From contig CALVQR010000001.1 in the NCBI GenBank assembly GCA_944358265.1, forward strand, positions 5,042-69,041: a DNA stretch of 64,000 nucleotides. Reading direction: 5' to 3'. The stretch is from an uncultured Bacilli bacterium. Lineage in GTDB: Bacteria > Bacillota_I > Bacilli_A > RF39 > UBA660. The notes under the pieces were generated by a model. That model ran no database searches, had not been told where the DNA came from, and saw only the letters and a list, made by a program, of their open reading frames with translations. Shown here one piece after another: positions 1-64,000 of the stretch (positions within the stretch are counted from its first letter, which is position 1; each line of letters begins with the position of its first letter). The position numbers and the translations under genes are program-made.

Positions 1-433
1 CATTACAAATTGAATCGTTCAAATATCTTAACTGAGCTGTGGTTTGTCTACAACTATTAAACTTTTTACCATCAACAAATGAAACAGAATTAACAACAAA
101 ATGATTATGCAAACATTTCGTATTTAAATGCGTTGTAACAATCACTTCATACTTATCACCCCACATTTCATTTGCAAGTTGAATGCCAATTTCATGGGCT
201 TGGCTAGGACTAACTTCTCCTTCTTTAAATGATTGATATCCATGATATCCTAATACACCACCTGTTTTATTAAAACTCTTTTTAGTTCGATTCATTTGTT
301 CAAAAGCATATTTTTCATCGCAGTTAATTCCTGTTACAAAAAAAGACTTTTCTGTTTTATCTGTATTAGTTGCATAATTGATTGTCGATTGTAAGCTGTT
401 AAATGTTTTATCTTTATTTTTGACGTATTCCAT
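1..433 (-). CDS. Mobilization relaxase, MobA/VirD2-like relaxase domain. N-terminal part only; the gene runs off the window start.
   Basis: Reverse-strand translation from an ATG near 433 gives MEYVKNKDKTFNSLQSTINYATNTDKTEK...HLNTKCLHNHFVVNSV. This has the HxDTxHxHxHxV-like 3-His relaxase motif and an N-terminal INYxxNxxKTE block typical of Pfam Relaxase (PF03432) proteins. It lies 15 nt downstream of mobC. Confidence 0.75.
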   Translation of the reverse strand, partial: MEYVKNKDKTFNSLQSTINYATNTDKTEKSFFVTGINCDEKYAFEQMNRTKKSFNKTGGVLGYHGYQSFKEGEVSPSQAHEIGIQLANEMWGDKYEVIVTTHLNTKCLHNHFVVNSVSFVDGKKFNSCRQTTAQLRYLNDSICN

Positions 434-452
434 AGTAGATTTTAAGTTAGAA

Positions 453-815
453 TTAATTTTCCATAATTTTGTTACTGCTATATATATCACCAACTTTTTC
501 TAACTTAATTAACTTATTTATTTCTAAAATGTTTTTATCTAATTCGTCTTTATAACTATTTAAATATTTTTGATTAATATATCCTGTTTGATTTGCAATT
601 TTTGCTATCTGATTAATATTAACTCCTATTCGTCGCATTTCATTAATTAGATGAGATAATTTTAGATTAAGTCTAACATTTGGAATATATCCATCAATCA
701 TACCTCTTAAAAATTCAGATGGAGTTATTCCTAAATCATCACTCTTTTTTCTTAATTTTTGTAATTGTTCATAGCTTAATCTAAAATTAATTTGTCTTGT
801 CTTCACTTGATTCAT
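453..815 (-). CDS. mobC: Mobilization protein MobC (relaxosome accessory, ribbon-helix-helix-like)
   Basis: 120 aa with INFRLSYEQLQKL...GITPSEFLRGMI, matching the MobC family signature (RxxFRLTxxE...SEYIR). Sits immediately upstream of the relaxase. Confidence 0.7.
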   Translation of the reverse strand: MNQVKTRQINFRLSYEQLQKLRKKSDDLGITPSEFLRGMIDGYIPNVRLNLKLSHLINEMRRIGVNINQIAKIANQTGYINQKYLNSYKDELDKNILEINKLIKLEKVGDIYSSNKIMEN

Positions 816-934
816 AATTCACTTCTGATATCTCCACCATGTTTCTTTTACTTACAACACAAAGACACATTATAAAAACTCCAAATAGGACACCTATAAA
901 TAATCCAATTATAAAAAATAGCAATTCACTCATA
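812..934 (-). CDS. Small hydrophobic peptide (about 40 aa, one TM helix) translationally coupled to mobC
   Basis: Reverse-strand ORF MSELLFFIIGLFIGVLFGVFIMCLCVVSKRNNGGDIRSEL. Its stop overlaps the mobC start in an ATGA arrangement, and it has a GAAGG RBS-like motif upstream. Coordinates are approximate. Confidence 0.3.
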
Positions 935-973
935 TAATTACCTTCTTTCTTTCAAATTTATTTAAGGGGATTG

Positions 974-1019
974 GGGTGAAACCCCATATTAGGAAAATAT
1001 GCACACTTTTTTGTGTGCT
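974..1019. promoter_or_regulatory. Candidate oriT / relaxosome binding region: two short inverted repeats upstream of mobC
   Basis: GGGGTgaaACCCC (974-986) and GCACACttttttGTGTGC (1002-1019) form the only GC-rich hairpins in a 430-bp AT-rich non-coding gap 5' of mobC-relaxase. This is the usual oriT position in MobC/MobA modules. Confidence 0.35.
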
Positions 1020-1076
1020 ATACTTTTCCATTGCTTGCTATAAAACAAGAAAACATAATATTACACCCTAAATATT

Positions 1077-1244
1077 TAATCTTCATTAATATTTTTTATT
1101 TCAAAACTAATTTCTACTATGCTGTCATCAATTTCATCTAATAAAAAATCCATTGCAAGTTCCATCACTTCCAAATTATTTTCTGCTTCTAAAACAAATT
1201 CATTAACATTTTTAGATATTAATTTAACTAAATATTTGTTCATA
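1077..1244 (-). CDS. Small acidic hypothetical protein (about 56 aa)
   Basis: Reverse-strand ORF MNKYLVKLISKNVNEFVLEAENNLEVMELAMDFLLDEIDDSIVEISFEIKNINED. Tightly packed after the 1253..1579 gene. Coordinates approximate. Confidence 0.25.
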
Positions 1245-1252
1245 TAAAAACC

Positions 1253-1579
1253 TCATCTTTCTAATTTATTTTTATTTTTTCTTTCATAAGTTAAAGTTGA
1301 TAAATACTCATTTACAGATTCTCTTATGTCATCATTAATACCCAAATCATTTTTTAACCAATCATCATACAAAGTATCTAAAGGATATTCACATTTATTT
1401 AATTTCTTAATTTGTTCATCACTAAAATATCTTGAATTAGGATCAAAAAGATATGTAATTTCTTCTTTTATAGTTGTTTCATAAGATTTATCAATAATAT
1501 AAGTAGGTGTTTGTTTTTTTAAATTATTAATATATGCTTCATATTCTTTAGATATCTTTTCATATAATTTTTCTCTCAT
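1253..1579 (-). CDS. Hypothetical protein (108 aa) of the mobile module
   Basis: ORF track; no recognisable motif. Co-oriented and tightly spaced with the element ssb. Confidence 0.45.
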   Translation of the reverse strand: MREKLYEKISKEYEAYINNLKKQTPTYIIDKSYETTIKEEITYLFDPNSRYFSDEQIKKLNKCEYPLDTLYDDWLKNDLGINDDIRESVNEYLSTLTYERKNKNKLER

Positions 1580-1604
1580 ATTTTATTAATTAATAGAGAT
1601 GATA

Positions 1605-1958
1605 TTATCTATCATCTCTATCTGAATTATCTTTTTCTTGGGTACGACTTGACAAAAATGTTACTTTTTCAGCTACAATCACCATAGAATTTTTTCTTTC
1701 TCCATCTTTTTCGTAAGTATCAGTTTCAACTCTTCCTTTTACTCCAATTATGTCGCCTTTTTTACAATATTCTGCTGTGTTTTCAGCAATACCATTCCAT
1801 AATGTACATTTTATAAAATCTGTTTCATATACACCGTCTGCATTCTTATAATTTCTAGGAATAGCTAGAGTTATATTTGTTACTTTTTTCCCACTTTCTA
1901 ACTCATTAACTTCAGGATTTGAAGTTAATCTTCCTACTAATACTGTTTGATTCAACAT
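1605..1958 (-). CDS. ssb: Single-stranded DNA-binding protein, element-borne copy
   Basis: LVGRLTSNPEV...TDFIKCTLWNGIAEN...KKGDIIGVKGRVETDTYEKDGERK is a canonical SSB OB-fold. The acidic tail ends DRDDR without the usual terminal PF/IF. Confidence 0.8.
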   Translation of the reverse strand: MLNQTVLVGRLTSNPEVNELESGKKVTNITLAIPRNYKNADGVYETDFIKCTLWNGIAENTAEYCKKGDIIGVKGRVETDTYEKDGERKNSMVIVAEKVTFLSSRTQEKDNSDRDDR

Positions 1959-1960
1959 AT

Positions 1961-2275
1961 TTAATCACTCTCCTTTTTTATATATTTTTTTCTATTTTGA
2001 ATCAATTCTTCATAATAATTTTTTTGTATTTCTTTTTCTTCAATATTACATAATAATAAGAAAATAAGTTGTGATGCCTCAAATGGAAATAATCTTAATT
2101 CAGCACTTCCATCGTCTTTTAAGTATGTATATTTTATTAATTTATTATATAAGTTATTTGAGTTAATATCTTCTTCTTGAAAATCATCTTTACAATCTGT
2201 AAGATTTACTAGTTTATTAAAATAATTTTTATCCACTATTAATCGTATAGTTGGAACTTTTCTCTCTTTTTCCAT
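1961..2275 (-). CDS. Hypothetical protein (104 aa)
   Basis: ORF track; no recognisable motif. Confidence 0.4.
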   Translation of the reverse strand: MEKERKVPTIRLIVDKNYFNKLVNLTDCKDDFQEEDINSNNLYNKLIKYTYLKDDGSAELRLFPFEASQLIFLLLCNIEEKEIQKNYYEELIQNRKKYIKKESD

Positions 2276-2290
2276 TTTTATATCCTTTCT

Positions 2291-2920
2291 TTAAAAATCT
2301 TTTTTTTCAATTAAAGTTGCTATGAATACAACTTGTTTATTTGTTCCCGATATACAAGTTATCAATGATATATCGGATTCATTTGTTAGTTTTAAGCTAA
2401 TATTCCCAGTTTTATCTACCTCGTAAATATTAGTTATTTCATAAATATATTTAACATTGTTATAGTAAAAAAATATTTTATCTTTCATACCTAATTTATG
2501 TAATTTATTAAAATAAGCATTACTTGCGTTACCAGAGTGTCCTGCTAAAATTACATGACTATTGCTACTACTATTTGGAAAAATAGTTTCATCTAAGATT
2601 TCTACATTGTATTTAACATTATTAAGAGGATCAGTTATATCAACCAATCCTCTTTTAAAGTTAATTTTTGGTATTTCTAAGACTGCAATGTATGTAACTG
2701 TTGGTGTTTTTCCTACTTCCTGTTTTGTTTCTATGTTATTTATTTGTTCTTTTTCTTCTTCAAAAAAAACTTCAATTGCATTTTCTTCTTCAAGAAGCAA
2801 ATTTTTTTCAGATTCTTGTTTATTAATCCATAAAAAAAGACTCCCAACAATTAGTAGAAGTCCTATTCCAATAATTAATTTATTTTTTCTTTTTATTTTT
2901 AATAGTTTCATATATTCCAT
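2291..2920 (-). CDS. Sortase family transpeptidase (class B-like, N-terminal membrane anchor)
   Basis: N-terminal TM (LIIGIGLLLIVGSLFLWI), catalytic His context HVILAGHSG and TLxTC-type cysteine motif ISLITCISG. Immediately downstream of, and overlapping, a sorting-signal-bearing adhesin gene. Confidence 0.7.
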   Translation of the reverse strand: MEYMKLLKIKRKNKLIIGIGLLLIVGSLFLWINKQESEKNLLLEEENAIEVFFEEEKEQINNIETKQEVGKTPTVTYIAVLEIPKINFKRGLVDITDPLNNVKYNVEILDETIFPNSSSNSHVILAGHSGNASNAYFNKLHKLGMKDKIFFYYNNVKYIYEITNIYEVDKTGNISLKLTNESDISLITCISGTNKQVVFIATLIEKKDF

Positions 2921-5666
2921 AACCTAAGATTCCAATTCCACAAACAATGCCAATTACATATATAAAATCAAAAATACTTTTATTAGATTCAGTATTAGGA
3001 ACTTCTACTTTTAATTCATTAAGCATGGTCGCTTTAATTACTTCACCATTTTCTTTAATTTCAAAAGGCATTTTTTCAGTATTCAAAGTATAGCCCTCTG
3101 GGGCTTCTTTTTCTATGATATAGTACTTACCATATTTTAAATTTTCAATTACGATTTTACCTTTCTCATCAGTTCTACCACTAAACACTAATTCATTATT
3201 TTCAGTATATATTTCGATTAATGTGTTTGGTAGTGGGTTCCCTGTTGAAAAATCTAACTTTGTAAATTCTAATGTACCTTTAATTATTTCATCAGTCATA
3301 TTTGATTTAATAATTTCACCATCTTCTTTAATTTCAAAGTACATTTTTTCAGGATTTAAAAGATAACCCTCTGGGGCTTCTTTTTCTATGATATAGTACT
3401 TACCATATTTTAAATCTTCAATTATTACTTTACCATTTTCATCTGTTTTACCACTAAATATTAGTTTATCATTATCGGTATATACTTCAACTAATGTATT
3501 AGGTAATGGTTCTCCTGTTGAAATATCAGTTTTTGTAAATTCTAATATACCTTTTTTAAGTTTGTTAGTTAGATTTAATGATTCAGTCACAATTTCTGTT
3601 TTGTTATCAATTTCAGTTAATTCAATTTTATGTTCTTCTAAATCAATAACATATCCATCGATAGTTTTTGTTTCTTTTACTACGTATCTGCCTAAGAACA
3701 AGTCATTAAAAATGGCTTTACCGTCTTTATTTGTAACAACTGTTTGAATTAAATCTCCCTTTTTATAATGAAGAACACCATCTAAAGTAATTATATCTTC
3801 ATCAGCATATAACGAAAATTCTATATTTTCTAATTTTAAATTATTATCATAATGAAAACTATTATCTTCAATTATAAATGTTTCACCAGTTTTTTCTATT
3901 TCAATTTTACCCTTTATTTTTTTATTAGAAAATTTAACTTCAATATATTGACCAAAATCGTCATCATCAACTATATTTGAGTTTTCATCAATATTAAAAA
4001 TAACTCCATCTGTATTAATAACATAACCATCAGGAGTTGTTAGTTCTTCAATTTTATAACTACCACTATTTAAAGGATAAGCTGTAATAAACTCTCCATT
4101 TTCATCTGTTTTAAATTCACAAATTGTTTCTTTATCTGGATATGTAACATTTTGACAAACATAATCATTTGTTTTTAAATTTTTAATTTTAAAAGTAACC
4201 CCTTTAAAAGGAATAGAAAGTCCAGAATCCTCATCAACTTTCACTAATTTTAATTTTGCAGTGATTTCTGCATTAGAGAAAACCTTATTAATAGTTTTAC
4301 CTTCTTCACGAACTTCAAAGTGATAATCTTCAATCATTTCGTATCCAGATGTAGTAGTTAATTGTTTTAAAACATAACTTCCATATGGCAATGTAAAATA
4401 TAACTTTCCTTCTTCATCAGTTATATCTTCAAAAACTTTTTCTCCACTAGAATCATATATAGCAAATTTAGCGCCTACTTCTGGAGTCATAATTTCAGTT
4501 TTATCAGTCGCATAAACCTTTGTAAATTCAAAACTTCTCTTTATTACTTCCTCAAAGACGTCAACATTAACTAATAAATGATTTTCATCAATTGTAAAAT
4601 TATATTTTTGTGTATCTAGTGTATAACCTAAACTCGGTGTTATTTCTCTTAGATAGAACTTACCTAATTTAGGTAAATAATCGCTTATTGCATAAGAATT
4701 CTCATCTGTTGTCAAAGTAGTAATCAATTCATCACTTGAGGCATCATATACCCCATATATCGCTCCTTTTAATGTTGCCTCTCCTTGAGGCTTTACTGTT
4801 CCATTATCGACATCTTTTTTTATAATTTCCACTTTACCGCCCACTACTTTTAAATTGATTTTATAACTTATTGGATCATAAGAACCAACACGCATAACAT
4901 TTTGAGTGTTTTCTTTAAAATACACAACTGGAGGTGTACTATATTTTGTATCAGATTTTGTTAAAGTTATCTGACCATTTCCTACACCAGTTGCTTTAAT
5001 GCTTAATGAATTATCACTAATACTCGCATTTACATTAGATTGATTAGAAACTTTAAAATTATTTAATACACCGTTACTGTCGTTTAAAGTAATTGTATTT
5101 CCAATTGGAATAGTAATATTAGATGTATTAAAATTAGGTGCTTTATAATGATTAGCTACTAAGCTTTCAATTTCAGCGATTTCCGAAGCATATAACCCAT
5201 CATTTCTTGTTCCATTTAACCCATTTGTGAAATAAAAATCTCCATTTGGCTCTGCTGTTCTCCAAATTAATATTTGCGTGATATAATACCATTTTGCATC
5301 ATTATGATTTCCATATGAATAGCCATAATAAGCCAACAAACTAATTCTATCCCATTGCTCTTTTGACATGTTTAAAACCAATTCGTAGTCATCCCTAGCT
5401 ACATTATAAACATAATTATTATCAATGTTTACAAAAGGTTGCAAACAATAAACAAACGCATTATCTTCACTACGTCTTAGAAATCGTCCTTGTTGGTAAT
5501 GAACTTTCCCATTTGGTTCTACCTTATTAATATAAATATTTGGAATATATTCACTTGGCCATATTGCTTGACCAATATATTGTTCCGCATTAACTGTAGT
5601 CATACCAGTTAGTGCTATAAATCCAGTTAAAATAACTGAAAATAAAAACATTAATTTCTTTTTCAT
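2880..5666 (-). CDS. Cell-wall-anchored surface adhesin: signal peptide, N-terminal thioester-domain-like module, tandem Cna-B/prealbumin-like repeats, C-terminal sorting signal
   Basis: Signal peptide MKKKLMFLFSVILTGFIALTGMTTVNA. Candidate thioester pair Cys74 in VYCLQPF and Gln131 in YITQILIW (TQxxxW motif). Two near-identical repeats of about 90 aa (GTLEFTK(T/L)D(I/F)STG(E/N)PLPNTL...KYGKYYIIEKEAPEGY). C-terminus VPNTES, then hydrophobic stretch, then KNKKKK. Confidence 0.7.
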   Translation of the reverse strand: MKKKLMFLFSVILTGFIALTGMTTVNAEQYIGQAIWPSEYIPNIYINKVEPNGKVHYQQGRFLRRSEDNAFVYCLQPFVNIDNNYVYNVARDDYELVLNMSKEQWDRISLLAYYGYSYGNHNDAKWYYITQILIWRTAEPNGDFYFTNGLNGTRNDGLYASEIAEIESLVANHYKAPNFNTSNITIPIGNTITLNDSNGVLNNFKVSNQSNVNASISDNSLSIKATGVGNGQITLTKSDTKYSTPPVVYFKENTQNVMRVGSYDPISYKINLKVVGGKVEIIKKDVDNGTVKPQGEATLKGAIYGVYDASSDELITTLTTDENSYAISDYLPKLGKFYLREITPSLGYTLDTQKYNFTIDENHLLVNVDVFEEVIKRSFEFTKVYATDKTEIMTPEVGAKFAIYDSSGEKVFEDITDEEGKLYFTLPYGSYVLKQLTTTSGYEMIEDYHFEVREEGKTINKVFSNAEITAKLKLVKVDEDSGLSIPFKGVTFKIKNLKTNDYVCQNVTYPDKETICEFKTDENGEFITAYPLNSGSYKIEELTTPDGYVINTDGVIFNIDENSNIVDDDDFGQYIEVKFSNKKIKGKIEIEKTGETFIIEDNSFHYDNNLKLENIEFSLYADEDIITLDGVLHYKKGDLIQTVVTNKDGKAIFNDLFLGRYVVKETKTIDGYVIDLEEHKIELTEIDNKTEIVTESLNLTNKLKKGILEFTKTDISTGEPLPNTLVEVYTDNDKLIFSGKTDENGKVIIEDLKYGKYYIIEKEAPEGYLLNPEKMYFEIKEDGEIIKSNMTDEIIKGTLEFTKLDFSTGNPLPNTLIEIYTENNELVFSGRTDEKGKIVIENLKYGKYYIIEKEAPEGYTLNTEKMPFEIKENGEVIKATMLNELKVEVPNTESNKSIFDFIYVIGIVCGIGILGYGIYETIKNKKKK

Positions 5667-5675
5667 AAACCCTCC

Positions 5676-5700
5676 TTAAATTTCTCTAAAAAAAAGAACC
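5676..5700 (-). terminator. Rho-independent terminator after the 5703..6335 gene
   Basis: The reverse strand reads CAACCCtaaGGGGTTC followed by T8. Confidence 0.5.
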
Positions 5701-5702
5701 CC

Positions 5703-6335
5703 TTAGGGTTGTAATTCAAAAAACTCAAAATCTTCTCCTAAATATTTTCCTGAGTAACTTACTACATTGTTACATTTAAAACCTCCACTGTGTGTTTGCA
5801 AATATTCATTACCGTATTCTTGGCATTTTAATAAACAGTCATTTTCGTTTGAACAATATTTACTTTCATCTAAATTAATACCAAAATCTACTGTTTGCCA
5901 TTTCCATGCTGGGGAATTATAATAATCATATTCTGATATTCCCAATTTTTCCCACTCTTTTAATTCTTTTGAAGGTGTTGTAACATCCTCTGAAATACTA
6001 TTTGAAGAAATATTTTCATTTTTTTCACTTTTATTTATTATTTTATCATTTTTGTTAGTACTAGGCTGCTCTTGTATAGAATCATTATTTTCATTTTCTT
6101 TAATATTAATATCTTTGTCATTGTTTTGATTATCATTTAAATTATTTTCTTTATCTTCATCAGCTTTAATTATTTCTTTACTAGGTTTTTCATTAATTGT
6201 CAAATCAGATATATTACTTTTATTATCCTTTAAATAAAAGACATATATAAAACAGCTAACAATTATTACCAAGATAACTAAAATCATTATAATAACCTTC
6301 TTCATATTTCCACTCCTTTTTAAATTATATAGCAT
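5703..6335 (-). CDS. Membrane-anchored hypothetical protein with N/D/K-rich low-complexity linker and Cys-rich C-terminal domain
   Basis: N-terminal TM (VIIMILVILVIIVSCFIYVFYL). C-terminal region has six Cys (CSNENDCLLKCQEYGNE...FKCNN). Confidence 0.5.
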   Translation of the reverse strand: MLYNLKRSGNMKKVIIMILVILVIIVSCFIYVFYLKDNKSNISDLTINEKPSKEIIKADEDKENNLNDNQNNDKDINIKENENNDSIQEQPSTNKNDKIINKSEKNENISSNSISEDVTTPSKELKEWEKLGISEYDYYNSPAWKWQTVDFGINLDESKYCSNENDCLLKCQEYGNEYLQTHSGGFKCNNVVSYSGKYLGEDFEFFELQP

Positions 6336-6362
6336 AATAATTTATAAATTAAAAATATGTGA

Positions 6363-7190
6363 TTATCTTTCTCGATCATCTTTTTTCATGTTATTAAAAG
6401 TTTTAAGATTATCATTCCAATATTTATCATCATTTAACCAATCATAGTCATCATCATAAAGTGGAGAATCATTTTCAAATTTTTTAAAATTTAAATCTAA
6501 AGCCGACTTAAAATATCCATATTTATTTACAATTTCATTACCATCTTCATCTTTAAATTTATTACTTTTTACTTTATTAACAATATAATGAATTGACATG
6601 AATAACTGTTCTCTAGTATAACCTCTATTCAAGTAGTCACTAAATAAATTATCATAATAATTTAGATTATACTCATTACTATTTACATATCCATTTTTTA
6701 TTAATTCTTTTGTAAATATTGAATATTCATCACTATGTGATGTTTTATCTATTTTATCTATTAATTTATTAGTATTTATTATATTAGTATTTAATTGTTG
6801 TTGATTTTCCAATGTTGGACTATCCATAGGTGGAAAATCACATGTTGGATTGTTTTGACTCAAATACAAACTTTTAGGAAGATCATATACTATATATTTA
6901 TAAGTAAATAATCCTTTATTATCTTTTTGTTTTATTATTTCAATATATCCAGCATTTTTTAATTCATTTATTGCTGTTCTTATAGCCGAATAACTTTCCT
7001 TACATATGGATACTAAACCGTTAAATGAATAATCCCAATTTGGAGGTAAACTTATCATTTTACATAATAATCCAATTGATTTTAATGAAAGATTTTTATC
7101 ACGTAATATCTGATTGTTAACAATCGTAAAATTATTACTTCTCTTTATTTGAAATTCTGTTTTGTTGTTCATTTTTATACCTCCAATCAA
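6363..7190 (-). CDS. Putative plasmid/phage replication initiator (winged-HTH N-terminal domain)
   Basis: FTIVNNQILRDKNLSLKSIGLLCKMISL...SYSAIRTAINELKNAGYIEI resembles the HTH_36-type N-terminus of Firmicute Rep/DnaD-like initiators. Positioned between the partition genes and the cargo. Confidence 0.45.
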   Translation of the reverse strand: MIGGIKMNNKTEFQIKRSNNFTIVNNQILRDKNLSLKSIGLLCKMISLPPNWDYSFNGLVSICKESYSAIRTAINELKNAGYIEIIKQKDNKGLFTYKYIVYDLPKSLYLSQNNPTCDFPPMDSPTLENQQQLNTNIINTNKLIDKIDKTSHSDEYSIFTKELIKNGYVNSNEYNLNYYDNLFSDYLNRGYTREQLFMSIHYIVNKVKSNKFKDEDGNEIVNKYGYFKSALDLNFKKFENDSPLYDDDYDWLNDDKYWNDNLKTFNNMKKDDRER

Positions 7191-7210
7191 AAAAAGAGCT
7201 TGCCACAGCT

Positions 7211-8158
7211 CTATCTTTCACACTTATCACGTTCTTTTAGATGCCTACCATAAAATTCGCACGCTTTTATAACAAAGTCCTCATAATTATTTATCCTAAT
7301 ATTTTTGGGTACAACACTGCGAATTTTGTCTTCACTCAATTTGATTTTGGGGACTTGATTAGGTTTTTCTTGTTCCATAATTTCTCGTATTTTTTCTTCA
7401 TTAAGATTATTAGAATCACTTAATTTTCTAAATTCAATTGTTTGGGCATGACTGGGAGTTGATTCAGTATATCCAATAGAATCCAAAACTAACAATTGTT
7501 CATCCTTCTTTAAATATGATAATTCTACAGCTGGTCTTAGAGCTATAGATGGTGATTCTCCTAAAACAGAATTATCTACCATTTGCAATAATTCTGGAAT
7601 AAGTTCATTTAACCTAATATATCTATATACTTGGTTTTTACTTTCCCCAGCTTCTGCGCCTATTAATTCAGATGACAACTTATTTCCCACTGGGGAAGAA
7701 GTTAAATCTTGACGACTACCTTGATGTTTTATGGCATCAAGTTTCATTTTATATGCTTTTGCTTTTTCACTTGGTAAAATGAATTCACGATGCATATTTG
7801 AATCAACCATATAAATAATTGCTTCGTCATCTGACATATTTCTAACAATACATGGTATTGATTTGTTTCCAATAAGTTCTGAAGCTCTTTTTCTTCTATG
7901 ACCAGATATTATTTCATAACGTTCACCTTTTTCTCTTACAATAATAGGTTCTAGTACACCATTAGCATTAATACTCTCTTCCAATTTCCTAAGTTCATCA
8001 TTTTCTATCACTTTAAACGGATGATTTGGAAAACAATCAATCATAGATAGATCAATATTTTCTATCTTTTCTTTTTGTTTATCATCACGTTGCTCTTGTG
8101 TAGTAAAGAAATCATCTAGATTGAAATTGGGACGATCTATGTTGCTCTTTTTGTCCAT
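7211..8158 (-). CDS. parB: ParB-like partition/nuclease-domain protein (element copy)
   Basis: GVLEPIIVREKGERYEIISGHRRKRASELIG...IVRNMSDDEAIIYMVDSNMHRE is the ParB/Spo0J N-terminal box. Overlaps the parA 3' end. Confidence 0.8.
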   Translation of the reverse strand: MDKKSNIDRPNFNLDDFFTTQEQRDDKQKEKIENIDLSMIDCFPNHPFKVIENDELRKLEESINANGVLEPIIVREKGERYEIISGHRRKRASELIGNKSIPCIVRNMSDDEAIIYMVDSNMHREFILPSEKAKAYKMKLDAIKHQGSRQDLTSSPVGNKLSSELIGAEAGESKNQVYRYIRLNELIPELLQMVDNSVLGESPSIALRPAVELSYLKKDEQLLVLDSIGYTESTPSHAQTIEFRKLSDSNNLNEEKIREIMEQEKPNQVPKIKLSEDKIRSVVPKNIRINNYEDFVIKACEFYGRHLKERDKCER

Positions 8159-8942
8159 CTTCTAATACCTCTTTTGCAAAATTATTATAAGCTAAAGATA
8201 CTTTACTATTTTTATCATATGATAGAATACTTTCTCCTTGAGAAGTTGATTCTGCAACTTTAATTGCTCTAGGAATTTGTGTATTAAATAATTTAAATAC
8301 ATTACCATATGTTTCAGATAATTCTTTTCTAATATTTTTGGCTAAGTTTGTTCTTTCATCAACTAATGTTAATAAAATACCACCTACTTTTAAATCAGGA
8401 TTTATCTGTTTTCTAACTTTTAATACGGTTTGTAGTAAATGTCCCATACCCTTTGTAGCAAGAAATTGAGATTGAACAGGAATTATTACTTTATCTGAGC
8501 AAGCTAAGGCATTTATCGTAACCATACCAAGTGAAGGCATACAATCAATTAAAATATAATCGTACTTATCTTTTAGAGAACTTATTGAGTTTTTCATCGT
8601 ATATTCTCTACTCATTGCATTTACTAGACTAACTTCCATAGAAGATAATTCTAGATTTGCTGGAATAACATCTAATCCTTCAGCATGATGCAGTATAGCT
8701 TCATCAGCTTTTACTTCTCTATCAGAAACCGTTCTTTCCATAAGAGTTGCAATTGTAATAGGTATTTCATCCGTATTGTGCCATCCCATATAAGTTGTCA
8801 AATCACCTTGCGGATCTGCATCAATCAATAGCACCCTCTTACCTTTATTAGCAAGTGCCACTCCTAAACTAAAAGTTGTTGTTGTTTTTCCTACTCCTCC
8901 TTTTTGATTAGCAATAGCAATAACTTCACATTTCGGCATCAT
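8112..8942 (-). CDS. parA: ParA/Soj-type partition ATPase (element copy)
   Basis: Deviant Walker A KGGVGKTTTTFSLG and DADPQGDLT. Start moved to MMPKCEV, which sits behind an AGGAGGTGA RBS. Confidence 0.85.
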   Translation of the reverse strand: MMPKCEVIAIANQKGGVGKTTTTFSLGVALANKGKRVLLIDADPQGDLTTYMGWHNTDEIPITIATLMERTVSDREVKADEAILHHAEGLDVIPANLELSSMEVSLVNAMSREYTMKNSISSLKDKYDYILIDCMPSLGMVTINALACSDKVIIPVQSQFLATKGMGHLLQTVLKVRKQINPDLKVGGILLTLVDERTNLAKNIRKELSETYGNVFKLFNTQIPRAIKVAESTSQGESILSYDKNSKVSLAYNNFAKEVLEDGQKEQHRSSQFQSR

Positions 8943-9002
8943 TTCACCTCCTTTCTTTATATTTCCCACTTATCCACCCATTTTTTAATAAAAAAATTAA
9001 AA

Positions 9003-9030
9003 AAAAAAAGCACTTTAATCGTGCTAATAA
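9003..9030 (-). terminator. Rho-independent terminator after the 9032..9346 gene
   Basis: The reverse strand reads AGCACgattaaaGTGCT followed by a T11 run. Confidence 0.45.
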
Positions 9031-9031
9031 A

Positions 9032-9346
9032 TTATTTATAATAATTAAAATCAGATTTTTCCCATATGGATTCAAATTCATTTTCTATTTCATCTAAACT
9101 CATATTTTCAATTGCATACATATGAATTTTTATCCAATAATTATTTTTCTGTGTTCTAATAAGAAACTCATAATTATTTCTATCATATAATTCATATTCG
9201 TAAACATCAATATAATATTTAATTCCTTTTTTATCACTAATTTTTTTTTGGAAATATCTATTAGCATATGGTTCAACTTTAGGAACATCATATTCTATAT
9301 ATCCTGCATTAAATAGTACTTTAGCATTCATGTTATCACCTTTCAA
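9032..9346 (-). CDS. Hypothetical protein (104 aa)
   Basis: ORF track; overlaps the upstream metallophosphoesterase gene by 11 nt, so likely an operon. Confidence 0.45.
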   Translation of the reverse strand: MKGDNMNAKVLFNAGYIEYDVPKVEPYANRYFQKKISDKKGIKYYIDVYEYELYDRNNYEFLIRTQKNNYWIKIHMYAIENMSLDEIENEFESIWEKSDFNYYK

Positions 9347-10043
9347 ATTTTTTAATACTTTTGAAAATAAACTCTAATTTATCAATTTGTTTTTCTATAT
9401 GCCAATGTCCACAATACCATTTATCGTAATTTATTATTTCCTCTAATTGATTTAAAAATATTTCCATTTTCTTATCAATTTTTAATTGATTAAAGGCATA
9501 TATAAAGTTATCTTGTGGTTCATATTTTAATGGACAAGTATGAGATAATATAATATCGACATGTTTTCCTTTATATTTCTTTATTATATAATCTTTTTCT
9601 TCTTCTTTTAGCTGCTCATCTTTAAACCATTTATATCCATGTGTAATCCTATAATTTTTATCAACAGAATAAGCTCCTCCAACTACTAAAACGCTTTTAT
9701 TATCAATGTTATATAACTCACCATTTTTTGCAAATATTAAATTAGGATATTTATCTTCAATATAAACGTTTCCTCCAAACATTTTAGTTTCATGATAATT
9801 ACTTATATTTTCTGGTCTTTCCTCATGATTCCCTTGAATAAAAAAGATTTTTAGACTATACAAACTTAAAAATTCCTTTAAGCGATTGTCATGTTCGTTT
9901 AAAAAGTAATTAACTCCTGCATCCCCGAGAATAATAAGCATATCATCTTTTGAAATTTTTAAATTATTTAATCTCGAGAAATCTCCATGGGTGTCACCAG
10001 TAATATAAATCATAGTATCAACTCCATATTCACTATAAAACAA
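9336..10043 (-). CDS. Calcineurin-like metallophosphoesterase
   Basis: MIYITGDTHGD, ILGDAGVN, GNHE and GHWH motifs of the metallophosphatase fold. Confidence 0.65.
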   Translation of the reverse strand: MFYSEYGVDTMIYITGDTHGDFSRLNNLKISKDDMLIILGDAGVNYFLNEHDNRLKEFLSLYSLKIFFIQGNHEERPENISNYHETKMFGGNVYIEDKYPNLIFAKNGELYNIDNKSVLVVGGAYSVDKNYRITHGYKWFKDEQLKEEEKDYIIKKYKGKHVDIILSHTCPLKYEPQDNFIYAFNQLKIDKKMEIFLNQLEEIINYDKWYCGHWHIEKQIDKLEFIFKSIKKFER

Positions 10044-10109
10044 ATAAAAATAATATACAAATGTACAAAAAAACTAGTTTTCTACTAGTTTTACTTAACT
10101 TCAATCATG

Positions 10110-10400
10110 TTAGCCGAGGCAAGAGCATTCAGCACCTCCTGCATTCAAGTGGTTAGATATTACTAGTACATCAGGTGAGTTACCATAAGCACTTAATATT
10201 CTATTAACTCTTTCATTTGGAGTTAATGTTTCATCAACTTGTCTAATTAAGGTAGAATTAACTCCTAATTCTTTAAAGCGATTATTTAAATACTCTGCTA
10301 TTTTTAAAGCATATTCTTTCTCAACAATACCATTGCCACTAGCACCTGGATCGCTTCCCCCATGCCCAGCATCAATAACTATTTTTACATTATTATTCAT
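10110..10400 (-). pseudogene. N-acetylmuramoyl-L-alanine amidase (Amidase_3) catalytic domain, C-terminally truncated
   Basis: VKIVIDAGHGGSDPGA...VLVISNHLNAGGAE is the N-terminal half of a CwlD/Amidase_3 domain. The ORF stops about 80-100 aa short of a complete domain, exactly where plasmid-type gene content begins. Confidence 0.55.
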
Positions 10401-10606
10401 AAAATCCTCCTCAAAGTATTTTATGATAAATGTCTATTTTTGCTATTAATTACATAAAAAAATTATAATTTTTACCCAATAAATCTAAAATTTTATATTT
10501 AGTGTTTTAATATAAATTATCATAAGAATTAAAAATTGACGATACATATAATAATTTTAGTTCTAAAATCCATATATTTTTTTAAAACTATTATAAATAA
10601 ATTCTA

Positions 10607-11296
10607 TTAATTTAATTTGTTTAACAATTCAAGCATAACATTTGCAATTTTTTTAGAACTATCTGCTAAGAAGTCTTCATAAGTGATTACATTATTATTA
10701 TTAGGTGTATCTGATATACTTCTAATTACTAAAAAAGGAATATTGCTTAAATAACATACTTGTGCAATAGAAGCACCTTCCATTTCAACACATAATGCAT
10801 TAAATTTATTATTTATTTTTTTACCCATTATATAATCTGTACAAAATATATCTCCTGATGCAATTACTCCACTGACTACATTAACATTATTAAAAGATAT
10901 TGATTTTGCCAATTTTACCAGATATTCATCAGAATCTATATATACTCCTACACCTGGAATATATCCTTTTTCATGATCAAAAGCAGTAATATCAAAATCA
11001 TGTTGTACTAATTTTTCGCCTATTACTATATCCCCAACATTTAATTTATCTGACACACTACCCGCCACACCTATATTAAATATATAATCAACCTTTATAT
11101 TATCAATTAATATTTGAGTACATCTTGCAGCATTTACTTTTCCTACACCACTTTCTACCATAACAACATAAATATTATTAATAAATGCTTCATAAAAAGT
11201 CAAATCAAATATAGTATATTCTTTTTTTATAATTAAGTATTTCTTTAATTCTAAAAGTTCTTCATTCATTGCAAATATTATCCCAACTTTTTTCAT
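10607..11296 (-). CDS. mtnN: 5'-methylthioadenosine/S-adenosylhomocysteine nucleosidase
   Basis: KVGIIFAMNEELLELK...GVAGS...FLVIRSISD is the Pfs/MtnN family. Start moved to MKKVGII behind a GGAGGA RBS. Confidence 0.8.
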   Translation of the reverse strand: MKKVGIIFAMNEELLELKKYLIIKKEYTIFDLTFYEAFINNIYVVMVESGVGKVNAARCTQILIDNIKVDYIFNIGVAGSVSDKLNVGDIVIGEKLVQHDFDITAFDHEKGYIPGVGVYIDSDEYLVKLAKSISFNNVNVVSGVIASGDIFCTDYIMGKKINNKFNALCVEMEGASIAQVCYLSNIPFLVIRSISDTPNNNNVITYEDFLADSSKKIANVMLELLNKLN

Positions 11297-11392
11297 ATTA
11301 ATCCTCCACACATGTATATTATAACTTATTATTTATAGATTTTACAAAAAAATATTTTACTGATATAATATGTAAGCAAAGAGGGATAAATT

Positions 11393-12112
11393 ATGAAAAA
11401 TAAATTAACCAAAAAAAGTTTATTATTAATGCTTATGCTTTCACTACTTAATGCATCTGCTTGTAAAAATAATAATTCTAACATAAATACACAGACAACA
11501 ACTGAAAGTATTACTGAAACTATTCAAGATGAAACAACAACTCAAATACCTACAACTGAATCCACTACGGAAGATATTATAACTACAGAGTCTACTATAG
11601 AAAATATTATAACTACAGAGTCTACTACAGAACAATCAATAAATAATGATGATATAGTTATAACAAATATAGACTCAGATAAAGAAGAAATAGAATATTA
11701 TTTATCTGAAGATCCTATTAATATGACTATGTTAGGAGAAAAATCAAAAGCATTCTTTATAAAATGTGTTGATTTTATATTTTATGATAGTGAAATAAAT
11801 GGTGTTACTTTTAAAGAATTATCAGATGAAGCAAAAGAAGATATATATACTACTTTTTGTTATATAGATGAATTAGTAGTAGTATATTTTCCAAATTATA
11901 AAGAAAATATTTCTGAAAAATATACTATAGTTAAAGACTTCACTAAAAAATCTTATTTTTATGTACTTGATAAAATAAAAGAAGCAATTGGAGAAAACAA
12001 TTATGAAAAAATAAAAGAAATAAAAGATAGTGTTATAGATACCGTATCAGATACATATGAAAATACTAAAGAAAAAGTAAAAGAATGGTATGAAGATTTT
12101 AGATCAAATTAA
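11393..12112 (+). CDS. Lipoprotein with Thr/Glu-rich repeat linker
   Basis: Lipobox LLNASAC, then ITTESTTEDIITTESTIENIITTESTTEQ repeats. Confidence 0.6.
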   Translation: MKNKLTKKSLLLMLMLSLLNASACKNNNSNINTQTTTESITETIQDETTTQIPTTESTTEDIITTESTIENIITTESTTEQSINNDDIVITNIDSDKEEIEYYLSEDPINMTMLGEKSKAFFIKCVDFIFYDSEINGVTFKELSDEAKEDIYTTFCYIDELVVVYFPNYKENISEKYTIVKDFTKKSYFYVLDKIKEAIGENNYEKIKEIKDSVIDTVSDTYENTKEKVKEWYEDFRSN

Positions 12113-12135
12113 AAAACATGTTTATAAACATGTTT

Positions 12136-12660
12136 TTATTCTGTTTCAGTCACATCTTTAAATCCACAATCTAATTGAACTTCTATAGTATAATCTCTTT
12201 TACCATATGGACTTTTTGGATAAATAATAGCTTTTGTATTATTTAAGTTACATGCTTCGCCTTCTTCATTTTTAAATGTATCTGCTTCATTTTGATTTTT
12301 TCCATTATCATATCGTAATAAATTATCTAAATTAATTTTTACTCCAATTTCTTCAAATTTAGATAAACTTTCTGCAATTTCTTCTTCTGATTTATCTTTT
12401 GTAAATTCATCATAATAAAAATTTGTGTAAAATTCTTCTCCCATTTTTGTAAGTTTTTCACTTAATTTTTCTTCTAAAGTTTTATTATTTCTATTAGCTA
12501 TACAAAATATAACAATAAATACAATTATAAGACCAAGGGCGATTGAGCCAATCAAAATTAGCTTATTTCTTTTTTCTTTTTCAATAAATTCTTTTGTTTT
12601 TTCTTTTTTACTTTTTGCCATAGTATCACTTCTTTCTATATTTTTATCTTTATACCCCAA
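12136..12660 (-). CDS. Membrane-anchored hypothetical protein (paralog of 16318..16731)
   Basis: N-terminal TM. Shares the conserved C-terminal block IIYPKSPYGKRDYTIEVQLDCGF with the 16318..16731 product. Confidence 0.5.
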   Translation of the reverse strand: MGYKDKNIERSDTMAKSKKEKTKEFIEKEKRNKLILIGSIALGLIIVFIVIFCIANRNNKTLEEKLSEKLTKMGEEFYTNFYYDEFTKDKSEEEIAESLSKFEEIGVKINLDNLLRYDNGKNQNEADTFKNEEGEACNLNNTKAIIYPKSPYGKRDYTIEVQLDCGFKDVTETE

Positions 12661-12818
12661 TCTCTACTTAATGTCTTTATAAAAATGTATTCACATCACT
12701 ATATTATTGTTAACAAAATTGTATAATATATAAATAATATTGTCAATATAATTAAATTAATTGATAATAACATTTCATAATATCATTAATAAAATTTTTA
12801 TATTAAAATTAACAAATA

Positions 12819-13895
12819 TTAATTATCATTTTCTATATATTTTGATTCATCTATTTCAACACTGTTTATACTATTAAATCTTTTAGTTATTTTTTCTGTT
12901 GTTGTATGAATATCCTCAACATCTCTACTTACTGTTTGTATACTTCTAGATAATTTATCCCAACGTTCTTTATATCTAGAAAATTCTATAGATAATTTAC
13001 TTAATTCTTGTCCTATAACTTTTGCATACTTATCTCTTTCTATATTTTTAATTATAACTTGAATTGTTGTTAATGTACTTATAAGAGTTGTGGGTGATGT
13101 AATCCATACTCTTTTTTTATAAGCATATTCTATTATATCGCTATGATATGCATTTAATTCTGCAAATATTGCTTCTGCAGGTAAAAACATTATAGCTTGA
13201 TTACTTGTTACTCCATCAATTATATATTTATTTGCAATTGCATCTATATGTTTTTTTACATCACCTTTAAATGATTTTGCAGCTAATTCTCTATCAGATT
13301 GACTATATCTTTTATCAACCATTATTCTATAATTTTCGAGTGGAAATTTAGAATCTATTGCAACTACTCCTAGTGGTTCAGGTGCAAAAAGTACTGCATC
13401 TGCAATTGTTCCATTTGGAAAAGAATATTGAAGTTTATATATATTATCATTCTTCTCTCCAAACACACTAGAAAGTATATGCTTTAAATTCACTTCACCA
13501 TATATACCTCTACTCTTCTTATCAGTAAGTATAGATTGAAGTGATACTATATCACTTGATAAATTATCTATCTTCTTTTGCGCTTCATCAATTTTGCTTA
13601 ATCTTTCTAAGACAGAAGAAAAAGTTTTATTTGTTTTCTCAAAATTTTCATCTAATCTTTCATTTACTCTGTCATTAATCATATTAAGTCTAATTTCAAT
13701 CTTTTCATTCAATTTATTTATATCTTCATTCATATTTTTATTAATATCAATTTTAAATTCACCAAGTTCTTTAGTTAAATTTGTTTCTAATTTGCCTAGT
13801 CTTTCTGTTATATTTCCCTCATTGATATTTTTAAATAAACTAATTGTTACTAACACTACTAATAGAATTAGAATTCCTATAATTATATACTCCAT
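12819..13895 (-). CDS. rmuC: DNA recombination protein RmuC
   Basis: N-terminal TM plus coiled coil, then a C-terminal RmuC nuclease-like domain (GVTSNQAIMFLPAEAIF...WITSPTTL). Confidence 0.75.
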   Translation of the reverse strand: MEYIIIGILILLVVLVTISLFKNINEGNITERLGKLETNLTKELGEFKIDINKNMNEDINKLNEKIEIRLNMINDRVNERLDENFEKTNKTFSSVLERLSKIDEAQKKIDNLSSDIVSLQSILTDKKSRGIYGEVNLKHILSSVFGEKNDNIYKLQYSFPNGTIADAVLFAPEPLGVVAIDSKFPLENYRIMVDKRYSQSDRELAAKSFKGDVKKHIDAIANKYIIDGVTSNQAIMFLPAEAIFAELNAYHSDIIEYAYKKRVWITSPTTLISTLTTIQVIIKNIERDKYAKVIGQELSKLSIEFSRYKERWDKLSRSIQTVSRDVEDIHTTTEKITKRFNSINSVEIDESKYIENDN

Positions 13896-13904
13896 TTACT
13901 CCTC

Positions 13905-14483
13905 CTATTTTACAAACTTATTTACTACTTTACTTACAAAATACGCAAGTATTAACATTACAGTTATTTGTGCGATTGTATATGGATCAGATATACTTTC
14001 AAGTAAACTTTTCCCGATAAATCCCCAGAAATAAACCATAGGAAACTTCCCAATTATGAGCGCACTGAAATATCTTTTTGTATCTATATCAGATAATCCT
14101 GCGCCAATATTTATTGCAAATGCCGGTGTAAAAGGCACTGCAAGTAATATAACTAAATTACTATATGATAGTTTATTAATATATTTTTTGAATTTTACTA
14201 TAACTTTATTATTTGTATATTTTTTTTCAAACTTATTTTTTAACTTTCTACATAAGAAAAATGAAATCATGCACCCTATAACAGTTGCAATCCAAGATAA
14301 AATAAAACCAAAAACAGAACCTAATGTAATTACATTAAGTGCAATAAATACTGCAAGTGGTAATATAGGAATCATTGATTCTAATATTATTAATAAAAAT
14401 CCCACTATAAATCCGAAATTACCTACCGAGTTTGTTATAAAATCGATTGCTTGATTTATTATCGTCTCCATTGTAGCCTCCAA
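13905..14483 (-). CDS. DedA/SNARE-associated (TVP38/TMEM64) family membrane protein
   Basis: Multi-TM protein with DedA-type GxxxG-rich re-entrant helices. Confidence 0.7.
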   Translation of the reverse strand: MEATMETIINQAIDFITNSVGNFGFIVGFLLIILESMIPILPLAVFIALNVITLGSVFGFILSWIATVIGCMISFFLCRKLKNKFEKKYTNNKVIVKFKKYINKLSYSNLVILLAVPFTPAFAINIGAGLSDIDTKRYFSALIIGKFPMVYFWGFIGKSLLESISDPYTIAQITVMLILAYFVSKVVNKFVK

Positions 14484-14544
14484 TAATATTATAACTCATT
14501 TATACTAAAAAAATAAAGTTTTATACTTTATTTTTTAATTTATA

Positions 14545-15210
14545 TTATGAATTATTACTCATGATTCTTTTATTTTCCATTAAATTTAATATTTCCTTTA
14601 ATTTATAAAATTTATTATTATCATTTTTTGCAACATTTATAAGTTTACTATATATTTTATCTGTATCATCTAGTTTCTCATTATATATTTCATAAAATAT
14701 ATATTTTAATTTTGTTTGTTCATTATTTTTTTTCATATTGTCAAGTTTTAATATTATATATTTTTCTATTTCTTCTTCTTTCCTAGTTATATATTTTTCC
14801 TTTATTTTATTTTTACTTTTTAATTTATAGTCAATAATTGAATATTTAATATTTTTAGAAGAATCTAATATCTCGATTTCTTCATCAATACTTAAATTAC
14901 TTTTCATATAACTATTTCCTTCAGAATCAAATTCAATTGCAATCGCAGAATAATCAGATACAAATACACATGCATATCTAACTAAATTTATTGAATTTGG
15001 TGTATATACCTCGGTTTTATCTTCAATTAATTCAAGAAATTTTTTATTAATTAAAATTTCATCATTTTTTAAATTTTCAAAAGTTTCTATATCAACTTTA
15101 TATAATGGTATTTTTAAAATAAATTCTGGATCATCATCTTCTCTCCATTCATAAAATTCATATAAAGTATTTTTACTAAAATTTAATGTTATATCATAAA
15201 TATAATTCAT
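14545..15210 (-). CDS. Hypothetical protein (221 aa)
   Basis: ORF track; no motif recognised. Confidence 0.45.
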   Translation of the reverse strand: MNYIYDITLNFSKNTLYEFYEWREDDDPEFILKIPLYKVDIETFENLKNDEILINKKFLELIEDKTEVYTPNSINLVRYACVFVSDYSAIAIEFDSEGNSYMKSNLSIDEEIEILDSSKNIKYSIIDYKLKSKNKIKEKYITRKEEEIEKYIILKLDNMKKNNEQTKLKYIFYEIYNEKLDDTDKIYSKLINVAKNDNNKFYKLKEILNLMENKRIMSNNS

Positions 15211-15424
15211 TTTTTCCTCCTTTAATAAACATAACTAAACTCATTAATATTACTCCAAAAATAAAATTCAAACATTCAATACGTCTAATAATAAAATTTA
15301 CATATTCTAAAAAATTATACCCGAGACTAAGTAAATTTAAATAAATAATTATATAACTAAGTCCGATTACAGTTAATCCAAAACCAAATAAGAATATCAA
15401 AAAACGTAAAGACAAAATCATCAC
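15194..15424 (-). CDS. Small membrane protein (76 aa)
   Basis: Two predicted TM helices. Overlaps the downstream gene start. Confidence 0.35.
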   Translation of the reverse strand: MMILSLRFLIFLFGFGLTVIGLSYIIIYLNLLSLGYNFLEYVNFIIRRIECLNFIFGVILMSLVMFIKGGKNELYL

Positions 15425-15485
15425 CTACATAATTTTATTTATTTTTTAGTGTAATTATTATATAATTATTAGTAGAGGTGATAAA

Positions 15486-16286
15486 ATGTTATTATTAAAA
15501 TATTTAATTTTAGGAATAATTCAAGGATTTACAGAACCACTTCCAATATCTTCTAGCGGACACCTTAGAATATTTAAATCGCTTTTTAATAGTGAAGTAT
15601 TAAGTGATATGAATTTTGAAATTATTGTTAACTTTGGTTCTTTAGTTGCCATATTAATATTATATAGAAAAGAGATAACTAATATTATAAAAGACTTTTT
15701 TTGTTATATAAAAACTAAAGAAGAAAAATATAAAATCAATTTTAAATATGCATGGTTAATAGTTATTGGAACAATCCCTGCGGGAATTCTTGGATTGTTT
15801 GTAAAAGATTTTATAGAAACTTATTTTACTGCCAAACTAGTAGGTCTAATGCTTATTATTACTTCAATACTTTTATTTATGATTAAAGATATAAAAGGTA
15901 AAAAAGAAAAAAAAGATATGACTATTTTAGATGCATTAAAAATAGGTTTATTTCAAGTAGTTGCTCTATTACCTGGGATAAGTAGAAGTGGCGCAACTGT
16001 AGTTGGAGGAATGAAATCTAATTTAACTAGAGAAACAGCATTAAATTACTCTTTTATGTTATATATACCAATAAGTATTGCAAGTATGTTTTTAGGAGTT
16101 AGCGATTTATTAAATTCTGGATCTTTAAATGAATTATTAATTCCATATTTGGTAAGTATGATAGCCGCAGGAATAGTTACTTATTATGCTGCAAAATTAT
16201 TTATTAATGTCATGAAAAAAGGTAAATTAATTTACTTTTCAATATACTGCTTTATTGTAGGACTAATAACTTTTATAATATTTTAA
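15486..16286 (+). CDS. uppP: Undecaprenyl-diphosphatase
   Basis: GFTEPLPISSSGHL and SRSGATVVGG, the hallmark BacA/UppP motifs. Confidence 0.85.
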   Translation: MLLLKYLILGIIQGFTEPLPISSSGHLRIFKSLFNSEVLSDMNFEIIVNFGSLVAILILYRKEITNIIKDFFCYIKTKEEKYKINFKYAWLIVIGTIPAGILGLFVKDFIETYFTAKLVGLMLIITSILLFMIKDIKGKKEKKDMTILDALKIGLFQVVALLPGISRSGATVVGGMKSNLTRETALNYSFMLYIPISIASMFLGVSDLLNSGSLNELLIPYLVSMIAAGIVTYYAAKLFINVMKKGKLIYFSIYCFIVGLITFIIF

Positions 16287-16317
16287 AAAAAATAGCTTAA
16301 AAATTAAGCTATTTTTT

Positions 16318-16731
16318 TTAAAATCCACAATCGAGTTTTATTTCTGAAAAAAAATCTGTTTTGGTATATGGGCTTTTTGGATATATTATAATCATTGTAT
16401 TTTCTTTATCACAAGATTTATTTTTACTTTTAAAATTAGATATTTTTTCTTTATATTCATCACTATATTTTTCCATTTCAGTAAGATTAAACTTTAATCC
16501 AGTAGTTTCATATTTTTTCAAAAATTCTGCTACTTCTTCGTTTGTTTTACCATTTGAAATTTGTAAATAATAATATTCTGAATATAAGTTTTCACCCATT
16601 GAAGTTAAATCTCTAACTATTTTTTCCTCTTTTGATAATCTTAAATCTTTAGTAAGATAAAATATCAATAATCCTACAACAAATAAACCTATAATTATTA
16701 AAATAATACCTAATATTCTTTTCATATTCAT
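16318..16731 (-). CDS. Membrane-anchored hypothetical protein (paralog of 12136..12660)
   Basis: N-terminal TM. The C-terminus IIIYPKSPYTKTDFFSEIKLDCGF matches that of the 12136..12660 product. Confidence 0.5.
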   Translation of the reverse strand: MNMKRILGIILIIIGLFVVGLLIFYLTKDLRLSKEEKIVRDLTSMGENLYSEYYYLQISNGKTNEEVAEFLKKYETTGLKFNLTEMEKYSDEYKEKISNFKSKNKSCDKENTMIIIYPKSPYTKTDFFSEIKLDCGF

Positions 16732-16739
16732 AATAACAC

Positions 16740-17246
16740 CTATTCTATTATGTAATTTTCACTCTTATGTGGTTCTGTAAATAATAAATTTCTGTAATTT
16801 TGTTGCCTTAAAACTTCATAAATTACAATTGCAGCACAATTAGATAAATTAAGTGCACGAACATTTTTAGTCATTGGTATTCTCATACATTTATCTAAAT
16901 CATTTCTTAATATTTCTTTTGGAATTCCAGTACTTTCTTTTCCAAAAATCAAATATATATTTTCGTTAGTATTACTATAATCAAAAGAAGTATGTGGTTT
17001 TTTTCCATATCTTGTAAAATAGTAATAAGTTCCTTTATTTTTAGATTTAAAGTCATCAAAATTTTCATATACTTCATAATCTAATTTATCTAAATAATTA
17101 GCAGAACTTCTCTTTAAATACTTTTCTTCAAGAGAAAAACCAAGAGGTTTTATAAGATGTAATTTAGTCCCTGTTGCAACACATGTTCTCATTATATTTC
17201 CAGTATTTCCAGGAATTTCTGGTTCAAATAATACTATATTATTCAT
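16740..17246 (-). CDS. trmL: tRNA (cytidine/uridine-2'-O)-methyltransferase, SpoU/TrmL family
   Basis: NIVLFEPEIPGNTGNIMRTCVATG...GKESTGIP is the SPOUT fold. Start moved to MNNIVLFEP to avoid overlap with rubrerythrin. Confidence 0.7.
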   Translation of the reverse strand: MNNIVLFEPEIPGNTGNIMRTCVATGTKLHLIKPLGFSLEEKYLKRSSANYLDKLDYEVYENFDDFKSKNKGTYYYFTRYGKKPHTSFDYSNTNENIYLIFGKESTGIPKEILRNDLDKCMRIPMTKNVRALNLSNCAAIVIYEVLRQQNYRNLLFTEPHKSENYIIE

Positions 17247-17247
17247 T

Positions 17248-17787
17248 TTAATAGTTTTGTGCTTTTTTTTCAAAATAAGCTTGAGGATGTGCGCATACTG
17301 GACATACCTTTGGAGCTTCTTCACCTACGTATACATAACCGCAGTTACGACAAATCCATACAGTTTCTTCTCCTTTTTTAAATACCATATCATCTTCAAT
17401 ATTTCCAATTAATTTCATATATCTTTCTTCGTGATGTTTTTCTATTTTACCAACTTCTTCAAAAAGATATGCAATTCTGTCAAATCCTTCTTCTCTAGCT
17501 TCTTTAGCAAAAGTTGCATACATATCTGTCCATTCATAATTTTCACCTGCGGCCGCATCTTTTAAGTTTTCTAATGTTGAAGGAATATCCCCACCATGTA
17601 GTTCTTTAAACCACATTTTAGCATGTTCTTTTTCATTACCTGCAGTTTCTTCAAAAAGTGCTCCTATTTGCTCATATCCTTCCTTTTTAGCCTTTGAAGC
17701 ATAATAAGTATATTTGTTTCTTGCTTGACTTTCTCCTGCGAAAGCTGCAAGTAAATTTGCTTCTGTTTTAGTTCCTTTTAGTTCCAT
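17248..17787 (-). CDS. rbr: Rubrerythrin
   Basis: Diiron ExxH pairs ([16 protein letters not shown]) and a C-terminal rubredoxin-like CRNCG...CPVC domain. Confidence 0.9.
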
Positions 17788-17930
17788 AAATTATACCTCC
17801 TTACATCCTTATTAGGACTATTATAATTATACACTATTTTTTATTTTAATTCATTAGTTTATTTGAAATTTTTATAATATTTTATTATTTCGAATAATAT
17901 ATGATAAAATGAATATATTTTATTGAAAGG

Positions 17931-18296
17931 ATGAATTATATGAACAATGGATATTATCAAAACATGAATAATTATCAAACACCATCAGGATACCCAAATC
18001 AACAATATGCTCCTACCGTAAGTACTACAGAATTTCCACTAGAACAATCTTATGTTGAAAATATTCTAAGATTAAACAAAGGAAAATATGGAAAATTTTA
18101 CGTTTCCTTTCCGGACTCAATTGAGTGGAAAGATAAAATTTTTACTGGAATTGTAGAACAAGCAGGAAGAGATCACTTAATAATTAGCGATCCTTCAACG
18201 GGAAAATGGTATTTAATTTTAATGATATATTTAAATTATGTTGAATTTGAAGAGAATATTAATTATAGTCCCGATTTCACTTTAAAAGGATTGTAA
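17931..18296 (+). CDS. gerQ: Spore coat protein GerQ-like
   Basis: Q/N/Y-rich N-terminus, then a conserved YVENILRLNKGKYGKFYVSFPDS...AGRDHLIISDPSTGKWYLILMIYLNYVEFEE block typical of GerQ. Confidence 0.55.
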   Translation: MNYMNNGYYQNMNNYQTPSGYPNQQYAPTVSTTEFPLEQSYVENILRLNKGKYGKFYVSFPDSIEWKDKIFTGIVEQAGRDHLIISDPSTGKWYLILMIYLNYVEFEENINYSPDFTLKGL

Positions 18297-18345
18297 TATT
18301 CTTTTTATTTTGCTATAATTTTATTATAGTAGAAGGTGATTAAAA

Positions 18346-18891
18346 GTGACAATTCATTTTATTATTATTTTAATTATTATTTTTTTATTTGCACTTTTTA
18401 TAGTATGCAGTATAACATATAACAAATTTCAAGATTATATTATAAAAATTAATGAGGTTGAAAGTAAAATAGATGATTCATTAAGAGAAAAATTTGATAT
18501 AATTTTAAAACTTAACAATGTTATAAAAGAAATTATCAAAACAAATAAAACTTTAGTAGATGATATATCGAAAATAAGAGATGAAAATATTAGTAGTTTT
18601 GAAATAGATAGAAAATTAGTTGAAGCCATTAATAAAGTAAATTTTGTAAAAAGTAAATATGATGAAGTTGATTCAAATGAAGAAATAATAAAATTAACAT
18701 ATCAAATTGAAGATATAGATGAATCATTAAAAGCATTTAAAAAATTTTATAATGAAACAATAACTAATTATAACAAACTAATTAGATTATTTCCTTACAA
18801 TATAATAGGAAAAATTTTAAAATATAAAGAAAAAACCTTTTTCGATGGCAAAAATATGAACGATGATGATATAAAAGATTTTAAATTATAA
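18346..18891 (+). CDS. LemA family membrane protein
   Basis: N-terminal TM, YNKFQD...LREKFDIILKLNN and a C-terminal YNETITNYNKLIRLFPYNIIGKIL block, the LemA architecture. Confidence 0.5.
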   Translation: MTIHFIIILIIIFLFALFIVCSITYNKFQDYIIKINEVESKIDDSLREKFDIILKLNNVIKEIIKTNKTLVDDISKIRDENISSFEIDRKLVEAINKVNFVKSKYDEVDSNEEIIKLTYQIEDIDESLKAFKKFYNETITNYNKLIRLFPYNIIGKILKYKEKTFFDGKNMNDDDIKDFKL

Positions 18892-18925
18892 AAAGTGCAA
18901 AAAATGCACTTTTTTATTTATATTC

Positions 18926-19192
18926 TTAAAAACCATCCTCCACGTTTACAACATTATATCCCTGAACCTCCAATAATTTGCAACATCTTTTACTTTTTAT
19001 CCCAGAGGAACAATAAATATAATATGTAGTATTTTTATCTAAATACATATATGGCATATCTATTAAGTTATTTTCATCAATGTTTTTAGCATTATATATA
19101 TGAGATTTAATGTATCTATTTTTACTTCTTATATCAATTATATTATACTCTGGTTTTAAGTCTTTTATTTTAATACTTTTCATAGTGCTCAC
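18926..19192 (-). CDS. Rhodanese-like domain protein
   Basis: Single rhodanese fold with the active-site loop YIYCSSGIKS. Confidence 0.6.
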   Translation of the reverse strand: MSTMKSIKIKDLKPEYNIIDIRSKNRYIKSHIYNAKNIDENNLIDMPYMYLDKNTTYYIYCSSGIKSKRCCKLLEVQGYNVVNVEDGF

Positions 19193-19234
19193 TCCATTAT
19201 ATAATATGAAGAAATTAAAACTATTTGAGTAAAT

Positions 19235-19891
19235 TTACCAATTTATTTTATTTAAATTATTTTTTTCTAGAAAATCATTTGTTTTCGAAAAAGGTTTTGA
19301 ACCAAAGAAACCATTATTCGCAGAAAATGGAGATGGATGCGTTGACTCTATAACTAAATGTTTAGGATTTGTTATATATTTTTTCTTTTCTCTAGCATTA
19401 TTTCCCCAAAAAATAAATACTACTGGTGTATCTTTTTCATTTAATTTTTGGATAACTACATCAGTAAATTTATGCCATCCTATGTTTTTATGAGAATTTG
19501 GTTTATCTTTTTCCACAGTTAAACCTGTGTTTAAAAGCATTACACCTTGTTTTTGCCAATTTGTTAAATCTCCATTATTATAATCTTTTTCTATACCTAA
19601 ATCATCATATAACTCTTTATAAATATTCTTAAGTGATGGTGGTAATTTTTTAGCGCGAGTAGAAAAAGCATAACCGTGTGCTTCTCCTTCACCATGATAT
19701 GGATCTTGTCCTAAAATTACTACTTTAACATCTTTATATGGAAGTTTAAAAGCATTAAAAATATCTTTTTTAGGAGGATAAATTTCCTTAATTTTATAAA
19801 GTTCTCTAAGTTCATATAGTATTCTTAAAAAATACTCTTTATGAATTTCTTCATCTAATACTATATCCCAATCATTATTGAATAATAACAT
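19235..19891 (-). CDS. ung: Uracil-DNA glycosylase
   Basis: GQDPYHGEGEAHGYAFS water-activating loop and the C-terminal HPSPFSA motif. Confidence 0.85.
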   Translation of the reverse strand: MLLFNNDWDIVLDEEIHKEYFLRILYELRELYKIKEIYPPKKDIFNAFKLPYKDVKVVILGQDPYHGEGEAHGYAFSTRAKKLPPSLKNIYKELYDDLGIEKDYNNGDLTNWQKQGVMLLNTGLTVEKDKPNSHKNIGWHKFTDVVIQKLNEKDTPVVFIFWGNNAREKKKYITNPKHLVIESTHPSPFSANNGFFGSKPFSKTNDFLEKNNLNKINW

Positions 19892-20005
19892 TTATATCAC
19901 CTATTTAATTATACCATATTACTTATTCAATTTTAAATATTCTATTAATTTATTACAAAATAGCAGTCTAGAGAAATAAAAAGAAATTAGTATAAACTAA
20001 TTTCT

Positions 20006-20458
20006 TTACTTATGATATGATTCATTATTATTTATTTTATATGCCCTATATATTTGTTCTAGAAGCATAACTCTAAACATTTGATGAGTAAAAGTCATTT
20101 TAGAAAATGATAACTTATAATTACTTAACTCTTTTATGTCATTATGTAGCCCATATGACCCTCCAATTATAAAACATATATCACTATTATGAATAAAAAT
20201 ATTATTTAGTTTATTTGCAAACTGAGTACTAGATATAATATTTCCTTCTATTTCCATAGTTATTATATAATCTTTTTCAGAAATATGTTTTAAAATATTA
20301 TCTCTTTCTTTTTCTAAAATCTTAATAATATCATAATTCTCATCTGGAACTTCTATTATATTAATTTTAGTATATTTACTAAGTCTTTTTAAATATTCTT
20401 TAATTGCTTCATTCAAATATTTTTCTTTTATTTTTCCCACACATATTATTTTTATCAT
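20006..20458 (-). CDS. rlmH: 23S rRNA (pseudouridine1915-N3)-methyltransferase RlmH
   Basis: 150-aa SPOUT protein MIKIICVGKIKEKYL...FIIGGSYGL. Synteny with yycJ matches B. subtilis. Confidence 0.8.
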   Translation of the reverse strand: MIKIICVGKIKEKYLNEAIKEYLKRLSKYTKINIIEVPDENYDIIKILEKERDNILKHISEKDYIITMEIEGNIISSTQFANKLNNIFIHNSDICFIIGGSYGLHNDIKELSNYKLSFSKMTFTHQMFRVMLLEQIYRAYKINNNESYHK

Positions 20459-21222
20459 ACTTCAATTAACTCCGTTGCTTCATTTTGTCTTGCAACAGAA
20501 ACATTATTAAAATTTATGTTATTTTTTCTAGTAATTTCATTAAATGTTTCTATTACCTTTTCTTCAGTATTATTATGTTCACTTATATGAGCAAAAATAA
20601 TTCTTTTAGTATTATTTCCAATAAATTTACATAAATAATCACTTGCCTGTTTATTAGATAAGTGTCCTTTATCACTTATTACTCTTTGTTGTAAGTAATA
20701 AGGATAAGGTCCTTCTCTAAGCATTTTTACATCATGATTACTTTCAAGTATATATAAATTATTATTTGATAAAATATCATAATATCTACTATTTATATAA
20801 CCTGTATCAGTTATATATACCATTGATGAAGATTCATTCTTAATTATAAAACCTATTGAATCTTCTGCATCATGAGAAGTTTTTATAATATTAACTTCTA
20901 AATCCTCAATTTTTGTTTTTTTATCATAATATAATTCATATCTAAATGTTCCTACTTCTTTTATTAAAACATTTAACAGTTTCTCAGTAACATGTATAAT
21001 TGGGTTATATTTTTTTATAAAGACTTTTAAACCTTTAATATGATCCGCGTGGTTATGTGTTATTAATATATGAGTTATTTCATTAGGATTTATATCTAAT
21101 CCGTTTAGTGTTTTTTCAACATATGCACAAGTGGTTCCAATATCGATTAATAATTTTACTTTATCTGTGACAATTAGGCATGAATTTCCTTTACTGCCAC
21201 TTGATAATACGCACGTTTTCAT
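20455..21222 (-). CDS. MBL-fold metallo-hydrolase (YycJ/WalJ-like)
   Basis: HNHADHIKGL metal-binding motif. Adjacent to rlmH as in the walRK-yycHIJ neighbourhood. Confidence 0.75.
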   Translation of the reverse strand: MKTCVLSSGSKGNSCLIVTDKVKLLIDIGTTCAYVEKTLNGLDINPNEITHILITHNHADHIKGLKVFIKKYNPIIHVTEKLLNVLIKEVGTFRYELYYDKKTKIEDLEVNIIKTSHDAEDSIGFIIKNESSSMVYITDTGYINSRYYDILSNNNLYILESNHDVKMLREGPYPYYLQQRVISDKGHLSNKQASDYLCKFIGNNTKRIIFAHISEHNNTEEKVIETFNEITRKNNINFNNVSVARQNEATELIEV

Positions 21223-22718
21223 CGATATAGTGTTAATGGATTTATTGAACCTGAATTTGTATTAACTTGGAAGTGTAAATGTGTACCTGTTGAACTACCA
21301 CTATTTCCCATATAACCCACAATTTGACCTTTTGAAACTCTTTGGCCCACTGAAACTCTAATATTACTTCCCATTATATGTGAATATATTACCTCAAATC
21401 CTGAATATTGTATTCTTATGGCATTACCATATCCACCACCACAAGAACTTCCATAATATCCTCTATCAGCACAACCATTAGTAACAGATGTTACTACTCC
21501 ATTACCAATAGAATATATTGGTGACCCAAATCCACATCCAGATATATCTATACCTGCATGTAATCTACCCCACCTATATCCATAATAACTAGTTATTATG
21601 TACGGAGAAATTGTAGGCCATCCCCAATCTCCCGAAACTGTAGCAGGTGTCCCTCCTCCTGAATAACCAGATTCATACTGTTTAGTTCCTTTTAAAACTA
21701 CTTTATTTATAGGTTCTACTAAAACATCATAATTTGTAATATATGCCGGTTGTGCCTCTCCATTTACATATTTAATTTTAGATGTAACTCTTTGAGTCCC
21801 ATTTACGCCCTCAGTTTGAACTTTACTAGTACCAACATATAAACTTGAATCTTCCTTTTCAATAACTTGATAAGGTTTATCCATATCTTCAACTATATGT
21901 TTATCTACTACAATACTTAAAATAGGATCAATAAGTGCAACACTAACTTTTTGTCCAACACTTAATAAATTATTACTACTAGTAAACTCCGGATTAACTA
22001 TTAAAAATTCTTCTACACCAAGTTTATTATTAAACGCAACTGTTTCTATTGTATCCCCAGGTTGTACTGTATATTCTTGTTCTTTATCAAGAGAACCAAA
22101 TAACAAATATTGCGCCAATGTAGTTAAATCTGTAAAAATTACTTCATCAGTAGAAATAAATGTCTCTGTTATTGTTATTTTTTCGTCTATAGAAATATTT
22201 TCTATAATAGATCCTGTTGTTTCTATCTCCTTTTGTGTATCATTCTCATAATTATTTACGTCTTCATCACTGACAAATACCCTAAGTACTCTATTTACAG
22301 CTTCATCAAACAAATCTTTATCTAAAACATTAATCTTTGTTTCATTATTATCAGAATCTTTTATACTAACTACATATCCTTTTATAGTAAAACTTTTATT
22401 TTCTTTTATCTTTTCATAAATTTCTTTTTCTGATGAAATTTCAGAACTATGAGTAACACATTTTTCTATATCAATTCCATTAGGAACATATACTTTATCA
22501 ACACCAAATTCTTCTTTTAATTCTTTTTGATCATCATCAATATATTTTTCCAATGATTTTTTAGAATTGACAGTACCAAGTAATTCACCATCTAAATAAA
22601 CATTATAAACTTCTTTTACTTTATCTTCTTCTAAGTTAGTAATACCAATAACAAAAATTATAACAAAAGATATTGTTAAAGAAATTATAATTGGAATATT
22701 CTTTTTAAAATTACTCAC
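21219..22718 (-). CDS. M23 family peptidoglycan metalloendopeptidase with LysM domain
   Basis: N-terminal TM, LysM (TVQPGDTIETVAFNNKLGVEEFLIVNP) and an M23 HxxxD/HxH core (LHAGIDISG...GTHLHFQV). Confidence 0.75.
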   Translation of the reverse strand: MSNFKKNIPIIISLTISFVIIFVIGITNLEEDKVKEVYNVYLDGELLGTVNSKKSLEKYIDDDQKELKEEFGVDKVYVPNGIDIEKCVTHSSEISSEKEIYEKIKENKSFTIKGYVVSIKDSDNNETKINVLDKDLFDEAVNRVLRVFVSDEDVNNYENDTQKEIETTGSIIENISIDEKITITETFISTDEVIFTDLTTLAQYLLFGSLDKEQEYTVQPGDTIETVAFNNKLGVEEFLIVNPEFTSSNNLLSVGQKVSVALIDPILSIVVDKHIVEDMDKPYQVIEKEDSSLYVGTSKVQTEGVNGTQRVTSKIKYVNGEAQPAYITNYDVLVEPINKVVLKGTKQYESGYSGGGTPATVSGDWGWPTISPYIITSYYGYRWGRLHAGIDISGCGFGSPIYSIGNGVVTSVTNGCADRGYYGSSCGGGYGNAIRIQYSGFEVIYSHIMGSNIRVSVGQRVSKGQIVGYMGNSGSSTGTHLHFQVNTNSGSINPLTLYR

Positions 22719-22728
22719 TTTTTACCTC

Positions 22729-24069
22729 CTATACTTCTTCTTTACTATAATTCGCAAAAGTACTAGTATTCTTCTTAAACAATAATTCTATTGTAGCAGT
22801 CGGTCCATTACGATGTTTAGCCACAATAAATTCACTAATACTTATATTGCCATCCATTCTTGCTTCTTTATTATAATAATCATCTCTATAAAGGAATGCC
22901 ACTATATCTGCATCTTGTTCTATAGAACCAGATTCTCTTAAATCACTCATAAGAGGTCTTTTATCATCTCGTCCTTCAACAGCACGCGAAAGTTGTGCAA
23001 GAGCAACTACAGGAACACCAAGTTCTAAAGCCATTGTCTTTAATCCTCTTGATATTTCAGATACTTCCTGTTGTCTATTTCCAGCATATTTGTTACTTCC
23101 TGAAATAAGTTGAAGATAATCTATTAAAACAATGCCAAGTCCTTCCTTTGATGCTGCAAGTCGTCTACATTTACTTCTTATATCGCCTATACTAATACCA
23201 GGAGTATCATCAATATAAATATTAGTATCTGCTAGTTGACTTATTCCTTCACTAAGTTTTGCCCAATCATTATTATCAAGTTTCCCTGATCTTAGTTTAT
23301 TACCTTCTACTTGAGCAGTTGATGAAAACATACGCGTTACTAATTGTTCTGCATTCATTTCTAAGTTAAATATTGCAACTGCTTTACTTATAGTTTTTGC
23401 TATATTTGTTGCAACATTAAGAGCAAAAGCTGTTTTACCCATTGCAGGTCTTGCTGCTATTATTATAAGTTCATTTTCGTGTAGTCCACTTGTTAATTTG
23501 TCTATTTCATAAAAACCAGTTGCAAGCCCAGTAATTTCACCTTTTTGATTACATAATTTTTCCAAATTTTCTTGTGCTTTAAATACTACATCTTGTATTT
23601 TATGAAATTCAGAAGATTTTCTTGTCTTAACTACATTTAATATTTTCATCTCTGCACTATCTAATATTTCATTAGCATTACCATCTTCTAAATAGGCATC
23701 CTCTGCAATATCATTAGAAACACTAATTAATCTTCTAAGTATTGCTTTTTCATGAACTATATTTATATAGTAATCTATATTTGATGCACTTGGAACCGAA
23801 TTAATAACTTCAAGTAAATATTCTATATTTCCTATACTAGATAATGTTTTATTTTTTTCTAATTTATCAGTTACAATAGTAATATCTATTGGTTTTCCTT
23901 CCTCATTTAGTTCTGATAAAGCATCATATATTTTTGAATGTGATTCTAAATAAAAATCATCACGATTTAATTCATCACATATTTTTTGAAGTGCATACTT
24001 TGATAAAAAAGCTGATCCAAGCACTGATTGTTCTGCTTCTAAACTAAATGGCATATTTCTTTTATCCAT
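22729..24069 (-). CDS. dnaB: Replicative DNA helicase
   Basis: DnaB N-terminal domain plus RecA-like core with Walker A AARPAMGKT. Confidence 0.9.
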   Translation of the reverse strand: MDKRNMPFSLEAEQSVLGSAFLSKYALQKICDELNRDDFYLESHSKIYDALSELNEEGKPIDITIVTDKLEKNKTLSSIGNIEYLLEVINSVPSASNIDYYINIVHEKAILRRLISVSNDIAEDAYLEDGNANEILDSAEMKILNVVKTRKSSEFHKIQDVVFKAQENLEKLCNQKGEITGLATGFYEIDKLTSGLHENELIIIAARPAMGKTAFALNVATNIAKTISKAVAIFNLEMNAEQLVTRMFSSTAQVEGNKLRSGKLDNNDWAKLSEGISQLADTNIYIDDTPGISIGDIRSKCRRLAASKEGLGIVLIDYLQLISGSNKYAGNRQQEVSEISRGLKTMALELGVPVVALAQLSRAVEGRDDKRPLMSDLRESGSIEQDADIVAFLYRDDYYNKEARMDGNISISEFIVAKHRNGPTATIELLFKKNTSTFANYSKEEV

Positions 24070-24072
24070 ATG

Positions 24073-24516
24073 TTACTCCTTAATTAATTTTATTTTTAAC
24101 TTGCACAATACTTTTTGATGTAATGCAATTGTAGCAATTGTAGTACCAAGAGTATTAATTGGACTATCAATTAATATTTTTTTCTTATCTATTTTATATC
24201 CTTTTTTATTTAATTCTTCTGATATTTGTTTGCTTGAAATAGTTCCAAACACTTTATCTTCTCTACCTGTTTTAACTTTAAATACTATCTCAATATTTTC
24301 TAATTCTTTTTTTATTTTTTCACATTTTTTAATTAATTCTTCTTCATTTTTTTCTCTAGTTTGTATTTGTTTATTTAATATTTCTCCACTTCTATTTGTA
24401 TATTTAATTGCATATCCATTTTTAATCAAAAAATTTTCTGCATAACCATCTTTAACATCTTTTATTTCGTCTTTTTTTCCTTGTCCCTTTACATCTTTTA
24501 AAAATATAACTTTCAT
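24073..24516 (-). CDS. rplI: 50S ribosomal protein L9
   Basis: [30 protein letters not shown]. Confidence 0.9.
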
Positions 24517-24598
24517 TAATAGGCACCTTCTTTCGATTTAATTATGCATATATATTATACAACATTTTTTAGTAAAAGAAAATAGAACTAATAAAGTT

Positions 24599-24814
24599 CT
24601 ATTTAGTAAATGGTAAAATTGCCATCATACGCGCTCTTTTAATTTGAGTTGCAACTATTCTTTGATGTTTAGCGCATGTACCAGTAACTCTTCTTGGTAA
24701 TATTTTACCTTTGTCATTTATATATTTACGTAAATCTTCAGCGTTTTTATAATCTAATTCTTTACCTGCGCATAATTGACATACTTTTTTTCTTTTTTTT
24801 CTAAATTCTGCCAA
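24599..24814 (-). CDS. rpsR: 30S ribosomal protein S18
   Basis: [24 protein letters not shown]...[12 protein letters not shown]. Confidence 0.9.
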
Positions 24815-24835
24815 GGTTATTCCTCCTATTCTATA

Positions 24836-25297
24836 TTAAAATGCTATATCGTCATCACTAATTTCGATTGAATCTCCAAAATCAGCAAATACTTCTTCAC
24901 TTACATCAGTTGTTTGATTGCTATTATTATCGAAAGCAAAATCTGATGGTGTTACATTTTCTTGCATTCTATTTTGTGATTGTGCTTTTGATTCTAAAAA
25001 TTGAACATTATCCGCTACTACATCAGTAGTATAAATTCTTTGCCCATCTTTTTCGTAACTACCTGTTTGAATTCTACCTTCAACTGCAACTAAACTACCC
25101 TTAGAAACATATTTTTTAACATTTTCTGCTTGTTTTCTCCAAACAACAATATTTATAAAATCTGTTTCCCTTTCACCATTTTGATTTTCAAATGGTCTAT
25201 TAACTGCTAATGTAAATCTTACACTAGGTATGTTTGAACTTGTATATCTAAGTTCAGGATCTCTCGTTATTCTTCCAATTAACAGTACTTTATTCAT
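24836..25297 (-). CDS. ssb: Single-stranded DNA-binding protein (chromosomal copy)
   Basis: OB-fold [14 protein letters not shown] with acidic tail ending DDDIAF. Sits between rpsF and rpsR. Confidence 0.9.
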
Positions 25298-25313
25298 AAT
25301 GCACCTACTTTTC

Positions 25314-25598
25314 TTATTTATCTAATTTTATAATTAAGTGACGAATTACTTCTTCACTAATTAATGCCACTCTATCAAATTCATTAATTGCATCTACATT
25401 TGATTCAACATTAATTAAGAAATAATATCCACTTTTATGATTTTTTATTTCGTATGCTAATTCTTTTTGACCAAGATCTTTAGAGCTTAATATTTTTGCT
25501 CCATTATCAGTTAAAACTGTTTCGAATTTTTTGTAAACATCTTTTAATTTGTTTTCTTCTAGATCTGGTCTAACTATGAATAAAATTTCATATTTCAT
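25314..25598 (-). CDS. rpsF: 30S ribosomal protein S6
   Basis: [15 protein letters not shown]... Confidence 0.9.
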
Positions 25599-25751
25599 AA
25601 GTTTACACCTCCCTTTGGACTAATGGCCTACTAAATAGGCAGAGAGTAAATTAATACTCGCAAATGTATTATAACAAATACCTATTATTTTGTAAATAAA
25701 AATATACTTTATTTTTATTGATTTTTATTATAGTTAGTGTTATACTTTTAA

Positions 25752-26039
25752 ATGTCGAAAGGTTATGTTAATATGAAAAAGAAAGCAGTAAAATATACAA
25801 TTTTTTTATTAATTTTACCTTTAATAATTAGTATAATTATATCTATTAGTACTGATGGTCAGGGTTTTGATGCATCATCACAAAATCATTATAATAGTAT
25901 GGATGTTGAAAATTTTGATGATGACTCTTTTGAACATCAAATAAAAAATAGCAGTACATTCGCATATTTAAGCATATTTTCTTTATTAATAATTTCTTGT
26001 GGTGTTTGGTTATACATTAAGAAAAAAGAAGATTTTTAA
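25752..26039 (+). CDS. Small membrane protein (95 aa)
   Basis: N- and C-terminal TM helices. Diverges from rpsF. Confidence 0.4.
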   Translation: MSKGYVNMKKKAVKYTIFLLILPLIISIIISISTDGQGFDASSQNHYNSMDVENFDDDSFEHQIKNSSTFAYLSIFSLLIISCGVWLYIKKKEDF

Positions 26040-26051
26040 AAATCTCTTTTT

Positions 26052-27158
26052 TTATACATTAAATCTAAATAGACAAATATCTCCATCTTGCATTTCATAT
26101 TCTTTTCCTTCAAGTCTTACTTTACCATTTTCTTTTGCACCTTTTTCACCATTATACTTTACATAATCATCATAAGATATTACTTCCGCTTTTATGAATC
26201 CTTTTTCAAAATCACTGTGAATAATACCAGCACATTCAGGAGCTTTCATTCCTTTTTTAAATGTCCATGCTTTTACTTCTTTGGGTCCAGCAGTGAAGTA
26301 TGTAGCAAGACCTAACATAGAATATGTAGCATTTATTAATTTATTTAAACCACTATCATCAATTCCTAATTCTTGTAAAAACAATATTTTATCTTCTTCA
26401 TTTAACTCACTAAGCTCACTTTCCATTTTAGCAGACACAATTATAACTTCTGAATTTTCTTTCTTAGCATAATCTTTTACTTTATCAACATATTTATTTC
26501 CATTATTGATATCATCTTCACTTACATTGGCCACATAAATTAGTGGTTTCTTAGTTAATAAATTAAAAGATTTTAAAACTTTTTCTTCGTCTATAGTATA
26601 TTCTAATCTTCTTGCAGGAATATTGCTTTCTAATGCGTTTTTTATTTTTTTCATTAATTCTACTTCAAATAGTGCATCTTTATCTTTAGTAGATATTGCT
26701 TTTTTCTCTATTCTGCCTATTCTAGAATTTATAACCTCTAAATCTGAAAATATTAATTCTAAATTAATTATTTCAATATCCCTTATTGGATCAGTACTTC
26801 CTTCAACATGTGTTATATTTTCATCATCAAAACATCTTACTACCTCACATATAGCATCAACTTCTCTTATATGAGATAAGAATTTATTACCTAATCCTTC
26901 TCCTTTAGATGCACCTTTTACAAGGCCTGCGATATCAATAAATTCAAATGAAGTTGGTACAACGTTTTCTGGCATTACCATTTCTTCTAATTTAGCAAGT
27001 CTTTTATCAGGAACAACAACTACGCCAACATTAGGGTCTATTGTCGCAAAAGGATAATTTGCAGCCAATATATTCTTTTTTGTTATTGCATTAAATAATG
27101 TTGATTTTCCAACATTAGGAAGTCCCACTATTCCAGCAGTTAAACCCATATTAAACAC
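26052..27158 (-). CDS. ychF: Redox-regulated ribosome-binding ATPase YchF
   Basis: G1 GIVGLPNVGKSTLFNA, a TGS domain and a C-terminal MoaD/ThrRS-like fold. Conserved position upstream of rpsF. Confidence 0.9.
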   Translation of the reverse strand: MFNMGLTAGIVGLPNVGKSTLFNAITKKNILAANYPFATIDPNVGVVVVPDKRLAKLEEMVMPENVVPTSFEFIDIAGLVKGASKGEGLGNKFLSHIREVDAICEVVRCFDDENITHVEGSTDPIRDIEIINLELIFSDLEVINSRIGRIEKKAISTKDKDALFEVELMKKIKNALESNIPARRLEYTIDEEKVLKSFNLLTKKPLIYVANVSEDDINNGNKYVDKVKDYAKKENSEVIIVSAKMESELSELNEEDKILFLQELGIDDSGLNKLINATYSMLGLATYFTAGPKEVKAWTFKKGMKAPECAGIIHSDFEKGFIKAEVISYDDYVKYNGEKGAKENGKVRLEGKEYEMQDGDICLFRFNV

Positions 27159-27225
27159 CTCTCATTACTTTAAATAGTATAACATAATAATTATCTTTTT
27201 AAAAGAAAAAACAACATAAGTTGTT

Positions 27226-28734
27226 TTAAATTGTTGGATATACTGAAGGCCCAATTGGAGCTTTTAATACATACCATCCCAAAATAATAAATAACCATAG
27301 TACTATAACCATAACAAAATATGGCATTATTAATTTATAACACTTCTTAATACTAAAATCATTTCTACTATAAAGTCCAATAAATCCTACAAATACAACA
27401 AAATATGGTAATAACGGCGTAATTAAATTAGTTGTTGAAGCAGCAAGTCTAAATATTGCTCCTGTAAATTCTGGAGTAATATTTGATCTCATAAATAATG
27501 GAATTAATTTAGGTGCAAATAACGTCCATTTTGTTGATAATGATGTGACAAATATATTTGAAATACCAATACCTAAAAAACTTAATAATATAAGTATAAC
27601 AAAAGATGCATTAGAATCTGATATTAAATTAAATATATTTACAACTATAACATTTCCAATATTAGTATATCTAAATAAAGAAACAAATTGTGATGCCACA
27701 AATATTAAAAGTAACATTTCACCAATTCCATTTAAACTTCCTGCTAAACATTTTGAAATATCTTTTTGAGATTTAATCTGCTTCGTAGTAATACCATATA
27801 TTATAGCACATACTATAAATGCAAATGAAACAATAACTAATATCCCATCTACAAATGGGGCATTTGCACTAAATAATTTATTTACATATAAACTTTGGCT
27901 AGAATCTAGTAAAAATCCAGATAAAGGTAATCCTGGTATTATTGAGTAAACAAAAATAACTATCATTATTCCAAGAGCAACAAAGGCTCTTCTTAAACCT
28001 TTTTTGTCTAAATTTTCATTAATCTTAACTTCTTCATTACTAATTCTAACCGGTCTTTTTCTACTAAGTATTTCTGTTAATATCGATATTGATAAAGCAA
28101 GTAATAAACTTGATATAACAATAAAAAATAAATTACCAGTGTACCCATATGTATAATTTGGATCTATTAAACTTACTGAAGATTTTGCAAGTTCTATTAA
28201 ACTATAATCTATGGAAGTTATAAAAATATTTATATTCGCACCTGCCGCAACACTTACAAATGCCATGGTCATTCCAACAACCTGACTTCTTTTATATTCT
28301 GTAAATAATACTGCTGATATTGGAATCATAATTATAAAAGCTAAATCAATACTAAATCCCATTATTATACATAAAAGAGAAAATATAAAAAACATTGTTT
28401 TCCTAGGAATAAATTTAGTACATTTACTAAATATAGATTTAAACAAACCAACCTTTATCATAAGGCCTACGCCTATTAACCCTATAATTAATGTACCTAG
28501 TGGAGCAAATTTAATGAAATTATTTACACACTCTGATATCATAAATTTAATACCATCACCACTTAATAATGATTCTACCGTTAACACCGATGTAGATGAA
28601 GAACCAAGTGATACATCGGTTTGAGTTCCTTGAAAATTAAAAATAGATAAAATTGCACTTAATACTATAGTTATTAATATTAATATTACAAAAAACCAAA
28701 TAGGATGTAATTTTATTTTATTTTCTTTATCCAT
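27226..28734 (-). CDS. Multi-pass membrane transporter (AbgT-like family?)
   Basis: 502 aa with at least 12 predicted TM segments. Family assignment by eye is uncertain. Confidence 0.45.
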   Translation of the reverse strand: MDKENKIKLHPIWFFVILILITIVLSAILSIFNFQGTQTDVSLGSSSTSVLTVESLLSGDGIKFMISECVNNFIKFAPLGTLIIGLIGVGLMIKVGLFKSIFSKCTKFIPRKTMFFIFSLLCIIMGFSIDLAFIIMIPISAVLFTEYKRSQVVGMTMAFVSVAAGANINIFITSIDYSLIELAKSSVSLIDPNYTYGYTGNLFFIVISSLLLALSISILTEILSRKRPVRISNEEVKINENLDKKGLRRAFVALGIMIVIFVYSIIPGLPLSGFLLDSSQSLYVNKLFSANAPFVDGILVIVSFAFIVCAIIYGITTKQIKSQKDISKCLAGSLNGIGEMLLLIFVASQFVSLFRYTNIGNVIVVNIFNLISDSNASFVILILLSFLGIGISNIFVTSLSTKWTLFAPKLIPLFMRSNITPEFTGAIFRLAASTTNLITPLLPYFVVFVGFIGLYSRNDFSIKKCYKLIMPYFVMVIVLWLFIILGWYVLKAPIGPSVYPTI

Positions 28735-28735
28735 A

Positions 28736-28921
28736 TTATTCCTCCACTACTTTTTTTAATTTTTTATTAAATTCTACTCTAGGAATCATTATTATTCTAC
28801 CACAATTAACACATTTAATTTTTATATCAACTCCTATACGGGAAACTATCCATAAATTAGTCCCACAAGGATGACTTTTTTTCATTATCACTTTGCTTCC
28901 TACTTCATAATTATTTTTCAT
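28736..28921 (-). CDS. DUF951-like small protein
   Basis: 61 aa with CxxC pairs (HPCG...CVNCG). Conserved position next to mscS in the Firmicute ori region. Confidence 0.45.
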   Translation of the reverse strand: MKNNYEVGSKVIMKKSHPCGTNLWIVSRIGVDIKIKCVNCGRIIMIPRVEFNKKLKKVVEE

Positions 28922-29717
28922 AATGCACCTCTATTTGAGGATATGGTATTTTTATATTATTTTCATCAAGTGTAAGTTTTATTTTCTCAGTTAATTTTCT
29001 TTTTATTACTGATTCATCTTTTACTGATGATTTAGTAGTTATTAAAAAATCTACTGATGAAGATGATAATGATTCAACACCTTCTATAACAATTTTTTCT
29101 TTTAATTCTTTCATTGAAGCATTTAATTCTAAAAATAATTTTTCTAACGCTTTTTTTACTTTTTCAATATCATCTTCATATGAAACGGATACAATTATTT
29201 TAACAACAACATTCCCCAAACTATAATTAGTAACTTCACTTATAGTTCTATTTGATATTATCCTAACTTCTCCTGTATAAGCTTTTAACCTTGTTGATTT
29301 TAAGCTAAGAGCTATTACTTCTCCCTTAAACCCATTTATTTCTACGATTTCACCTATAGCGAACTGACTTTCTAATATAATTGCAGCACCAACTAATAAA
29401 TCTTTAAGTAAATCCTGAAAAGCAAGACCTATTATTACACTTGCTGCACCAACTCCTGCAACAAGTGCACTTTTATTTATACTAAACACTTTTAAAATAT
29501 TAAGTATTGCAATAAAAATTATTATTGACTTTATTATATTTTTAAATAATAACAAACCTGTTTCTCTACTTCTTTGTTCATGTTTAGTTAAATTAGTTTT
29601 AAATTTTATTCTACTATTTAAAAGAGCATTAATTATAATATCTAATATAATTGCGAAAATTATTATTAAGACAGGTAAATATATTTTCTCAGATATTTCT
29701 ATTCCTAATATATTCAT
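28911..29717 (-). CDS. Mechanosensitive ion channel (MscS family)
   Basis: Three TM helices plus an MscS beta-domain (GEIVEINGFKGEVIALSLKSTRLK). Confidence 0.7.
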   Translation of the reverse strand: MNILGIEISEKIYLPVLIIIFAIILDIIINALLNSRIKFKTNLTKHEQRSRETGLLLFKNIIKSIIIFIAILNILKVFSINKSALVAGVGAASVIIGLAFQDLLKDLLVGAAIILESQFAIGEIVEINGFKGEVIALSLKSTRLKAYTGEVRIISNRTISEVTNYSLGNVVVKIIVSVSYEDDIEKVKKALEKLFLELNASMKELKEKIVIEGVESLSSSSVDFLITTKSSVKDESVIKRKLTEKIKLTLDENNIKIPYPQIEVHYEK

Positions 29718-29731
29718 TAAAACCTCCTATA

Positions 29732-30625
29732 TTATTCATTAATATCCATATTCATTATTTCTAGAATTCTATTTAAATCATGTACTGAAGAAAATTTAAT
29801 TGATATTTTATCATTTGTTATTTTAACACCCGTACCTAGTTTTTCTTTTAAATATGTTTCGATATATTTATATTCATTATTTTGGGTTTTTTTAACATGC
29901 CTTTCTTCTTTTTCAAAGTTTTTAGAAAGCATATTTTCAAGATTTCTAACACTTAAATCCTCATCTATTACTTTTTGAGCTAAATCTTCTTGCCTTTGTG
30001 GATCATCGAGTTTACTAAGTACCCTAGCATGTCCCATTGAAATTTTATTATAAAGTACCATATCTTGAACTGAAGCAGGTAATTTTAAAAGCCCTAAAAT
30101 ATTTGTAACATGACTCCTGCTTTTACCCACTTTTTTGGCAAGTTCATCTTGAGTTATATTCATTGATTCAATTATTTCTTTATATGCCTTTGCTTCTTCT
30201 ATAGCAGTTAGATTTTCTCGTTGTAAGTTCTCAAGAAGTGCAATTTGCATCATTTCATCATCAGAAAAATCTTTAACAATTGCTGGAATAGTTTTAAGTC
30301 CTGCAATTTTAGATGCTCTAAATCTTCTTTCTCCTGCGATTATTTCGTATCCTTTTATACTTTTTTTAACTATTATTGGTTGAAATACCCCATGAACTCT
30401 AATAGATTCTGCAAGTTCATTTAATGCTTCTTCTTCAAATACTTTTCTTGGCTGATATGGATTTGCTCTAAGCTCAGATATTGGTATTTCTTCAATCAAA
30501 TTATTATTTTTAGCATCTTCTACAATATTTTCTTCTAAATCTTGAAAACTACTTAATCCTCCTTCACTAAACAATTGTTCTAAACCCTTTCCTAATGCTT
30601 TTCTTTTTTCATTCATTTCTAGCAA
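29732..30625 (-). CDS. spo0J: Chromosome partitioning protein ParB/Spo0J
   Basis: IPISELRANPYQPRKVF...IIAGERRFRASKIAG...VKDFSDDEMMQIALLENLQRE. Confidence 0.85.
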   Translation of the reverse strand: MLEMNEKRKALGKGLEQLFSEGGLSSFQDLEENIVEDAKNNNLIEEIPISELRANPYQPRKVFEEEALNELAESIRVHGVFQPIIVKKSIKGYEIIAGERRFRASKIAGLKTIPAIVKDFSDDEMMQIALLENLQRENLTAIEEAKAYKEIIESMNITQDELAKKVGKSRSHVTNILGLLKLPASVQDMVLYNKISMGHARVLSKLDDPQRQEDLAQKVIDEDLSVRNLENMLSKNFEKEERHVKKTQNNEYKYIETYLKEKLGTGVKITNDKISIKFSSVHDLNRILEIMNMDINE

Positions 30626-31400
30626 TAACCTCCTTTGCTAAATTTATATATGCTTCTGTTCCTCTACTTGTAGGATCATAATTTGCAATTGGTTTGCCAT
30701 GAGATGGTGCTTCTGTCAATCTTATTAACCTTGGTATTATAGTATCATACACTCTTTCTCTAAAAAACCCCCTTACATTTTCAACAACTTCAAGACCTAA
30801 ATTTGTTCTTGAATCAAGCATAGTTAAAACTACCCCTTCAATTTCAAGTGTTGGGTTTAAACTTTTTCTTGCTTGTGTTATTGTATTTAATAATTGCATT
30901 ATACCTTCAAGTGCAAAATATTCACATTGAACTGGAATAAGGACTGAATCACTTGCAGTTAATGCATTTATTGTAAGTATTCCAAGTGATGGAGGACAAT
31001 CTATTAATATATAATCATAATTATCTCTTAACTCATATAAAACTCTTTTTAATTGAGATCCCTTTGAAAAATTAGGATTTTCTTTTGTTTTTTCAATAAG
31101 TTCTATCTCAACACCTGCAAGTGTTATCGTTGATGGTATAACATCCAAATTTTTAAATTTTGATTTCTTTACTGAATTTATTGGTTTTACTTCTCCAATT
31201 AAAGCTTCATATATACTAGCATTTAAATCACCTTTTTCAATCCCTACTCCAGTAGTTGTATTACCTTGAGGATCTAAATCGACTAATAATACCTTTTTCC
31301 CTAATAACCCTAGAGATGCTGCCAAATTAATACTTGTAGTTGTTTTACCTACACCACCTTTTTGATTTACTAATGATATTATTTTACCCATCTTAAACAC
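30609..31400 (-). CDS. soj: Chromosome partitioning ATPase ParA/Soj
   Basis: KIISLVNQKGGVGKTTTSINLAASL...DLDPQGN. Confidence 0.85.
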   Translation of the reverse strand: MFKMGKIISLVNQKGGVGKTTTSINLAASLGLLGKKVLLVDLDPQGNTTTGVGIEKGDLNASIYEALIGEVKPINSVKKSKFKNLDVIPSTITLAGVEIELIEKTKENPNFSKGSQLKRVLYELRDNYDYILIDCPPSLGILTINALTASDSVLIPVQCEYFALEGIMQLLNTITQARKSLNPTLEIEGVVLTMLDSRTNLGLEVVENVRGFFRERVYDTIIPRLIRLTEAPSHGKPIANYDPTSRGTEAYINLAKEVIARNE

Positions 31401-31503
31401 TTCCTTAATCTTTACTGCTATATTATATTTTATCAGAATTTAGACTTTTTTTAAATAACTTATGATAAAAAAATATAAAAAGAATTTATGCATAATAAAT
31501 TCT

Positions 31504-33492
31504 TTATTCTAAACTAGTAAAATCTTCATCATCACTTTTAACTTCTCTATCATTTTTTACTTCTTCATAATTTTTTCCTTGAAAATTATTAAGTTTATCT
31601 TCCTGTTTTTTTGATAACACTTTGTCTATATTACTAATTTTTTTCTTTCTCTTTAATAAAATTATTGTAACTATTCCTGCTGTTATTAACGTTAACAAAA
31701 TTATTATCATTATTATTAATATATTGTTTGATTTTTCTATATCTATAATATATGTTCTTATGTCCCCATTTTCAGCAGTTACTTTTATTGTTATCTTACT
31801 TCCATCTTTTAAATTTTCATTACCAGTTATTTTATATTCTGCAGTTTCATCATCAAGCACTATACTTAAATTAAGTTCATCTTCTTTTGTTTTTACTGTA
31901 TATCTATATACATTTTTAGCAAAATCTATACTATGATTTTTAATTGTCAATGATTTTATAAAATTGTTTGTTGATAATTTTTCCCCTTCGTTTTTTCTAA
32001 CAACAGTTATCTTATATTCACTTTTTTTACCATTTTCTGCTTCTACTGTTATTGTGAATATATTTTCACCAATTTTTAAATTTTCATCTCCAGTAATTGT
32101 AACTTTAGACTTATCTACATTAGGTATTGCTTCTATTTTAAAAGTTTCAACATCATACTCAACATTTACTTTATATTCTAATGTTTCAGGATCAAAATCT
32201 ATCTTACCAGTACTTAAATTTATTTCTTTTAGAGTAGAATCACTATCTCTTCCATCTTTTCTATTAATATTTAATGTATATGTTCTAAGTTCTCCTTTTT
32301 CATTTTGTACTTGTATATAAACAGTATTATTACCTAAAGATAAATTTACAGTCCTTGGTCCTGTCCCATTTACAAAACTAGCTTTATTATCATCAAGAGT
32401 TGCAGATATCGTTACACTTTCAACATCATTTTCTACATCTACATTATATGTTGTTGTATTTTTACTAAAATTTATTTTCCCATTACTTATTGATAATGAT
32501 TTCAAATAATTATTATCACTTCTGACATCTTGTCTTGTAATATTTATTGTATATGTTTTTACGCTACCATCTTCTGCGGTTACATTTATTCTAAATGTAT
32601 TTAACCCATAATTTAAATTAAATTTACCTAATGATCCAGAAACAGAAGCTTTTGTATCATCTTTAGTGGCGCTTATTTGTGTTTCTGATTCAGTTGTAGT
32701 CAAATTATATGTTGTTTTATTTTTATCAAATGAAATATCAGTATTAGTAACAATAAGTGATGATAGATTATTATTTTTACTTCTATTATCAGGTCTTGTT
32801 ACATTAATTGTATACGTTCTCGTCTCTCCAGTTTCACTAGTTACATTTATTCTAAATATATTTGTCCCATAGTTTAATGAAACATTACCTATATTCCCAG
32901 TTAAAGTTGAATTTGAATCCATTTTAGTTGCACTTATTACAGCACTGTTACTATTAATTGTAGTTGTATAATTTAATGTATTAGAATTAAAATTAATACT
33001 TCCTCCGCTAATAGATAATGAAGATAATCTATTTTCATTTGATCTTATTCTTATACTAGCATTAACATTGCCCGCATTATAACTATTATATGATGTATCT
33101 GATGCTTCTATATCTCTAAGTCCTACTGTATATGTTTGATTTGATGTTGCATTACTAGGAAGTGTTACAGTTAGTGTTCCTAATGTTGTTGTTGATGCAA
33201 AACCATTTAAATTTCCTAAAACAAAACCTAAATTACTTCCTGGAGTATAATTAGAAAAATTATTTGAAACAGTAAATCCATTATATGTTATTTCTTCACT
33301 AAAATTATAATGTGCTGATACCCCATTTAATGTAACACCAGATGGTGTTGCACTTATTGTACACTGCACTTGTGCTCCTGCACTACTTGTACTAGGACAA
33401 CTTATATTTACACTAAAACCTGCAGCACTTACCTTGATAGGTAAAACAATGATAATTCCTAGTAAAACCAATACTCCTATTTTATTCTTCAT
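31504..33492 (-). CDS. Membrane-anchored surface scaffold: signal peptide, cohesin-like N-domain, five or six cadherin-like beta-sandwich repeats, C-terminal TM and charged tail
   Basis: N-terminal roughly 140 aa (FSVNISCPSTSSAGAQVQCTISATPSG...YNFSEEITYNGF...LGTLTVTL) resembles a cohesin module. Repeats of about 95 aa (LSSLSISGGSINF...YGTNIFRINVTSETGETRTYTINVTR) are cadherin-like. C-terminal TM IIMIIILLTLITAGIVTIILL, then KRKKK. Confidence 0.5.
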   Translation of the reverse strand: MKNKIGVLVLLGIIIVLPIKVSAAGFSVNISCPSTSSAGAQVQCTISATPSGVTLNGVSAHYNFSEEITYNGFTVSNNFSNYTPGSNLGFVLGNLNGFASTTTLGTLTVTLPSNATSNQTYTVGLRDIEASDTSYNSYNAGNVNASIRIRSNENRLSSLSISGGSINFNSNTLNYTTTINSNSAVISATKMDSNSTLTGNIGNVSLNYGTNIFRINVTSETGETRTYTINVTRPDNRSKNNNLSSLIVTNTDISFDKNKTTYNLTTTESETQISATKDDTKASVSGSLGKFNLNYGLNTFRINVTAEDGSVKTYTINITRQDVRSDNNYLKSLSISNGKINFSKNTTTYNVDVENDVESVTISATLDDNKASFVNGTGPRTVNLSLGNNTVYIQVQNEKGELRTYTLNINRKDGRDSDSTLKEINLSTGKIDFDPETLEYKVNVEYDVETFKIEAIPNVDKSKVTITGDENLKIGENIFTITVEAENGKKSEYKITVVRKNEGEKLSTNNFIKSLTIKNHSIDFAKNVYRYTVKTKEDELNLSIVLDDETAEYKITGNENLKDGSKITIKVTAENGDIRTYIIDIEKSNNILIIMIIILLTLITAGIVTIILLKRKKKISNIDKVLSKKQEDKLNNFQGKNYEEVKNDREVKSDDEDFTSLE

Positions 33493-33493
33493 A

Positions 33494-36397
33494 TCAAAAA
33501 CTTCCTTTCAATATATAATTTGCTAATTGCATTACATCACTTATTTTTATATTCCCATCTTCGGTTACATCTGCGGCTATTTTATAACATTCTTCTTCTA
33601 TTACACTATTATCTAATATATAATTTGCTGTCTTCATTACATCTGCGATTGTTACTTTTCCTGTACCTGTTACATCACCTATAACACTTACAGTATACTC
33701 TTTTACTTCTGTGTTTATTTCTATTTTTATTTTACTTCCTGTTCTTACTATATCTTCTTTTGTTAATTCTTCCCCTTTATTATCCGTTACTGTTATCTCC
33801 CCCGTTGTTTCTATTTTCTTTAATATTTCTTCATATGTATCATTTATTTTAAATCCTAGTATTATATTATTTTCATTTATATTTAAATTACTTATATTTA
33901 TATATTCTGTTGTTATTTCATAGTTTTCTATCTCTCCATATTTATCACTGGTTACCTTTAAAGTCATTCCACTTTTTACTATACTATCTGTTACTTTATT
34001 TTCATTATAATATACATCATATGCTAATTTTTCTGATGAGATATTACCTATAAATTCTTTATAATCTATTTCTTCTTTTATTATTATCTTATTATTTACT
34101 ACATGTAAATCTCCAAATGATATTTCCAATTTTTCTAAACTGTCTATTTTTTCATCATTATATATTATTTCTAAAGTATCTTCTTTTTCATTTATACCCC
34201 CATTTATTACAGTTATTTTGCTTTCGTCTAATTCTTCTGTTAAATATATATACTCTTTTGTTACTTTATATTCATTACTTATTATTCTTACTATTTTATA
34301 CGTATCTAATGTTTTCCCATTATAGCTTATCTCTAAATTATTATCTTTTATGTTTAATTCACATTCTGTATTTATACTTTTTAAATCTAATTCTTCTATA
34401 TTTGTATATATATATTTACTTTCTAATTTATATTTATCACTTGATATATTTAATATCTTAAATTCTTTTACAACCTCATTACCATTTTTTATTTGCAGTT
34501 TATTATCACTTATTTCTATTGCTCCATATTCAATATTTAAATTGCTTAATATTTCTTCTTTATCATAATCTGATCCTACAAATATATATTCTTCTTCATC
34601 ATTTATTACATATTTATTAGTTGTTAATCTTAATATTTGAAATTCTTTTATTAGTACATTACCATTTTTTATTTGCACTTTATTATCATTTATTTCTAAT
34701 GTACCATATGTAGTACCTAAATTACTTAATATTATTTTTTCATCTGATTCTGAACCTACAAATATACTCTCTTCATCATTATTTACTATATATTTATCAC
34801 TTGTTAACTCTGTTACGTATACTTTATATAAACCAGATACTAAATTACTTGAAGAATCTCCTTTAAAATATAATTTATAATTATATTCTCCTGATTCTGA
34901 ACATGTAATTTCTAAGTTTTCTACTTTTTCATCGTCTAGATAAGAATAATTATATTCTTTAGTAAAATTAGAATTTAATTTATAATTATCTGAATCTATT
35001 TTTTTTGATAAATCTATTTTATCATTTTTATAAACTATACTTTCACCTAAATCAAAAGGATTAGAATAAGAGTGTAGTGTTGTTAAATTTGGATTATTAC
35101 TTACATCTAGACTTGTTAAATTATTTTCTTCTACTGACAAACTTGTTAATTTTTCATTTTTACTTATATCTAGACTTGATAATTGATTTCTTCTTATAGA
35201 CAAATCAACTAAATTTGAATTGTTACTTACATCTATATTTTTTAATTCATTTCTAGTTACATTTAAATTTGTTAAATTTACATTTTTACTTACATCTATA
35301 TTTGTTAGACTATTTCCATATAGCAATAAATTTTTCAAATTTACATTTTTACTTACATCTATATTGGTTAAATTGTTCAATTGTGCATCTAAATATGTTA
35401 TTTTTACATTATTATTTATATCTATATTTTTTAAATTGTTGCGAGATATATCTAAATCTTCTAAATTTGAATTGTTGCTTACATCTATACTTGTTAAGTT
35501 ATTATTAGATACATTTAAATTTTTCAAATTTACATTTTTACTTACATTTAAATTTGTTAATTGGTTTTCAGATACATCTAAAGATTTTAAATTTACATTT
35601 TTACTTACATCTATATTGGTTAAACTATTACTTTCATTAAAGGAATCACCGCCTACATCTAAATAAGATAAATTTTCATTATTACTTACATCTAGGCTTG
35701 TTAATTTATTATATCCTACATCTAAATAAGATAATTTAGGATTATTACTTATATCTAGACTTGTTATGTTATTCCTTCCTAATTTTAGTGATAGTAAGTT
35801 TGGATTATTGTTTACATCTATATTTTTTAGTTGGTTTTCAGATACATCTAAATATTCTAAATTTACATTTTTACTTACATCTAGATTTGTTAATTGGTTT
35901 TTAGATACTGATAAACTTGTTAAATTTACATTTTTACTTATATCTAAACTTGTTAATTGAGTGCTTCCTACGATTGATTCATACCCCAAATATAATTCTG
36001 TCAAATTTACATTTTTACTTACATCTAGGCTTGTTAGGTTATCACTATTTAATTCTAATAATGTTAAGTTTGTCATAAGCTCTAGTCCTGATGTTGATGT
36101 CATTGAATTATTTCTGCACCTTAATATTTTTATTCCTTCTAGTTGTGTATTTGTTAAATTTGTTGTATATGATACTTTTTCACCAGCTATTTCATTATAC
36201 GCATCTATTACACAATTATAAAAGGTTTGATCTGTAAATGCATTATTCGCAGGTGTTCCTAAGTTATTTGCTATTATCTTATTTAATTTTGTTGGGTTTG
36301 TCATATTATAATGATTACCTGATAATAATCCTATTATCATTATTAATAATATTATTAATACTATTACTCTATCTCTTTTTTTATTCATATTATTCAT
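33494..36397 (-). CDS. Secreted internalin-like leucine-rich-repeat protein with C-terminal type-I dockerin
   Basis: About fifteen 22-residue LRRs (NLTSLDVSKNVNLTxLxVSxNQL), repeated domains of about 60 aa, and a C-terminal duplicated Ca-binding segment GDVTGTGKVTIADVMKTANYIL...ADVTEDGNIKISDVMQLANYIL (dockerin). Start moved to MNNMNKKR behind an AGGAGA RBS. Ends 1 nt before the cohesin-like gene. Confidence 0.65.
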   Translation of the reverse strand: MNNMNKKRDRVIVLIILLIMIIGLLSGNHYNMTNPTKLNKIIANNLGTPANNAFTDQTFYNCVIDAYNEIAGEKVSYTTNLTNTQLEGIKILRCRNNSMTSTSGLELMTNLTLLELNSDNLTSLDVSKNVNLTELYLGYESIVGSTQLTSLDISKNVNLTSLSVSKNQLTNLDVSKNVNLEYLDVSENQLKNIDVNNNPNLLSLKLGRNNITSLDISNNPKLSYLDVGYNKLTSLDVSNNENLSYLDVGGDSFNESNSLTNIDVSKNVNLKSLDVSENQLTNLNVSKNVNLKNLNVSNNNLTSIDVSNNSNLEDLDISRNNLKNIDINNNVKITYLDAQLNNLTNIDVSKNVNLKNLLLYGNSLTNIDVSKNVNLTNLNVTRNELKNIDVSNNSNLVDLSIRRNQLSSLDISKNEKLTSLSVEENNLTSLDVSNNPNLTTLHSYSNPFDLGESIVYKNDKIDLSKKIDSDNYKLNSNFTKEYNYSYLDDEKVENLEITCSESGEYNYKLYFKGDSSSNLVSGLYKVYVTELTSDKYIVNNDEESIFVGSESDEKIILSNLGTTYGTLEINDNKVQIKNGNVLIKEFQILRLTTNKYVINDEEEYIFVGSDYDKEEILSNLNIEYGAIEISDNKLQIKNGNEVVKEFKILNISSDKYKLESKYIYTNIEELDLKSINTECELNIKDNNLEISYNGKTLDTYKIVRIISNEYKVTKEYIYLTEELDESKITVINGGINEKEDTLEIIYNDEKIDSLEKLEISFGDLHVVNNKIIIKEEIDYKEFIGNISSEKLAYDVYYNENKVTDSIVKSGMTLKVTSDKYGEIENYEITTEYINISNLNINENNIILGFKINDTYEEILKKIETTGEITVTDNKGEELTKEDIVRTGSKIKIEINTEVKEYTVSVIGDVTGTGKVTIADVMKTANYILDNSVIEEECYKIAADVTEDGNIKISDVMQLANYILKGSF

Positions 36398-36493
36398 AAA
36401 AACTTCTCCTATTATCATTATTATTATACAATATTTTTTTATTTTCATAAATATATTAATTAAAATTTGATATAATTATTATGGTGATTATAT

Positions 36494-37459
36494 ATGGCTG
36501 GAACAATTACACATGCATATTTTGTATTAGATGTATATGATAAATTAGATAATAAAACTAAAAAAAATCTATATAAATATAAAGAAAACTTAAAAACTTA
36601 TGGCCAAGGACATGATTTATTTTTCTTTTGCACTAATTTTACTAAACAAAAAAATATAGGAAATTATTTTCATAAAAACGAAACTAAAAATTTTTTTATT
36701 AATATGATTAAATATATTCATAATAATAAATTACAAAATAATTATGAAATAATGGCTTATTTATACGGATATATTTGTCATTATAGTTTAGATTTAACCA
36801 TACATCCATATGTAACATATAAATGTGGTATATTTAAAAAAGGAAACAAAGAAACATATAAATATAATTCTAAACATAGTGATATGGAAAGTTATATTGA
36901 TGCATATATGATTAATAAAAAAGAAAATATTGAACCAAACAAATTTAAAATACATAAATTTTGTTTCAATACTAAAGTATCACACACTTTATCAACTATG
37001 ATTGATTACATATATGAAGAAACATATAATTTAAAACATATTTCATTTTATTATAAACAAGGCATTTTTAATACGAAAATATTATATAGATTGCTTAGAT
37101 ATGATCCATATAAAATTAAAAAATATCTATATAAGACCTTTGACAAAATTTCTACTAAAGGAATAAAAAAAACATATCCAATAAGTTTTGCTTATAATTT
37201 AAATAATAATGATTATTATTTAAATTTAAATCATAATAAATGGAATCATGCAAAATATAAGGAAGAAGTATATACTTATTCAGTAATTGATTTATACAAT
37301 AATGCATTAAAACTCGCAGTTAATATTATAAATAATGTTAATGATGTTTTATACAACAATAAAAATATGAAGATTTTAGATAAAGTTTTTTTAAATTTAT
37401 CTTTTTCAAGTGGAAAAAATTGTAATGATAAAACTAAAAATAAATATTTTGAATATTAA
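36494..37459 (+). CDS. Zinc-dependent phospholipase C family protein (no signal peptide)
   Basis: GTITHAYFVLDVY and GYICHYSLDLTIHPYV parallel the THAxIV and HYFGDxxxPxH zinc-ligand blocks of the Zn-PLC fold. Confidence 0.5.
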   Translation: MAGTITHAYFVLDVYDKLDNKTKKNLYKYKENLKTYGQGHDLFFFCTNFTKQKNIGNYFHKNETKNFFINMIKYIHNNKLQNNYEIMAYLYGYICHYSLDLTIHPYVTYKCGIFKKGNKETYKYNSKHSDMESYIDAYMINKKENIEPNKFKIHKFCFNTKVSHTLSTMIDYIYEETYNLKHISFYYKQGIFNTKILYRLLRYDPYKIKKYLYKTFDKISTKGIKKTYPISFAYNLNNNDYYLNLNHNKWNHAKYKEEVYTYSVIDLYNNALKLAVNIINNVNDVLYNNKNMKILDKVFLNLSFSSGKNCNDKTKNKYFEY

Positions 37460-37502
37460 GAATAATTTTAAGTTTAAATACCATTATATTAATGGTGATA
37501 TT

Positions 37503-37730
37503 ATGTTTAATGGCTATAGAATATTAAATAACAATTACTTATATTTGTTTTTAGATAATAATTATGAATTTGCAAGTGATATACATACTAAAGAAGAAAA
37601 AGAAAACAAAATAAAAGAAGAGTGCAGAAAATTTATAAATATTCATAATCTAAATATTAATGATAAATTATATTTTGTTTCTAACGGAATTGTAATTGGG
37701 TATATAAATAAAAATAAACTTGATAACTAA
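37503..37730 (+). CDS. Small hypothetical protein (about 75 aa)
   Basis: The ORF-track 37410 start was trimmed to MFNGYRIL, which sits behind a GGTGA RBS. Confidence 0.3.
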   Translation: MFNGYRILNNNYLYLFLDNNYEFASDIHTKEEKENKIKEECRKFINIHNLNINDKLYFVSNGIVIGYINKNKLDN

Positions 37731-37766
37731 AAAAAAACACCCTTTTTGAAGGATGTTTTTTGCAAC
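37731..37766. terminator. Bidirectional rho-independent terminator between convergent rpsI and the 37503..37730 gene
   Basis: AAAAACACCCtttttgaaGGATGTTTTTT forms a hairpin with a T-run on both strands. Confidence 0.5.
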
Positions 37767-38183
37767 TTATCTTTTACTGAATTGTGGTGCTTTACGTGCT
37801 TTTTTAAGACCTGGTTTCTTACGTTCTTTAACTCTAGAATCTCTTGTAATAAAGCCTTTAGCCTTTAATATCCTTCTAAAAGATGTTTCACTTGATGGAT
37901 CAGTATTCTTATCATATTCTAATAATGCTTTTGTAATTCCTAAACGAATTGCTCCTGTTTGTCCAGAAAAACCTCCGCCTTTAACTTCAACATTGATATC
38001 AAATTTATCTAATGTATTAGTTGCTTCAAGCGGTTGTTTTAAATCCATAACTAATGTTGGAAATGGTAAATATTCATTAACATCTCTACCATTGATAGTA
38101 ATGCTACCTTTACCAGAAGTCATTCTTACTTTAGCAATTGATGCTTTACGATGACCTGTACCATAATAAATTTTATTTGCCAT
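37767..38183 (-). CDS. rpsI: 30S ribosomal protein S9
   Basis: YYGTGHRKASIAKVRMTSGKG...GGGFSGQTGAIRLGI...KKPGLKKARKAPQFSKR. Confidence 0.9.
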   Translation of the reverse strand: MANKIYYGTGHRKASIAKVRMTSGKGSITINGRDVNEYLPFPTLVMDLKQPLEATNTLDKFDINVEVKGGGFSGQTGAIRLGITKALLEYDKNTDPSSETSFRRILKAKGFITRDSRVKERKKPGLKKARKAPQFSKR

Positions 38184-38194
38184 AATTTTCCTCC

Positions 38195-38626
38195 CTAGTC
38201 TACTTTCATTTCTTTTGGTTGTTGAGCAATATGTTTATGTTCACTACCCTTGTAAACAAATAACTTTTTACCAATCTTACGGCCAAGTCTATTATGAGGA
38301 AGCATTCCTTTAATAGCTCTTTCCATCATTTCTTCCGGATATTTTTCTAGCATTACTTTAGCTGTTCTTTCTCTCAATCCACCAGTATAACCACTATGAT
38401 TATAATAAACTTTTTGATCAAGTTTATTTCCTGTAAGTTTTACCTTATCAGCATTGATTACTATTACATAATCTCCACAATCAACATTTGGTGTATAAAT
38501 TGCTTTGTGTTTACCACGTAATACAGCTGCTGCTTTTGTTGCAACACGACCTAAACTTATTCCTGCTGCATCAATAACATACCAATCACGCTTAATTTCG
38601 GCTGGTTTTGCCATAAATGTTTTCAT
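38195..38626 (-). CDS. rplM: 50S ribosomal protein L13
   Basis: [20 protein letters not shown]...GKHKAIYTP. Confidence 0.9.
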
Positions 38627-38689
38627 ATATATTTCCCTTTCCTTGATAGATTAACCTTCCCACAGTTAACCTATATGTGGGTTAATAAA

Positions 38690-38718
38690 TGTACCAATTT
38701 AAATTTTACTAAAAAATA
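38690..38718 (-). promoter_or_regulatory. SigA-type promoter for rplM-rpsI
   Basis: Reverse strand reads TTGACA, 17 bp, TAAAAT upstream of a structured leader (CCCACAtataggttaacTGTGGG). Confidence 0.4.
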
Positions 38719-38752
38719 TATACTATGTCAACAAAATACAAGAAAAAAATCG

Positions 38753-40084
38753 CTATTTTTGAGCGATTTTTATTGTTATTTTAGTAACCTTTGATGAATA
38801 TTCTACTCTTGAATCATTTCCTCTTACTTTTATTTCAACTTCATGTTCACCAACACCAAGGCCTTCTAAATCCACATAAGCTTCTACTTCAGTCGAATCA
38901 ATATCTGTAATTATTTCTTCTACACCTTTTAATATAACAGATACTTGTGTTTCATTTTCGTTTGTTGCTTGCGCAGTATAATTCGAATTCAAATTAATAT
39001 ATCCAAGTCTAACTCCAGATAATTCTGTTGTTGCTTCATCACCGAGTTCAATTGTTACATTAACTGTTTTTTCTGATATTTCTCTTATTCCTGAAGGTTT
39101 CTTAATATTTATTGTATAATCTTTATTTGATTTTAAGTTATCTACATCTACATTTACTTTTACACTATTAGTATTTTCTAATGTTTCAGAATCTCCATAA
39201 ATAGTTACGCTTTGAACACTAGTAGTTATATTCTTTATTGCTTTACCGAATACGACTTTACCAGTTGTTACTACTTCAATTGGAACTTTTTTACTTGGTG
39301 ATTCAATTTCAATTGTTGCAGTTACTTTCGATGGAACCATCTCTACATTCATTTTGTCACCATTTTCATCATAAGCAACTAATTCAACATCTCTTAATGT
39401 ATTTGTTCCTTCTTTTGGATCTACCATATTGCTAACATTTACTAAAGCTTTTATTGTAGATACATTTGATATACTTTCATTTGTTCCTTTTATTATTACT
39501 TCATCATAATCAAGTTTTAAATCACTAATTGCAAGCTTTGAATCAAGTTTATCTATGTTAATTACATCTGCTTCTATTTCTCTTGTTTCTGATTGTTTAG
39601 AACTTACTACAACGGTTACTACAGATGGATCAAGTTTATATTCTACAGATGTTATTGATTGTTTATATCTTAAATTAACTTTGTGTACTCCCGGTTTTAA
39701 ATCACTTAAATCTACAGTTACATCTTGTGTAGGCAACTGTTTTGCTAAATATAAATTAGCTTTAGTTCCTATTAATGTTATATCCACAGTTTCAGGTAAT
39801 CCCTCAATAACATATTCTTCATCGTTATATGTTGCTGTTAATGGTCTATTATATATAACTTCTGCATTCTTTTCCAATAGAGTTGTATTTTGTTTATCAA
39901 CTATCAAAAAAACTATAACTGCAAGAACCAATGATAAAATTATCATACTACTTTTCTTTGCAAGAGCTTTTTCTATAGGCTTATCTGTAATTTTAATTTT
40001 TTCACCAATAGTAACAAAAAACTTAGTTATTGGTACTATTATTTTTTTATCTATAAACCTAATTATTTTCTTAATTAATCTCAT
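38753..40084 (-). CDS. cdaR: CdaA regulatory protein CdaR (YbbR-like domains)
   Basis: N-terminal TM plus repeated YbbR-like beta domains. Overlaps the cdaA stop, the conserved cdaA-cdaR operon arrangement. Confidence 0.75.
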   Translation of the reverse strand: MRLIKKIIRFIDKKIIVPITKFFVTIGEKIKITDKPIEKALAKKSSMIILSLVLAVIVFLIVDKQNTTLLEKNAEVIYNRPLTATYNDEEYVIEGLPETVDITLIGTKANLYLAKQLPTQDVTVDLSDLKPGVHKVNLRYKQSITSVEYKLDPSVVTVVVSSKQSETREIEADVINIDKLDSKLAISDLKLDYDEVIIKGTNESISNVSTIKALVNVSNMVDPKEGTNTLRDVELVAYDENGDKMNVEMVPSKVTATIEIESPSKKVPIEVVTTGKVVFGKAIKNITTSVQSVTIYGDSETLENTNSVKVNVDVDNLKSNKDYTINIKKPSGIREISEKTVNVTIELGDEATTELSGVRLGYINLNSNYTAQATNENETQVSVILKGVEEIITDIDSTEVEAYVDLEGLGVGEHEVEIKVRGNDSRVEYSSKVTKITIKIAQK

Positions 40085-40892
40085 CTATATCTTCCTCCTC
40101 ATCACTTTCTACAACAAAAGTTTCTGATTTTGGCATTAATTCATCTAATATCATTAGTTTAAGTTCATCAATAGATAAATTATAATTTAATTTACCTCCA
40201 ACTGCTAAAGATACTCTACCAGTTTCCTCTGACACGACAATCGCTAAACAATCAGACTCTTCTGATATTCCTATTGCTGCTCTATGTCTTGTACCTAATC
40301 TTTTACTAAATTTCATATCCACAGTTGTTGGAAATACTGCACCTGCACAAGTTATTTTATCTCCTTGTATTATTACCCCTCCATCATGAAGCGGATTATC
40401 CGGGAAAAATATTGCTTCTAATAACTCATTAGATATTTCTGCATATAATTTTTTACTTCTTTCAATATACTCAGATAATGATGTATCTCTTTCAATTACT
40501 ATTAATGCACCAATTCTATTTTTTCTTAAATAATCAATTGCTATTCCTAATTCTGAAACTATTTTTTCTCTTTCTGTTACAGATAATACTTTATGCCTTC
40601 CTAATAATTGAGTTTTACCTAATTGCTCTAAAACATTTCTAATTTCAGGTTGAAATATTATTATAAGTGCAAGAGGCCCCCAAGATATCAAATATTCAAA
40701 TAATAAACCTATCGTTGTAAGACCAAAGTAGTCACTTAAAACTTTAATAAATACAATAGCCAAAATTCCTTTAAATAACAATGAAAATTTAACGTTTTTT
40801 CTTACATTTTTTAATACATAATATAGTACTAACCATACTAGACATATGTCAATTACTTTCTTTAATATTGTCAAAAAATTATCGAAATTCAT
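40071..40892 (-). CDS. cdaA: Diadenylate cyclase CdaA (c-di-AMP synthase)
   Basis: Three N-terminal TM helices and a DAC domain with DGAVII-like (LHDGGVIIQGD) and RHRAA(IG) motifs. Confidence 0.85.
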   Translation of the reverse strand: MNFDNFLTILKKVIDICLVWLVLYYVLKNVRKNVKFSLLFKGILAIVFIKVLSDYFGLTTIGLLFEYLISWGPLALIIIFQPEIRNVLEQLGKTQLLGRHKVLSVTEREKIVSELGIAIDYLRKNRIGALIVIERDTSLSEYIERSKKLYAEISNELLEAIFFPDNPLHDGGVIIQGDKITCAGAVFPTTVDMKFSKRLGTRHRAAIGISEESDCLAIVVSEETGRVSLAVGGKLNYNLSIDELKLMILDELMPKSETFVVESDEEEDIDEIN

Positions 40893-40900
40893 AAATCCTC

Positions 40901-41599
40901 CTATACAACATTATTCTTTTTATTTTTTATATAAACAAATAATACAATGAATGCTATTATTAATATGATCGCACCTACAACTATTATTCCATAACTTATA
41001 TTATATGTATTATTATTAACTTTTACATTTATCATATCTTTTTTATTTCCTTCTTTATAAGAAAGTTTTATAGTTTTATATTCTTTACTTTTATTTATTT
41101 TCCATGTATAAATATTTCCTTTTATACTATCCGCATTATTATCTATAACTTCAAAAGGAATAGTTATATTTACAGTAATATCATCATATATAAGTCCATA
41201 ACTAGAATTTCCTCCTAATAAATTAGACTGCGAAGCAGTAAAATTAATTACATCATTATCTTTCTCTATATTTATATTTTCAAAAACATCACTACTAAAT
41301 TTACTTACATAATCATTTATATTATCATGAGATGTGATCGCAGTTGCATATGTATTATCTTCGTCTTCTCTAGAACTTATTTTTATATCTTCATCTTCTC
41401 TTTTAAAAATATTATATAAATAAGTTACAGCTTGATTCCCTTTCAATCTAGTTAATGCTTCCATCCTTTTTGTTTTCTCTTCTGCTACAACTTTTTCATT
41501 TACCGTATTATCTTCATTTATTGTAAGATTATACTCTACAGAACAACCAGAAAGGATAAGTAAAAAAATAAAAATTATAAATATTTTTAACTTTTTCAT
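40901..41599 (-). CDS. Lipoprotein-like hypothetical protein with C-terminal TM
   Basis: Lipobox LILSGCS and a C-terminal TM IIVVGAIILIIAFIVLFVYI. Confidence 0.45.
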   Translation of the reverse strand: MKKLKIFIIFIFLLILSGCSVEYNLTINEDNTVNEKVVAEEKTKRMEALTRLKGNQAVTYLYNIFKREDEDIKISSREDEDNTYATAITSHDNINDYVSKFSSDVFENINIEKDNDVINFTASQSNLLGGNSSYGLIYDDITVNITIPFEVIDNNADSIKGNIYTWKINKSKEYKTIKLSYKEGNKKDMINVKVNNNTYNISYGIIVVGAIILIIAFIVLFVYIKNKKNNVV

Positions 41600-41693
41600 A
41601 ATTCACATACAAATAATATAAATTATATCATAAAATTAATTTTTTTTATATATAGATATTAGAAAAAAATAAAAAGGTTTATAAACCTTTTAT

Positions 41694-42620
41694 TTAAAAA
41701 ATATTTGTATAGTTGTTTTCATCATCATTATTCATAGATGAAAGTTTTTTCATAATCTTTTCTAATTCGTCAGAAGAATCATCGTTTTCTATCTCTATTT
41801 TAGACTTTTCAACATCAGTATTAACTTCTATATTTGGTTCTGTCTCTTTAAATATTGTAGAATTTTCTTTGCTAGTGTTATTTACTCTTTCTTTATCAAC
41901 ATTTAATAGTATTTCAGATAATTTTTTATCATTCTTGTATTTTATATTTTCTCGATTTTTATTCATTATATCTATATCTGGATCAATATAATTTAAATCA
42001 ACGTTTATTGGCGTATCAATATTTAAATTATCTTGATTTTCATTTTTATTTACATTCAAATCAAGCAAATCATTTTCAGACATTAATGTCGATTCAGATG
42101 TTTCTTTATTATCTTCTTTTTTATCTAAATCCATAGTAGTATTTTTTTCTACCTCGTTTAAATCAAGAACTAACGGTTCATTAAGAACACTATTATTATC
42201 ATCATTTAATTTTTCATTAAAATCTAACGAGAAAGGCGCTGATATATCTGTATTATCTAAATTAAGGGATGCATTTAAATCTTCTTTTTCTGGTTCTTCA
42301 TTTAAATTTAACTCAGTCTTTGATACGTCCTGAAAATTCAAATTATTATCTTCATTCTTTATTTCTTCAATTGACTCTTTTGATTCATCATTGAAATGAT
42401 TTTCCATAACATTTTCATTCATTGCTTCTTTTATTATTTCATTTTTAATATTTTCTGGTACCTGATCTTTATTTTTGATATCTTTTCGAACTCTTTTTGA
42501 CTTAACACTATTATCTATAAGATATCCTATTAGCACAAGTATTAGAAAAACACAAATTCCAATTAAAAGAAATGTATTTTCATTTATAAATATCATTATT
42601 TTTTCAAAAAATTGACTCAT
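41694..42620 (-). CDS. Membrane-anchored acidic low-complexity protein
   Basis: N-terminal TM, then a long E/D/N-rich low-complexity region. Confidence 0.45.
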   Translation of the reverse strand: MSQFFEKIMIFINENTFLLIGICVFLILVLIGYLIDNSVKSKRVRKDIKNKDQVPENIKNEIIKEAMNENVMENHFNDESKESIEEIKNEDNNLNFQDVSKTELNLNEEPEKEDLNASLNLDNTDISAPFSLDFNEKLNDDNNSVLNEPLVLDLNEVEKNTTMDLDKKEDNKETSESTLMSENDLLDLNVNKNENQDNLNIDTPINVDLNYIDPDIDIMNKNRENIKYKNDKKLSEILLNVDKERVNNTSKENSTIFKETEPNIEVNTDVEKSKIEIENDDSSDELEKIMKKLSSMNNDDENNYTNIF

Positions 42621-42708
42621 TCTTATCTCTCCCTTTTATTCTAAATACATTCTATCATTATTTATATTTTTTTTCAACCAAATTACAAAAAAAGAGTTAA
42701 TAAACTCT

Positions 42709-43239
42709 TTAATTCATGTATTTATCTATAGTTATTACCTTATTTTTTTTAAGACTTTCTTTAACGTCTATAATTCTTTGATTAGAAGATCCTCTGAATT
42801 TTAATTTAATATTCTTATTTTCTAGTTCAAATTTGCCATCTACTATAACATCTATATATGATATTAATTCTTTTGTTTCATCCCATTTTTGACACATATC
42901 ATCTAAAATATCTTTATCAAAAGTATATCCAGAAAAACACCATATACTTTTTTCAGGCATTTCTTTTTTTATTCTTCTTATCAAAGGCAGTATTCCTTTT
43001 TGATTCACATACTCAAAAGGTTCCCCACCTAAAATAGTAATTCCGTCAATATGAGCTGGTTTTAATAATTCAATTATATAATCTTCATCTTCTTTAGTGA
43101 ACTCTTTACCATATTTAAAATCCCATGCCTCTTCATTAAAGCATCCTTTGCAATGATGTGTACATCCACTTACAAACAAAGATATTCTTACCCCTGGACC
43201 ATTAGCGACATCTACTTTTTTTATATCTGCGAAATACAT
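42709..43239 (-). CDS. nrdG: Anaerobic ribonucleoside-triphosphate reductase activating protein
   Basis: Radical-SAM cluster CTHHCKGCFN. Immediately downstream of nrdD. Confidence 0.85.
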   Translation of the reverse strand: MYFADIKKVDVANGPGVRISLFVSGCTHHCKGCFNEEAWDFKYGKEFTKEDEDYIIELLKPAHIDGITILGGEPFEYVNQKGILPLIRRIKKEMPEKSIWCFSGYTFDKDILDDMCQKWDETKELISYIDVIVDGKFELENKNIKLKFRGSSNQRIIDVKESLKKNKVITIDKYMN

Positions 43240-45365
43240 TATAGATGAGTTACCCTTGCTTTAATTTCTTTTGTTTTTCCAACATTCCAGAAGTTTTCAC
43301 CTAAATACCCACATGTTCTTCTTGTAACATTCATCTTTGAATGATCTTTATTTCCACAATTTGGACACTCCCATTCGTTATCTTCGTTTATTATTATTTC
43401 GCCATCAAAACCGCATACATGACAATAATCTGATTTTGTATTAAATTCTGCATATTGAATATTTTCATAAATAAATTTAATTAATTCTTCTAATGCTTTA
43501 AGATTCTTTTCCATATTAGGAATTTCAACATATGAAATACATCCGCCTGATGATATTGGTTTAAATTGACTTTCAAATTTTAATTTGTCGAATGCATCAA
43601 TTTTTTCTCTAACATCAACATGATATGAATTAGTATAATAACCTTTATCGGTAACATCTTTAATGCTTCCAAATTTTTCTTTATCAATTCTTGCAAATCT
43701 ATAACATAAGCTTTCTGCTGGAGTTCCATATAATGCAAACCCAAGACCTGTTTCTTTTTTCCATGTATCACATGCTTTTCTTAAATATTTCATTAACTTA
43801 AGAGCAAATTTTTCTCCTTCTTCAGTAGTATGAGAAACGCCTTTTACAAGTTTAGTTGTCTCATATATACCTATATATCCAAGAGATAATGTTGAATATC
43901 CGCCTTTTAATAATTTATCTATTTTTTCTCCTTTTTCAAGTCTTGCGATTGCCCCATATTGCCAGTGTACTGGAGATATATCAGAAGTTATACCAAGAAG
44001 TGCATGATGTCTACACATAAGTGCTTCTTTACATAATTCCAATCTTTCATCTAACAATTTAAAGAATTTTTCTTCATTTCCCTCAGACAAAATACCAATT
44101 TGAGGTAAATTAATTGATACAACACCTTGATTGAATCTGCCTTCCCATTTATAATCTCCTTTTTCATCTTTCCATGGAGATAAGAAACTTCTGCATCCCA
44201 TTGGACTAAATACATTTCCTTCATATATTTCTTTCATTTTTTTTGCTGAAATATAATCAGGATACATTCTTTTTGCAGAACATTTACAAGCAAGTTTTGT
44301 TAAATAATCATATTTACCACCTTTTAAACAATTGTTTTCATCCAAGACATATACAAGTTTAGGAAAAGCTGGCGTAACATATACACCTTTTTCATTTTTT
44401 ATTCCTTGTAATCTTTGTTTTAATATTTCTTCTATAATCATTGCATTTTCTTCTATATATGGATCGTTATCATCTAAGCGTAAGAATAATGTTACAAAAG
44501 GAGATTGTCCGTTTGTAGTCATCAAAGTATTAATTTGATATTGAATAGTTTGAACTCCTGAAGACAATTCATCTTTCAATCTATCTTTTGCTAAGTCTTC
44601 TATTTGCTTTTTAGAAAATTCTTTCCCATGTTTTTCTGTTATTTTCTTTACAAATTTTTCATAACTTTTTCTTAAATATTTACCTAAATGTCTCATATCA
44701 ACAGATTGTCCACCATATTGATTAGATGCCACTGCGGCAATTATTTGTGTAGTAACAGTGCATGCTACTTGAAATGATTTTGGACTTTCTATTAATTTTC
44801 CATTCATAACTGTTCCATTATCAAGCATATCCGAAATATTTATTAAACAACAGTTAAATATTGGTTGTACAAAATAATCCATATCATGAAAGTGTAATAT
44901 TCCCTCATCATGTGCTTTTGATATTTTTTCTGGCAACAAAATTCTTCTTGTTAAATCTCTTGATACTTCTCCAGCAATATAATCTCTTTGTGTAGAAGCA
45001 TAGACTGTATTTTTATTAGAATTTTCTTCTGCCAATTCTTTGTTTTCATTTCTTATTAATCTTAAAATTGATTCATCAGTTGTATTTGCTTTTCTTATCA
45101 ATGCTCTATTATATCTATAAACAATATATTCTTTTGCTAAAACAAATTTTTTATATTCCATTAATTTTTTCTCAATTTCATCTTGAATATCCTCAACTAA
45201 CATCCTTTTCTTTTTCATGTCTTCTATATGTTTAATAATATTCTCTATTTGTTTATCTGATACTTTCTCTTTTGCTTCTACTTCAGCGTTAGCTTTCTCA
45301 ATTGCTACTTTAATTTTATTTCTGTCATAATCTACTATTTTTCCATCTCTCTTAATTACTTTCAT
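43239..45365 (-). CDS. nrdD: Anaerobic ribonucleoside-triphosphate reductase
   Basis: ATP-cone N-terminus (MKVIKRDGKIVDYDRNKIKVAIEKA), a C-terminal Zn ribbon and the glycyl-radical motif RTCGYLG. Confidence 0.9.
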   Translation of the reverse strand: MKVIKRDGKIVDYDRNKIKVAIEKANAEVEAKEKVSDKQIENIIKHIEDMKKKRMLVEDIQDEIEKKLMEYKKFVLAKEYIVYRYNRALIRKANTTDESILRLIRNENKELAEENSNKNTVYASTQRDYIAGEVSRDLTRRILLPEKISKAHDEGILHFHDMDYFVQPIFNCCLINISDMLDNGTVMNGKLIESPKSFQVACTVTTQIIAAVASNQYGGQSVDMRHLGKYLRKSYEKFVKKITEKHGKEFSKKQIEDLAKDRLKDELSSGVQTIQYQINTLMTTNGQSPFVTLFLRLDDNDPYIEENAMIIEEILKQRLQGIKNEKGVYVTPAFPKLVYVLDENNCLKGGKYDYLTKLACKCSAKRMYPDYISAKKMKEIYEGNVFSPMGCRSFLSPWKDEKGDYKWEGRFNQGVVSINLPQIGILSEGNEEKFFKLLDERLELCKEALMCRHHALLGITSDISPVHWQYGAIARLEKGEKIDKLLKGGYSTLSLGYIGIYETTKLVKGVSHTTEEGEKFALKLMKYLRKACDTWKKETGLGFALYGTPAESLCYRFARIDKEKFGSIKDVTDKGYYTNSYHVDVREKIDAFDKLKFESQFKPISSGGCISYVEIPNMEKNLKALEELIKFIYENIQYAEFNTKSDYCHVCGFDGEIIINEDNEWECPNCGNKDHSKMNVTRRTCGYLGENFWNVGKTKEIKARVTHL

Positions 45366-45503
45366 ACTACCTTACCTCTCCTATTTTTACAAATTCATTA
45401 TATCAAACTTTTTTTTAAATAGGTGTTGCATTTGCAACAATTTTAAAATATAATTAAATTAATTAATTTATAAAAATATCAAAACTGTTGGGAGGCCTTA
45501 TAA

Positions 45504-46136
45504 ATGAACGAAATAGGTATTTTTAAAGGTATTGACGAACAAAATGTCAAATATATGCTTAAATGTTTTCAAGCTAAAACAATAAGTTATAAGAAAGATA
45601 CTACAATAATATCAAATCTTGCTAATACTAATATTATAGGCATAATCATAAGTGGTAATGCTAATCTAATTAGAAATGATTACAACGGAAATAGAATCGT
45701 TTTAGAAAAATTAGAAAAAGGATCTATTTTCGGAGAAGTTTTTTCATCATATTCAGATGAATTATCAGTTATTGCAACAGAAGATTGTTCTGTAATTACA
45801 TTTGACTATGAACATATCATAAAAAGGTGTAAAAAATCATGCCCACATCATAACGAAGTAATAAATAATATGCTTCAAATACTTGCTAAAAAAGTATCTG
45901 TTATGAATAATAGAATAGATGTACTAACAAAAAAAACAATCAGAGAAAAATTACTAGAATATTTTTCAATTCAAGAAAAAGAAAACATTTCTAAAACATT
46001 TTATTTAAAACTCAATTATACAGAACTTGCAGATTATCTTGGTGTAGATAGAAGTGCTCTTATGAGAGAATTAAAAAACCTAAAAAACGAAGGCTTTATT
46101 GAAACAAAATTGAACAAAATAAAGTTACTTTACTAG
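45504..46136 (+). CDS. Crp/Fnr family transcriptional regulator
   Basis: cNMP-binding beta-roll (GSIFGEVF) plus a C-terminal HTH (LADYLGVDRSALMRELKNLKNEG). Confidence 0.75.
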   Translation: MNEIGIFKGIDEQNVKYMLKCFQAKTISYKKDTTIISNLANTNIIGIIISGNANLIRNDYNGNRIVLEKLEKGSIFGEVFSSYSDELSVIATEDCSVITFDYEHIIKRCKKSCPHHNEVINNMLQILAKKVSVMNNRIDVLTKKTIREKLLEYFSIQEKENISKTFYLKLNYTELADYLGVDRSALMRELKNLKNEGFIETKLNKIKLLY

Positions 46137-46648
46137 TTTATTTTAAATATTAGTGTAAACATTAAATCAATTACGAATAAAACTACAAAAATATAAGTTA
46201 CTATTTTAGGTATCTTATTAATTATTTTATCCATCCATGGTCTTATTAAATATAAAAATACAAGTGAACTTATCATCCAAACAACTGATATATCAAGTGC
46301 TATATATTTACCAAAATGATATTTGTGATCAGAATAGTTCCAAAATTCTCTTTTAAATAATAATTCTAATAAATTTCCTCCAATAAATTCAGTTAATGTT
46401 AAAACCGCAGTTATTACTATCAAAAATATAATTATTTCAACAAATTTGTTTAATTTTACCTTTTCAAATATTTTTTTTGATATAAGTAAAATTAATACTA
46501 CACCTATACCATAAACTGGCGTCCAATATCCATACAAGAAACCACTTTCTAAATCCCAATCAAAAATTTTAAACATAATTGTTTCAATTAAATGACCTAA
46601 TATTGAAAAAACAAAAAAATAATTTAAATAATAATACATTAAAATCAC
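46133..46648 (-). CDS. Multi-pass membrane protein of unknown function
   Basis: Five predicted TM helices; no catalytic motif recognised. Confidence 0.4.
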   Translation of the reverse strand: MILMYYYLNYFFVFSILGHLIETIMFKIFDWDLESGFLYGYWTPVYGIGVVLILLISKKIFEKVKLNKFVEIIIFLIVITAVLTLTEFIGGNLLELLFKREFWNYSDHKYHFGKYIALDISVVWMISSLVFLYLIRPWMDKIINKIPKIVTYIFVVLFVIDLMFTLIFKIN

Positions 46649-46669
46649 CTATCTCTAATCTTAATATTA

Positions 46670-47875
46670 TTATTTATAATTATTTCTTTTTTTATTCACA
46701 AATAAAATTATTAACAAAATTACAATTAATATAAATGATACTATGTATACAATATTATTTTTTATAAAATATTGTAAAGTCATATTTACTGCAACAGGAG
46801 ATAATATATCTACTGAATATAAAACATCACCATTATATTTAATATAATATGTCCCTAAAAAGTCTCCTTTCTCTATTTTATTATCTAAAAGGCTTATTCC
46901 ATCATACTCATAAGTTAAATCATCTCTAGTTATAGAATTATTTAAATATAAATTTACTTCTTCTAAACTATTTATAATGTACTCATCATCATATATTGTT
47001 TTAAGTGTTATTATTTCTTCTTCTTTTGAAAGAACTATTTTATATTCATAGTTACTAAAAAAATACTCATAAATTTGTTTTTGATCAATAAAATTTTGTC
47101 TTCTATTTTGATAATCTGCTCCTATTGTTACAAGCATATAATCAACACCATCATAAGTTGCAACACTTGCTAAACATAACCCTGCTGCTTCAGTATATCC
47201 TGTTTTTGCACCCAAAACATAATTTACACCGAGATCTTTAAAACGTTTTAACGGCCCTTCCATTTCATAATTTTTATTGGTTGATATATAACTTTCACTT
47301 GTAAACACTTCTTTAAATGTTTCATTTGTCAATGCATATTTTAAAAGAATTGATATATCTTTTGCTGTTGAATGATGATTTTCTGCTTCTATTCCTATAG
47401 TATTTGAAAAACTTGTATTTTTCATGCCAATTTCTTTTGCTTTATCATTCATTAACTTAACAAAATTATCTATTGAGCCACTTATATTAACTGCAAGGGT
47501 ATTTGTAGCATCTGCTCCCGATTTTAAAATTGTTCCATATAATAAATCATTATAAGTTACAACTTCACCAATTTCAAATCCAACTACAGATAAATCATAT
47601 TCAAGATTATTTATTACATCCTTACTAATTATTACTTCTTTATTTAAATCATCAATATTTTCTATTGCCACTATTGTTGTCATAATTTTAGTTAAACTTG
47701 CTATATTAACTACTTGTTCAGAATTTTTTTCATATATAACTTTATTATCGTTTAAATTTATTAAAATTATATTCTTAGATGATATATCATCCAAAGTATC
47801 GGCATGTACATTTGTTATTCCCATAAATAATATAAGTACTATAAAAAAAAATTGTAATATTTTCTCTTTCATCAT
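46670..47875 (-). CDS. Serine-type D-alanyl-D-alanine carboxypeptidase (PBP5-like)
   Basis: Signal peptide, SxxK active site (IASLTKIMT), SxN and KTG (GAKTGYT) motifs and a C-terminal TM. Start moved to MMKEKIL behind an AGGTGA RBS. Confidence 0.75.
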   Translation of the reverse strand: MMKEKILQFFFIVLILFMGITNVHADTLDDISSKNIILINLNDNKVIYEKNSEQVVNIASLTKIMTTIVAIENIDDLNKEVIISKDVINNLEYDLSVVGFEIGEVVTYNDLLYGTILKSGADATNTLAVNISGSIDNFVKLMNDKAKEIGMKNTSFSNTIGIEAENHHSTAKDISILLKYALTNETFKEVFTSESYISTNKNYEMEGPLKRFKDLGVNYVLGAKTGYTEAAGLCLASVATYDGVDYMLVTIGADYQNRRQNFIDQKQIYEYFFSNYEYKIVLSKEEEIITLKTIYDDEYIINSLEEVNLYLNNSITRDDLTYEYDGISLLDNKIEKGDFLGTYYIKYNGDVLYSVDILSPVAVNMTLQYFIKNNIVYIVSFILIVILLIILFVNKKRNNYK

Positions 47876-47954
47876 ATCACCTAATATTATTATATCAAAA
47901 TATGGATAAATTTTTAATAAATATCCATAATAATAATGAGAAAGGAATGATTTT

Positions 47955-48179
47955 ATGAATAATGTACCTAACATTATATCAACTAAGGATTTATCTTACA
48001 TATGTGATATGTTTCACTGGAATTTTACTGCTAGTAAAAAATCTATGCATTATAGTAACGAGGTAACTGATGAAGAAATAAAAAAAGAACTTGAAAATAT
48101 ATACGAAATGCATAAAAATATTTCTTCTGAATTACTAAATATTTTAACTAATGGAGGTAATAACTATGAACAACAATAA
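47955..48179 (+). CDS. Small protein preceding and overlapping the CotF-like gene; possible spore coat partner
   Basis: 74 aa. Its 3' end overlaps the start of 48151..48480. Confidence 0.3.
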   Translation: MNNVPNIISTKDLSYICDMFHWNFTASKKSMHYSNEVTDEEIKKELENIYEMHKNISSELLNILTNGGNNYEQQ

Positions 48180-48480
48180 AGTACAAAATACAAAAACAGA
48201 GGTTCCTAGTACTATCGAAATGAACGATGAAAATTATCTTAACGATATATTGGAAACTGAAAAAAATATGAGTGTAAATATGACTATTGCTTTAAATGAA
48301 GCAAGTAATGAAACTTTATATAACAAAATATATGAATTATTCGTACAAATTAAAAACTCGCAAAGAGATTTATTTGAACTTGCATTTAGAAAAGGATGGT
48401 ATACTCTTGAAAAAGCAGAACAAACTAAAATAAATGAAGAATATAATAAACTATCACAATGTTTAAATGAATTACAATAA
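48151..48480 (+). CDS. Spore coat protein, Coat F domain
   Basis: NDILETEKNMSVNMTIALNEASNETLYNKIYELFVQIKNSQRDLFELAFRKGWY matches the Coat_F signature (DLLxxEK...GWY). Confidence 0.55.
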   Translation: MEVITMNNNKVQNTKTEVPSTIEMNDENYLNDILETEKNMSVNMTIALNEASNETLYNKIYELFVQIKNSQRDLFELAFRKGWYTLEKAEQTKINEEYNKLSQCLNELQ

Positions 48481-48499
48481 ACTCTAAATAAAGAGTTTT

Positions 48500-49438
48500 T
48501 TATATGTAAAAACTAGTTTCATCAATAAATTGATAATCTGTTTTATATTTAATCTCTCTTACTAACTTAAATAATGCATTATCTTTTTCTTTTGCTTCAA
48601 GCATTATATCCAAATTTATATTATACTTTTTTACTTTTTCTAAGAACAAAATAAAGTCATCACATACTATATAATCATTATGAGATCTATAATCTTTTTT
48701 TGTTTTATTTTTTGGTGATGAAAAATGTACCTTTGGTCTTATATTTTTCCATGTATTAAATATATCTATTAAAATATTATCTATATCTTTACAAGGATTA
48801 CAAACTTGATGATGATAATCTAAAACAAACGGTATATTTAGTTTTTTACATATTTTAAGCACATCATCTGGATTATATATTTTATCGTCATTTTCAAGTG
48901 CAATTGCATTTTGTATATTTTTCGGTAATTTTTTAAAATTATTTATAAATCTACTAATTGACTTTTCTTTACCAAATGTACTACTACCTACATGAAGAAC
49001 TATTATTGGATTTTTAATTTTAAAAGCTTTTAATATATTAATATGATAATCTAATATTCTAAATGTATTTTCTAGCACTTCTTTATTTACACTATTAAGT
49101 ACACAAAACTGATCCGGGTGTACATCTATCCTCATTTTGCTTTTTTCTATTAATTTTGATATTTCTTCATAATATTTTTTATATCTTTCTATATATTCAA
49201 AATCTACATTTTTGTGAGTAGCTAAAGGAATCAATTTTGACGTTAATCTATAAAAATGAATATTGTTTTTAACATTATAAATTAATATTTTTTCTAAAGC
49301 ATCGAAATTAGATTTTATCATTTCATCAAGTTTTTTATAATCATTATTTTTAGAAAAATTAGTATATGTTAATGTGCTTGATGAAGTAATATTATTTAAA
49401 GTTTTGCTAATAGCAACATAACCTAGTCTTATTATCAT
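48500..49438 (-). CDS. uvsE: UV damage endonuclease UvsE/UvdE
   Basis: IRLGYVAIS...LTSKLIPLATH...MRIDVHPDQF...LHVGS...ALENDDKIY...PFVLDYHH...PKVHFSSPK...DIMLEAKEKD aligns block for block with the UvdE family. Start moved to MIIRLGYV behind a GGTGA RBS. Confidence 0.8.
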   Translation of the reverse strand: MIIRLGYVAISKTLNNITSSSTLTYTNFSKNNDYKKLDEMIKSNFDALEKILIYNVKNNIHFYRLTSKLIPLATHKNVDFEYIERYKKYYEEISKLIEKSKMRIDVHPDQFCVLNSVNKEVLENTFRILDYHINILKAFKIKNPIIVLHVGSSTFGKEKSISRFINNFKKLPKNIQNAIALENDDKIYNPDDVLKICKKLNIPFVLDYHHQVCNPCKDIDNILIDIFNTWKNIRPKVHFSSPKNKTKKDYRSHNDYIVCDDFILFLEKVKKYNINLDIMLEAKEKDNALFKLVREIKYKTDYQFIDETSFYI

Positions 49439-49681
49439 ATTATCACCATTTATTATTATGTAAAAAAAATAAAAAGTTATAATTGTTTTATAAATTCTTA
49501 CATTTTTAAACATTTATAACTTTTTATATTATCTTATAATAAATATATATATTTTAATAATTTAAAATTTTTTACTTTTCTTAAATAAGTTATTCCTTTT
49601 ATATTTATTTTCATAGCCAAGATTAAATTTATATTTTTTTGAGAGTATCTTCAATTAAATCATTACTACTTATGTATTTTT

Positions 49682-50167
49682 TTATCTTAATTTATCAACT
49701 AATCTTTCTGCAGAGTTATCTAATTCATTTAAAGTAGTATTTTTAATTACAAAATCATAATTATAGTTTTCAACACTAGCATCAGAATAATTAGTTGTAA
49801 TTAAATCTAAGCCTTCTCTTTTAACCAACAAAGTTTTGGCATTAAACTTATTTACTGCACGACTTATTTCTTCTGGTTCTCTTATGTGTATAAACATAAT
49901 CTCATCATTAGATTTTTCAAATTTTTCCACAGCATTTTTAATACTATTAAACGACATATCATTATACTCTGTAGTAAGTTTTTTTAAATCACTTAAAAAT
50001 TTGCGATCTTTATCTGTTTTAGTCCCAGACCACCCTATTAACTTTGCTACTTCCTTTACCTTATCCACAGAAGAAAAATTATATACTTTTGCGTATTTAG
50101 AAACATATTCTACAAAAGTATCTTTACCGCTTCCACCGGTACCATTAATTATTATTATCTCTTTCAC
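49682..50167 (-). CDS. P-loop nucleotide/nucleoside kinase-like protein (dNMP kinase-like)
   Basis: Walker A IINGTGGSGKDTF in a 161-aa single-domain protein. Confidence 0.45.
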   Translation of the reverse strand: MKEIIIINGTGGSGKDTFVEYVSKYAKVYNFSSVDKVKEVAKLIGWSGTKTDKDRKFLSDLKKLTTEYNDMSFNSIKNAVEKFEKSNDEIMFIHIREPEEISRAVNKFNAKTLLVKREGLDLITTNYSDASVENYNYDFVIKNTTLNELDNSAERLVDKLR

Positions 50168-50642
50168 TATAAATTCACCCTCACACTCTATTTTATTTCT
50201 TTCATTTTTTGTATTATTATACTACAATCTATAAAATTTTAAATCAAAATCTTTTAATATAATACAAATAATACTATGAAACTCAAATTAAAGAAAAAGA
50301 GTCAATCGTAAACTCTTTCTTTATTACGTATAAATTTTAAAAAATTATTATTAAACATAATATTTAATACAAAAATATACAAAAATTCTTAATTTTTAAT
50401 TTTAGACAAATATAATTTATTAGGCATATAACATAAAATATAAATTTTTAATACCAATCATGTTTTTCATTTCTATCTAAAGCATTAATTTTATTCACTT
50501 CATTATTTATTATACCATTGTATAAAAACATTTTTAAATCTTGCATTTTGAATTGAATTTATTGTTTCAATTACACTAACATCTTTATTATTACTAACTA
50601 CAACTGCAAATTCTCTATTATTCATTCTATTTGTCCTACTAA

Positions 50643-51182
50643 CTAAAATATTTCAACCAATTTTGCAGGATATATTTCATATAATCCAAAATTTTCAACA
50701 ACTAATTCTAGCTCTTTGAAATCTTTTTCTAATATATTTTTCATTTTAATTATTTTTTCATAGTTTTTATCTATATGAATAGTTATATGAAAAGTGAAAT
50801 TATCTGGATTATATCTCTCACTAGGGCATAAATTATAAATCTCTCCTTGTAATTTTTCTAATTCTATATTTTTTTCTAACTCAAAATATAAACAATAACT
50901 ATTTTCTTTTCCCTTCATAATATTTAAACCTATAACTTTTATCTTTAATTTAGAAAACTTTATTTGCTTTAACTTTAAAATTATATTTTCTTCATCAGCA
51001 ATATTCCAAGCACACATGGTAAAATGAATTGGTAATGTATCTACTTCTTCACGATTATCAACATTTTTACCAAAAGGAACTTTACATATATTTTTATTTT
51101 CGCCTAATTTATTTATTCTTTCATTAATCTTAATTGTTGAATTTTTATCAAAATGTGATATTAATGTTATTCTTTCATTCAT
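50643..51182 (-). CDS. 2H phosphoesterase superfamily protein (LigT/2',5'-RNA ligase-like cyclic phosphodiesterase)
   Basis: Two HxTx motifs about 80 aa apart: LPIHFTMCAW and FHITIHID. Confidence 0.6.
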   Translation of the reverse strand: MNERITLISHFDKNSTIKINERINKLGENKNICKVPFGKNVDNREEVDTLPIHFTMCAWNIADEENIILKLKQIKFSKLKIKVIGLNIMKGKENSYCLYFELEKNIELEKLQGEIYNLCPSERYNPDNFTFHITIHIDKNYEKIIKMKNILEKDFKELELVVENFGLYEIYPAKLVEIF

Positions 51183-51493
51183 ATTTTTTCCTTTTCAAAA
51201 ATTTTAAATTGAATACTATTATCTATATGATTTCTCATTTCATATCCATTTATATGATATTTTGGTTTTATTTACTATCTATATAGGTTAAAATCAGCAT
51301 CTTTATCTTTGAAACTTAAAAAGTAATACCTTTAATAATAACCCTGTGTGGTTCTATATAATTTAAACTTGTATGTTCTATGTTTTTGATACTACCATTT
51401 ATTATTGTAGGTTTCATATTACAGAAATCGCATATAAAATCTATTTTTTCTTTAGTTCTTCATCAAAATGTAATTCTTTTGTTTTTAATTTGA

Positions 51494-52801
51494 TCATCTA
51501 AATTTATGCTTTTGATTTTCTGGAATAAATAATTGTTTCTTTTTCATCGTTAAAACTAAAGCATGTAATCTTGCCCTCAAATCAAGTAATTGATTAGTAG
51601 TATAAAAATCATCCGCATTACAATCATATGGTAAATTATATTTTTCTGCATAGGAATAGAGCATTGGATATTCATGTTCTTCAAGATATTTCCAATTTTT
51701 CTCCTCTGCATCATAAATAAAATCTAAGCCACAAATTGCTCCAATCTCACGACTACAATTACTTGCTATCTTTACACATGCGTTCATTACATCTGGAGGA
51801 ACAATAGCATTGTTTGGATTAATACCATGTGCCCTTAAAATTTCTTGTTCTAATTCAGAATAGCTATCCTTTTCAAGTAATATACTATTTCCACCAGCAA
51901 TTGTATTTGAAACAATACTTTCACTGCTTAAAAAATATGGGGACGATGGATCAGATAAATACCTATCAAAAAGTCCATAATATTTTTCTTTAGTATTGGT
52001 AGAAGATTCCGAATACTTAAGACTTGATGCTAAAATATCGCCAGATGATGATGTAAGAACCCTTAGAGATGTATTATATTTAGTTGGTGTTTTAATAAAT
52101 TTTTGTATTCTCATATTTTGATGAAACTCTTTTTTATAATCTACGAAATCAATACTTATTCCTCTATTAGAACGCCCATTTTCATCAAATTCTAAATCAG
52201 GAAAACATGACCACTGACGTTTCACTATTTCTATTCTTTTTTGACGGTCATAAAAATTTATTTCATTATAGAATCTTTTTAGTATAGCTATTTGTTCAGG
52301 TGTTCTTAATATAAATTTTTCTGTTCCACCCTGGCCTTCTTCATTTTTAAGAACAAATGGTAAACTTGGTAATATTTCTGGAAATGAATCAGTAGGGAAT
52401 GAAATACTAAATGGCTCTGTTATTCCTTCACTGTTCAGATAAAAGTCAATTTTATTTTTTTTCTTAAAAGCATAATCTTCTTTAGTATTATTAATGTGTT
52501 TATCTAAACAAGGGGTTAAAAAAAATGCGTCATTTCCAACCATACTACTATCTGTCACAACTTTATAGCCATTCTCGAACAAATATTTAAATAATTCTTT
52601 ATATGCTTCATAAACAGGATTACTTTGACTAATTGGAACATCAGGTAAATTTATACAATGTAATTCTTGATTTATCCATTCTGGTTTAATATAAAAAAAA
52701 CCTGCATCAATATCAAAATAAATCTCTTGTCCATATCCTAATGGTAATTGGATAGATTTCATAAAACCACCTTTCTCATCACTATCTATTGATATTGTCA
52801 A
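51494..52801 (-). CDS. Divergent ATP-grasp-like protein (tentative)
   Basis: PFVLKNEEGQGGTEKFIL resembles the Lys plus Gly-rich ATP loop. GLDFIYDAEEKNWKYLEEHEYP resembles the C-terminal D...ExN Mg-binding block, with N replaced by H. Confidence 0.35.
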   Translation of the reverse strand: MTISIDSDEKGGFMKSIQLPLGYGQEIYFDIDAGFFYIKPEWINQELHCINLPDVPISQSNPVYEAYKELFKYLFENGYKVVTDSSMVGNDAFFLTPCLDKHINNTKEDYAFKKKNKIDFYLNSEGITEPFSISFPTDSFPEILPSLPFVLKNEEGQGGTEKFILRTPEQIAILKRFYNEINFYDRQKRIEIVKRQWSCFPDLEFDENGRSNRGISIDFVDYKKEFHQNMRIQKFIKTPTKYNTSLRVLTSSSGDILASSLKYSESSTNTKEKYYGLFDRYLSDPSSPYFLSSESIVSNTIAGGNSILLEKDSYSELEQEILRAHGINPNNAIVPPDVMNACVKIASNCSREIGAICGLDFIYDAEEKNWKYLEEHEYPMLYSYAEKYNLPYDCNADDFYTTNQLLDLRARLHALVLTMKKKQLFIPENQKHKFR

Positions 52802-53074
52802 TGTACAAGTGTGTTTCTAATTTGACAAAAATCAATTTGCCTTCTATAACAATTTTATCATATTTTAAAATATATTAAAACTCAAAATATAAAAGTTCGA
52901 GTTTGATATCAATCTGGTGCCTTTGATAAAGTTATCTACAACTTTTATCAAAGGCAATTAATATATAAATCAATCACTAAATTGATTATATCATCTTTTT
53001 ACCAATAATAAACATTTATTTTTCATTTTACAAAAAAATATTTATTCATTACTGATAAAATTGATAAATACAAT

Positions 53075-53293
53075 TTAATATAAAAAGTCTTTTCTAGTAT
53101 ATGGCGAAATAGTTTCTTCACCAACATTACCATTATCATTTTTATAATATCTTTTACATTTATTACAATGTAATATTTTACCACTAGGCATTAAATACGT
53201 AAGCGGTTCATTACAATTAGGACATTTTAATATGTTTTTCTTTTTCATTGCATTTTCTACTATCTTTCTTTGATTATTATTTAATTCATTCAT
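53075..53293 (-). CDS. Small zinc-ribbon protein
   Basis: 72 aa with CPNC...CNKC. Confidence 0.5.
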   Translation of the reverse strand: MNELNNNQRKIVENAMKKKNILKCPNCNEPLTYLMPSGKILHCNKCKRYYKNDNGNVGEETISPYTRKDFLY

Positions 53294-53311
53294 ATTTATA
53301 TATCCTTTCTT

Positions 53312-54235
53312 TTAACCATCTATAGTAACGTGTGATAGTTCTAATCCATATAATTCAATAGTAATTAAATGTTCGTCCAATTCGTTATTTAAGTAGGTTA
53401 GCTCGCCACAATTAACTTTACTAACATAAATAGTTGGCTTTCCTATTTTTTCAATAATTTCATCTCTTGTATGATTTTTAACATACCATTCATCCTTTTT
53501 GAATTTTTCAAATAGATGATTTATTACTTCATATTTATTTTTAAAATAATATTCTATTATTTGATCAGCATAATCAGTAAGTTCTTCTTTAACTTCGTCA
53601 GCTGTAATAATGACTTTTAATCCTTTATACTTATATTCAAATCCATTTTTTGTTTTATAGATTGAATCATCATATAATTCTTTTATAAAAGTATTCCAAT
53701 CATCAGTAATTACATCAAAAGTATCTGTTTCATGATTATAAATTACTATTTTATTTGTTCCTCTTTCAAAACATAAAGTATCACCAAATTCTAATTCTGC
53801 AAAAGGTACAATTTTGTTTTTTAATTCTGAATCAAAACTTTGAAATTTTAGAATATAAGTTTTACTATTAGGATCCATAGAATAGAAATATCTAACTAAT
53901 TTTTCCGTTCCATTTGATAATCCTAAAATATTTTTTTCAGGTTTTAAAGTTGAATTATTTAACAAGTATTTTTTATAATCTTCTACAAATGTGTAATTAA
54001 TTTTTTTTTCAACATTGTTTATATATTGTAATATTTCAGAGTCTAACTTTTTTGTTTTGTTATCAATACTTTTCAAAATACTTTCCACTTCTTCATTTGT
54101 TACTTTTAATTCTTTTAATTTATCTTGATCCTTATTAGATAAAGCATCAATTATTTGTTTTGTTCTATCATTTTCCATTTTTCTCTCTCCTTTATTTAAC
54201 ATGTTTACCACCATTTGCCAATAATATACTTTCAT
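53312..54235 (-). CDS. SUKH (SMI1/KNR4) family immunity-like protein with N- and C-terminal extensions
   Basis: INYTFVEDYKKYLLNNSTL (LPxdYxxFL...NG-like) and IVPFAELEFGDTLCFERGTNKIVIYNHETDTFDVITDDWNTFIKELY match the SUKH-1 core. Confidence 0.5.
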   Translation of the reverse strand: MKVYYWQMVVNMLNKGERKMENDRTKQIIDALSNKDQDKLKELKVTNEEVESILKSIDNKTKKLDSEILQYINNVEKKINYTFVEDYKKYLLNNSTLKPEKNILGLSNGTEKLVRYFYSMDPNSKTYILKFQSFDSELKNKIVPFAELEFGDTLCFERGTNKIVIYNHETDTFDVITDDWNTFIKELYDDSIYKTKNGFEYKYKGLKVIITADEVKEELTDYADQIIEYYFKNKYEVINHLFEKFKKDEWYVKNHTRDEIIEKIGKPTIYVSKVNCGELTYLNNELDEHLITIELYGLELSHVTIDG

Positions 54236-54246
54236 TATTCTTTACC

Positions 54247-55815
54247 CTATATTCCTTTTCTTGAAATATTATTATAGATTTCATCACTTTTATTAATGTC
54301 ATTTACATAATCATAACTACCTCTTACCATTTCATATTTACTATATATTTTTTCAATTAAAGGCAATGCAATACTAAAATCAATATCATTATTATCTAAA
54401 TTAATTATATAATCTACAACTTTACCTTTTTCACATCTCAACTCATCAATATCTTTTAATTCCATTATTTGAAAAATTGTTGGTTCTTTATCAGACCATT
54501 TAGTCAAAGATATAGTTAAACCAGCATTTTGAATTTCTTTTCTTATTCTATCAACTAAATCAATATCTTCTATATCTATAAAAGAATTCATGATTATATC
54601 AATACGTCTATAAATTTCACTACCATCAATGTTATCAATTCCTTTTCCATTATTAGCAATTAATTCATTTAATATATCAATTTGTTCTAAAAAATGATTA
54701 AAATCTCTATAATAAATCTCTATTTCATTACATATTTGACTAAGTTTATCCATTCTTCCATTTTGAATTCCACTATTAATAAGTGTATACTTACTTATGA
54801 AAGCTTCTGTAATTGCTTCTCTCAATCCTCCAGTGTTGTATGCATCATTATATTTATCAAATAAATCATTTTTATAGTAATCCGATATTTTAGTATTACT
54901 AGGTTTAATTGACTCTAGGTAATCAATTGCACTTTTCTTTTTTATTTCAAAATCAATTTGTTGATCTGTTGCTATTGTACGCATAGAACTTTTATATGAA
55001 ATATCTTTTTTTGATGGTTTAATCTTTTTCTGTTTTATTAAATCAATAAACATTCTTAATGAATTAATATCACTCATTCTTTTTAATCTTTCAATATCAA
55101 ATGAAAGTAAATTTAAAAATTGATTCCCAGTATCTTGGATTTTTACGGTATTATTTTGAATTAACAAATCAAGTTTTTTTTGCAAATCTTCCGCAGTACA
55201 TGGAGAACTATATTCTACTAAAAATTTTTCCATTTCTTCATAAGTTCCAAAGTCCATAAACCAAGGTCTTCCACGAAAAGGGGTACCTATTTTTATATAA
55301 AACAAGTCATTTTCTGCATATTCTTTAAATTTTGTCATTACAAAAGGTCTTATTGGATTTGAGAGTTCTGTAAACCATTCTTGCAATTTATGCTCTATTT
55401 TATATTGAATTGGATTAACAGAATAATTACATTCGCTCATCTTTATTTCATCGTTTTTATCACCAAATGATTCTCTATCATTTTTTTGTAAATCTAATAT
55501 TGGGGTTTTTTTATAAATAAACCAATTCCTTAACGTACGATATTCATATAATAATGTTTTAAAATTTGAAATAATTTTAGGTTGACTAAAAAGATGTGTT
55601 GCCTGATCTGCTTGTGGCTGTGTTTGAAATTCACCTATAAAATGATCAGTATATTTTGCATTTTTAAGCCAATTTTGTAATTTTTCAATTTTTTTCTCCA
55701 TTTTTTTATCTAATTGTTCAATGGTGAAATTATTGAATTCAACTCCAAAAATATCAAAATCTTGTGCCATATATCTTATATCTATTTTTCTATTGCCTAA
55801 TAGATTTGTTTGCAT
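54247..55815 (-). CDS. Large hypothetical protein (522 aa), island component
   Basis: ORF track; no motif recognised by eye. Separated from the SUKH gene by 11 nt, suggesting an operon. Confidence 0.45.
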   Translation of the reverse strand: MQTNLLGNRKIDIRYMAQDFDIFGVEFNNFTIEQLDKKMEKKIEKLQNWLKNAKYTDHFIGEFQTQPQADQATHLFSQPKIISNFKTLLYEYRTLRNWFIYKKTPILDLQKNDRESFGDKNDEIKMSECNYSVNPIQYKIEHKLQEWFTELSNPIRPFVMTKFKEYAENDLFYIKIGTPFRGRPWFMDFGTYEEMEKFLVEYSSPCTAEDLQKKLDLLIQNNTVKIQDTGNQFLNLLSFDIERLKRMSDINSLRMFIDLIKQKKIKPSKKDISYKSSMRTIATDQQIDFEIKKKSAIDYLESIKPSNTKISDYYKNDLFDKYNDAYNTGGLREAITEAFISKYTLINSGIQNGRMDKLSQICNEIEIYYRDFNHFLEQIDILNELIANNGKGIDNIDGSEIYRRIDIIMNSFIDIEDIDLVDRIRKEIQNAGLTISLTKWSDKEPTIFQIMELKDIDELRCEKGKVVDYIINLDNNDIDFSIALPLIEKIYSKYEMVRGSYDYVNDINKSDEIYNNISRKGI

Positions 55816-55914
55816 TTAATTCACCTCATTTTTTTGTTCTATTATTTCCCATTTTTTTCTCTTTTCTATATAATGTAATTATTTAAGATTAGTATAGTTT
55901 TTTTTTAAGATAAA

Positions 55915-57168
55915 TTACATCATCCTTTTTCCACTACGTTCAACATTTTCAGCTATTTCAGTTTCTTCTGTGATGTCATCAAACAAATTATCATCAATAC
56001 CAATTTCACTCATTCTTCTTTTATAAATCATTTCACGGAATTGCTGTTCTACAATTTGCTGTCTTTCTGGCTCTAATTCATCATAGTCATATTTTTCTTT
56101 AATCATTTCCCATTCTTGATCTTCTCTCGTTTTATTTTCATTAATAGAAGTATTTACTTGTGCCTGTTCTTTTTTATATTGATTATCTTTCTTTCGACGA
56201 AGAAATACCATAGACATAAGACCATCTAATCTTTTTTCTTTCTTATCAAACTTACTTGTTACATAAGGAACTCCTTCTTGCTTTTTTCTTTCTTCAAATG
56301 CAACTTTATCTTGCATATTTTTTATTTTATCATTTTTTAAGATTTCAATAATTGAATCAATATTTATTGCTTGTCCTTTTAAACCATTTATGTATCTTAT
56401 TGTTTGAAAATCTATATCTGATTCATTTTGTTTAAATGTCTTTGCCACTAAATATCTTAACATACCATCTACATTGCTTGTAATTAAACTATCTTCATTA
56501 ATATACTTTAAACCATTTTTGCCATAAATAGATTTTAAAATATTTAATTCATCTCTACCAATAGCATTTCTTTTCATTGGCAACATTCTTTCCATAGCAT
56601 TAGCAAATATTTCTAGTCTATATTTACGCATTTCTAATTTTTGTTTTACTTGTTCTGAAATATCATCTATTTTTGATAAATCAATATCCTCTGCATCATG
56701 TAAAATATCCGCACCAATTCTAACTCGATATAATGTATAATTATCAGCAGGAACAAAATCCGTTATCCATTCGTCACCTTGAAATCCATTATTATAATGC
56801 CCCCTCAATTGATCTGAAATAAAAGGTTTTCTTACATTTAATCCATCTGTATTAATTTGATATATTACTGCAACAGATGGTATTATTATTCGTTCGTTAT
56901 AAATTGATAGATTATTATGAATCGGTATTCCATCATGGTGTAAATCACCATATGCTGATGTTACCATACTCAAATTGTCAGACATATAAACACCATATTC
57001 ATTTCCATCAGTAACAGTCTTTCTACCATACTGATCAATAATAGGAGCATAATTAACTTTTAAATCAACACCAGAAAATTTAAAAGATTGTAACTTATTA
57101 TAATCAATTTTTATCCCTCTATATAATACACTTGGTTTATTTTCCATATTTACCTCCTTTATCTTCAT
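55915..57168 (-). CDS. Hypothetical protein (417 aa), island component
   Basis: ORF track. The N-terminal half has weak R / S-T-S-like patterning (LYRGIKI...MVTSAY) but no convincing catalytic signature. Its stop is 8 nt from the start of the next gene. Confidence 0.45.
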   Translation of the reverse strand: MKIKEVNMENKPSVLYRGIKIDYNKLQSFKFSGVDLKVNYAPIIDQYGRKTVTDGNEYGVYMSDNLSMVTSAYGDLHHDGIPIHNNLSIYNERIIIPSVAVIYQINTDGLNVRKPFISDQLRGHYNNGFQGDEWITDFVPADNYTLYRVRIGADILHDAEDIDLSKIDDISEQVKQKLEMRKYRLEIFANAMERMLPMKRNAIGRDELNILKSIYGKNGLKYINEDSLITSNVDGMLRYLVAKTFKQNESDIDFQTIRYINGLKGQAINIDSIIEILKNDKIKNMQDKVAFEERKKQEGVPYVTSKFDKKEKRLDGLMSMVFLRRKKDNQYKKEQAQVNTSINENKTREDQEWEMIKEKYDYDELEPERQQIVEQQFREMIYKRRMSEIGIDDNLFDDITEETEIAENVERSGKRMM

Positions 57169-57175
57169 TTAAAAT

Positions 57176-57790
57176 TTAATTAATACAATCTATATCAATA
57201 ACTTTGTTATCCTTAAATATAATTTTATACACGCCTGGACTTTTTGGCTTTTCATAAACAATTACTTTTTTGTTATATTTTATATAAATCTTCTCATTAA
57301 CAAATTTAAAATCACAATGATTTTGTAAGAATGATAAAAGCATTATTCCATGAATAACTACAATTGATTTTTCATTATTTTGCAAAATATCTTCTATGAA
57401 ACTATCAAATCTCAAGTCTATATCATTCAAAGATTCTCCATTATTAACTTTAAAATTTTTATCTTTAAATGAATGCACTGTAAAATCACTAGGAAGTTCA
57501 TTTAGAAATTTTATTCCAAATTCTCTTTCATTTATTCTATCATCTAGTTTTATTTTTGTTTTATTTGATTCACTTAAATATTTAGCAGTTGCTATAGCAC
57601 GAAAAGAATTACTTGAATATATATTTTTAATATTCTTTAATTCTTCTATCTCACATAGTTTTTGAGCTTTTTCTTCTCCTTGAACAGATAATATCATATT
57701 TTTATTATATTCATACCATGACATATTTTCTTGATTATCATACTCAACAAATGGACCAGAATGTCTTATTAAATAAACTATTTTTTCCAA
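57176..57790 (-). CDS. Histidine phosphatase superfamily (phosphoglycerate-mutase-like branch) protein
   Basis: N-terminal RHG-type motif VYLIRHSGP and a downstream catalytic His context SIVVIHGIMLLSF. Confidence 0.6.
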   Translation of the reverse strand: MEKIVYLIRHSGPFVEYDNQENMSWYEYNKNMILSVQGEEKAQKLCEIEELKNIKNIYSSNSFRAIATAKYLSESNKTKIKLDDRINEREFGIKFLNELPSDFTVHSFKDKNFKVNNGESLNDIDLRFDSFIEDILQNNEKSIVVIHGIMLLSFLQNHCDFKFVNEKIYIKYNKKVIVYEKPKSPGVYKIIFKDNKVIDIDCIN

Positions 57791-57995
57791 TTAGAACACC
57801 TCATATCTTTATTAAATTATAGCACAACACATAAATATATTCTATATCTAAGGCTGAACTAACATAGTGATTTACAAAGAATGTCTTAATTATTAAATCA
57901 TATCTGTAATATACAATTGTATTCTGGTCTTGCTTTTTCTCAACACGTAGATACTCATTAATTTTATATTTAACTTTTTTGTTATAAATATTTTG

Positions 57996-59735
57996 TTATA
58001 AATATATTGATATTGGATATTTTTTAAAAGACTCTATAGTTTGATAATCAATATCTTTTATTAAGATACTGGCTTCAACTTTACTATCCATTAATAAACT
58101 GCAACACAACTGTATTTCTACATTAGAATTATTAGTTTTAATGTTCATTAGTTCTTTTATTTCTTCATCTGTTAGCTTGTTTTCACGCTTTAAAATCTGA
58201 CACAAGTTTATATAATATATATCATGCGAATCAGAATCTTTTTCTAGTAAAATATTTATCAAAAACTTTGCGTATGATAATAAATTTGAATTTTTATTAT
58301 AATCATATGCTTTTATTATTTCCAATACTTGCGCATTTAGCAGTTCATATTCACCATCTCTTAAACTATAATCTGTAAAGATTTCTTTCATTTCATCAAA
58401 ATTTATATCATCTGAAAGGTATGCCTCAGAATTAAGAATAAGATATAAGTTATTAGTATTAATTTCTTTTTCGTTGTTCTGATATTTAAAAACATACTTT
58501 TTATAATCTATATTATTCCATAAGCTTTCTATATAAAAACTTCCTTTTTCGTTTTTGTGAGCCATTATAGATAGTCTTAAATCTCGTATTTCTATAGAAC
58601 CAATCAAGCTTATCTCACTTTTTAAATTTAGAGGAATCTTATCTTCTATTGCTGTAAGCCAAATATTGAGTTTATTGAAATCTTTATCTTGCCACTCATC
58701 AAAATTTAAATCTTTATTAACATTATGTTTTAACAATATTTGTTTTAATTCTTCATATTGAGATAACAATGTTTTAAATTTAGAGAATTCTTTTTCGGGA
58801 AACTCAACTACAAATTCTTTCTCATTAATCAAAAAACCTTTATTTATAAAAGCCTTATTTATAAAATGAAGAGCCTTTATACGTTCTAATAAACTTCCAC
58901 GAATTTTTATGTTAAAAGTATGTTTCGTTAAATTAAAATTGAAACTATTCCCAAAATATATTATTTGTTCATTTAATTTTGTTTCTAATTTTATGCCTTT
59001 ATAAATAATCTCTTTCTCTGTATCTGAAATAACAGCGTTCAAGTTTTCAATTATATTATATATTATCCCAAAACTTGCACCAATAGGGTATTCATGTTCG
59101 TCAAAAGTATAAATAAATTTACTCATTCCAACTAATTTTTGTGGATTGAAATTTTGCATATCCTTATCCCATACACTAAATCTTGCTACTTTACCATTTT
59201 CTACAGTTAGATTTTCTTGATTGAACATATTTTGATTCATCTTTTTTTGTATTTCCTTATCTATTTGAAAATTTCTACATATACTTTCTAAATGCGAGGC
59301 ATCTTTTATTTCTTTAATTTTCACTCTAATAGTATCAGATGAATCATTATTCTTTAAATAATTATTTATGTGGTATGGTAACAAAGATGAAAAATATATT
59401 TTAAAATCATCACTTTCTCGTTTAAATAAACACATAAGTAATAATGTTCCATTTTTTTTTAAAAAATTTTGCATATCTATAACTGATAAATCAAAATAAC
59501 TTTTGTCTGTTAATTTCTTGTTATTTGTGGTTCTTCCTTTGACTTGTACATCAATTGAAAACTGAAAATTTTCCTTTTTATCAATATTTCCATGATAAAA
59601 ATCAATAGTACCATCCCAAGAAATAGATTTATCATTGCTTTGAATATGTCCATCAGCACTTTCTATTTTATCAATTAGTTCATTAATTTTAGTAATAGCT
59701 CTTTGTTCTGTTTTTTTACTACTAATATTTCCCAT
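57996..59735 (-). CDS. DUF4365-like (restriction-endonuclease-fold) N-terminal domain protein with large uncharacterised alpha-rich C-terminal region
   Basis: SWDGTIDFYHGNIDKKENFQFSIDVQVKGRTTNN...LLLMCLFKRESDDFKIYF reproduces the D-G-iD ... vQvK ... hydrophobic core ... yW/yF pattern of DUF4365 / PD-(D/E)xK-like modules. Confidence 0.5.
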   Translation of the reverse strand: MGNISSKKTEQRAITKINELIDKIESADGHIQSNDKSISWDGTIDFYHGNIDKKENFQFSIDVQVKGRTTNNKKLTDKSYFDLSVIDMQNFLKKNGTLLLMCLFKRESDDFKIYFSSLLPYHINNYLKNNDSSDTIRVKIKEIKDASHLESICRNFQIDKEIQKKMNQNMFNQENLTVENGKVARFSVWDKDMQNFNPQKLVGMSKFIYTFDEHEYPIGASFGIIYNIIENLNAVISDTEKEIIYKGIKLETKLNEQIIYFGNSFNFNLTKHTFNIKIRGSLLERIKALHFINKAFINKGFLINEKEFVVEFPEKEFSKFKTLLSQYEELKQILLKHNVNKDLNFDEWQDKDFNKLNIWLTAIEDKIPLNLKSEISLIGSIEIRDLRLSIMAHKNEKGSFYIESLWNNIDYKKYVFKYQNNEKEINTNNLYLILNSEAYLSDDINFDEMKEIFTDYSLRDGEYELLNAQVLEIIKAYDYNKNSNLLSYAKFLINILLEKDSDSHDIYYINLCQILKRENKLTDEEIKELMNIKTNNSNVEIQLCCSLLMDSKVEASILIKDIDYQTIESFKKYPISIYL

Positions 59736-60142
59736 TTACATCATCTCCTAACAAGATATTTAATATCTATATTATATCACGAAAAAAGTCGCATTTTTTT
59801 GCAACTTATATTTCTAAATCAAAGTCATCATGATCTTTATGTTTATTATCTTCTTTACTCCAATTATAATCTTCTTTTATGTCATCTATGGTTTTATCAC
59901 TAAATATCCTATGTTCGTATAAGCCTTTTGAAAATTTTTAATAATCTTCACGTTCTTTGTCTTTGACGAATATTTTATGTTTGATAAAATTGATTAATCT
60001 ATCAAATAAATCTTTAAAGTAATCTACTAGTTCTTCAAGATGCTTATTATCTTTTTTTAACTCTTTAATCTCTTTATTTTCGATATTTTTTGATAAAGTA
60101 TCTACTTTAAGAGATATTGCTTCATTGTTTTCGGTTAGTATT

Positions 60143-60608
60143 TTAATTTTTTATTTTCCAATTTTCTAAAGTATTATTTATGTGCTTTAAATTGTATGTT
60201 CCATTAAGAATTGCATTCTTAACTGCATATCTTGTTATTTCGTTATCTTCCCATTTGGAAATGTATTTATATTCAGTTGGACTTAACAGTCTTCCAAATT
60301 CTTGCTCTATATAACTATAAATATTAATATTATCCATTATTCTTATATTCTTCTATTGTGGTTATTTCGTTGGTTGAAATTAAGTGTTTTATTGCTGTTC
60401 TTATCTCTTGCTCTGACAAACCTAATTCTTTAGATAATTGTTTTCTACTTGTTACAAAACTACCTCTTGAAGCTTCTATCCCCCTAAACAAACCATCTTC
60501 CCAATTTGCTTTTAATATGCAATGAATGAATACTGCTTTTGTATTTACATCTGTATACCCTTCCCAATTGAGAAATTTATTATGAATTTTTATCCAACTT
60601 TCATTCAT
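60143..60608 (-). pseudogene. Phage replisome-organiser / DnaD-domain gene split by a frameshift
   Basis: 60330..60608 encodes a wHTH N-part (FVTSRKQLSKELGLSEQEIRTAIKHL). 60143..60337 encodes a DnaD C-domain (YIEQEFGRLLSPTEYKYISKWEDN...AVKNAILNG...NTLENW). The two ORFs overlap by 8 nt in different frames. Confidence 0.55.
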
Positions 60609-60857
60609 TGTCTTTTTCCTTTAATAAAATTTGAATTTTGTTCGTTCTTAAGCTATAATTAATTAATATTTTATTTTTAAAATACTAATTTATTTATTGA
60701 ATTATCTACTTTCAATTGTGGTTGGTTGTGTAGATAATTCTTTTTTTCGTCTATTTGTTATGCATTTATACACATTAATATAAATCAAAAAACACCTGTT
60801 ATTACTAATAATATATATCCTAGCATCTCTTTTCTCACTTTTTGATCCGCATCCTTT

Positions 60858-61025
60858 CTATAATCCCAAAACATGTTTTTCAAAATATTGTATTGGTATT
60901 CTTTTCCCTATGATAATTACATTAGGATTTTCTTTTTTCATTTGATTTTGTAGTTTTTCTATTATTCGATAACATTTTGTTTCCCCATATCCTGTAATTT
61001 TCATTATGTCTTTTACTCCATACAT
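60858..61025 (-). CDS. Small HTH_17/excisionase-family DNA-binding protein
   Basis: MYGVKDIMKITGYGETKCYRIIEKLQNQ...VIIIGKRIPIQYFEKHV behind a GGAGGG RBS. Coordinates approximate. Confidence 0.45.
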   Translation of the reverse strand: MYGVKDIMKITGYGETKCYRIIEKLQNQMKKENPNVIIIGKRIPIQYFEKHVLGL

Positions 61026-61110
61026 TTTTTATCCCTCCTCATAAAATTTTGTCCAGTCAAAATTAAATGTTCCCCACTAGTCTTTTTGTTGTGTAAACAC
61101 TACATTCCCC

Positions 61111-61270
61111 TTAAAAAAAATAACGCCTATATCACAATTTAGGAATTTTTCAAGTTTTAACATTGTTTTACTTTCAATATTATCTAAAGAATTAGTTTCA
61201 ATCATAGATATTGTTGATCTAGATACCCCAGATTTTATTGAAAGAGCTTCTTGGCTTAAACCTTGTTTTT
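61111..61270 (-). CDS. Cro/XRE-family HTH protein lacking a canonical start codon (possible pseudogene)
   Basis: Reverse frame encodes ...NNRIKEFRQKQGLSQEALSIKSGVSRSTISMIETNSLDNIESKTMLKLEKFLNCDIGVIFF. There is no in-frame ATG/GTG/TTG between the upstream stop and the HTH, despite a GGAGG RBS nearby. Confidence 0.4.
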
Positions 61271-61386
61271 GTCTAAATTCTTTGATTCTATTATTCCTTT
61301 TTACCTCCTATCTCTATGTTAATCATACACTACACTTTTTTACTTTGTCAACAGTAAACAACAATTTCTTTATTTTTTCCTTGAAT

Positions 61387-61410
61387 AATTGTAAAGTATG
61401 TATTACAATT
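61387..61410. promoter_or_regulatory. Candidate operator: perfect 8-bp inverted repeat AATTGTAA-N8-TTACAATT between divergent Cro-like and CI-like genes
   Basis: Lies about 20 bp upstream of the CI-like gene start (61432) within TTGAAT...TACAAT promoter-like hexamers. Confidence 0.4.
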
Positions 61411-61431
61411 GTCGTAAAGGAGATGTTTTGT

Positions 61432-62121
61432 ATGAATTACATAGGTAGCTTTATAAAAAATTATAGAGGTGATATGTCTCTAAGAGAATTTGCTGATAAA
61501 TGTGGAATTAGTCATACACATTTAGATAGTATCGAAAAAGGATTCGACCCTAGGACTGGAAAACCTGTAAGAGTAACGGTTGATACATTAAAAAAAATAG
61601 CATCTGCTATGAATATGTCTGTTAATGATTTGTTAATTCAATCTGGTGACGTTAAATTAGAAGAATTAAATTTTGACAATGCAGAACTGGTTTCGCCAAT
61701 AAAAGAAAGTATAAAAATACCTGTATTAGGTAAAATTCCTGCAGGAATGCCTTTTGAAGCAATAGAAGACCAATATACAATTGATTTTGAAGAAATACCC
61801 TATTCTTGGTTAAAAGGAGGAAATCAATTTTTTGCTTTAAAGTTAGATGGTGACAGTATGGAACCAGAATATCACAACAATGATATAGTTATTTTTAAGA
61901 AAACAAACACATGTAAATCTGGTCAAGATTGTTGTATAAAAATAAATGGGTATGATGCTACATTTAAAAGAGTAAAAAGACAAGAAAATGGAATTATGAT
62001 TATTCCACTTAACGAAAATAATTCAACAGGTTTTACTGCTACTTTTTATACAAACGAAGATATAATAAATAAACCAATAGAAATTATTGGAGTTGTCAAA
62101 CAAATAAGAAGAAATATTTAA
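61432..62121 (+). CDS. CI/LexA-like repressor: XRE HTH plus S24 peptidase domain
   Basis: N-terminal HTH (MSLREFADKCGISHTHLDSIEKG), C-terminal S24 motif LKLDGDSMEPEYHNNDIVIFKK and Lys in TFKRVKR. Start trimmed to MNYIGSF behind an AAGGAG RBS. Confidence 0.75.
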   Translation: MNYIGSFIKNYRGDMSLREFADKCGISHTHLDSIEKGFDPRTGKPVRVTVDTLKKIASAMNMSVNDLLIQSGDVKLEELNFDNAELVSPIKESIKIPVLGKIPAGMPFEAIEDQYTIDFEEIPYSWLKGGNQFFALKLDGDSMEPEYHNNDIVIFKKTNTCKSGQDCCIKINGYDATFKRVKRQENGIMIIPLNENNSTGFTATFYTNEDIINKPIEIIGVVKQIRRNI

Positions 62122-62189
62122 ATTTATAAAATATTATAAAAAATATATTTATTAGTAAATTTTTTAATAGATGTAAAGGAGGTATAAGT

Positions 62190-62783
62190 ATGAAATATTG
62201 CACTAAATGTGGGAATCAATTAAATGATAATGCTATCTTTTGTACTAAATGTGGTATAAATTTGATTAATGGTTCTACCAATTCAAATAACACTATACAA
62301 AATATTAACAATATATCATGTCCAAAATGTCATAGTAATAATATTAATTTTCAAGTTATTAATGAAAGTACACTTGTGACAAAACATCACGGAATATTAT
62401 GGTGGTTATTAATTGGATGGTGGTGGATTTTTGTTAAATGGATTTTTCTTACAATACCAGCATTAATCTTTGCTATATTTGTTGGAAAAAGAAAAAAAAT
62501 AAAAAATACTACAAAAAATTGGAATCATTTTTGTGAATTTTCAAAAATAATAAAAATGTTCTTTTTAAGTGATTTTAACATAATAAGATTAATATACAAT
62601 AGTCAAATAACAGATACAAGTAGAATTGAGATATATCCAATTGATATATTATCCTCATTGGATATTGTCAATACTGCGATGAAATCTATAATGACATCAA
62701 GTAATGCTAATTCTAGGTCAGATAAATATGTGAATTTAATATCTATAGGTAAAAAGTTTTATGAGTCAGTTATAAATTCATAA
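62190..62783 (+). CDS. Membrane protein with N-terminal double zinc ribbon
   Basis: CTKCG...CTKCG...CPKCHS followed by a Trp-rich TM segment (ILWWLLIGWWWIFVKWIFLTIPALIFAIFV). Confidence 0.5.
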   Translation: MKYCTKCGNQLNDNAIFCTKCGINLINGSTNSNNTIQNINNISCPKCHSNNINFQVINESTLVTKHHGILWWLLIGWWWIFVKWIFLTIPALIFAIFVGKRKKIKNTTKNWNHFCEFSKIIKMFFLSDFNIIRLIYNSQITDTSRIEIYPIDILSSLDIVNTAMKSIMTSSNANSRSDKYVNLISIGKKFYESVINS

Positions 62784-62794
62784 GGAGGTACCAT

Positions 62795-63274
62795 ATGTCT
62801 AAAATTAGTAATGTATTAACAATGCTTGAATATTTAAGTACTGGAAAAAAATATAGCATTTCTGAATTATCTGAAAAATTGGAAGTAAGTCCTAGAATGA
62901 TTAGAGTGTACAAAGATGAGATTGAAAAAGCAGGCATTTATATAGATACGATTAAAGGTCCATATGGTGGATATGTTTTAAATCAAAATATAAATGTTCC
63001 TAAGAGATTTATAACTCCTAATACTATTGATATTAAAAATAAGGAATTTTATAATTTAATTAATAGAGCAATTAAAGAAAAAAGAAAATGTTATATAGAA
63101 TATTATTCTAAAGATAAAAAAGAAATTTCTGTAAGAACTATTCATCCATATGATTTGATTTTACTTGGTTCAGAATGGGGAGTCGCAGCTTATTGTGAGA
63201 AAAAGCAGGAAATAAGACATTTTTATATAAATCGCATTAAAAATATAAAATTCCTAGAAAATTTTTATAACTGA
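62795..63274 (+). CDS. HTH-WYL domain transcriptional regulator
   Basis: N-terminal HTH (ISELSEKLEVSPRMIRVYKDEIEKAGIYI) and a C-terminal WYL-like block IHPYDLILLGSEWGVAAYCEKKQEIRHFYINRI. Confidence 0.6.
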   Translation: MSKISNVLTMLEYLSTGKKYSISELSEKLEVSPRMIRVYKDEIEKAGIYIDTIKGPYGGYVLNQNINVPKRFITPNTIDIKNKEFYNLINRAIKEKRKCYIEYYSKDKKEISVRTIHPYDLILLGSEWGVAAYCEKKQEIRHFYINRIKNIKFLENFYN

Positions 63275-63331
63275 CATATATATTTCCTCTTCTTTTGCTA
63301 TTATGTAATTAGCAAGGGGGGAGGTTTTATA

Positions 63332-64000
63332 ATGATTAAACATACACATACTAAACCTACAGAATTTAATTTTTCTAAATTAGAAGAAAGAATAATGCAG
63401 GTTAATGATCCAAATTTAGGTAAATATAATGATATAAGAGAAATATTATATGAATTAACTATAGAAAACAAACCAACATTAATTATAGCTACTGGTGGTT
63501 CTAAAGTTATTGCATACTATTTACAATTAATTATTGAAAGATTAGGATTAACTGGAATAATTTGTGAAGTAATTGAGCCAAGAGATTATTTTTATAAAGC
63601 AAATAGAGAAATGTTTTCTAATTTGATTGCCATTTCTGCAAGTGGCAATACTAATGGGATTAATGAGGCTTTGCTGGATTTTAAAGGTAATAAATATTTA
63701 ATTTCAGAAAATAAAAAAGATGTTAATTATCAAGTTATATCTTGGGGAAATGAACTTTATGATAAGGAAAAGAGTTTTATATCTTTGGCTACTAGTTTAG
63801 GACCAATATCATTACTTCTTGATTCTACTATTTCACTAAATTTAGAATTAGGTTCAAGTGAAATAAAGAAAATAAATGATAAGATAAAAGAATTACTATC
63901 TAGAAGTGCAGAAAAAATAGATAGATTAAATGTTGATTTTAAAGACACTTCATTAATTCAGATTATGAGTGGATATGAAACAAAAACATCTTCAAGTGTT
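63332..64000 (+). CDS. SIS-like / Rossmann-fold protein; N-terminal 223 aa only, the gene runs off the window end
   Basis: LIIATGGSKVIAYYL...GIICEVIEP...LIAISASGNTNGINEAL resembles the SIS phosphosugar-binding fold. GGGGGAGG RBS. No stop before the window end. Confidence 0.35.
   Translation, partial: MIKHTHTKPTEFNFSKLEERIMQVNDPNLGKYNDIREILYELTIENKPTLIIATGGSKVIAYYLQLIIERLGLTGIICEVIEPRDYFYKANREMFSNLIAISASGNTNGINEALLDFKGNKYLISENKKDVNYQVISWGNELYDKEKSFISLATSLGPISLLLDSTISLNLELGSSEIKKINDKIKELLSRSAEKIDRLNVDFKDTSLIQIMSGYETKTSSSV

What the first reader, a model, noticed from the sequence alone, without database searches (positions are those of the whole stretch)
50643..59735. Eight co-oriented genes of unusual domain composition embedded in a decayed prophage: candidate uncharacterised defense/counter-defense (nucleotide- or RNA-end-processing) system
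Between a frameshifted phage dnaD-like gene and 300-470-bp decayed non-coding gaps sits a compact minus-strand array of eight genes. In order they are a DUF4365-like nuclease-fold protein (579 aa), a histidine phosphatase (204 aa), two large unknowns (417 and 522 aa), a SUKH immunity-like protein (307 aa), a zinc ribbon (72 aa), a divergent ATP-grasp-like protein (435 aa) and a 2H phosphoesterase (179 aa). None is a housekeeping gene. Three predicted activities converge on phosphoester or ligation chemistry on nucleic-acid ends or cyclic/ADP-ribosyl nucleotides: the 2H cyclic phosphodiesterase, the PGM-type histidine phosphatase and the ATP-grasp ligase. A nuclease-fold sensor/effector and a SUKH immunity module lie in the same array. 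As far as I know this combination does not correspond to any named defense system. One alternative is that it is a phage-encoded anti-defense or RNA-repair arsenal, since 2H enzymes can degrade cyclic-oligonucleotide signals. Another is a polymorphic-toxin/immunity remnant.
Basis: partly seen in the sequence, partly recalled or inferred. Interest (0 to 1): 0.8.

Follow-up and report, generated by a model that had tools for sequence, protein, structure and literature searches.

The report
Patchwork of mobile-element cargo genes
The eight genes are real and mostly have the predicted enzyme folds, but they are not one system: they are leftover cargo from several decayed mobile elements, and one of them belongs to an undescribed ADP-ribosyltransferase-like family.

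Summary
All eight minus-strand ORFs exist at the stated coordinates. Most domain calls hold:
- 2H phosphoesterase with both HxT motifs
- branch-1 histidine phosphatase
- SUKH
- CxxC zinc ribbon
- ATP-grasp, by fold
- DUF4365-like nuclease, with invariant D..QxK

One "unknown" (417 aa) has an ADP-ribosyltransferase (ART) fold. It belongs to a family with no match in Pfam, NCBIfam, PHROGs or PADLOC. The 522-aa protein remains an orphan.

In related genomes, close homologs (60-94% identity) of five genes occur without the others. No other genome examined carried more than three of the eight genes together.

DNA breakpoints and gene relics show at least two decayed integrative mobilizable elements (IMEs; serine recombinase plus Mob_Pre relaxase). 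A separately mobile ATP-grasp gene lies between them.

Likely independent units:
- the nuclease gene (579 aa)
- phosphatase plus ART (204, 417 aa)
- 522-aa orphan plus SUKH plus zinc ribbon
- ATP-grasp (435 aa)
- 2H (179 aa)

Co-orientation is not informative, because about 80% of genes in the window share that strand. Interest is modest. The ART-like family and a repeated about 130-nt structured element at the unit boundaries are the parts worth following.

The parts
50506..50625 (-). Truncated 5' end (41 codons) of an AP_endonuc_2 gene. In intact mobile elements this gene follows the 2H gene.
   Evidence: blastn shows 94% identity over 50507-51190 to L032-L035. tblastn gives 73% identity to residues 1-41 of the 265-aa protein.
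50643..51182 (-). g179, a 2H (LigT-like) phosphoesterase. It is the surviving cargo gene of a decayed integrative mobilizable element.
   Evidence: LigT_PEase 23.7 bits and TIGR02258 35.4 bits. HFT53 and HIT132 are present. The 94%-identical homolog P0469 sits in the order recombinase, Mob_Pre, 230-aa gene, 2H, AP_endonuc_2, NUDIX at four different insertion sites.
51319..51497 (-). Frameshifted relic of the 91-aa ORF that marks the left end of the 2H-carrying mobile element.
   Evidence: blastn shows 90% identity to L033-L035. tblastn gives 76% identity to residues 3-60 of 91, plus a second frame for residues 1-18.
51494..52801 (-). g435, a divergent ATP-grasp-fold enzyme (probable start M14 at 52762). 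It is a separately mobile single-gene unit conserved across the clade.
   Evidence: 100 homologs at 30-100% identity. The AlphaFold2 model has pLDDT 88.8. All top 50 Foldseek PDB hits are ATP-grasp enzymes (RimK 5zct, E 4e-6). Homologs sit in unrelated contexts in L026-L031.
52864..52993 (-). 'el', a repeated intergenic element of about 130 nt. It has an extended -10 box, two hairpins and a terminator hairpin, and it marks unit boundaries.
   Evidence: 25 nhmmer hits in 479 kb of related loci and one in the window. Fold z-scores are -3.9 to -5.0 in 5 of 7 copies. There is no Rfam match.
53075..53293 (-). g72, a small CxxC...CxxC zinc-ribbon protein that travels together with the SUKH gene.
   Evidence: Only weak zinc-ribbon Pfam hits. 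CPNC24 and CNKC43 are present. A 74%-identical homolog lies directly after the g307 homolog in L043.
53312..54235 (-). g307, a SUKH/SMI1-KNR4 immunity-type protein with a C-terminal extension of about 120 aa (probable start M20 at 54178).
   Evidence: SUKH_6 45.1 bits and SMI1_KNR4 39.5 bits. Its N-terminal domain is 80% identical to 169-aa SUKH genes that directly follow g417 in L011 and L012. A full-length 80%-identical homolog is the terminal cargo of another mobile element in L043.
54247..55815 (-). g522, an orphan protein. It is a precise 1.63-kb single-gene insertion between g417 and the SUKH gene and a candidate partner or effector for SUKH.
   Evidence: No credible family match (only sub-threshold hits, E 0.036-0.059). 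No hit in the viral, metagenome, phage or plasmid collections or in the PDB. Singleton cluster at 90% identity. Insertion breakpoints and the flanking duplication are shown.
55826..55852 (-). Eight-codon remnant (MGNNRTKK*) of a SUKH gene start, left behind downstream of g417.
   Evidence: Alignment with the g417-SUKH junctions of L011 and L012.
55915..57168 (-). g417, with an N-terminal ADP-ribosyltransferase-fold domain (about residues 10-160) and a long helical C-terminal part. It belongs to a family that matched no model in any of the four libraries searched.
57176..57790 (-). g204, a branch-1 histidine phosphatase. Its stop codon lies 7 nt before the g417 start.
   Evidence: His_Phos_1 63.5 bits. 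It lies next to g417 in the window, L009 and L039/L040. In L036-L038 it occurs without g417, fused to an HsdS fragment.
57996..59735 (-). g579, with an N-terminal DUF4365-like PD-(D/E)XK nuclease domain and about 400 aa of unknown function. It is a stand-alone unit.
   Evidence: phrog_9827, full length, E 2.7e-49. About a third of homologs carry PF14280. D41, Q64 and K66 are invariant. A homolog at 27% identity is in Clostridium phage D-1873. Its contexts lack the other seven genes.
59809..59934 (-). Relic homologous to the 44-aa ORF that precedes the cargo gene in intact mobile elements.
   Evidence: tblastn gives 64% identity, E 4e-13. blastn shows 71-77% identity over 59807-60035 to L020-L025 and L012.
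59956..60087 (-). Possible relic of the C-terminus of a Mob_Pre relaxase (weak evidence).
   Evidence: tblastn gives 39% identity over 44 aa, E 9e-4.
60143..60608 (-).
   Evidence: ORF list. The precomputed Pfam annotation of L008 gives DnaB_2. HTH_36 matches at E 0.0045.
61282..62121 (+). Divergently oriented repressor of the CI/LexA type (HTH_3 plus Peptidase_S24). It bounds the region on the right.
   Evidence: Pfam.

Best explanation
The array is a mosaic of cargo genes left by integrative mobilizable elements (IMEs) that inserted one after another and then decayed. The host is an uncultured, very AT-rich gut Firmicute. The closest named relative is Candidatus Ventrenecus.

Intact relatives of these elements encode a serine recombinase, a Mob_Pre relaxase and a variable cargo slot. 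The slot often ends at a repeated structured element of about 130 nt, here called 'el'.

In the window, one element has lost its recombinase and relaxase. Only a 44-aa ORF relic and a weak relaxase relic remain upstream of g579. Its cargo slot survives as g579, g204, g417, g522, g307 and g72, followed by el. Next comes g435, a single-gene unit bounded by el copies in other genomes. After that lies the stump of a second element: a relic of its left-end ORF, the 2H gene g179, and a truncated AP_endonuc_2 gene.

The genes therefore most likely act as independent small units:
1. g579 is a stand-alone nuclease of the PD-(D/E)XK / DUF4365 type joined to a large C-terminal domain. I infer it is a single-gene conflict or defence protein.
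2. g204 and g417 form a closely spaced pair. g417 is inferred to be an NAD+-dependent ADP-ribosyltransferase of the R-S-E type (R17, S63, E133). It would modify a protein or nucleic-acid target for the benefit of the element. The histidine phosphatase is an optional partner.
3. g522, g307 and g72 form a unit of a variable upstream gene, a SUKH neutraliser and a zinc ribbon. It is arranged like a toxin-immunity cassette and was inserted into an older g417-SUKH pair.
4. g435 is an ATP-grasp ligase with an unknown substrate.
5. g179 is a 2H phosphoesterase whose native partners are AP_endonuc_2 and NUDIX genes, not the genes in this array.

Shown: the genes, the folds, the mosaic breakpoints, the relics and the scattered homolog contexts. 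Inferred: all enzymatic activities, all targets, and any role in defence.
For: Scattering of close homologs:
- g579 homologs in L001-L007.
- g417 as the sole cargo of an IME in L020-L025, and alone in L010 and L013-L015.
- g435 in L026-L031.
- g179 in IMEs L032-L035, at four insertion sites.
- g204 fused to an HsdS fragment in L036-L038.
- g307 plus g72 as the terminal cargo of a third IME, L043, which ends at el next to the YbeY-Era-RecO genes.

Breakpoints lie close to the ends of each unit. Relics of IME genes fill the non-coding gaps.

g522 is a precise insertion flanked by a duplicated ribosome-binding site and SUKH start.

The block def-el-g435-el is present in L039 and absent in L017, between the same g417 and 317-aa genes. 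The two 317-aa proteins are 98.7% identical.

Gaps between genes are 7, 11 and 18 bp within the proposed units and 99-311 bp between them.

PADLOC gave no hit for the seven larger proteins and only weak sub-threshold hits for g72.
Against: - A partial association recurs. g204-g417 is found in three contexts (window, L009, L039/L040). In L039/L040, g435 lies 1.5 kb downstream of that pair. Some functional linkage among these three genes is therefore not excluded.
More distant co-occurrences could have been missed.
- All loci come from metagenome assemblies, so chimeric contigs are possible.
- The relaxase relic is weak (E 9e-4).
- No empty insertion site was found, so the element boundaries and attachment sites are inferred.
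- Genes brought together by accretion can still cooperate, as in defence islands.
Confidence: 0.75

Rival explanations
1. One reading: the eight genes form one uncharacterised defence or counter-defence system. It would act on nucleic-acid ends or on cyclic or ADP-ribosyl nucleotides.
Against: - No other genome examined has more than three of the eight genes together.
- The 2H gene belongs to a different decayed element, and relics lie between it and g435.
- g435 is an independently mobile unit.
- g522 and g72 are singleton clusters at 90% identity.
- Co-orientation is expected from the strand bias.
- PADLOC matched none of the seven larger proteins, only weak sub-threshold hits for g72.
Confidence: 0.04
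2. The six-gene cargo block from g579 to g72 works as a cooperative defence island of one mobile element. Its nuclease, ADP-ribosyltransferase and SUKH modules would give layered protection or addiction, even though each module can move on its own.
For: The six genes lie between an IME cargo-leader relic and an el-type right end. The same order g579-g204-g417 occurs in L009. DUF4365 is the effector nuclease of the SPARDA defence systems (PMC10810196). SUKH and ADP-ribosyltransferase domains are typical conflict-system domains (PMC3482391).
Against: - L009 diverges directly after g417.
- The g204 allele is only 69% identical in L009, whereas its neighbours are 91-93% identical, which points to mosaic recombination.
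- Neither PADLOC nor any anti-phage family matches the six proteins; only g72 has weak sub-threshold PADLOC hits.
- No function was tested.
Confidence: 0.12
3. The centre of the array is a remnant of a secreted polymorphic-toxin locus. g417 and g522 would be orphan toxin cassettes and g307 their immunity gene.
For: - SUKH genes lie directly downstream of g417 in L011 and L012, and downstream of g522 in the window.
- Replacement of the upstream gene in front of a conserved SUKH start is typical of toxin-cassette recombination (PMC3482391).
- Some g417-family members carry the domain at the C-terminus of 500-730-aa proteins.
- An Rhs ADP-ribosyltransferase toxin is among the top fold matches.
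Against: - g417 is a complete protein with its catalytic domain at the N-terminus, and no trafficking domain was found.
- In most contexts it has no SUKH or other partner. This includes its occurrence as sole IME cargo and its occurrences among housekeeping genes in three other phyla.
- No secretion-system genes or full-length toxin genes lie nearby.
Confidence: 0.1
4. An RNA-repair or ADP-ribose-metabolite pathway. A Tpt1-like enzyme (g417) would remove RNA 2'-phosphates, the 2H enzyme would open the resulting cyclic phosphate, and the histidine phosphatase would remove the remaining phosphate.
Against: - The conserved residues of g417 fit the R-S-E pattern of pertussis-toxin-like enzymes.
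- Whether the Arg-His-Arg-Arg tetrad of Tpt1 is present was not aligned or tested here.
- The 2H gene arrived with a different element, and elsewhere it is never found with g417.
- No RNA ligase is present, because ATP-grasp is not an RNA-ligase fold.
Confidence: 0.04

Closest known systems
Integrative mobilizable elements (IMEs) of Firmicutes with a serine recombinase and a MobV/Mob_Pre relaxase (general knowledge of the streptococcal IME literature; not checked in a paper here)
   Same: Intact relatives (L020-L025, L032-L035, L043) have the order recombinase, Mob_Pre, a short variable cargo. They sit at several chromosomal sites, and two lie in tandem in L033. The window carries relics of their non-cargo genes.
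   Different: In the window the recombinase and relaxase are gone, so the region is a fossil and not an element. Attachment sites were not defined. The el repeat at the cargo ends matched no Rfam family, and I did not search the literature for it.
Toxin-immunity cassettes with SUKH immunity proteins (Zhang et al. 2012, PMC3482391)
   Same: A SUKH gene lies directly downstream of a variable gene. The upstream gene is exchanged in front of a conserved SUKH 5' end. An ADP-ribosyltransferase-fold protein acts as one of the upstream partners.
   Different: No trafficking or secretion domain was found. The catalytic domain is N-terminal. g417 usually occurs without any SUKH gene. Toxicity and neutralisation were not tested.
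R-S-E ADP-ribosyltransferases (pertussis toxin S1; phage T4 Alt, ModA and ModB; Rhs toxin TreX)
   Different: There is no sequence-level match to any ADP-ribosyltransferase model in the four libraries or in the PDB. The motif reads QGDE rather than ExE or QxE. S63 is the consensus residue but is below 90% conservation. A helical extension of about 250 aa is present. The family also has an invariant E57.
DUF4365 (DREN) effector nuclease of the SPARDA short-Argonaute systems (PMC10810196)
   Same: The N-terminal domain of the g579 family gives weak PF14280 hits and has an invariant D..QxK.
   Different: There is no Argonaute gene and no APAZ domain. g579 is a stand-alone 579-aa protein with an unrelated C-terminal region. 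No PADLOC model matches it.
ATP-grasp ligases in conflict systems (R2K clade: CDC123, DUF4343; PMC4431377)
   Same: The ATP-grasp fold and an occurrence in mobile, conflict-type surroundings.
   Different: No hit to D123 or DUF4343 or any other ATP-grasp Pfam model. The usual ExN motif reads EEH. Most contexts contain metabolic genes. Membership of the R2K clade was not established.

Membership tests
Single conserved multi-gene system or operon | The component genes lie together in several independent genomes | tested here: not met
   Five genes were traced to other genomes at 60-94% identity. No other genome examined has more than three of the eight genes together.
Single conserved multi-gene system or operon | Gene spacing compatible with a single transcript | tested here: inconclusive
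   The gaps are 205, 7, 99, 11, 18, 273 and 311 bp. The promoter and terminator scan was not informative in 25% GC DNA. The 273- and 311-bp gaps hold a terminator-bearing repeat and gene relics.
Known anti-phage defence systems (PADLOC-DB 2.0) | A match of any component to a defence-system model | tested here: not met
   The seven larger proteins have no hit at E up to 0.1. Only the 72-aa zinc ribbon has weak hits (E about 1e-3).
2H phosphoesterase superfamily (g179) | Two H-x-T/S motifs and a match to a family model | tested here: met
   HFT53 and HIT132 are present. LigT_PEase gives 23.7 bits against a cut-off of 23.3. TIGR02258 gives 35.4 bits against a cut-off of 65.7, so g179 is not the ThpR equivalog.
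Histidine phosphatase superfamily, branch 1 (g204) | A Pfam match above the cut-off, the RHG-type motif and a second catalytic histidine | tested here: met
   His_Phos_1 gives 63.5 bits against a cut-off of 21.7. RHS is at residue 9 and HG at residue 147. No NCBIfam equivalog reaches its cut-off, so the substrate is unknown.
SUKH / SMI1-KNR4 immunity proteins (g307) | A domain match above the cut-off | tested here: met
   SUKH_6 gives 45.1 bits (cut-off 27) and SMI1_KNR4 gives 39.5 bits (cut-off 25.4).
SUKH / SMI1-KNR4 immunity proteins (g307) | Neutralises a toxin encoded next to it | not testable with these tools
   Only adjacency is seen: to g522 in the window, and to g417 in L011 and L012.
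ATP-grasp superfamily (g435) | The ATP-grasp fold | tested here: met
   The model has pLDDT 88.8 and pTM 0.87. All top 50 Foldseek PDB hits are ATP-grasp enzymes with probability 1.00 and E from 4e-6. TM scores are only 0.3-0.48.
ATP-grasp superfamily (g435) | A sequence-model match and the canonical ATP- and Mg-binding residues | tested here: inconclusive
   There is no Pfam hit. The only NCBIfam hit is an ATP-grasp model at 15.6 bits. K139, R234, D347 and E361 are invariant, but EEH replaces ExN.
DUF4365 / PD-(D/E)XK nucleases (g579) | A match to PF14280 and a conserved catalytic D...(E/Q)xK | tested here: inconclusive
   The window protein has no Pfam hit at E up to 0.1. About 30 of 95 homologs carry precomputed weak PF14280 hits. 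D41, Q64 and K66 are invariant and E10 is at least 90% conserved. No structure was predicted.
ADP-ribosyltransferase superfamily (g417) | The ADP-ribosyltransferase fold | tested here: met
ADP-ribosyltransferase superfamily (g417) | A conserved catalytic triad (R-S-E or H-Y-E) | tested here: inconclusive
   R17 is invariant and E133 is at least 90% conserved. S63 is the consensus residue but is below 90% conservation. There is no ExE or QxE motif; the sequence reads QGDE.
ADP-ribosyltransferase superfamily (g417) | Binds NAD+ and transfers ADP-ribose | not testable with these tools
   A biochemical assay is needed.
Integrative mobilizable element | Encodes its own recombinase and relaxase | tested here: not met
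   The window has only relics: a 44-aa ORF homolog, a weak Mob_Pre C-terminal match and a relic of the 91-aa ORF. Intact elements occur in relatives. The window region is therefore a fossil.
Prophage | Phage structural, packaging or lysis genes and an integrase | tested here: not met
   No such gene was found among the 20 flanking and largest ORFs scanned. There is no nucleotide match to the phage collection. Only a CI-like repressor and DnaD-like fragments are present.
Polymorphic toxin system | An N-terminal trafficking domain with a C-terminal toxin domain, followed by an immunity gene | tested here: not met
   No trafficking domain was found in g417 or g522. The catalytic domain of g417 is N-terminal. 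The immunity-like gene order is present.

The most novel reading that the evidence does not exclude
Two linked possibilities are not excluded by the evidence.

(a) g417 founds a new family of mobile-element-borne ADP-ribosyltransferases. It has 209 clusters at 50% identity, matches no model in the four libraries searched, and is spread across Firmicutes, Ignavibacteriales and Patescibacteria/Saccharibacteria. The enzyme would have optional histidine-phosphatase and SUKH partners and might act on nucleic-acid ends or on a conserved host protein.

(b) The repeated three-hairpin 'el' element is a functional RNA or a recombination site. It would define where serine-recombinase elements and single-gene units insert, giving this uncultured lineage a cassette-like system for capturing genes.
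Probability: 0.2. Interest if true: 0.65.

Novelty: new member of a known kind. Interest (0 to 1): 0.3.

Why it matters
For the scan, this is a useful negative result. A striking mix of domains in co-oriented genes can arise purely from the pile-up and decay of mobile elements in a genome with strong strand bias. Checking neighbourhood conservation separates such pile-ups from real systems.

Three things could repay further work:
- An ADP-ribosyltransferase-fold family with no model in the four libraries searched. It travels as the sole cargo of small mobilizable elements.
- A stand-alone DUF4365-type nuclease family that is also present in clostridial phages.
- A repeated structured element at the unit boundaries. 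It may explain how single genes are shuffled in these uncultured gut bacteria.

Tried and rejected
- Nucleotide search of the whole region against phage and plasmid records gave no match.
- PADLOC matched none of the seven larger proteins, only weak sub-threshold hits for the 72-aa zinc ribbon.
- g522 gave nothing in Pfam, NCBIfam, PHROGs or PADLOC. It also gave nothing in PDB sequence search, tblastn of phages and plasmids, or the IMG/VR and JGI metagenome scans.
- g435 and g417 were absent from viral contigs, and g417 was absent from phage records.
- PDB sequence and profile searches for g417, g435 and g579 gave nothing significant.
- An integron-like cassette array was considered, because gene-sized units are bounded by a repeat. 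I rejected it for the window. Only one el copy lies in the 64 kb, none lies between most of the array genes, and no integron integrase is present.
- A Cas12a-repeat or omega-RNA reading of the GTTGTAGAT core of el was considered. I dropped it because the complementary TCTAC stem and any Cas or TnpB gene are missing.
- A riboswitch reading of el was considered. I dropped it because the downstream genes are functionally unrelated and Rfam has no match.
- RNAalifold on the el copies supported only the terminator hairpin, because the P2 region aligns poorly. Folding each copy on its own was more informative.
- The promoter and terminator scan of the array was no better than shuffled sequence.
- A link between g435 and the neighbouring AAA_18 kinase was tested. 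The kinases in the window and in L029 are not detectably homologous.

Full report
**Observation.** The window has 20-32% GC. It carries ordinary chromosomal genes (DnaB, YchF, ParB, RmuC, NrdD, a PBP5-type carboxypeptidase, UvdE, SpaA-type pilins) and no phage structural genes. It comes from an uncultured gut Firmicute. An identical stretch lies on ENA contig L008. Relatives are labelled 'uncultured Bacilli/Clostridium/Firmicutes', and one is labelled Candidatus Ventrenecus. About 80% of genes in the window are on the minus strand. An eight-gene co-oriented run is therefore expected (P about 0.16-0.20), and a longer run of 14 housekeeping genes occurs in the same window.

**Domain assignments.**
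- g179 is a 2H phosphoesterase. It scores 23.7 bits on LigT_PEase, at the cut-off, and 35 bits on TIGR02258. Both HxT motifs are present.
- g204 is a branch-1 histidine phosphatase (63.5 bits), with the RHS and HG motifs.
- g307 has a SUKH domain (45 bits) followed by an uncharacterised C-terminal extension of about 120 aa.
- g72 has two CxxC pairs.
- g435 has no Pfam hit. An AlphaFold2 model built on 39 homologs (pLDDT 88.8) matches only ATP-grasp enzymes among the top 50 PDB hits, including RimK, L-amino-acid ligase, Ddl/VanA and biotin carboxylase. Probability is 1.00, but TM scores are low at 0.3-0.48, so the enzyme is divergent.
- g579 matches phrog_9827 over its full length (E 2.7e-49). 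It has a relative at 27% identity in Clostridium phage D-1873. About a third of its homologs carry weak DUF4365 hits. D41, Q64 and K66 are invariant, which fits a PD-(D/E)XK nuclease. DUF4365 is the effector nuclease of the SPARDA Argonaute systems (PMC10810196).
- PADLOC matched none of the seven larger proteins; only the 72-aa zinc ribbon gave two weak sub-threshold hits.

**The two unknown proteins.** g417 belongs to a family of 209 clusters at 50% identity. The family has no Pfam hit in 40 diverse members and no PDB sequence match. Its model (pLDDT 93.8) has a beta-rich N-terminal domain and long C-terminal helices.

R17 is invariant and E133 is at least 90% conserved. S63 lies between them, with spacing like that of R-S-E toxins. 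I conclude that g417 has an ART fold and infer, without a test, that it has NAD+-dependent transferase activity.

g522 stayed an orphan in every search and is a singleton cluster at 90% identity.

**Test of the one-system idea.** Close homologs were traced to other contigs.
- g579 (88% and 53% identity) has none of the other seven genes nearby.
- g417 at 90% identity is the sole cargo of a small integrative mobilizable element (IME). The element has a serine recombinase and a Mob_Pre relaxase and lies between the Smr and IreB/RuvX genes. g417 stands alone in L010 and L013-L015. A 169-aa SUKH gene follows it directly in L011 and L012. g579 and g204 precede it only in L009.
- Distant g417 relatives in Ignavibacteriales, Patescibacteria and Saccharibacteria are solitary among housekeeping genes.
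- g435 at 76% and 60% identity sits among metabolic genes.
- The 94%-identical 2H gene is cargo of another IME, next to AP_endonuc_2 and NUDIX genes. That element is inserted at four different sites.
- A g204 homolog (88%) is fused to an HsdS fragment between transposase genes.
- g307 and g72 together are the last cargo genes of a third IME (L043), which abuts the YbeY-Era-RecO genes.

The largest overlap with the window is in L039/L040, which carry g204, g417, a peptide deformylase gene and g435 in that order.

**How the array arose.** blastn breakpoints lie close to the ends of each unit. The non-coding gaps contain fossils of IME genes:
- 51319-51497 holds a frameshifted copy of the 91-aa left-end ORF of the 2H element.
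- 50506-50625 holds the first 41 codons of its AP_endonuc_2 gene.
- 59809-59934 holds a homolog of the 44-aa ORF that precedes the cargo gene in the g417 element.
- 59956-60087 holds a weak match to the C-terminus of a Mob_Pre relaxase.

g522 is a precise 1.63-kb insertion into a former g417-SUKH junction. An eight-codon SUKH start (MGNNRTKK*) remains after g417. The ribosome-binding site and SUKH start are duplicated on both sides of g522.

A repeated element of about 130 nt, 'el', lies at 52864-52993 between g72 and g435. It recurs at unit boundaries in related loci, with 25 hits in 479 kb. L017 has the order g417, el, 317-aa gene. L039 has g417, el, def, el, g435, el, and the same 317-aa gene at 98.7% identity. 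g435 therefore moves as a unit bounded by el.

**Most likely functional units.** Spacing is 7, 11 and 18 bp within the proposed units and 99-311 bp between them. Together with the co-occurrence data, this suggests five units: g579 alone, g204 with g417, g522 with g307 and g72, g435 alone, and g179 alone.

The central pairs look like effector-SUKH cassettes (PMC3482391). However, g417 lacks a trafficking domain and usually has no partner, so a classical secreted polymorphic toxin is unlikely. A pathway of Tpt1, a 2H enzyme and a phosphatase is tempting, but the separate origin of the 2H gene and the R-S-E-like residues of g417 contradict it.

**Verdict.** The interpretation as one novel eight-gene system is not supported. 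The region is a fossil pile-up of mobile-element cargo. It contains new members of known superfamilies, most notably an ART-fold family that matched no model in the four libraries searched.

**Limits.**
- All comparison loci are metagenome assemblies.
- g522, g307, g72, g204 and g179 could not be given full homology searches.
- Attachment sites were not defined.
- No activity was tested.

Noticed in passing
window 52864-52993 (minus strand); also L008 488-617, L017 484-615, L033 15945-16078, L039 908-1012, 3221-3330, 4152-4272 and 5911-6006, L043 7140-7254: A repeated intergenic element of about 130 nt ('el'). It has an extended -10 box (TGTTATAAT), two hairpins around a conserved core AAAGTTGTAGAT...CACCAGATTGATA, and a terminator hairpin. 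It has no Rfam match. Fold z-scores are -3.9 to -5.0 in 5 of 7 copies. It is nearly always co-oriented with the neighbouring genes and sits at the ends of mobile-element cargo and of single-gene units. It could be a small RNA, a leader sequence or a recombination site.
   Followed up: partly
L020-L025, L032-L035, L043: A family of small integrative mobilizable elements. Each has a 91-aa ORF, a serine recombinase and a Mob_Pre relaxase, plus a variable cargo of one to six genes. Two different members use the site downstream of the Smr gene, and L033 carries two elements in tandem.
   Followed up: partly
L032-L035 7275-9876: The native neighbours of the 2H gene are a 230-aa unknown protein, an AP_endonuc_2 (TIM-barrel) protein and a NUDIX hydrolase. 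This conserved four-gene cargo may be a real nucleotide or ADP-ribose-processing module. It is a better candidate for a functional unit than the window array.
   Followed up: no
L036-L038 8001-9254: A histidine phosphatase gene 88% identical to g204 is fused in frame to a type I restriction S-subunit (Methylase_S) fragment. The resulting 417-aa protein is seen on about 78 contigs and is flanked by DDE and rve transposase genes.
   Followed up: no
window 61282-63274 (plus strand): A divergently oriented trio lies just right of the array: an HTH_3/Peptidase_S24 repressor, a 197-aa zinc-ribbon protein and an HTH_11-WYL regulator. Regulators of this kind often accompany defence or mobile-element modules.
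   Followed up: no
L001 11931-15886 and L004 5070-8716: A cluster of a bPH_3 protein, a LysM protein and a 534-aa unknown protein recurs next to g579 homologs. It lies downstream of the 88%-identical homolog and upstream of the 53%-identical homolog. L004 also has SocA_Panacea-like and PT-HINT genes nearby.
   Followed up: no
window 49682-50167; L026 7111-7758; L029 7279-7764 and 9394-9897: g435 homologs tend to lie near small nucleotide-metabolism genes: guanylate kinase, dUTPase_2 and AAA_18-type kinases. The kinases in the window and in L029 are not detectably homologous, so any link is uncertain.
   Followed up: partly
L009 3186-3257 and 4021-4091: Two tRNA genes lie about 0.8 and 1.6 kb downstream of the g417 homolog in L009, overlapping or adjoining an ORF that had been listed mechanically.
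   Followed up: no
window 59786-59807 (minus strand): The only terminator-like hairpin found by the scan lies about 50 nt upstream of the g579 start. It suggests that g579 is not co-transcribed with the DnaD-like fragments.
   Followed up: no

Follow-up and report, generated by a model that had tools for sequence, protein, structure and literature searches.

In the literature that we searched, mechanistic work on DREN nucleases deals exclusively with effectors controlled by an Argonaute protein, which are valued for their collateral cleavage and for diagnostics. In these SPARDA systems, an APAZ region follows the nuclease and an adjacent gene codes for a short Argonaute (MID-PIWI). Structures show that DREN domains taken alone are inactive monomers, DNA being cut only when they are forced into a tetramer. 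A Hjc-like PD-(D/E)xK topology has been noted for DREN, and its catalytic residues have been located: E37/D41/Q62/K64 in XauSPARDA, where D41, Q62 and K64 are experimentally essential, D41/Q60/K62 in Nba SPARDA and Q62/K64 in TmuRE. Domains of the DUF4365 family also occur away from SPARDA. Divona is a single-gene anti-phage cassette of the Vibrio cholerae chromosomal integron, protective in experiments when expressed (bioRxiv 10.1101/2024.07.02.601686). EAT16 is a verified eCIS-associated toxin of Photorhabdus, a two-domain protein with the catalytic residues D42/D46/Q66/K68, a D/D/Q/K motif needed for killing (PMC11297309).

The gene considered here lies in a window of 64,000 nucleotides, the whole stretch of DNA that was analysed, and codes for a protein of 579 residues (Table 1). 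As in the SPARDA DREN-APAZ proteins, a linker follows the nuclease and leads into a large regulatory region, and a defence role is probably shared. However, where SPARDA has APAZ, the 579-residue protein has a different middle domain with no SPARDA match, and its sequence resembles the SPARDA DREN too little for a profile to match directly. SPARDA also comes with its short Argonaute, whereas no such gene lies near members of this family (among the annotated neighbours in 12 contexts, no Piwi or Argonaute Pfam domain was present), which argues against target recognition directed by a guide RNA. The likeness to Divona is one of organization: a single gene, a DUF4365 nuclease at the N-terminus joined to an unrelated C-terminal part, and a mobile cassette. 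Yet the C-terminal part of Divona is crr6 (PF08847), a domain matched neither by the 579-residue protein nor by any of 68 family members, while ours combines a novel beta/alpha domain with a helical bundle, neither with a Pfam match; and Divona is an integron cassette devoid of a promoter, in contrast to a promoter-bearing cassette in a different phylum. With EAT16 the protein shares an N-terminal DUF4365 domain and its D..D..QxK motif, but EAT16 is an exported toxin tied to a contractile injection system, whereas the family has no such apparatus nearby and a different C-terminal part. Finally, archaeal Hjc and RecU-type resolvases have the same PD-(D/E)xK topology as the nuclease domain, with the tetrad E(helix 1)-D-(E/Q)xK. 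They are single-domain dimers of about 120-200 residues, whereas the present protein has 400 extra conserved residues and its family, unlike theirs, is mobile and distributed in defence islands.

Table 1. Coordinates in the window of the gene, its domains, its predicted catalytic codons and its upstream elements.
Feature	Position	Strand	Basis
Complete CDS, 579 aa + stop codon	57996..59735	minus	ATG start, ORF list
Single-gene cassette: gene + about 160 bp upstream	57993..59897	minus	blastn
Terminator-like hairpin, ends upstream unit, directly before the gene's own putative promoter	59786..59807	minus	terminator scan
Extended -10-like (putative) promoter element TGATATAAT	59771..59779	minus	read from sequence
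Ribosome-binding site AGGAGA, 8 nt before ATG	59744..59749	minus	sequence
DUF4365/DREN-like PD-(D/E)xK nuclease domain (predicted), residues ~1-165	59241..59735	minus	PF14280 matches in homologs, Foldseek
E10 codon, on helix 1	59706-59708	minus	
Predicted active-site segment D35...D41-G42...Q64-V-K66	59538..59633	minus	conservation in 68 sequences
D35 codon	59631-59633	minus	
D41 codon	59613-59615	minus	
Q64 codon	59544-59546	minus	
K66 codon	59538-59540	minus	
Family-specific middle domain, mixed beta/alpha, residues ~178-445	58401..59204	minus	own AlphaFold model
C-terminal all-helical domain, weakly TPR-like, residues 446-579	57999..58400	minus	model secondary structure

The protein first drew attention in a reading of the sequence alone, and its existence is well established: the frame opens on ATG on the minus strand behind an AGGAGA site, and a homolog search returned 95 full-length homologs. 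Repeating this search with a broad alignment yielded the same 96 proteins, and no source provided a name for any of them. A profile of the middle domain retrieved 858 representatives at 50% identity, nearly all of them proteins of 570-610 residues with the domain at the same position. With so many relatives the frame is a real gene rather than a chance ORF, and its fixed three-domain architecture is that of a whole family, which comprises about 858 clusters when grouped at 50% identity. The protein belongs to phrog_9827 (PHROGs v4), which it matches over its full length (residues 4-575 against profile positions 3-575 of 584, E 2.7e-49). This family carries no functional annotation and does not differ in kind from the protein studied here; it is also present in prophages, for example as protein EES90328 of Clostridium phage D-1873. 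The full-length AlphaFold model has a mean pLDDT of 90.3 and a pTM of 0.73. None of the protein models of PADLOC-DB v2.0.0 matched the 579-residue protein, and among 68 relatives weak matches were scattered, each in a single member. The possibility that the middle and C-terminal module is elsewhere coupled to other effectors was considered and discarded: the shorter outliers proved to be truncated, beginning within the nuclease domain, and P0169 merely gains a DUF1016_N domain on top of the usual architecture. This module is never found with a different effector, so the family does not show the swapping of sensors and effectors that characterises many defence proteins.

That the N-terminal part is a DUF4365-like PD-(D/E)xK module had been proposed from the peptides SWDGTIDFYHG, FSIDVQVKG and LLLMCLFKRESDDFKIYF, all of which are present in the translation. 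The protein itself matches neither PF14280 (DUF4365) nor any other Pfam family, even at E<=10 (hmmscan). By contrast, its homologs have many precomputed PF14280 matches, and the model is matched by 16 of 37 close full-length homologs (best 1.7e-7) and by 29 of 68 distant ones (best 4.2e-8), P0169 scoring 33.3 bits for a cut-off of 24.3. When the full model was compared with the PDB by Foldseek, the best matches were SPARDA DREN-APAZ chains (E 1.9e-4 to 4e-3, probability 0.98-1.00; 1.9e-4 and 1.00 for the first of them), the core match covering about 155 columns with an rmsd of 5 A. Fold matches of the nuclease domain in BFVD are small Hjc/RecU-like nucleases, including a phage RecU resolvase. 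The modelled domain begins with a helix (6-22), followed by strands 27-31, 42-47, 57-70 and 78-84, a helix (85-93), more strands and a helix at 146-163. A profile of the N-terminal domain did not match the sequences of solved DREN domains, and no search of PDB sequences, whether with the full-length, the middle-domain or the N-terminal profile, produced a meaningful match. Since the protein stays under every Pfam threshold and its N-terminal profile misses the solved DREN, the link to DREN is transitive and structural. The comparison of HMMs and structures that had been planned beforehand as a check did find the expected similarity to DUF4365 and PD-(D/E)xK folds, the direct Pfam match excepted. 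The N-terminal domain is a divergent DUF4365/DREN PD-(D/E)xK nuclease, with a predicted metal-dependent activity.

Conservation singles out the same residues. In an alignment of 68 homologs reaching down to 20% identity, D41, G42, Q64 and K66 are invariant (68/68), so that the catalytic D and QVK of the sequence-only reading are borne out; position 35 is acidic (D or E) in 63 sequences and E10 is kept in 62. The mean column identity of this alignment is 29%, and four fully invariant columns therefore exceed what chance would give. The acidic residues belong to the beta1-beta2 hairpin, and QxK to beta3. By position and secondary structure, D41, Q64 and K66 would occupy the places of D41, Q62 and K64 in XauSPARDA.

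The remainder of the protein had been described as one large helical region. This holds for its last third: residues 446-579 are helical throughout in the model, whereas residues 183-427 consist mostly of beta-strands, with four helices. Modelled alone with AlphaFold, the middle domain reaches a pLDDT of 88.6. Long Foldseek alignments to DREN-APAZ had suggested an APAZ-like domain, an idea abandoned when the domain was searched alone: its best match in the PDB had an E of 0.33, with no SPARDA or APAZ chain among the matches listed. It has no sequence relative in the PDB, and its fold, as modelled, appears to be without known relative. The C-terminal domain has two invariant residues, D478 and N510, and two near-invariant ones, Q513 and R517. 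Its Foldseek matches are weak (designed TPR 5fzq, E 0.36, probability 0.96; YbgF TPR 2xev, E 0.92, probability 0.77), and no Pfam TPR model matches the protein.

The gene travels alone. Compared with the window by blastn, two other loci are 94% identical at the nucleotide level, but only over the gene and its immediate surroundings (59897..57993 in L014, 59776..57996 in L013); their flanks are unrelated. What moves includes control elements: the AGGAGA site is kept in all four contexts aligned; the hairpin upstream (RNA fold -10.8 kcal/mol, z -2.2) accompanies it in both L014 and L036; and the -10-like element TGATATAAT is conserved in the window, L014 and L036, appearing as TGTTATAAT in L034, while the sequence further upstream differs. 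To judge from its sequence, this element is probably a promoter that travels with the gene. Serine recombinases are found within 6 kb of the family gene in 8 of 30 lineages, and Mob_Pre relaxases near it in 4 of 30; one copy sits 93 bp downstream of a tmRNA gene. Terminal repeats flanking the cassette amounted to low-complexity, AT-rich chance matches, and an Rfam scan of 57000-61500 revealed no RNA element. The family gene is a horizontally mobile single-gene cassette with its own putative promoter.

No conserved partner accompanies it. A conserved partner gene was sought in 20 loci, then in 59 loci from 30 lineages, and none was found, no neighbour family being broadly shared; in 21 of the 59 loci, the 150 bp on each side of the gene contain no ORF of the same strand. 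Its neighbours include defence genes. Among them are a Pycsar system, an ABC-ATPase with a KAP NTPase, and MqsR, Panacea and EVE genes; a SEFIR gene is near the family member of phage D-1873; m5C methyltransferase or ASCH genes are near it in some loci; and toxin-antitoxin genes are also among the neighbours. With MmeI-like and Type III restriction-modification genes added to the list, the description as a defence-island protein agrees with the family contexts: the gene sits among defence genes, an association that is qualitative.

On balance, we consider it probable, if by no large measure, that the gene codes for a stand-alone, Argonaute-independent DREN nuclease, a self-contained mobile one-gene unit that most likely serves in defence against phages or plasmids. 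Its SPARDA-type nuclease front, its solo mobility and its landing among anti-virus genes make it a good candidate for a defence system of one gene that has yet to be described. In such a system, a Hjc/DREN-like metal-dependent nuclease (E10, D35, D41, Q64-x-K66) would be followed by a beta/alpha domain of 270 residues and by a helical, weakly TPR-like domain of 135 residues. By analogy with SPARDA, these two domains probably restrain the nuclease. They may also sense an infection cue, whether a phage protein or a feature of nucleic acids, and sensing would then lead to self-association and to cleavage of the DNA of the invader, possibly that of the host as well. The trigger and the activation mode are what we infer here, activation through oligomerisation being pure analogy. 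A bolder form of this proposal, to be held only tentatively, is that the family founds an Argonaute-independent DREN system, in which a single protein would be its own sensor of infection, a beta/alpha domain of new fold and a helical domain assembling the nuclease into an active oligomer. If true, stand-alone nucleases would form a much larger pool, spreading through gut Firmicutes in single-gene cassettes with their own promoter, and the SPARDA effector would have come from this pool or been given to it. A family of some 858 clusters at 50% identity, in which a different and structurally novel region controls the same nuclease, would represent a second, independent way to silence a non-specific nuclease until it is needed. 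Human-gut Firmicutes would gain a compact one-gene candidate in their defence repertoire, and there would be a new candidate sensor fold to study. Owing to its sharp single-gene mobility and its own putative promoter, the gene should be easy to transplant and test.

An unlikely alternative is a classical restriction endonuclease, either the nuclease half of a restriction-modification pair or a solitary, modification-dependent (Type IV-like) enzyme, in which the middle and C-terminal domains would read a DNA sequence or a modified base directly, with no switch based on sensing or oligomerisation. The D...QxK motif of a PD-(D/E)xK nuclease fits, as does earlier work that placed DUF4365 near the Mrr subfamily. 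In several lineages the family gene has a methyltransferase gene as its immediate same-strand neighbour (m5C in L020 and L026/27/52, DPPY-type in L048, NPPF-type in L063/64/70), but these methyltransferases belong to three unrelated restriction-modification types. The MmeI-like Type IIL enzyme next to one family gene is a full-length MmeI homolog that requires no separate nuclease; the adjacent Type III Mod is followed by an overlapping 771-residue ORF, its putative Res; and the m5C gene of L026 has its own overlapping ORF of 248 residues. Pairing with a cognate methyltransferase as a general feature was ruled out, m5C methyltransferases lying within 6 kb in only 3 of 30 lineages, and no methyltransferase is annotated within about 10 kb of the gene in the window. 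A solitary gene would suit Type IV, with the 400-residue extra region recognising DNA; yet the middle domain shows no likeness to any solved domain that binds DNA or modified bases, and the gene moves alone, at 94% identity, into new genomes, a move that a sequence-specific enzyme could not tolerate unprotected.

Much less probable is a selfish, free-standing homing-type endonuclease, which would produce the sharp gene boundaries by promoting its own insertion, with no benefit to the host. The 94%-identical segment that ends exactly at the gene ends would be expected from it, DREN tetramers are likened in the SPARDA papers to the PD-(D/E)xK homing endonuclease I-Ssp6803I, one distant family member matches the PADLOC homing-endonuclease model (4.4e-5), and members occur in phages (phrog_9827, D-1873). 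But homing needs a conserved target allele, and the insertion sites share no homology, being beside tmRNA, beside rpoA-rplQ, within recombinase-borne elements or in a CI/Cro module. Known PD-(D/E)xK homing enzymes are three to four times smaller than this protein with its 400 conserved extra residues, and selfishness accounts poorly for a putative promoter of its own and for an ORF that stays intact in a family of about 858 clusters (50% identity). The least probable reading, a toxin and not an immune sensor (for example cargo of a contractile-injection system, a polymorphic toxin, or the toxin of a toxin-antitoxin pair), has in its favour the precedent of EAT16, the two large proteins of no assigned function and the SUKH-family (immunity-type) gene downstream in the window, and the PT-HINT or RHS genes and Panacea-domain antitoxin genes near some relatives. 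Against it, polymorphic toxins have their toxin domain at the C-terminus, while here the nuclease occupies the very N-terminus and no domain for trafficking or secretion is present; neither a conserved adjacent small immunity or antitoxin gene nor injection-system genes were seen in the family loci.

The stand-alone defence nuclease thus favoured would reside, in the window, on the chromosome of a Firmicute, as indicated by rpsF-ssb-rpsR-rplI-dnaB, ychF, parA/parB, an rlmH-like gene, bacA and gerQ. PHROG matches to NrdD, DnaB and an M23 peptidase had raised the idea of a large phage or phage-plasmid, ruled out by these chromosomal genes; none of the window ORFs scanned matched a capsid, portal or terminase. 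The immediate neighbours are a histidine phosphatase and DnaD-like fragments, none recognisable as a defence gene. A change of sign of the GC skew near 61 kb was considered as a replication origin and set aside, since a few plus-strand genes lie together at this place and the genes beyond them are again on the minus strand.

In a single-gene architecture that is widespread and uncharacterised, the 579-aa protein carries a known nuclease effector. Its gene (57996..59735, minus strand, in the ORF list of the window) begins with ATG, preceded at a distance of 8 nt by an AGGAGA ribosome-binding site. A search of 5.8 billion proteins gave 95 relatives, nearly all of 574-595 aa with query coverage of 99-100%, and phrog_9827, of unknown function, matches the protein end to end (2.7e-49); these near full-length alignments establish the ORF as a real gene. 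The peptide strings quoted in the sequence-only reading are all found in its translation. No source in the protein collection searched gives family members a name.

That reading had proposed a DUF4365-like PD-(D/E)xK module at the N-terminus. Scans of the window protein with Pfam, NCBIfam and PADLOC returned no match and, for want of the Pfam match, strict single-sequence membership of DUF4365 fails; the proposal stands for the family and for the fold. PF14280 is matched by 16 of 37 close family members (best 1.7e-7), by 29 of 68 when members down to 20% identity are included (best 4.2e-8), and by P0169, an outlier with an added DUF1016_N domain, at 33.3 bits, the curated cut-off being 24.3. 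Judged by these profile matches, the protein belongs with the DUF4365 (DREN) nucleases at family level, and would resemble them in its working. An AlphaFold2 model built from a 37-sequence alignment (full-length mean pLDDT 90.3, pTM 0.73) predicts a PD-(D/E)xK core in residues 1-165 (Table). Its top PDB matches by Foldseek are DREN-APAZ chains of the short Argonaute system SPARDA (9qcc, 9jsz, 9vx6, 9qbp; E 1.9e-4 to 4e-3, probability 0.98-1.00), the compact matches covering some 155 columns at 5 A rmsd; the only matches from a library of viral structures were small Hjc/RecU-like nucleases. In a 68-sequence family alignment with a mean column identity of 29%, D41, G42, Q64 and K66 are invariant, which bears out the D/QVK signature; E10 is kept in 62 of 68 and position 35 is acidic in 63. 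Catalytic residues have been reported as D41/Q60/K62 in NbaSPARDA (PMC12205087; bioRxiv 2023.06.08.544223), E37/D41/Q62/K64 in XauSPARDA (bioRxiv 2025.04.08.647717), Q62/K64 in TmuRE (PMC10810196) and D42/D46/Q66/K68 in the toxin EAT16 (PMC11297309). Solved DREN sequences lie beyond the reach of a profile built from the N-terminal domain alone; hence position, secondary structure and the fold match are the grounds on which D41/Q64/K66 are equated with the SPARDA residues. The 130-kb Clostridioides difficile phages LIBA2945 (locus L002, 5001-6845) and LIBA6276 encode a 614-aa protein, its gene adjoining integrase and NERD-domain genes, that has only its N-terminal 156 or so residues in common with the window protein (31% identity), and so carries the same nuclease module on a different C-terminal region.

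The remainder had been described as one large helical region, which is inaccurate: in the model it comprises a mixed beta/alpha domain, and only the last domain is all-helical. Since some Foldseek alignments to DREN-APAZ chains were long enough to hint at an APAZ-like middle domain, residues 176-445 were modelled separately (pLDDT 88.6). Against the PDB, this model reached a best E of 0.33 with low probability and no SPARDA chain among the matches listed, and profile searches against PDB sequences found nothing for the domain. The APAZ assignment was thus rejected; the modelled domain has no solved relative by Foldseek, and its fold is apparently new. The helical domain gave weak TPR-like matches by Foldseek, with no Pfam TPR match to the window protein; in the 68-sequence alignment its D478 and N510 are invariant and Q513 and R517 nearly so, which suggests a functional surface. 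An exhaustive HMMER run of a middle-domain profile over 1.84 billion cluster representatives matched 858 proteins at E<=1e-3 (476 at E<=1e-10). The best 150 of the 858 are nearly all of 570-610 aa with the middle domain at about residues 175-455, the outliers being truncated copies that start within the nuclease domain, one protein with insertions and one with DUF1016_N added N-terminally. Length and domain position being nearly uniform, the architecture is essentially fixed, and among the matches listed the middle/C-terminal module was seen joined to no other effector.

On their own, DREN domains are inactive monomers; they cut DNA non-specifically only as a D2 tetramer, forced by SPARDA filament formation (PMC12205087; bioRxiv 2025.04.08.647717). 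Divona, a one-gene DUF4365 fusion, protects Vibrio cholerae against phage when expressed (bioRxiv 10.1101/2024.07.02.601686). The window family has neither the APAZ nor the Argonaute of SPARDA, and the window protein lacks the crr6 domain of Divona. On balance we lean towards a stand-alone defence nuclease, a reading supported by a DREN-type domain with an intact, invariant predicted active site, its fixed fusion to two conserved domains, the absence of a partner gene, a promoter-like element, cassette-like movement and defence-island company. The middle and C-terminal domains would stand in for the APAZ/Argonaute machinery, holding the nuclease off until an infection cue is sensed; they would then promote self-association, and hence DNA cleavage by the nuclease domain. 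This specific oligomerisation switch is less probable than the overall reading. No PADLOC v2 model covers the protein, and the papers searched that mention DUF4365, or DREN with nuclease and defense, describe only SPARDA, Divona, EAT16 or incidental annotations. To be sure, the DREN assignment itself will not surprise specialists; an Argonaute-independent control module for DREN and the clean cassette mobility make the gene a candidate new defence system that is tractable to study.

The gene travels alone. By blastn, 94% nucleotide identity to the two closest genomic relatives is limited to 59897..57993 (locus L014) and 59776..57996 (L013), that is, to the gene and at most 160 bp upstream, between unrelated flanks. 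Aligned upstream regions of four contexts have in common a hairpin, an extended -10-like element (TGATATAAT; TGTTATAAT in locus L034) and the ribosome-binding site, and diverge further out. In L034 an 88%-identical copy (8001-9746) lies 93 bp downstream of tmRNA (ssrA, 7554-7908), beside rpoA-rplQ; the tmRNA gene is a classic hotspot of island integration. Another close copy sits near HTH and RHS genes. A survey of 59 loci, representing 30 lineages at 80% protein identity, revealed no broadly shared neighbour family; 21 of the 59 are free of same-strand ORFs for 150 bp to both sides of the gene, and serine recombinases and Mob_Pre relaxases occur within 6 kb of the gene in eight and four of the 30 lineages, respectively. 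These comparisons show a self-contained mobile unit with a predicted promoter, which moves horizontally in cassette-like fashion. In two loci from Clostridium/Clostridia MAGs a pair of ORFs takes the place of the intact gene (L022, 4007-5738, 103+459 aa; L023, 4549-6279, 130+439 aa), probably frameshifted pseudogenes or sequencing errors; such splitting is in keeping with the turnover that costly accessory genes should undergo.

The defence-island setting suggested earlier was recovered around family genes: a Pycsar cyclase with its PycTM effector (L007, 1776-3672; L008, 245-2141), a neighbourhood with an ABC-type ATPase, a KAP NTPase, an MqsR toxin, a Panacea antitoxin and an EVE protein, a SEFIR-domain protein in Clostridium phage D-1873, and the integrase and NERD-domain genes beside the N-terminal-only relative in C. 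difficile phages. The Pycsar locus also holds NUDIX and inositol-phosphatase genes, on an element with a recombinase/relaxase. Restriction-modification genes directly adjoin family members in several loci, and the methyltransferase neighbours were examined because they raise the rival that family members are restriction endonucleases in their own right. They comprise a full-length homolog of the single-chain Type IIL enzyme MmeI (L064, 3167-5953; E 7.9e-177), a Type III Mod (L048, 2006-6287; E 2e-49 to 6k0w, EcoP15I Mod also matched) followed by an overlapping 771-aa ORF, the putative Res, and an m5C methyltransferase (L026, 9811-11961) that has an overlapping 248-aa ORF of its own and an ASCH protein behind it. 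These are, however, three unrelated types, at least one demonstrably complete without the family gene, which argues for co-localisation in defence islands and against cognate pairing; the annotated surroundings of the window gene hold no methyltransferase. We consider a solitary, Type IV-like restriction enzyme that reads DNA directly unlikely; a selfish homing-type endonuclease gene is much less plausible still, and a toxin the least credible of the three.

The window is chromosome of a low-GC (25%) Firmicute. PHROG matches to NrdD, DnaB and an M23 peptidase had brought a large phage into consideration, ruled out by the chromosomal gene set: Pfam-annotated contigs with identical window proteins carry rpsF-ssb-rpsR-rplI-dnaB, ychF, parA/parB, an RlmH-type methylase, bacA, gerQ, rubrerythrin, rmuC and sortase/SpaA pilin genes. 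Gut 'Bacilli', Tenericutes-like, Erysipelotrichaceae and Clostridium MAGs supply the close relatives. Nearly all genes in 1-47000 lie on the minus strand, with strongly negative GC skew (about -0.25).

Features of the window and of the 579-aa protein (AlphaFold2 model)
Feature	Position	Strand	Remark
parA	6363-7190		
parB	7211-8158		
Metallo-beta-lactamase-fold protein	20455-21222	minus	downstream of dnaB and M23 peptidase
dnaB	22729-24069		
nrdD	43239-45365		
UvdE-type endonuclease	48500-49513	minus	
dNMP-kinase-like P-loop protein	49682-50167	minus	
LigT/2H phosphoesterase	50643-51182	minus	
SUKH/SMI1-KNR4 family gene	53312-54235	minus	
522-aa protein	54247-55815	minus	no family match
417-aa protein	55915-57168	minus	no family match
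Two DnaD-like ORFs	60608-60143	minus	
CI-type HTH-S24 (LexA/CI-like) repressor	61282-62121	plus	
HTH_11 + WYL domain regulator	62795-63274	plus	two genes past HTH-S24 repressor
Predicted nuclease core	residues 1-165		helix 6-22; strands 27-31, 42-47, 57-70, 78-84; helix 85-93; more strands and helices
Linker	residues ~171-180		lower model confidence
Middle domain	residues 183-427		mixed beta/alpha, mostly strands, four helices
C-terminal domain	residues 446-579		all-helical

The gene itself stands in an integrated-element-like module. Opposite the HTH-S24 repressor, the minus strand carries a Cro-like XRE HTH ORF and, at 55 aa, a Xis-like HTH ORF, which make 60600-62121 a divergent CI/Cro-type switch; the GC skew flips its sign there, as genes change orientation. 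As no integrase could be recognised in the vicinity, the module resembles a remnant or satellite-type integrated element. Two ORFs that share 8 nt (ATGGATAA), one of 92 aa (wHTH, DnaD-like PHROGs) and one of 64 aa (DnaB_2 domain), divide the DnaD-like replication function between them, and may be what is left of a replication gene after decay or a frameshift. Short ORF fragments extend from there to a hairpin at 59807. After them come, in order, this terminator-like hairpin, the 579-aa gene and a histidine-phosphatase gene. The SUKH/SMI1-KNR4 gene, of a family that often provides immunity proteins, comes after the 522-aa and 417-aa protein genes, and the group (53312-57168) is possibly a toxin/immunity set. 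WYL regulators, such as that beyond the repressor, often control defence or DNA-damage-responsive operons. The metallo-beta-lactamase-fold protein has precomputed matches to the Anti-Pycsar Apyc1 family (PF23023) and Lactamase_B, and may be just a housekeeping hydrolase. Adjoining the island, 48500-51182 forms a cluster of nucleic-acid-repair and nucleotide genes.

What the first reader, a model, noticed from the sequence alone, without database searches (positions are those of the whole stretch)
61282..64000. CI-like S24 repressor operon carrying a zinc-ribbon membrane protein and an HTH-WYL regulator, leading into a SIS-like gene
A divergent promoter region with a perfect operator-like palindrome (AATTGTAA-N8-TTACAATT) separates the Cro-like gene from a LexA/CI-like autocleavable repressor (GDSMEP). 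Downstream in the same orientation, with RBSs and short spacers, are a double zinc-ribbon protein with a Trp-rich TM helix, a 159-aa HTH-WYL regulator and a Rossmann/SIS-like ORF that runs off the window. WYL regulators (BrxR/CapW-type) commonly gate defense systems. The lysogeny-arm position of the membrane zinc-ribbon protein suggests superinfection exclusion. The system that the WYL protein controls may begin at 63332 and continue past the window.
Basis: partly seen in the sequence, partly recalled or inferred. Interest (0 to 1): 0.55.

Follow-up and report, generated by a model that had tools for sequence, protein, structure and literature searches.

The report
Mobile WYL–SIS–Ham1 cassette beside phage remnant
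The stretch is not one repressor operon but the leftover immunity switch of a dead prophage joined to an undescribed, horizontally mobile three-gene cassette (a WYL regulator, a two-SIS-domain enzyme and a Ham1-type nucleotide pyrophosphatase) whose enzyme genes sit behind a strongly conserved RNA hairpin that hides their ribosome-binding site.

Summary

**Prophage remnant.** The CI-like S24 repressor (61432-62121) and its operator are 91% identical to the switch of 37-kb temperate phages. Here Cro has lost its start codon (ATG to AGG), the DnaD-like loader is split, and no integrase or structural genes remain.

**Zinc-ribbon gene.** Its core matches small genes that temperate phages carry beside their repressor and near their integrase.

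**The cassette.** The WYL gene starts a self-contained unit: WYL, then a 343-aa double-SIS protein, then a 193-aa Ham1-like protein. It ends 946 bp past the window.
- The three genes are colinear in 66-73 of 84 loci from uncultured gut Bacilli.
- Flanking genes differ at nearly every locus.
- The cassette is far more similar between species than core genes are.
- CI and the zinc-ribbon gene accompany it only here.

**Enzymes.** SIS and Ham1 are fused in relatives, and both keep their catalytic residues. This does not fit Kongming, whose Ham1 is inactive and whose partner is a SIR2 protein.

**Leader.** A conserved leader with a covarying hairpin that sequesters the RBS precedes SIS in every locus.

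**Function.** Unproven. My best guess is inducible enzymatic removal of a non-canonical nucleotide, for defence or damage control. No database or paper I searched describes the cassette.

The parts
61077..61298 (-). Cro-like XRE HTH gene, probably dead. It has AGG at 61298-61296 in place of the ATG start. The next in-frame canonical start (61205) would give a 42-aa fragment.
   Evidence: HTH_3 E 2e-14. Frame translation shows no start. The intact 77-aa orthologue in L088 starts MNNKIKEF. The alignment shows ATG to AGG.
61299..61431 (.). Divergent promoter and operator region. The palindrome AATTGTAA-N8-TTACAATT lies at 61387-61410, over a TTGAAT-17-TACAAT promoter for CI. TTGACA-18-TATGAT on the minus strand (61351-61322) serves Cro.
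   Evidence: The core TTGTAA-N8-TTACAA is invariant in phage relatives L088-L091.
61432..62121 (+). CI-type repressor, 229 aa: XRE HTH plus S24 autopeptidase. It has the Ala-Gly site, the Ser of GDSMEP and the Lys of FKRVK, and looks intact.
   Evidence: Pfam. phrog_4 E 2e-32. 90-91% identical to the CI of 36-37 kb IMG/VR phage contigs. Far below the LexA cut-off.
62190..62783 (+). Membrane zinc-ribbon protein, 197 aa. It has an N-terminal zinc ribbon, then a CPxC motif plus a Trp-rich hydrophobic segment (aa 33-110) of phage lysogeny-module type, then an unrelated 87-aa tail.
   Evidence: Zn_Ribbon_1/DZR. aa 33-110 are 68-72% identical to 82-92-aa proteins that lie beside a repressor-type HTH gene and near the integrase in L086 and L087 (directly between the two in L087).
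62795..63274 (+). HTH-WYL regulator, 159 aa, with no WCX domain. First gene of the mobile cassette.
   Evidence: HTH_11 plus WYL. Its WYL domain matches PafBC, CapW and BrxR. 63-94% identical and directly upstream of SIS in 73 loci. Homology to other loci starts at about 62783.
63268..63334 (+). Conserved leader of the SIS gene. It holds an invariant box TGAC-N4-ATA-N-T-N-CC (63272-63287) and a hairpin at 63286-63324 that pairs CCUC with the Shine-Dalgarno GGAGG. A UUUU run and the ATG at 63332 follow.
   Evidence: Alignment A5. MFE -23.4 kcal/mol, z -5.2. The SD is paired in 52 of 55 loci and the + strand is more stable in 53 of 56. The covariance model finds one hit per locus, 67 in all, in 1.1 Mb. 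No Rfam match.
63332..64000 (+). Double-SIS protein, 343 aa, cut by the window end at aa 223. The full gene runs to 64363 in extended coordinates (L001 10538-11569). The Ham1-like gene follows at 64365-64946, outside the window.
   Evidence: L001 is identical over the overlap. AF2 pLDDT 93. Foldseek matches 2aml, 3eua, GlmS, NagB-II and FrlB with TM 0.6-0.74. Invariant residues: G55 G56 S57, S104, E146, E230, H246 G247. Ham1p_like E 4e-22.

Best explanation
The region is a junction of three unrelated pieces.

**1. Immunity switch of a decayed temperate phage.** It has an intact CI-type repressor that should bind the conserved TTGTAA-N8-TTACAA operator and be inactivated by RecA-stimulated self-cleavage. 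Its Cro is dead and its replication genes are broken.

**2. A membrane zinc-ribbon gene.** It is of a kind that temperate phages express from the lysogeny arm.

**3. An autonomous, horizontally mobile cassette: WYL regulator, leader, double-SIS enzyme, Ham1-family NTP pyrophosphatase.**

Shown for the cassette:
- The three genes travel together.
- SIS and Ham1 are fused in relatives.
- Both enzymes keep their catalytic residues.
- A conserved RNA hairpin hides the SIS ribosome-binding site.

Inferred mechanism:
- The WYL protein keeps the enzyme genes off and releases them when its WYL domain binds a signal. The signal could be single-stranded DNA or a nucleotide, as in CapW, DriD and PafBC.
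- The hairpin, which also looks like a terminator, blocks expression from read-through transcripts.
- Once made, Ham1 splits a non-canonical (d)NTP into the monophosphate and pyrophosphate.
- The associated SIS enzyme then binds or rearranges the phosphosugar part, so the compound is removed for good.

The net effect would be inducible clearance of an unwanted nucleotide. That nucleotide could be phage-made or modified (defence) or damage- or analogue-derived (pool sanitation). I put these two roles at roughly equal odds.
For: **Architecture**
- WYL-SIS-HAM is colinear in 66-73 of 84 loci, with SIS identity 33-100%. All flanking genes vary: 699 clusters, the next largest present in 10 loci.
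- Homology to other loci runs from the WYL RBS region (in most loci within about 12 nt of the ATG, at most about 60 nt upstream) to the HAM stop.
- The cassette is 83-94% identical between species whose SmpB is 67-74% and RNase R 55-59% identical.
- It is carried on elements with a serine recombinase and a Mob_Pre relaxase in 9 loci.
- WYL also directly precedes a HAM-SIS fusion and an N-extended SIS.

**Coupling of HAM and SIS**
- Ham1-SIS fusion proteins exist: P0158, P0185, P0312.
- An extra domain sits on the HAM C-terminus in some loci and on the SIS N-terminus in others.

**Enzymes likely active**
- HAM keeps GN..K, E37 and the catalytic Asp66 in at least 90% of 59 sequences.
- SIS has the double-SIS fold, an invariant phosphate loop, and an invariant Glu230/His246 pair. 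That pair aligns with the E...HG motif of an FrlB-like deglycase.

**Tight control**
- The leader hairpin has covariation support and occurs once per locus.
- An extended -10 promoter lies 20-28 nt before WYL in 30 of 66 loci, against a 1.7% background.

**Prophage remnant**.
Against: - No experiment bears on function.
- No PADLOC, PHROG or NCBIfam family fits SIS or HAM.
- Neighbours are mostly housekeeping genes, with only a modest sprinkling of defence or mobile-element genes.
- SIS enzymes act on open-chain sugar phosphates, not on intact nucleotides, so the proposed second step has no known precedent.
- Nine loci have WYL-SIS without HAM. SIS, not HAM, is therefore the core, and a nucleotide substrate is not assured.
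- The ligand and DNA site of the WYL protein are unknown.
- The hairpin could be only the terminator of the WYL gene.
Confidence: 0.5

Rival explanations
1. Kongming-like abortive-infection system. Ham1 would be a sensor that binds a base-modified nucleotide signal such as dITP. It would then switch on its SIS partner as a toxic effector, for example by draining an essential sugar phosphate such as GlcN-6-P or Fru-6-P. WYL would keep the toxic pair silent.
For: - HAM1 plus a partner form a fused or complexed effector pair in Kongming (bioRxiv 10.1101/2024.12.20.629578). HAM-SIS fusions parallel this.
- KomB is among the PDB hits of this HAM (E 2e-10).
- A double lock on expression suggests a costly product.
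- Evolution is mosaic: 124 locus pairs have WYL at least 85% but SIS at most 55% identical.
- Transfer is horizontal.
Against: - Defensive HAM1s are defined by catalytic Asp-to-His and a SIR2 partner. Here the Asp is conserved and the partner is a double-SIS protein.
- The cassette contains no deaminase.
- The HAM scores better against housekeeping archaeal NTPases than against KomB.
- HAM is dispensable in 9 loci.
Confidence: 0.17
2. Housekeeping-type nucleotide-pool sanitation induced by DNA damage. The WYL protein would sense single-stranded DNA that arises when base analogues are incorporated and excised. It would then induce an RdgB-like Ham1 and a helper enzyme. There would be no role in conflict with phages. 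This shares its chemistry with my best explanation and differs only in biological role.
For: - WYL regulators PafBC, DriD and SiwR control DNA-damage responses (abstracts listed).
- The HAM keeps its catalytic residues.
- Many neighbours are housekeeping genes.
- No relatives occur in 2.9 million viral contigs.
Against: - Housekeeping RdgB needs no tight lock, yet here the leader is better conserved than the proteins.
- The HAM falls far below the RdgB/HAM1 equivalog cut-offs (89 against 145 bits) and has a different base-pocket loop.
- Distribution is patchy and transferred: 240 of 185,579 species.
- The SIS gene diverges fast relative to WYL.
Confidence: 0.25
3. One CI-controlled, SOS-responsive operon carries a superinfection-exclusion protein and a WYL regulator, and that regulator gates a larger defence system lying beyond the window.
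For: - The four genes are co-oriented with short spacers and no scored terminator.
- The window copy of the cassette lacks the extended -10 promoter that other copies have, so read-through from the CI promoter is plausible at this locus.
- The zinc-ribbon core occurs in phage lysogeny modules.
Against: - The CI and zinc-ribbon genes are linked to the cassette in only 1 of 84 loci.
- In intact relatives of the phage, CI is followed by a different membrane gene and an integrase.
- Only SIS and HAM follow WYL, and then comes a tmRNA att repeat.
- No known defence genes are present.
- The leader hairpin would block read-through expression of SIS.
Confidence: 0.08
4. An ordinary amino-sugar or ketosamine catabolic operon. 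SIS would work as an FrlB/NagB-II-type deglycase or deaminase, and the WYL protein would sense a metabolite. A less likely variant is mobile-element cargo that degrades a host immune nucleotide signal (anti-defence).
For: - The closest solved folds are FrlB, NagB-II, the GlmS isomerase domain and AgaS.
- Distant family members are fused to PfkB kinases, as in the FrlD/FrlB logic.
- A WYL regulator that binds c-di-GMP is known.
Against: - The cassette contains no transporter, kinase or other sugar gene.
- The constant partner is a nucleotide pyrophosphatase, fused to SIS in relatives.
- No curated family matches.
- For the anti-defence variant: the cassette is absent from viral contigs and PHROGs.
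Confidence: 0.1

Closest known systems
Kongming (KomA adenosine deaminase, KomB HAM1-like sensor, KomC SIR2 NADase)
   Same: - A Ham1-family protein is tightly coupled to a second protein, and the two are sometimes fused.
- Nucleotide-directed logic.
- Spread by horizontal transfer on mobile elements.
   Different: - KomB has His in place of the catalytic Asp and acts only as a sensor. Here the Asp, Lys and Glu are conserved.
- The partner is a double-SIS protein, not a SIR2 protein.
- There is no deaminase.
- A WYL regulator and an RNA leader are integral parts.
- HAM is optional in some loci.
wHTH-WYL-WCX regulators of defence and damage responses (BrxR, CapW, PafBC, DriD)
   Same: - An N-terminal winged HTH followed by a WYL domain.
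- Encoded directly upstream of the genes it presumably controls.
- Usually has its own promoter.
   Different: - Only 159 aa. It ends a few residues after the WYL domain, so it has no WCX dimerisation domain.
- The controlled genes are two enzymes, not a known defence system.
- An RNA hairpin adds a second layer of control.
Double-SIS sugar-phosphate enzymes (GlmS isomerase domain, NagB-II, FrlB, AgaS)
   Same: - Two SIS domains in one chain (TM-score 0.6-0.74).
- A GGS/SxSG phosphate-binding loop.
- A Glu and a His 16 residues apart, as in the E...HG motif of these enzymes.
   Different: - 11-19% sequence identity.
- The window protein has no Pfam or NCBIfam membership.
- It is always paired with a WYL regulator and usually with a Ham1 protein.
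- Its substrate is unknown.
RdgB/HAM1/ITPase house-cleaning NTP pyrophosphatases
   Same: - A Ham1p_like match over the whole length.
- The catalytic Asp and the phosphate- and metal-binding residues are kept.
   Different: - Scores are far below the equivalog cut-offs.
- A three-residue insertion gives YPNNPGYPGAF.
- The GFGYDP base-recognition loop is replaced by KSNLW.
- The SHR motif is absent.
- It is mobile and regulated.
Lambdoid CI/Cro immunity switch of temperate phages of Firmicutes
   Same: - Divergent HTH genes around an operator palindrome.
- CI has an S24 autopeptidase domain.
- 91% identical to the CI of intact 37-kb phages.
   Different: - Cro's start codon is lost and the loader gene is split.
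- There is no integrase and no structural genes.
- It is a remnant that may survive because the repressor alone gives immunity to related phages.

Membership tests
LexA/CI-type S24 autocleavable repressors | N-terminal DNA-binding HTH plus a C-terminal Peptidase_S24 domain | tested here: met
   HTH_3 E 2e-6 and Peptidase_S24 E 8e-22. phrog_4 E 2e-32.
LexA/CI-type S24 autocleavable repressors | Ala-Gly cleavage site with a Ser nucleophile and a Lys general base | tested here: met
   KIPAGMP, GDSMEP and FKRVK are read directly from the translation. The residue roles come from established knowledge of LexA (Ala84-Gly85, Ser119, Lys156).
LexA/CI-type S24 autocleavable repressors | RecA-stimulated self-cleavage after DNA damage | not testable with these tools
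   Needs a cleavage assay or mitomycin C induction.
wHTH-WYL-WCX regulators (BrxR/CapW/PafBC type) | Winged HTH followed by a WYL domain | tested here: met
   HTH_11 E 1e-8 and WYL E 5e-17. The WYL domain matches PafBC (4e-7), CapW and BrxR (about 1e-3).
wHTH-WYL-WCX regulators (BrxR/CapW/PafBC type) | C-terminal WCX dimerisation domain, in proteins of about 290-300 aa | tested here: not met
   The protein is 159 aa and the WYL match ends at residue 152-156. The PDB relatives are 291-318 aa.
wHTH-WYL-WCX regulators (BrxR/CapW/PafBC type) | Encoded next to a recognised phage-defence system | tested here: not met
   SIS and HAM have no PADLOC hits.
Kongming | HAM1 with the catalytic Asp replaced by His (the 'defensive HAM1 clade') | tested here: not met
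   FVADSGF aligns with KomB FVEHTG. The Asp is at least 90% conserved in 59 cassette HAMs.
Kongming | SIR2-like effector KomC paired with the HAM1 | tested here: not met
   The partner has the double-SIS fold and no SIR2 hit.
Kongming | Adenosine deaminase KomA or another signal-making enzyme in the operon | tested here: not met
   The cassette has only three genes.
RdgB/HAM1 house-cleaning pyrophosphatases | Scores above the curated family cut-off | tested here: not met
   Passes Pfam Ham1p_like (79 against 22.5 bits). Fails NCBIfam TIGR00042 (89 against 145 bits) and PRK14821 (101 against 203 bits).
RdgB/HAM1 house-cleaning pyrophosphatases | Catalytic Asp plus the N-terminal GN..K and Glu | tested here: met
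Double-SIS sugar-phosphate isomerases and deglycases | Two SIS domains in one chain | tested here: met
   AF2 pLDDT 93. Foldseek E 2e-13 to 1e-9 against 2aml, 3eua, 3tbf, 8fdb and 8glr. Profile against 3eua E 3e-5.
Double-SIS sugar-phosphate isomerases and deglycases | Phosphate-binding Ser/Thr loop and the Glu/His catalytic pair | tested here: met
   G55 G56 S57, S104, E230 and H246 G247 are invariant in 64 sequences. E...HG aligns with 3eua. The GlmS residue numbers (Glu488/His504) are from my own knowledge.
Double-SIS sugar-phosphate isomerases and deglycases | Isomerase or deglycase activity on a sugar phosphate | not testable with these tools
   Needs enzyme assays.
Known cis-regulatory RNA families (Rfam) | Match to a curated covariance model | tested here: not met
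   The best hit is E 0.3, far below gathering scores.
Phage lysogeny-arm membrane genes (superinfection exclusion type) | Small membrane protein encoded in the lysogeny module, beside the repressor and near the integrase, of temperate phages | tested here: met
   This holds for homologues of aa 33-110 in L086 and L087. The window protein has extra N- and C-terminal parts. Exclusion activity is not testable here.

The most novel reading that the evidence does not exclude
WYL-SIS-Ham1 is a new anti-phage system of gut Bacilli. A catalytically active Ham1 and a GlmS/FrlB-like double-SIS enzyme together would destroy a phage-specific or infection-specific nucleotide. Alternatively they would turn it into a growth-arresting metabolite. 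A WYL sensor together with a new RBS-sequestering leader RNA would keep the pair silent. This would be a second, mechanistically different use of Ham1 proteins in immunity, after Kongming.
Probability: 0.3. Interest if true: 0.8.

Novelty: new variant of a known kind. Interest (0 to 1): 0.6.

Why it matters
Ham1 proteins were only recently shown to act in bacterial immunity (Kongming). That clade is defined by an inactive Ham1 bound to a SIR2 effector.

Here a different Ham1 lineage, apparently active, is locked to a double-SIS enzyme and a minimal WYL regulator. It occurs in about 240 species of uncultured gut Bacilli and moves between genomes. If it is protective, it adds a new effector chemistry (sugar-phosphate isomerase or deglycase) to nucleotide-based defence or pool sanitation.

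The leader is a compact, well-conserved RNA element that is not in Rfam. It offers a simple test case of how a mobile cassette insulates a costly gene from read-through at whatever site it lands.

The locus also shows how a dead prophage can keep only its repressor.

Tried and rejected
1. The first AF2 run on a shallow alignment of relatives at least 84% identical gave pLDDT 44 and was discarded. It was redone with a deeper alignment.
2. RNAalifold on the MAFFT alignment of the leader found only 7 pairs, because indels misaligned the 3' arm. I replaced it with per-sequence folding and a covariance-model alignment.
3. I considered that the whole window is a prophage and rejected it. Positions 1 to about 51000 encode NrdD, DnaB, AbgT, a PBP and surface proteins.
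4. I considered that the tmRNA-end repeat beside HAM is the att site of the CI phage. This is not supported, because the intact relatives integrate at tRNA-Ser.
5. I tested whether the unknown 347-348-aa genes that follow SIS in HAM-less loci are a replacement partner. They are unrelated to each other and to SIS.
6. No second copy of the leader box TGACATATATATTTCC lies near the WYL or CI promoters.
7. No third copy of the tmRNA att core is in the window.
8. No SIS relatives were found in IMG/VR, and the only BFVD matches are giant-virus proteins (GlmS and a 'GTP cyclohydrolase').
9. The afdb50 fold library was unavailable.
10. Literature searches found no paper linking HAM1 with SIS or WYL.


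Full report
**What is in the sequence.** On the + strand there are four co-oriented ORFs.
- The first is listed from a TTG at 61282. Its conserved start is the ATG at 61432, eight bases after AAGGAG. It encodes a 229-aa protein with HTH_3 plus Peptidase_S24 (E 8e-22), an Ala-Gly site (KIPAGMP), the Ser of GDSMEP and the Lys of FKRVK.
- 62190-62783 encodes a 197-aa protein with zinc-ribbon hits and a Trp-rich hydrophobic stretch.
- 62795-63274 encodes a 159-aa HTH_11 plus WYL protein (WYL E 5e-17).
- An ORF from 63332 runs off the window.

On the - strand there is an XRE/Cro-like gene (HTH_3 E 2e-14). The palindrome AATTGTAA-N8-TTACAATT is perfect at 61387-61410 and overlaps a TTGAAT-17-TACAAT promoter-like site.

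**The CI/Cro part is a prophage remnant.**
- The CI protein is 90-91% identical to the CI of 36-37 kb IMG/VR phage contigs L088-L090.
- In those phages a 77-aa Cro (MNNKIKEF...) faces CI. CI is followed by a 107-aa membrane protein and a tyrosine integrase next to tRNA-Ser. A full 216-aa DnaD-like loader is present.
- In the window, Cro has AGG (61298-61296) where the phages have ATG. No other canonical start occurs before residue 32.
- The loader is split into 92-aa and 64-aa ORFs.
- There is no integrase. The rest of the window encodes ordinary chromosomal genes: NrdD, DnaB, AbgT, a D,D-carboxypeptidase and surface proteins.
- The operator core TTGTAA-N8-TTACAA is invariant in the phage relatives, including one with only 70% CI identity.
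- Perfect 8-N8-8 palindromes are common in this 25% GC DNA: 9 found against 6.3 in shuffles. The weight of this palindrome therefore comes from its position and its conservation.
- The protein is not LexA: 53 bits against a cut-off of 111.

**The zinc-ribbon protein.** Residues 33-110 (CPxC plus the Trp-rich segment) are 68-72% identical to 82-92-aa proteins in two viral contigs.
- In L087 the homologue lies between a CI-like HTH repressor and the integrase.
- In L086 it lies next to an XRE gene and near the integrase.

It says nothing about function. The window protein has an extra N-terminal ribbon and an unrelated 87-aa tail that runs up to the WYL RBS.

**Beyond the window.** The exact WYL protein is encoded on ENA contig L001, which is identical to the window over the 11.2-kb overlap.
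- The ORF from 63332 is 343 aa.
- A 193-aa Ham1p_like gene (E 4e-22) starts two bases after its stop.
- The colinear run then ends.
- About 300 bp further on lies a terminator-like hairpin and a 15-nt copy (TGGTGGAGCTGAGGA) of the 3' end of the tmRNA gene. The tmRNA gene itself lies 5.2 kb further on.
- The repeat and the gene bracket a small island encoding HD, LigT-like and NT5C-nucleoside hydrolase proteins.

**WYL-SIS-HAM is a separate, mobile unit.**
- A scan of 185,579 species genomes found relatives of the 343-aa protein in 240 stretches. Nearly all are in uncultured gut Bacilli, Tenericutes or Erysipelotrichaceae MAGs.
- In the 84 loci held, WYL lies directly upstream in 73 and HAM directly downstream in 66, with SIS identity from 100% down to 33%.
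- Clustering all 1,211 flanking ORFs gave 699 clusters. After the three cassette genes, the largest cluster is present in only 10 loci.
- CI and the zinc-ribbon gene occur with the cassette only in this locus.
- DNA homology to other loci begins at 62783-62795 in most loci (the WYL RBS; as far upstream as 62733 in one) and ends at the HAM stop.
- Between three species that all carry the cassette near tmRNA, SmpB is 67-74% and RNase R 55-59% identical. WYL is 91-93%, SIS 83-92% and HAM 85-94% identical. This points to horizontal transfer.
- In nine loci the cassette sits beside a serine recombinase and a Mob_Pre relaxase.
- The three genes evolve as a mosaic. In 124 locus pairs WYL is at least 85% but SIS at most 55% identical. 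Mean identities are 77% (WYL), 58% (SIS) and 63% (HAM).
- WYL genes of 199-200 aa also directly precede a 528-aa HAM-SIS fusion and a 424-aa N-extended SIS in divergent branches.

**What the two enzymes are.**
- The 343-aa protein has no Pfam hit.
- With a 64-sequence alignment, AlphaFold gave pLDDT 93 and pTM 0.93. Foldseek matched double-SIS proteins: Lmo0035 (E 2e-13, TM 0.74), FrlB-like 3eua, GlmS isomerase domains, NagB-II and FrlB 8glr.
- A family profile hits 3eua over both domains at E 3e-5.
- Invariant residues include G55 G56 S57 and S104 in the phosphate loops, and E230 and H246 G247. The last pair aligns with the E...HG motif of the FrlB-like protein. Its 16-residue spacing is the one I recall for GlmS Glu488/His504.
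- A search of 1.84 billion representatives found 204 relatives. Some carry an N-terminal Ham1 domain (P0158, P0185). More distant ones are fused to a PfkB kinase and pass the Pfam SIS threshold.
- The HAM protein aligns over its whole length with archaeal NTPases PH1917 (4e-17) and Mj0226, and with KomB (2e-10).
- HAM keeps GN..K, Glu37 and the catalytic Asp66 (FVADSGF against KomB FVEHTG). These residues are at least 90% conserved in 59 cassette HAMs.
- The usual GFGYDP base loop and the SHR motif are replaced. The protein falls well below the RdgB/HAM1 equivalog cut-offs.
- An extra domain of about 110 aa sits at the HAM C-terminus in L061/L063 and at the SIS N-terminus in the 424-aa forms (BLASTP 8e-5). 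This is a further sign that HAM and SIS work as one unit.

**A conserved leader.** The 57-nt WYL-SIS spacer is the best-conserved non-coding DNA of the cassette.
- Positions 63272-63287 (TGAC-N4-ATA-N-T-N-CC) are invariant across loci whose SIS proteins are only 33-50% identical.
- Next comes a hairpin (63286-63324) that pairs CCUCUUCUUUUG... with ...CAAGGGGGGAGG, the Shine-Dalgarno sequence. A UUUU run and the start codon follow.
- The window copy folds at -23.4 kcal/mol (z -5.2).
- Across 56 loci the mean z is -3.3 and the SD is paired in 52 of 55. The sense strand is more stable than the antisense strand in 53 of 56, because of G-U pairs. This argues for an RNA structure, not a DNA palindrome.
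- A covariance model built from 7 copies found 67 hits in 1.1 Mb. There is exactly one per locus, always just 5' of SIS, including two loci that lack WYL.
- On the model-fitted alignment, 87.6% of cells pair against 83.4% in shuffles (0 of 500 reach the observed value). There are 35 double-sided changes against 10.6 (0 of 500). Slid controls give 62-74%. The tool's caveats about fitted alignments and related sequences apply.
- Rfam has no match.
- A -10-like TATATT (63279-63284) with TAGAAA as -35 would start transcripts inside the 5' arm. One idea, untested, is that such transcripts lack the anti-SD and are translated, while read-through transcripts are terminated or kept silent.

**The cassette's own promoter.** In 30 of 66 distinct loci a TGnTAYAAT extended -10 lies 20-28 nt before the WYL ATG, against a background of 1.7% per 70 nt. 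The window copy has only TATAAA at 62771-62776, inside the end of the zinc-ribbon ORF. At this one locus WYL may therefore depend on transcription coming from the CI side.

**Is it a defence system?**

For:
- A WYL regulator.
- Horizontal transfer and mosaic evolution.
- Carriage on mobilisable elements and at the tmRNA hot spot.
- Tight control of the enzyme genes.
- The Kongming precedent for Ham1 in immunity.

Against:
- No PADLOC hit for SIS or HAM.
- No relatives in viral contigs, and only giant-virus fold matches in BFVD.
- The 150 nearest neighbour families are a mix. Housekeeping genes include SecA, tRNA synthetases, ScpAB and Mur ligase. Mobile or defence items are few: S24 x3, RhuM x2, Bro-N x2, type I S subunit x3, PDC-S05 x4.
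- The cassette fails the defining features of Kongming: Asp-to-His, a SIR2 partner and a deaminase.
- No paper in the library links HAM1 with SIS or WYL.

**Verdict.** The finding joins an ordinary prophage remnant to an undescribed cassette. That unit is small, independent of CI, and enzymatic.

My best mechanism is WYL- and leader-gated clearance of a non-canonical nucleotide by an active Ham1 working with a double-SIS enzyme. It rests on conserved catalytic residues, fusions and the regulatory design. The second chemical step and the biological role (defence or damage control) are inferred, not shown.

Noticed in passing
window 61296-61298 (- strand): The Cro-like gene has AGG where the orthologue in intact phages (L088) has its ATG. 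The gene is otherwise well preserved. Either it is dead or it starts at a non-canonical codon.
   Followed up: yes
window 60143-60608 (- strand): A DnaD-like helicase loader is split into a 92-aa ORF (phrog_186) and a 64-aa ORF (DnaB_2). Related phages have one 216-aa protein.
   Followed up: partly
L001 12418-12471 and 17662-18042 (extended window coordinates 65212-65265 and 70456-70836): A 15-nt copy of the tmRNA 3' end, with the native terminator-like hairpin beside it, lies 300 bp past HAM. Together with the tmRNA gene it brackets a 5.2-kb island. The island has no integrase and encodes an HD protein, a LigT/2H phosphoesterase, an NT5C-nucleoside hydrolase fusion and a YhcG_C fragment. HD, LigT and NT5C-IUNH recur about 5 kb from the cassette in L025.
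   Followed up: partly
window 57996-59735 (- strand): A 579-aa protein has no Pfam or PADLOC hit but a full-length match to phage family phrog_9827 (E 3e-49, function unknown). Its neighbours are His_Phos_1, two unknown genes of 417 and 522 aa, and an SMI1_KNR4/SUKH immunity-type protein.
   Followed up: no
window 62520-62783: The last 87 residues of the zinc-ribbon ORF have no counterpart in the phage homologues, which end with a second CxxC. The ORF runs into the place where other cassette copies have their promoter. The tail may be an accident of the junction.
   Followed up: partly
L021 and L045 (about 7930-8010); L039, L066, L055, L056, L040, L029: Variants of the cassette exist. In L021 an XRE-type HTH gene replaces WYL while the leader is kept. 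In L045 a gene on the opposite strand lies upstream of SIS, and the leader is again kept. Nine loci have WYL-SIS without HAM, followed by unrelated genes.
   Followed up: partly
L061 1152-2123, L063 9076-10053; P0141, P0285: A domain of about 110-130 aa and unknown function is attached either to the C-terminus of HAM or to the N-terminus of SIS. It has no Pfam or PDB match.
   Followed up: partly
BFVD entry A0A3G4ZNJ6 (Terrestrivirus): A giant-virus protein annotated as GTP cyclohydrolase (811 aa) contains a region that matches the double-SIS model (TM 0.67). This is another link between a nucleotide enzyme and a double-SIS domain.
   Followed up: no
window 61339-61358: A second palindrome with the same N8 spacing (TTTACT-N8-AGTAAA) lies over the -35 of the Cro promoter. 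It is not conserved in the phage relatives.
   Followed up: partly
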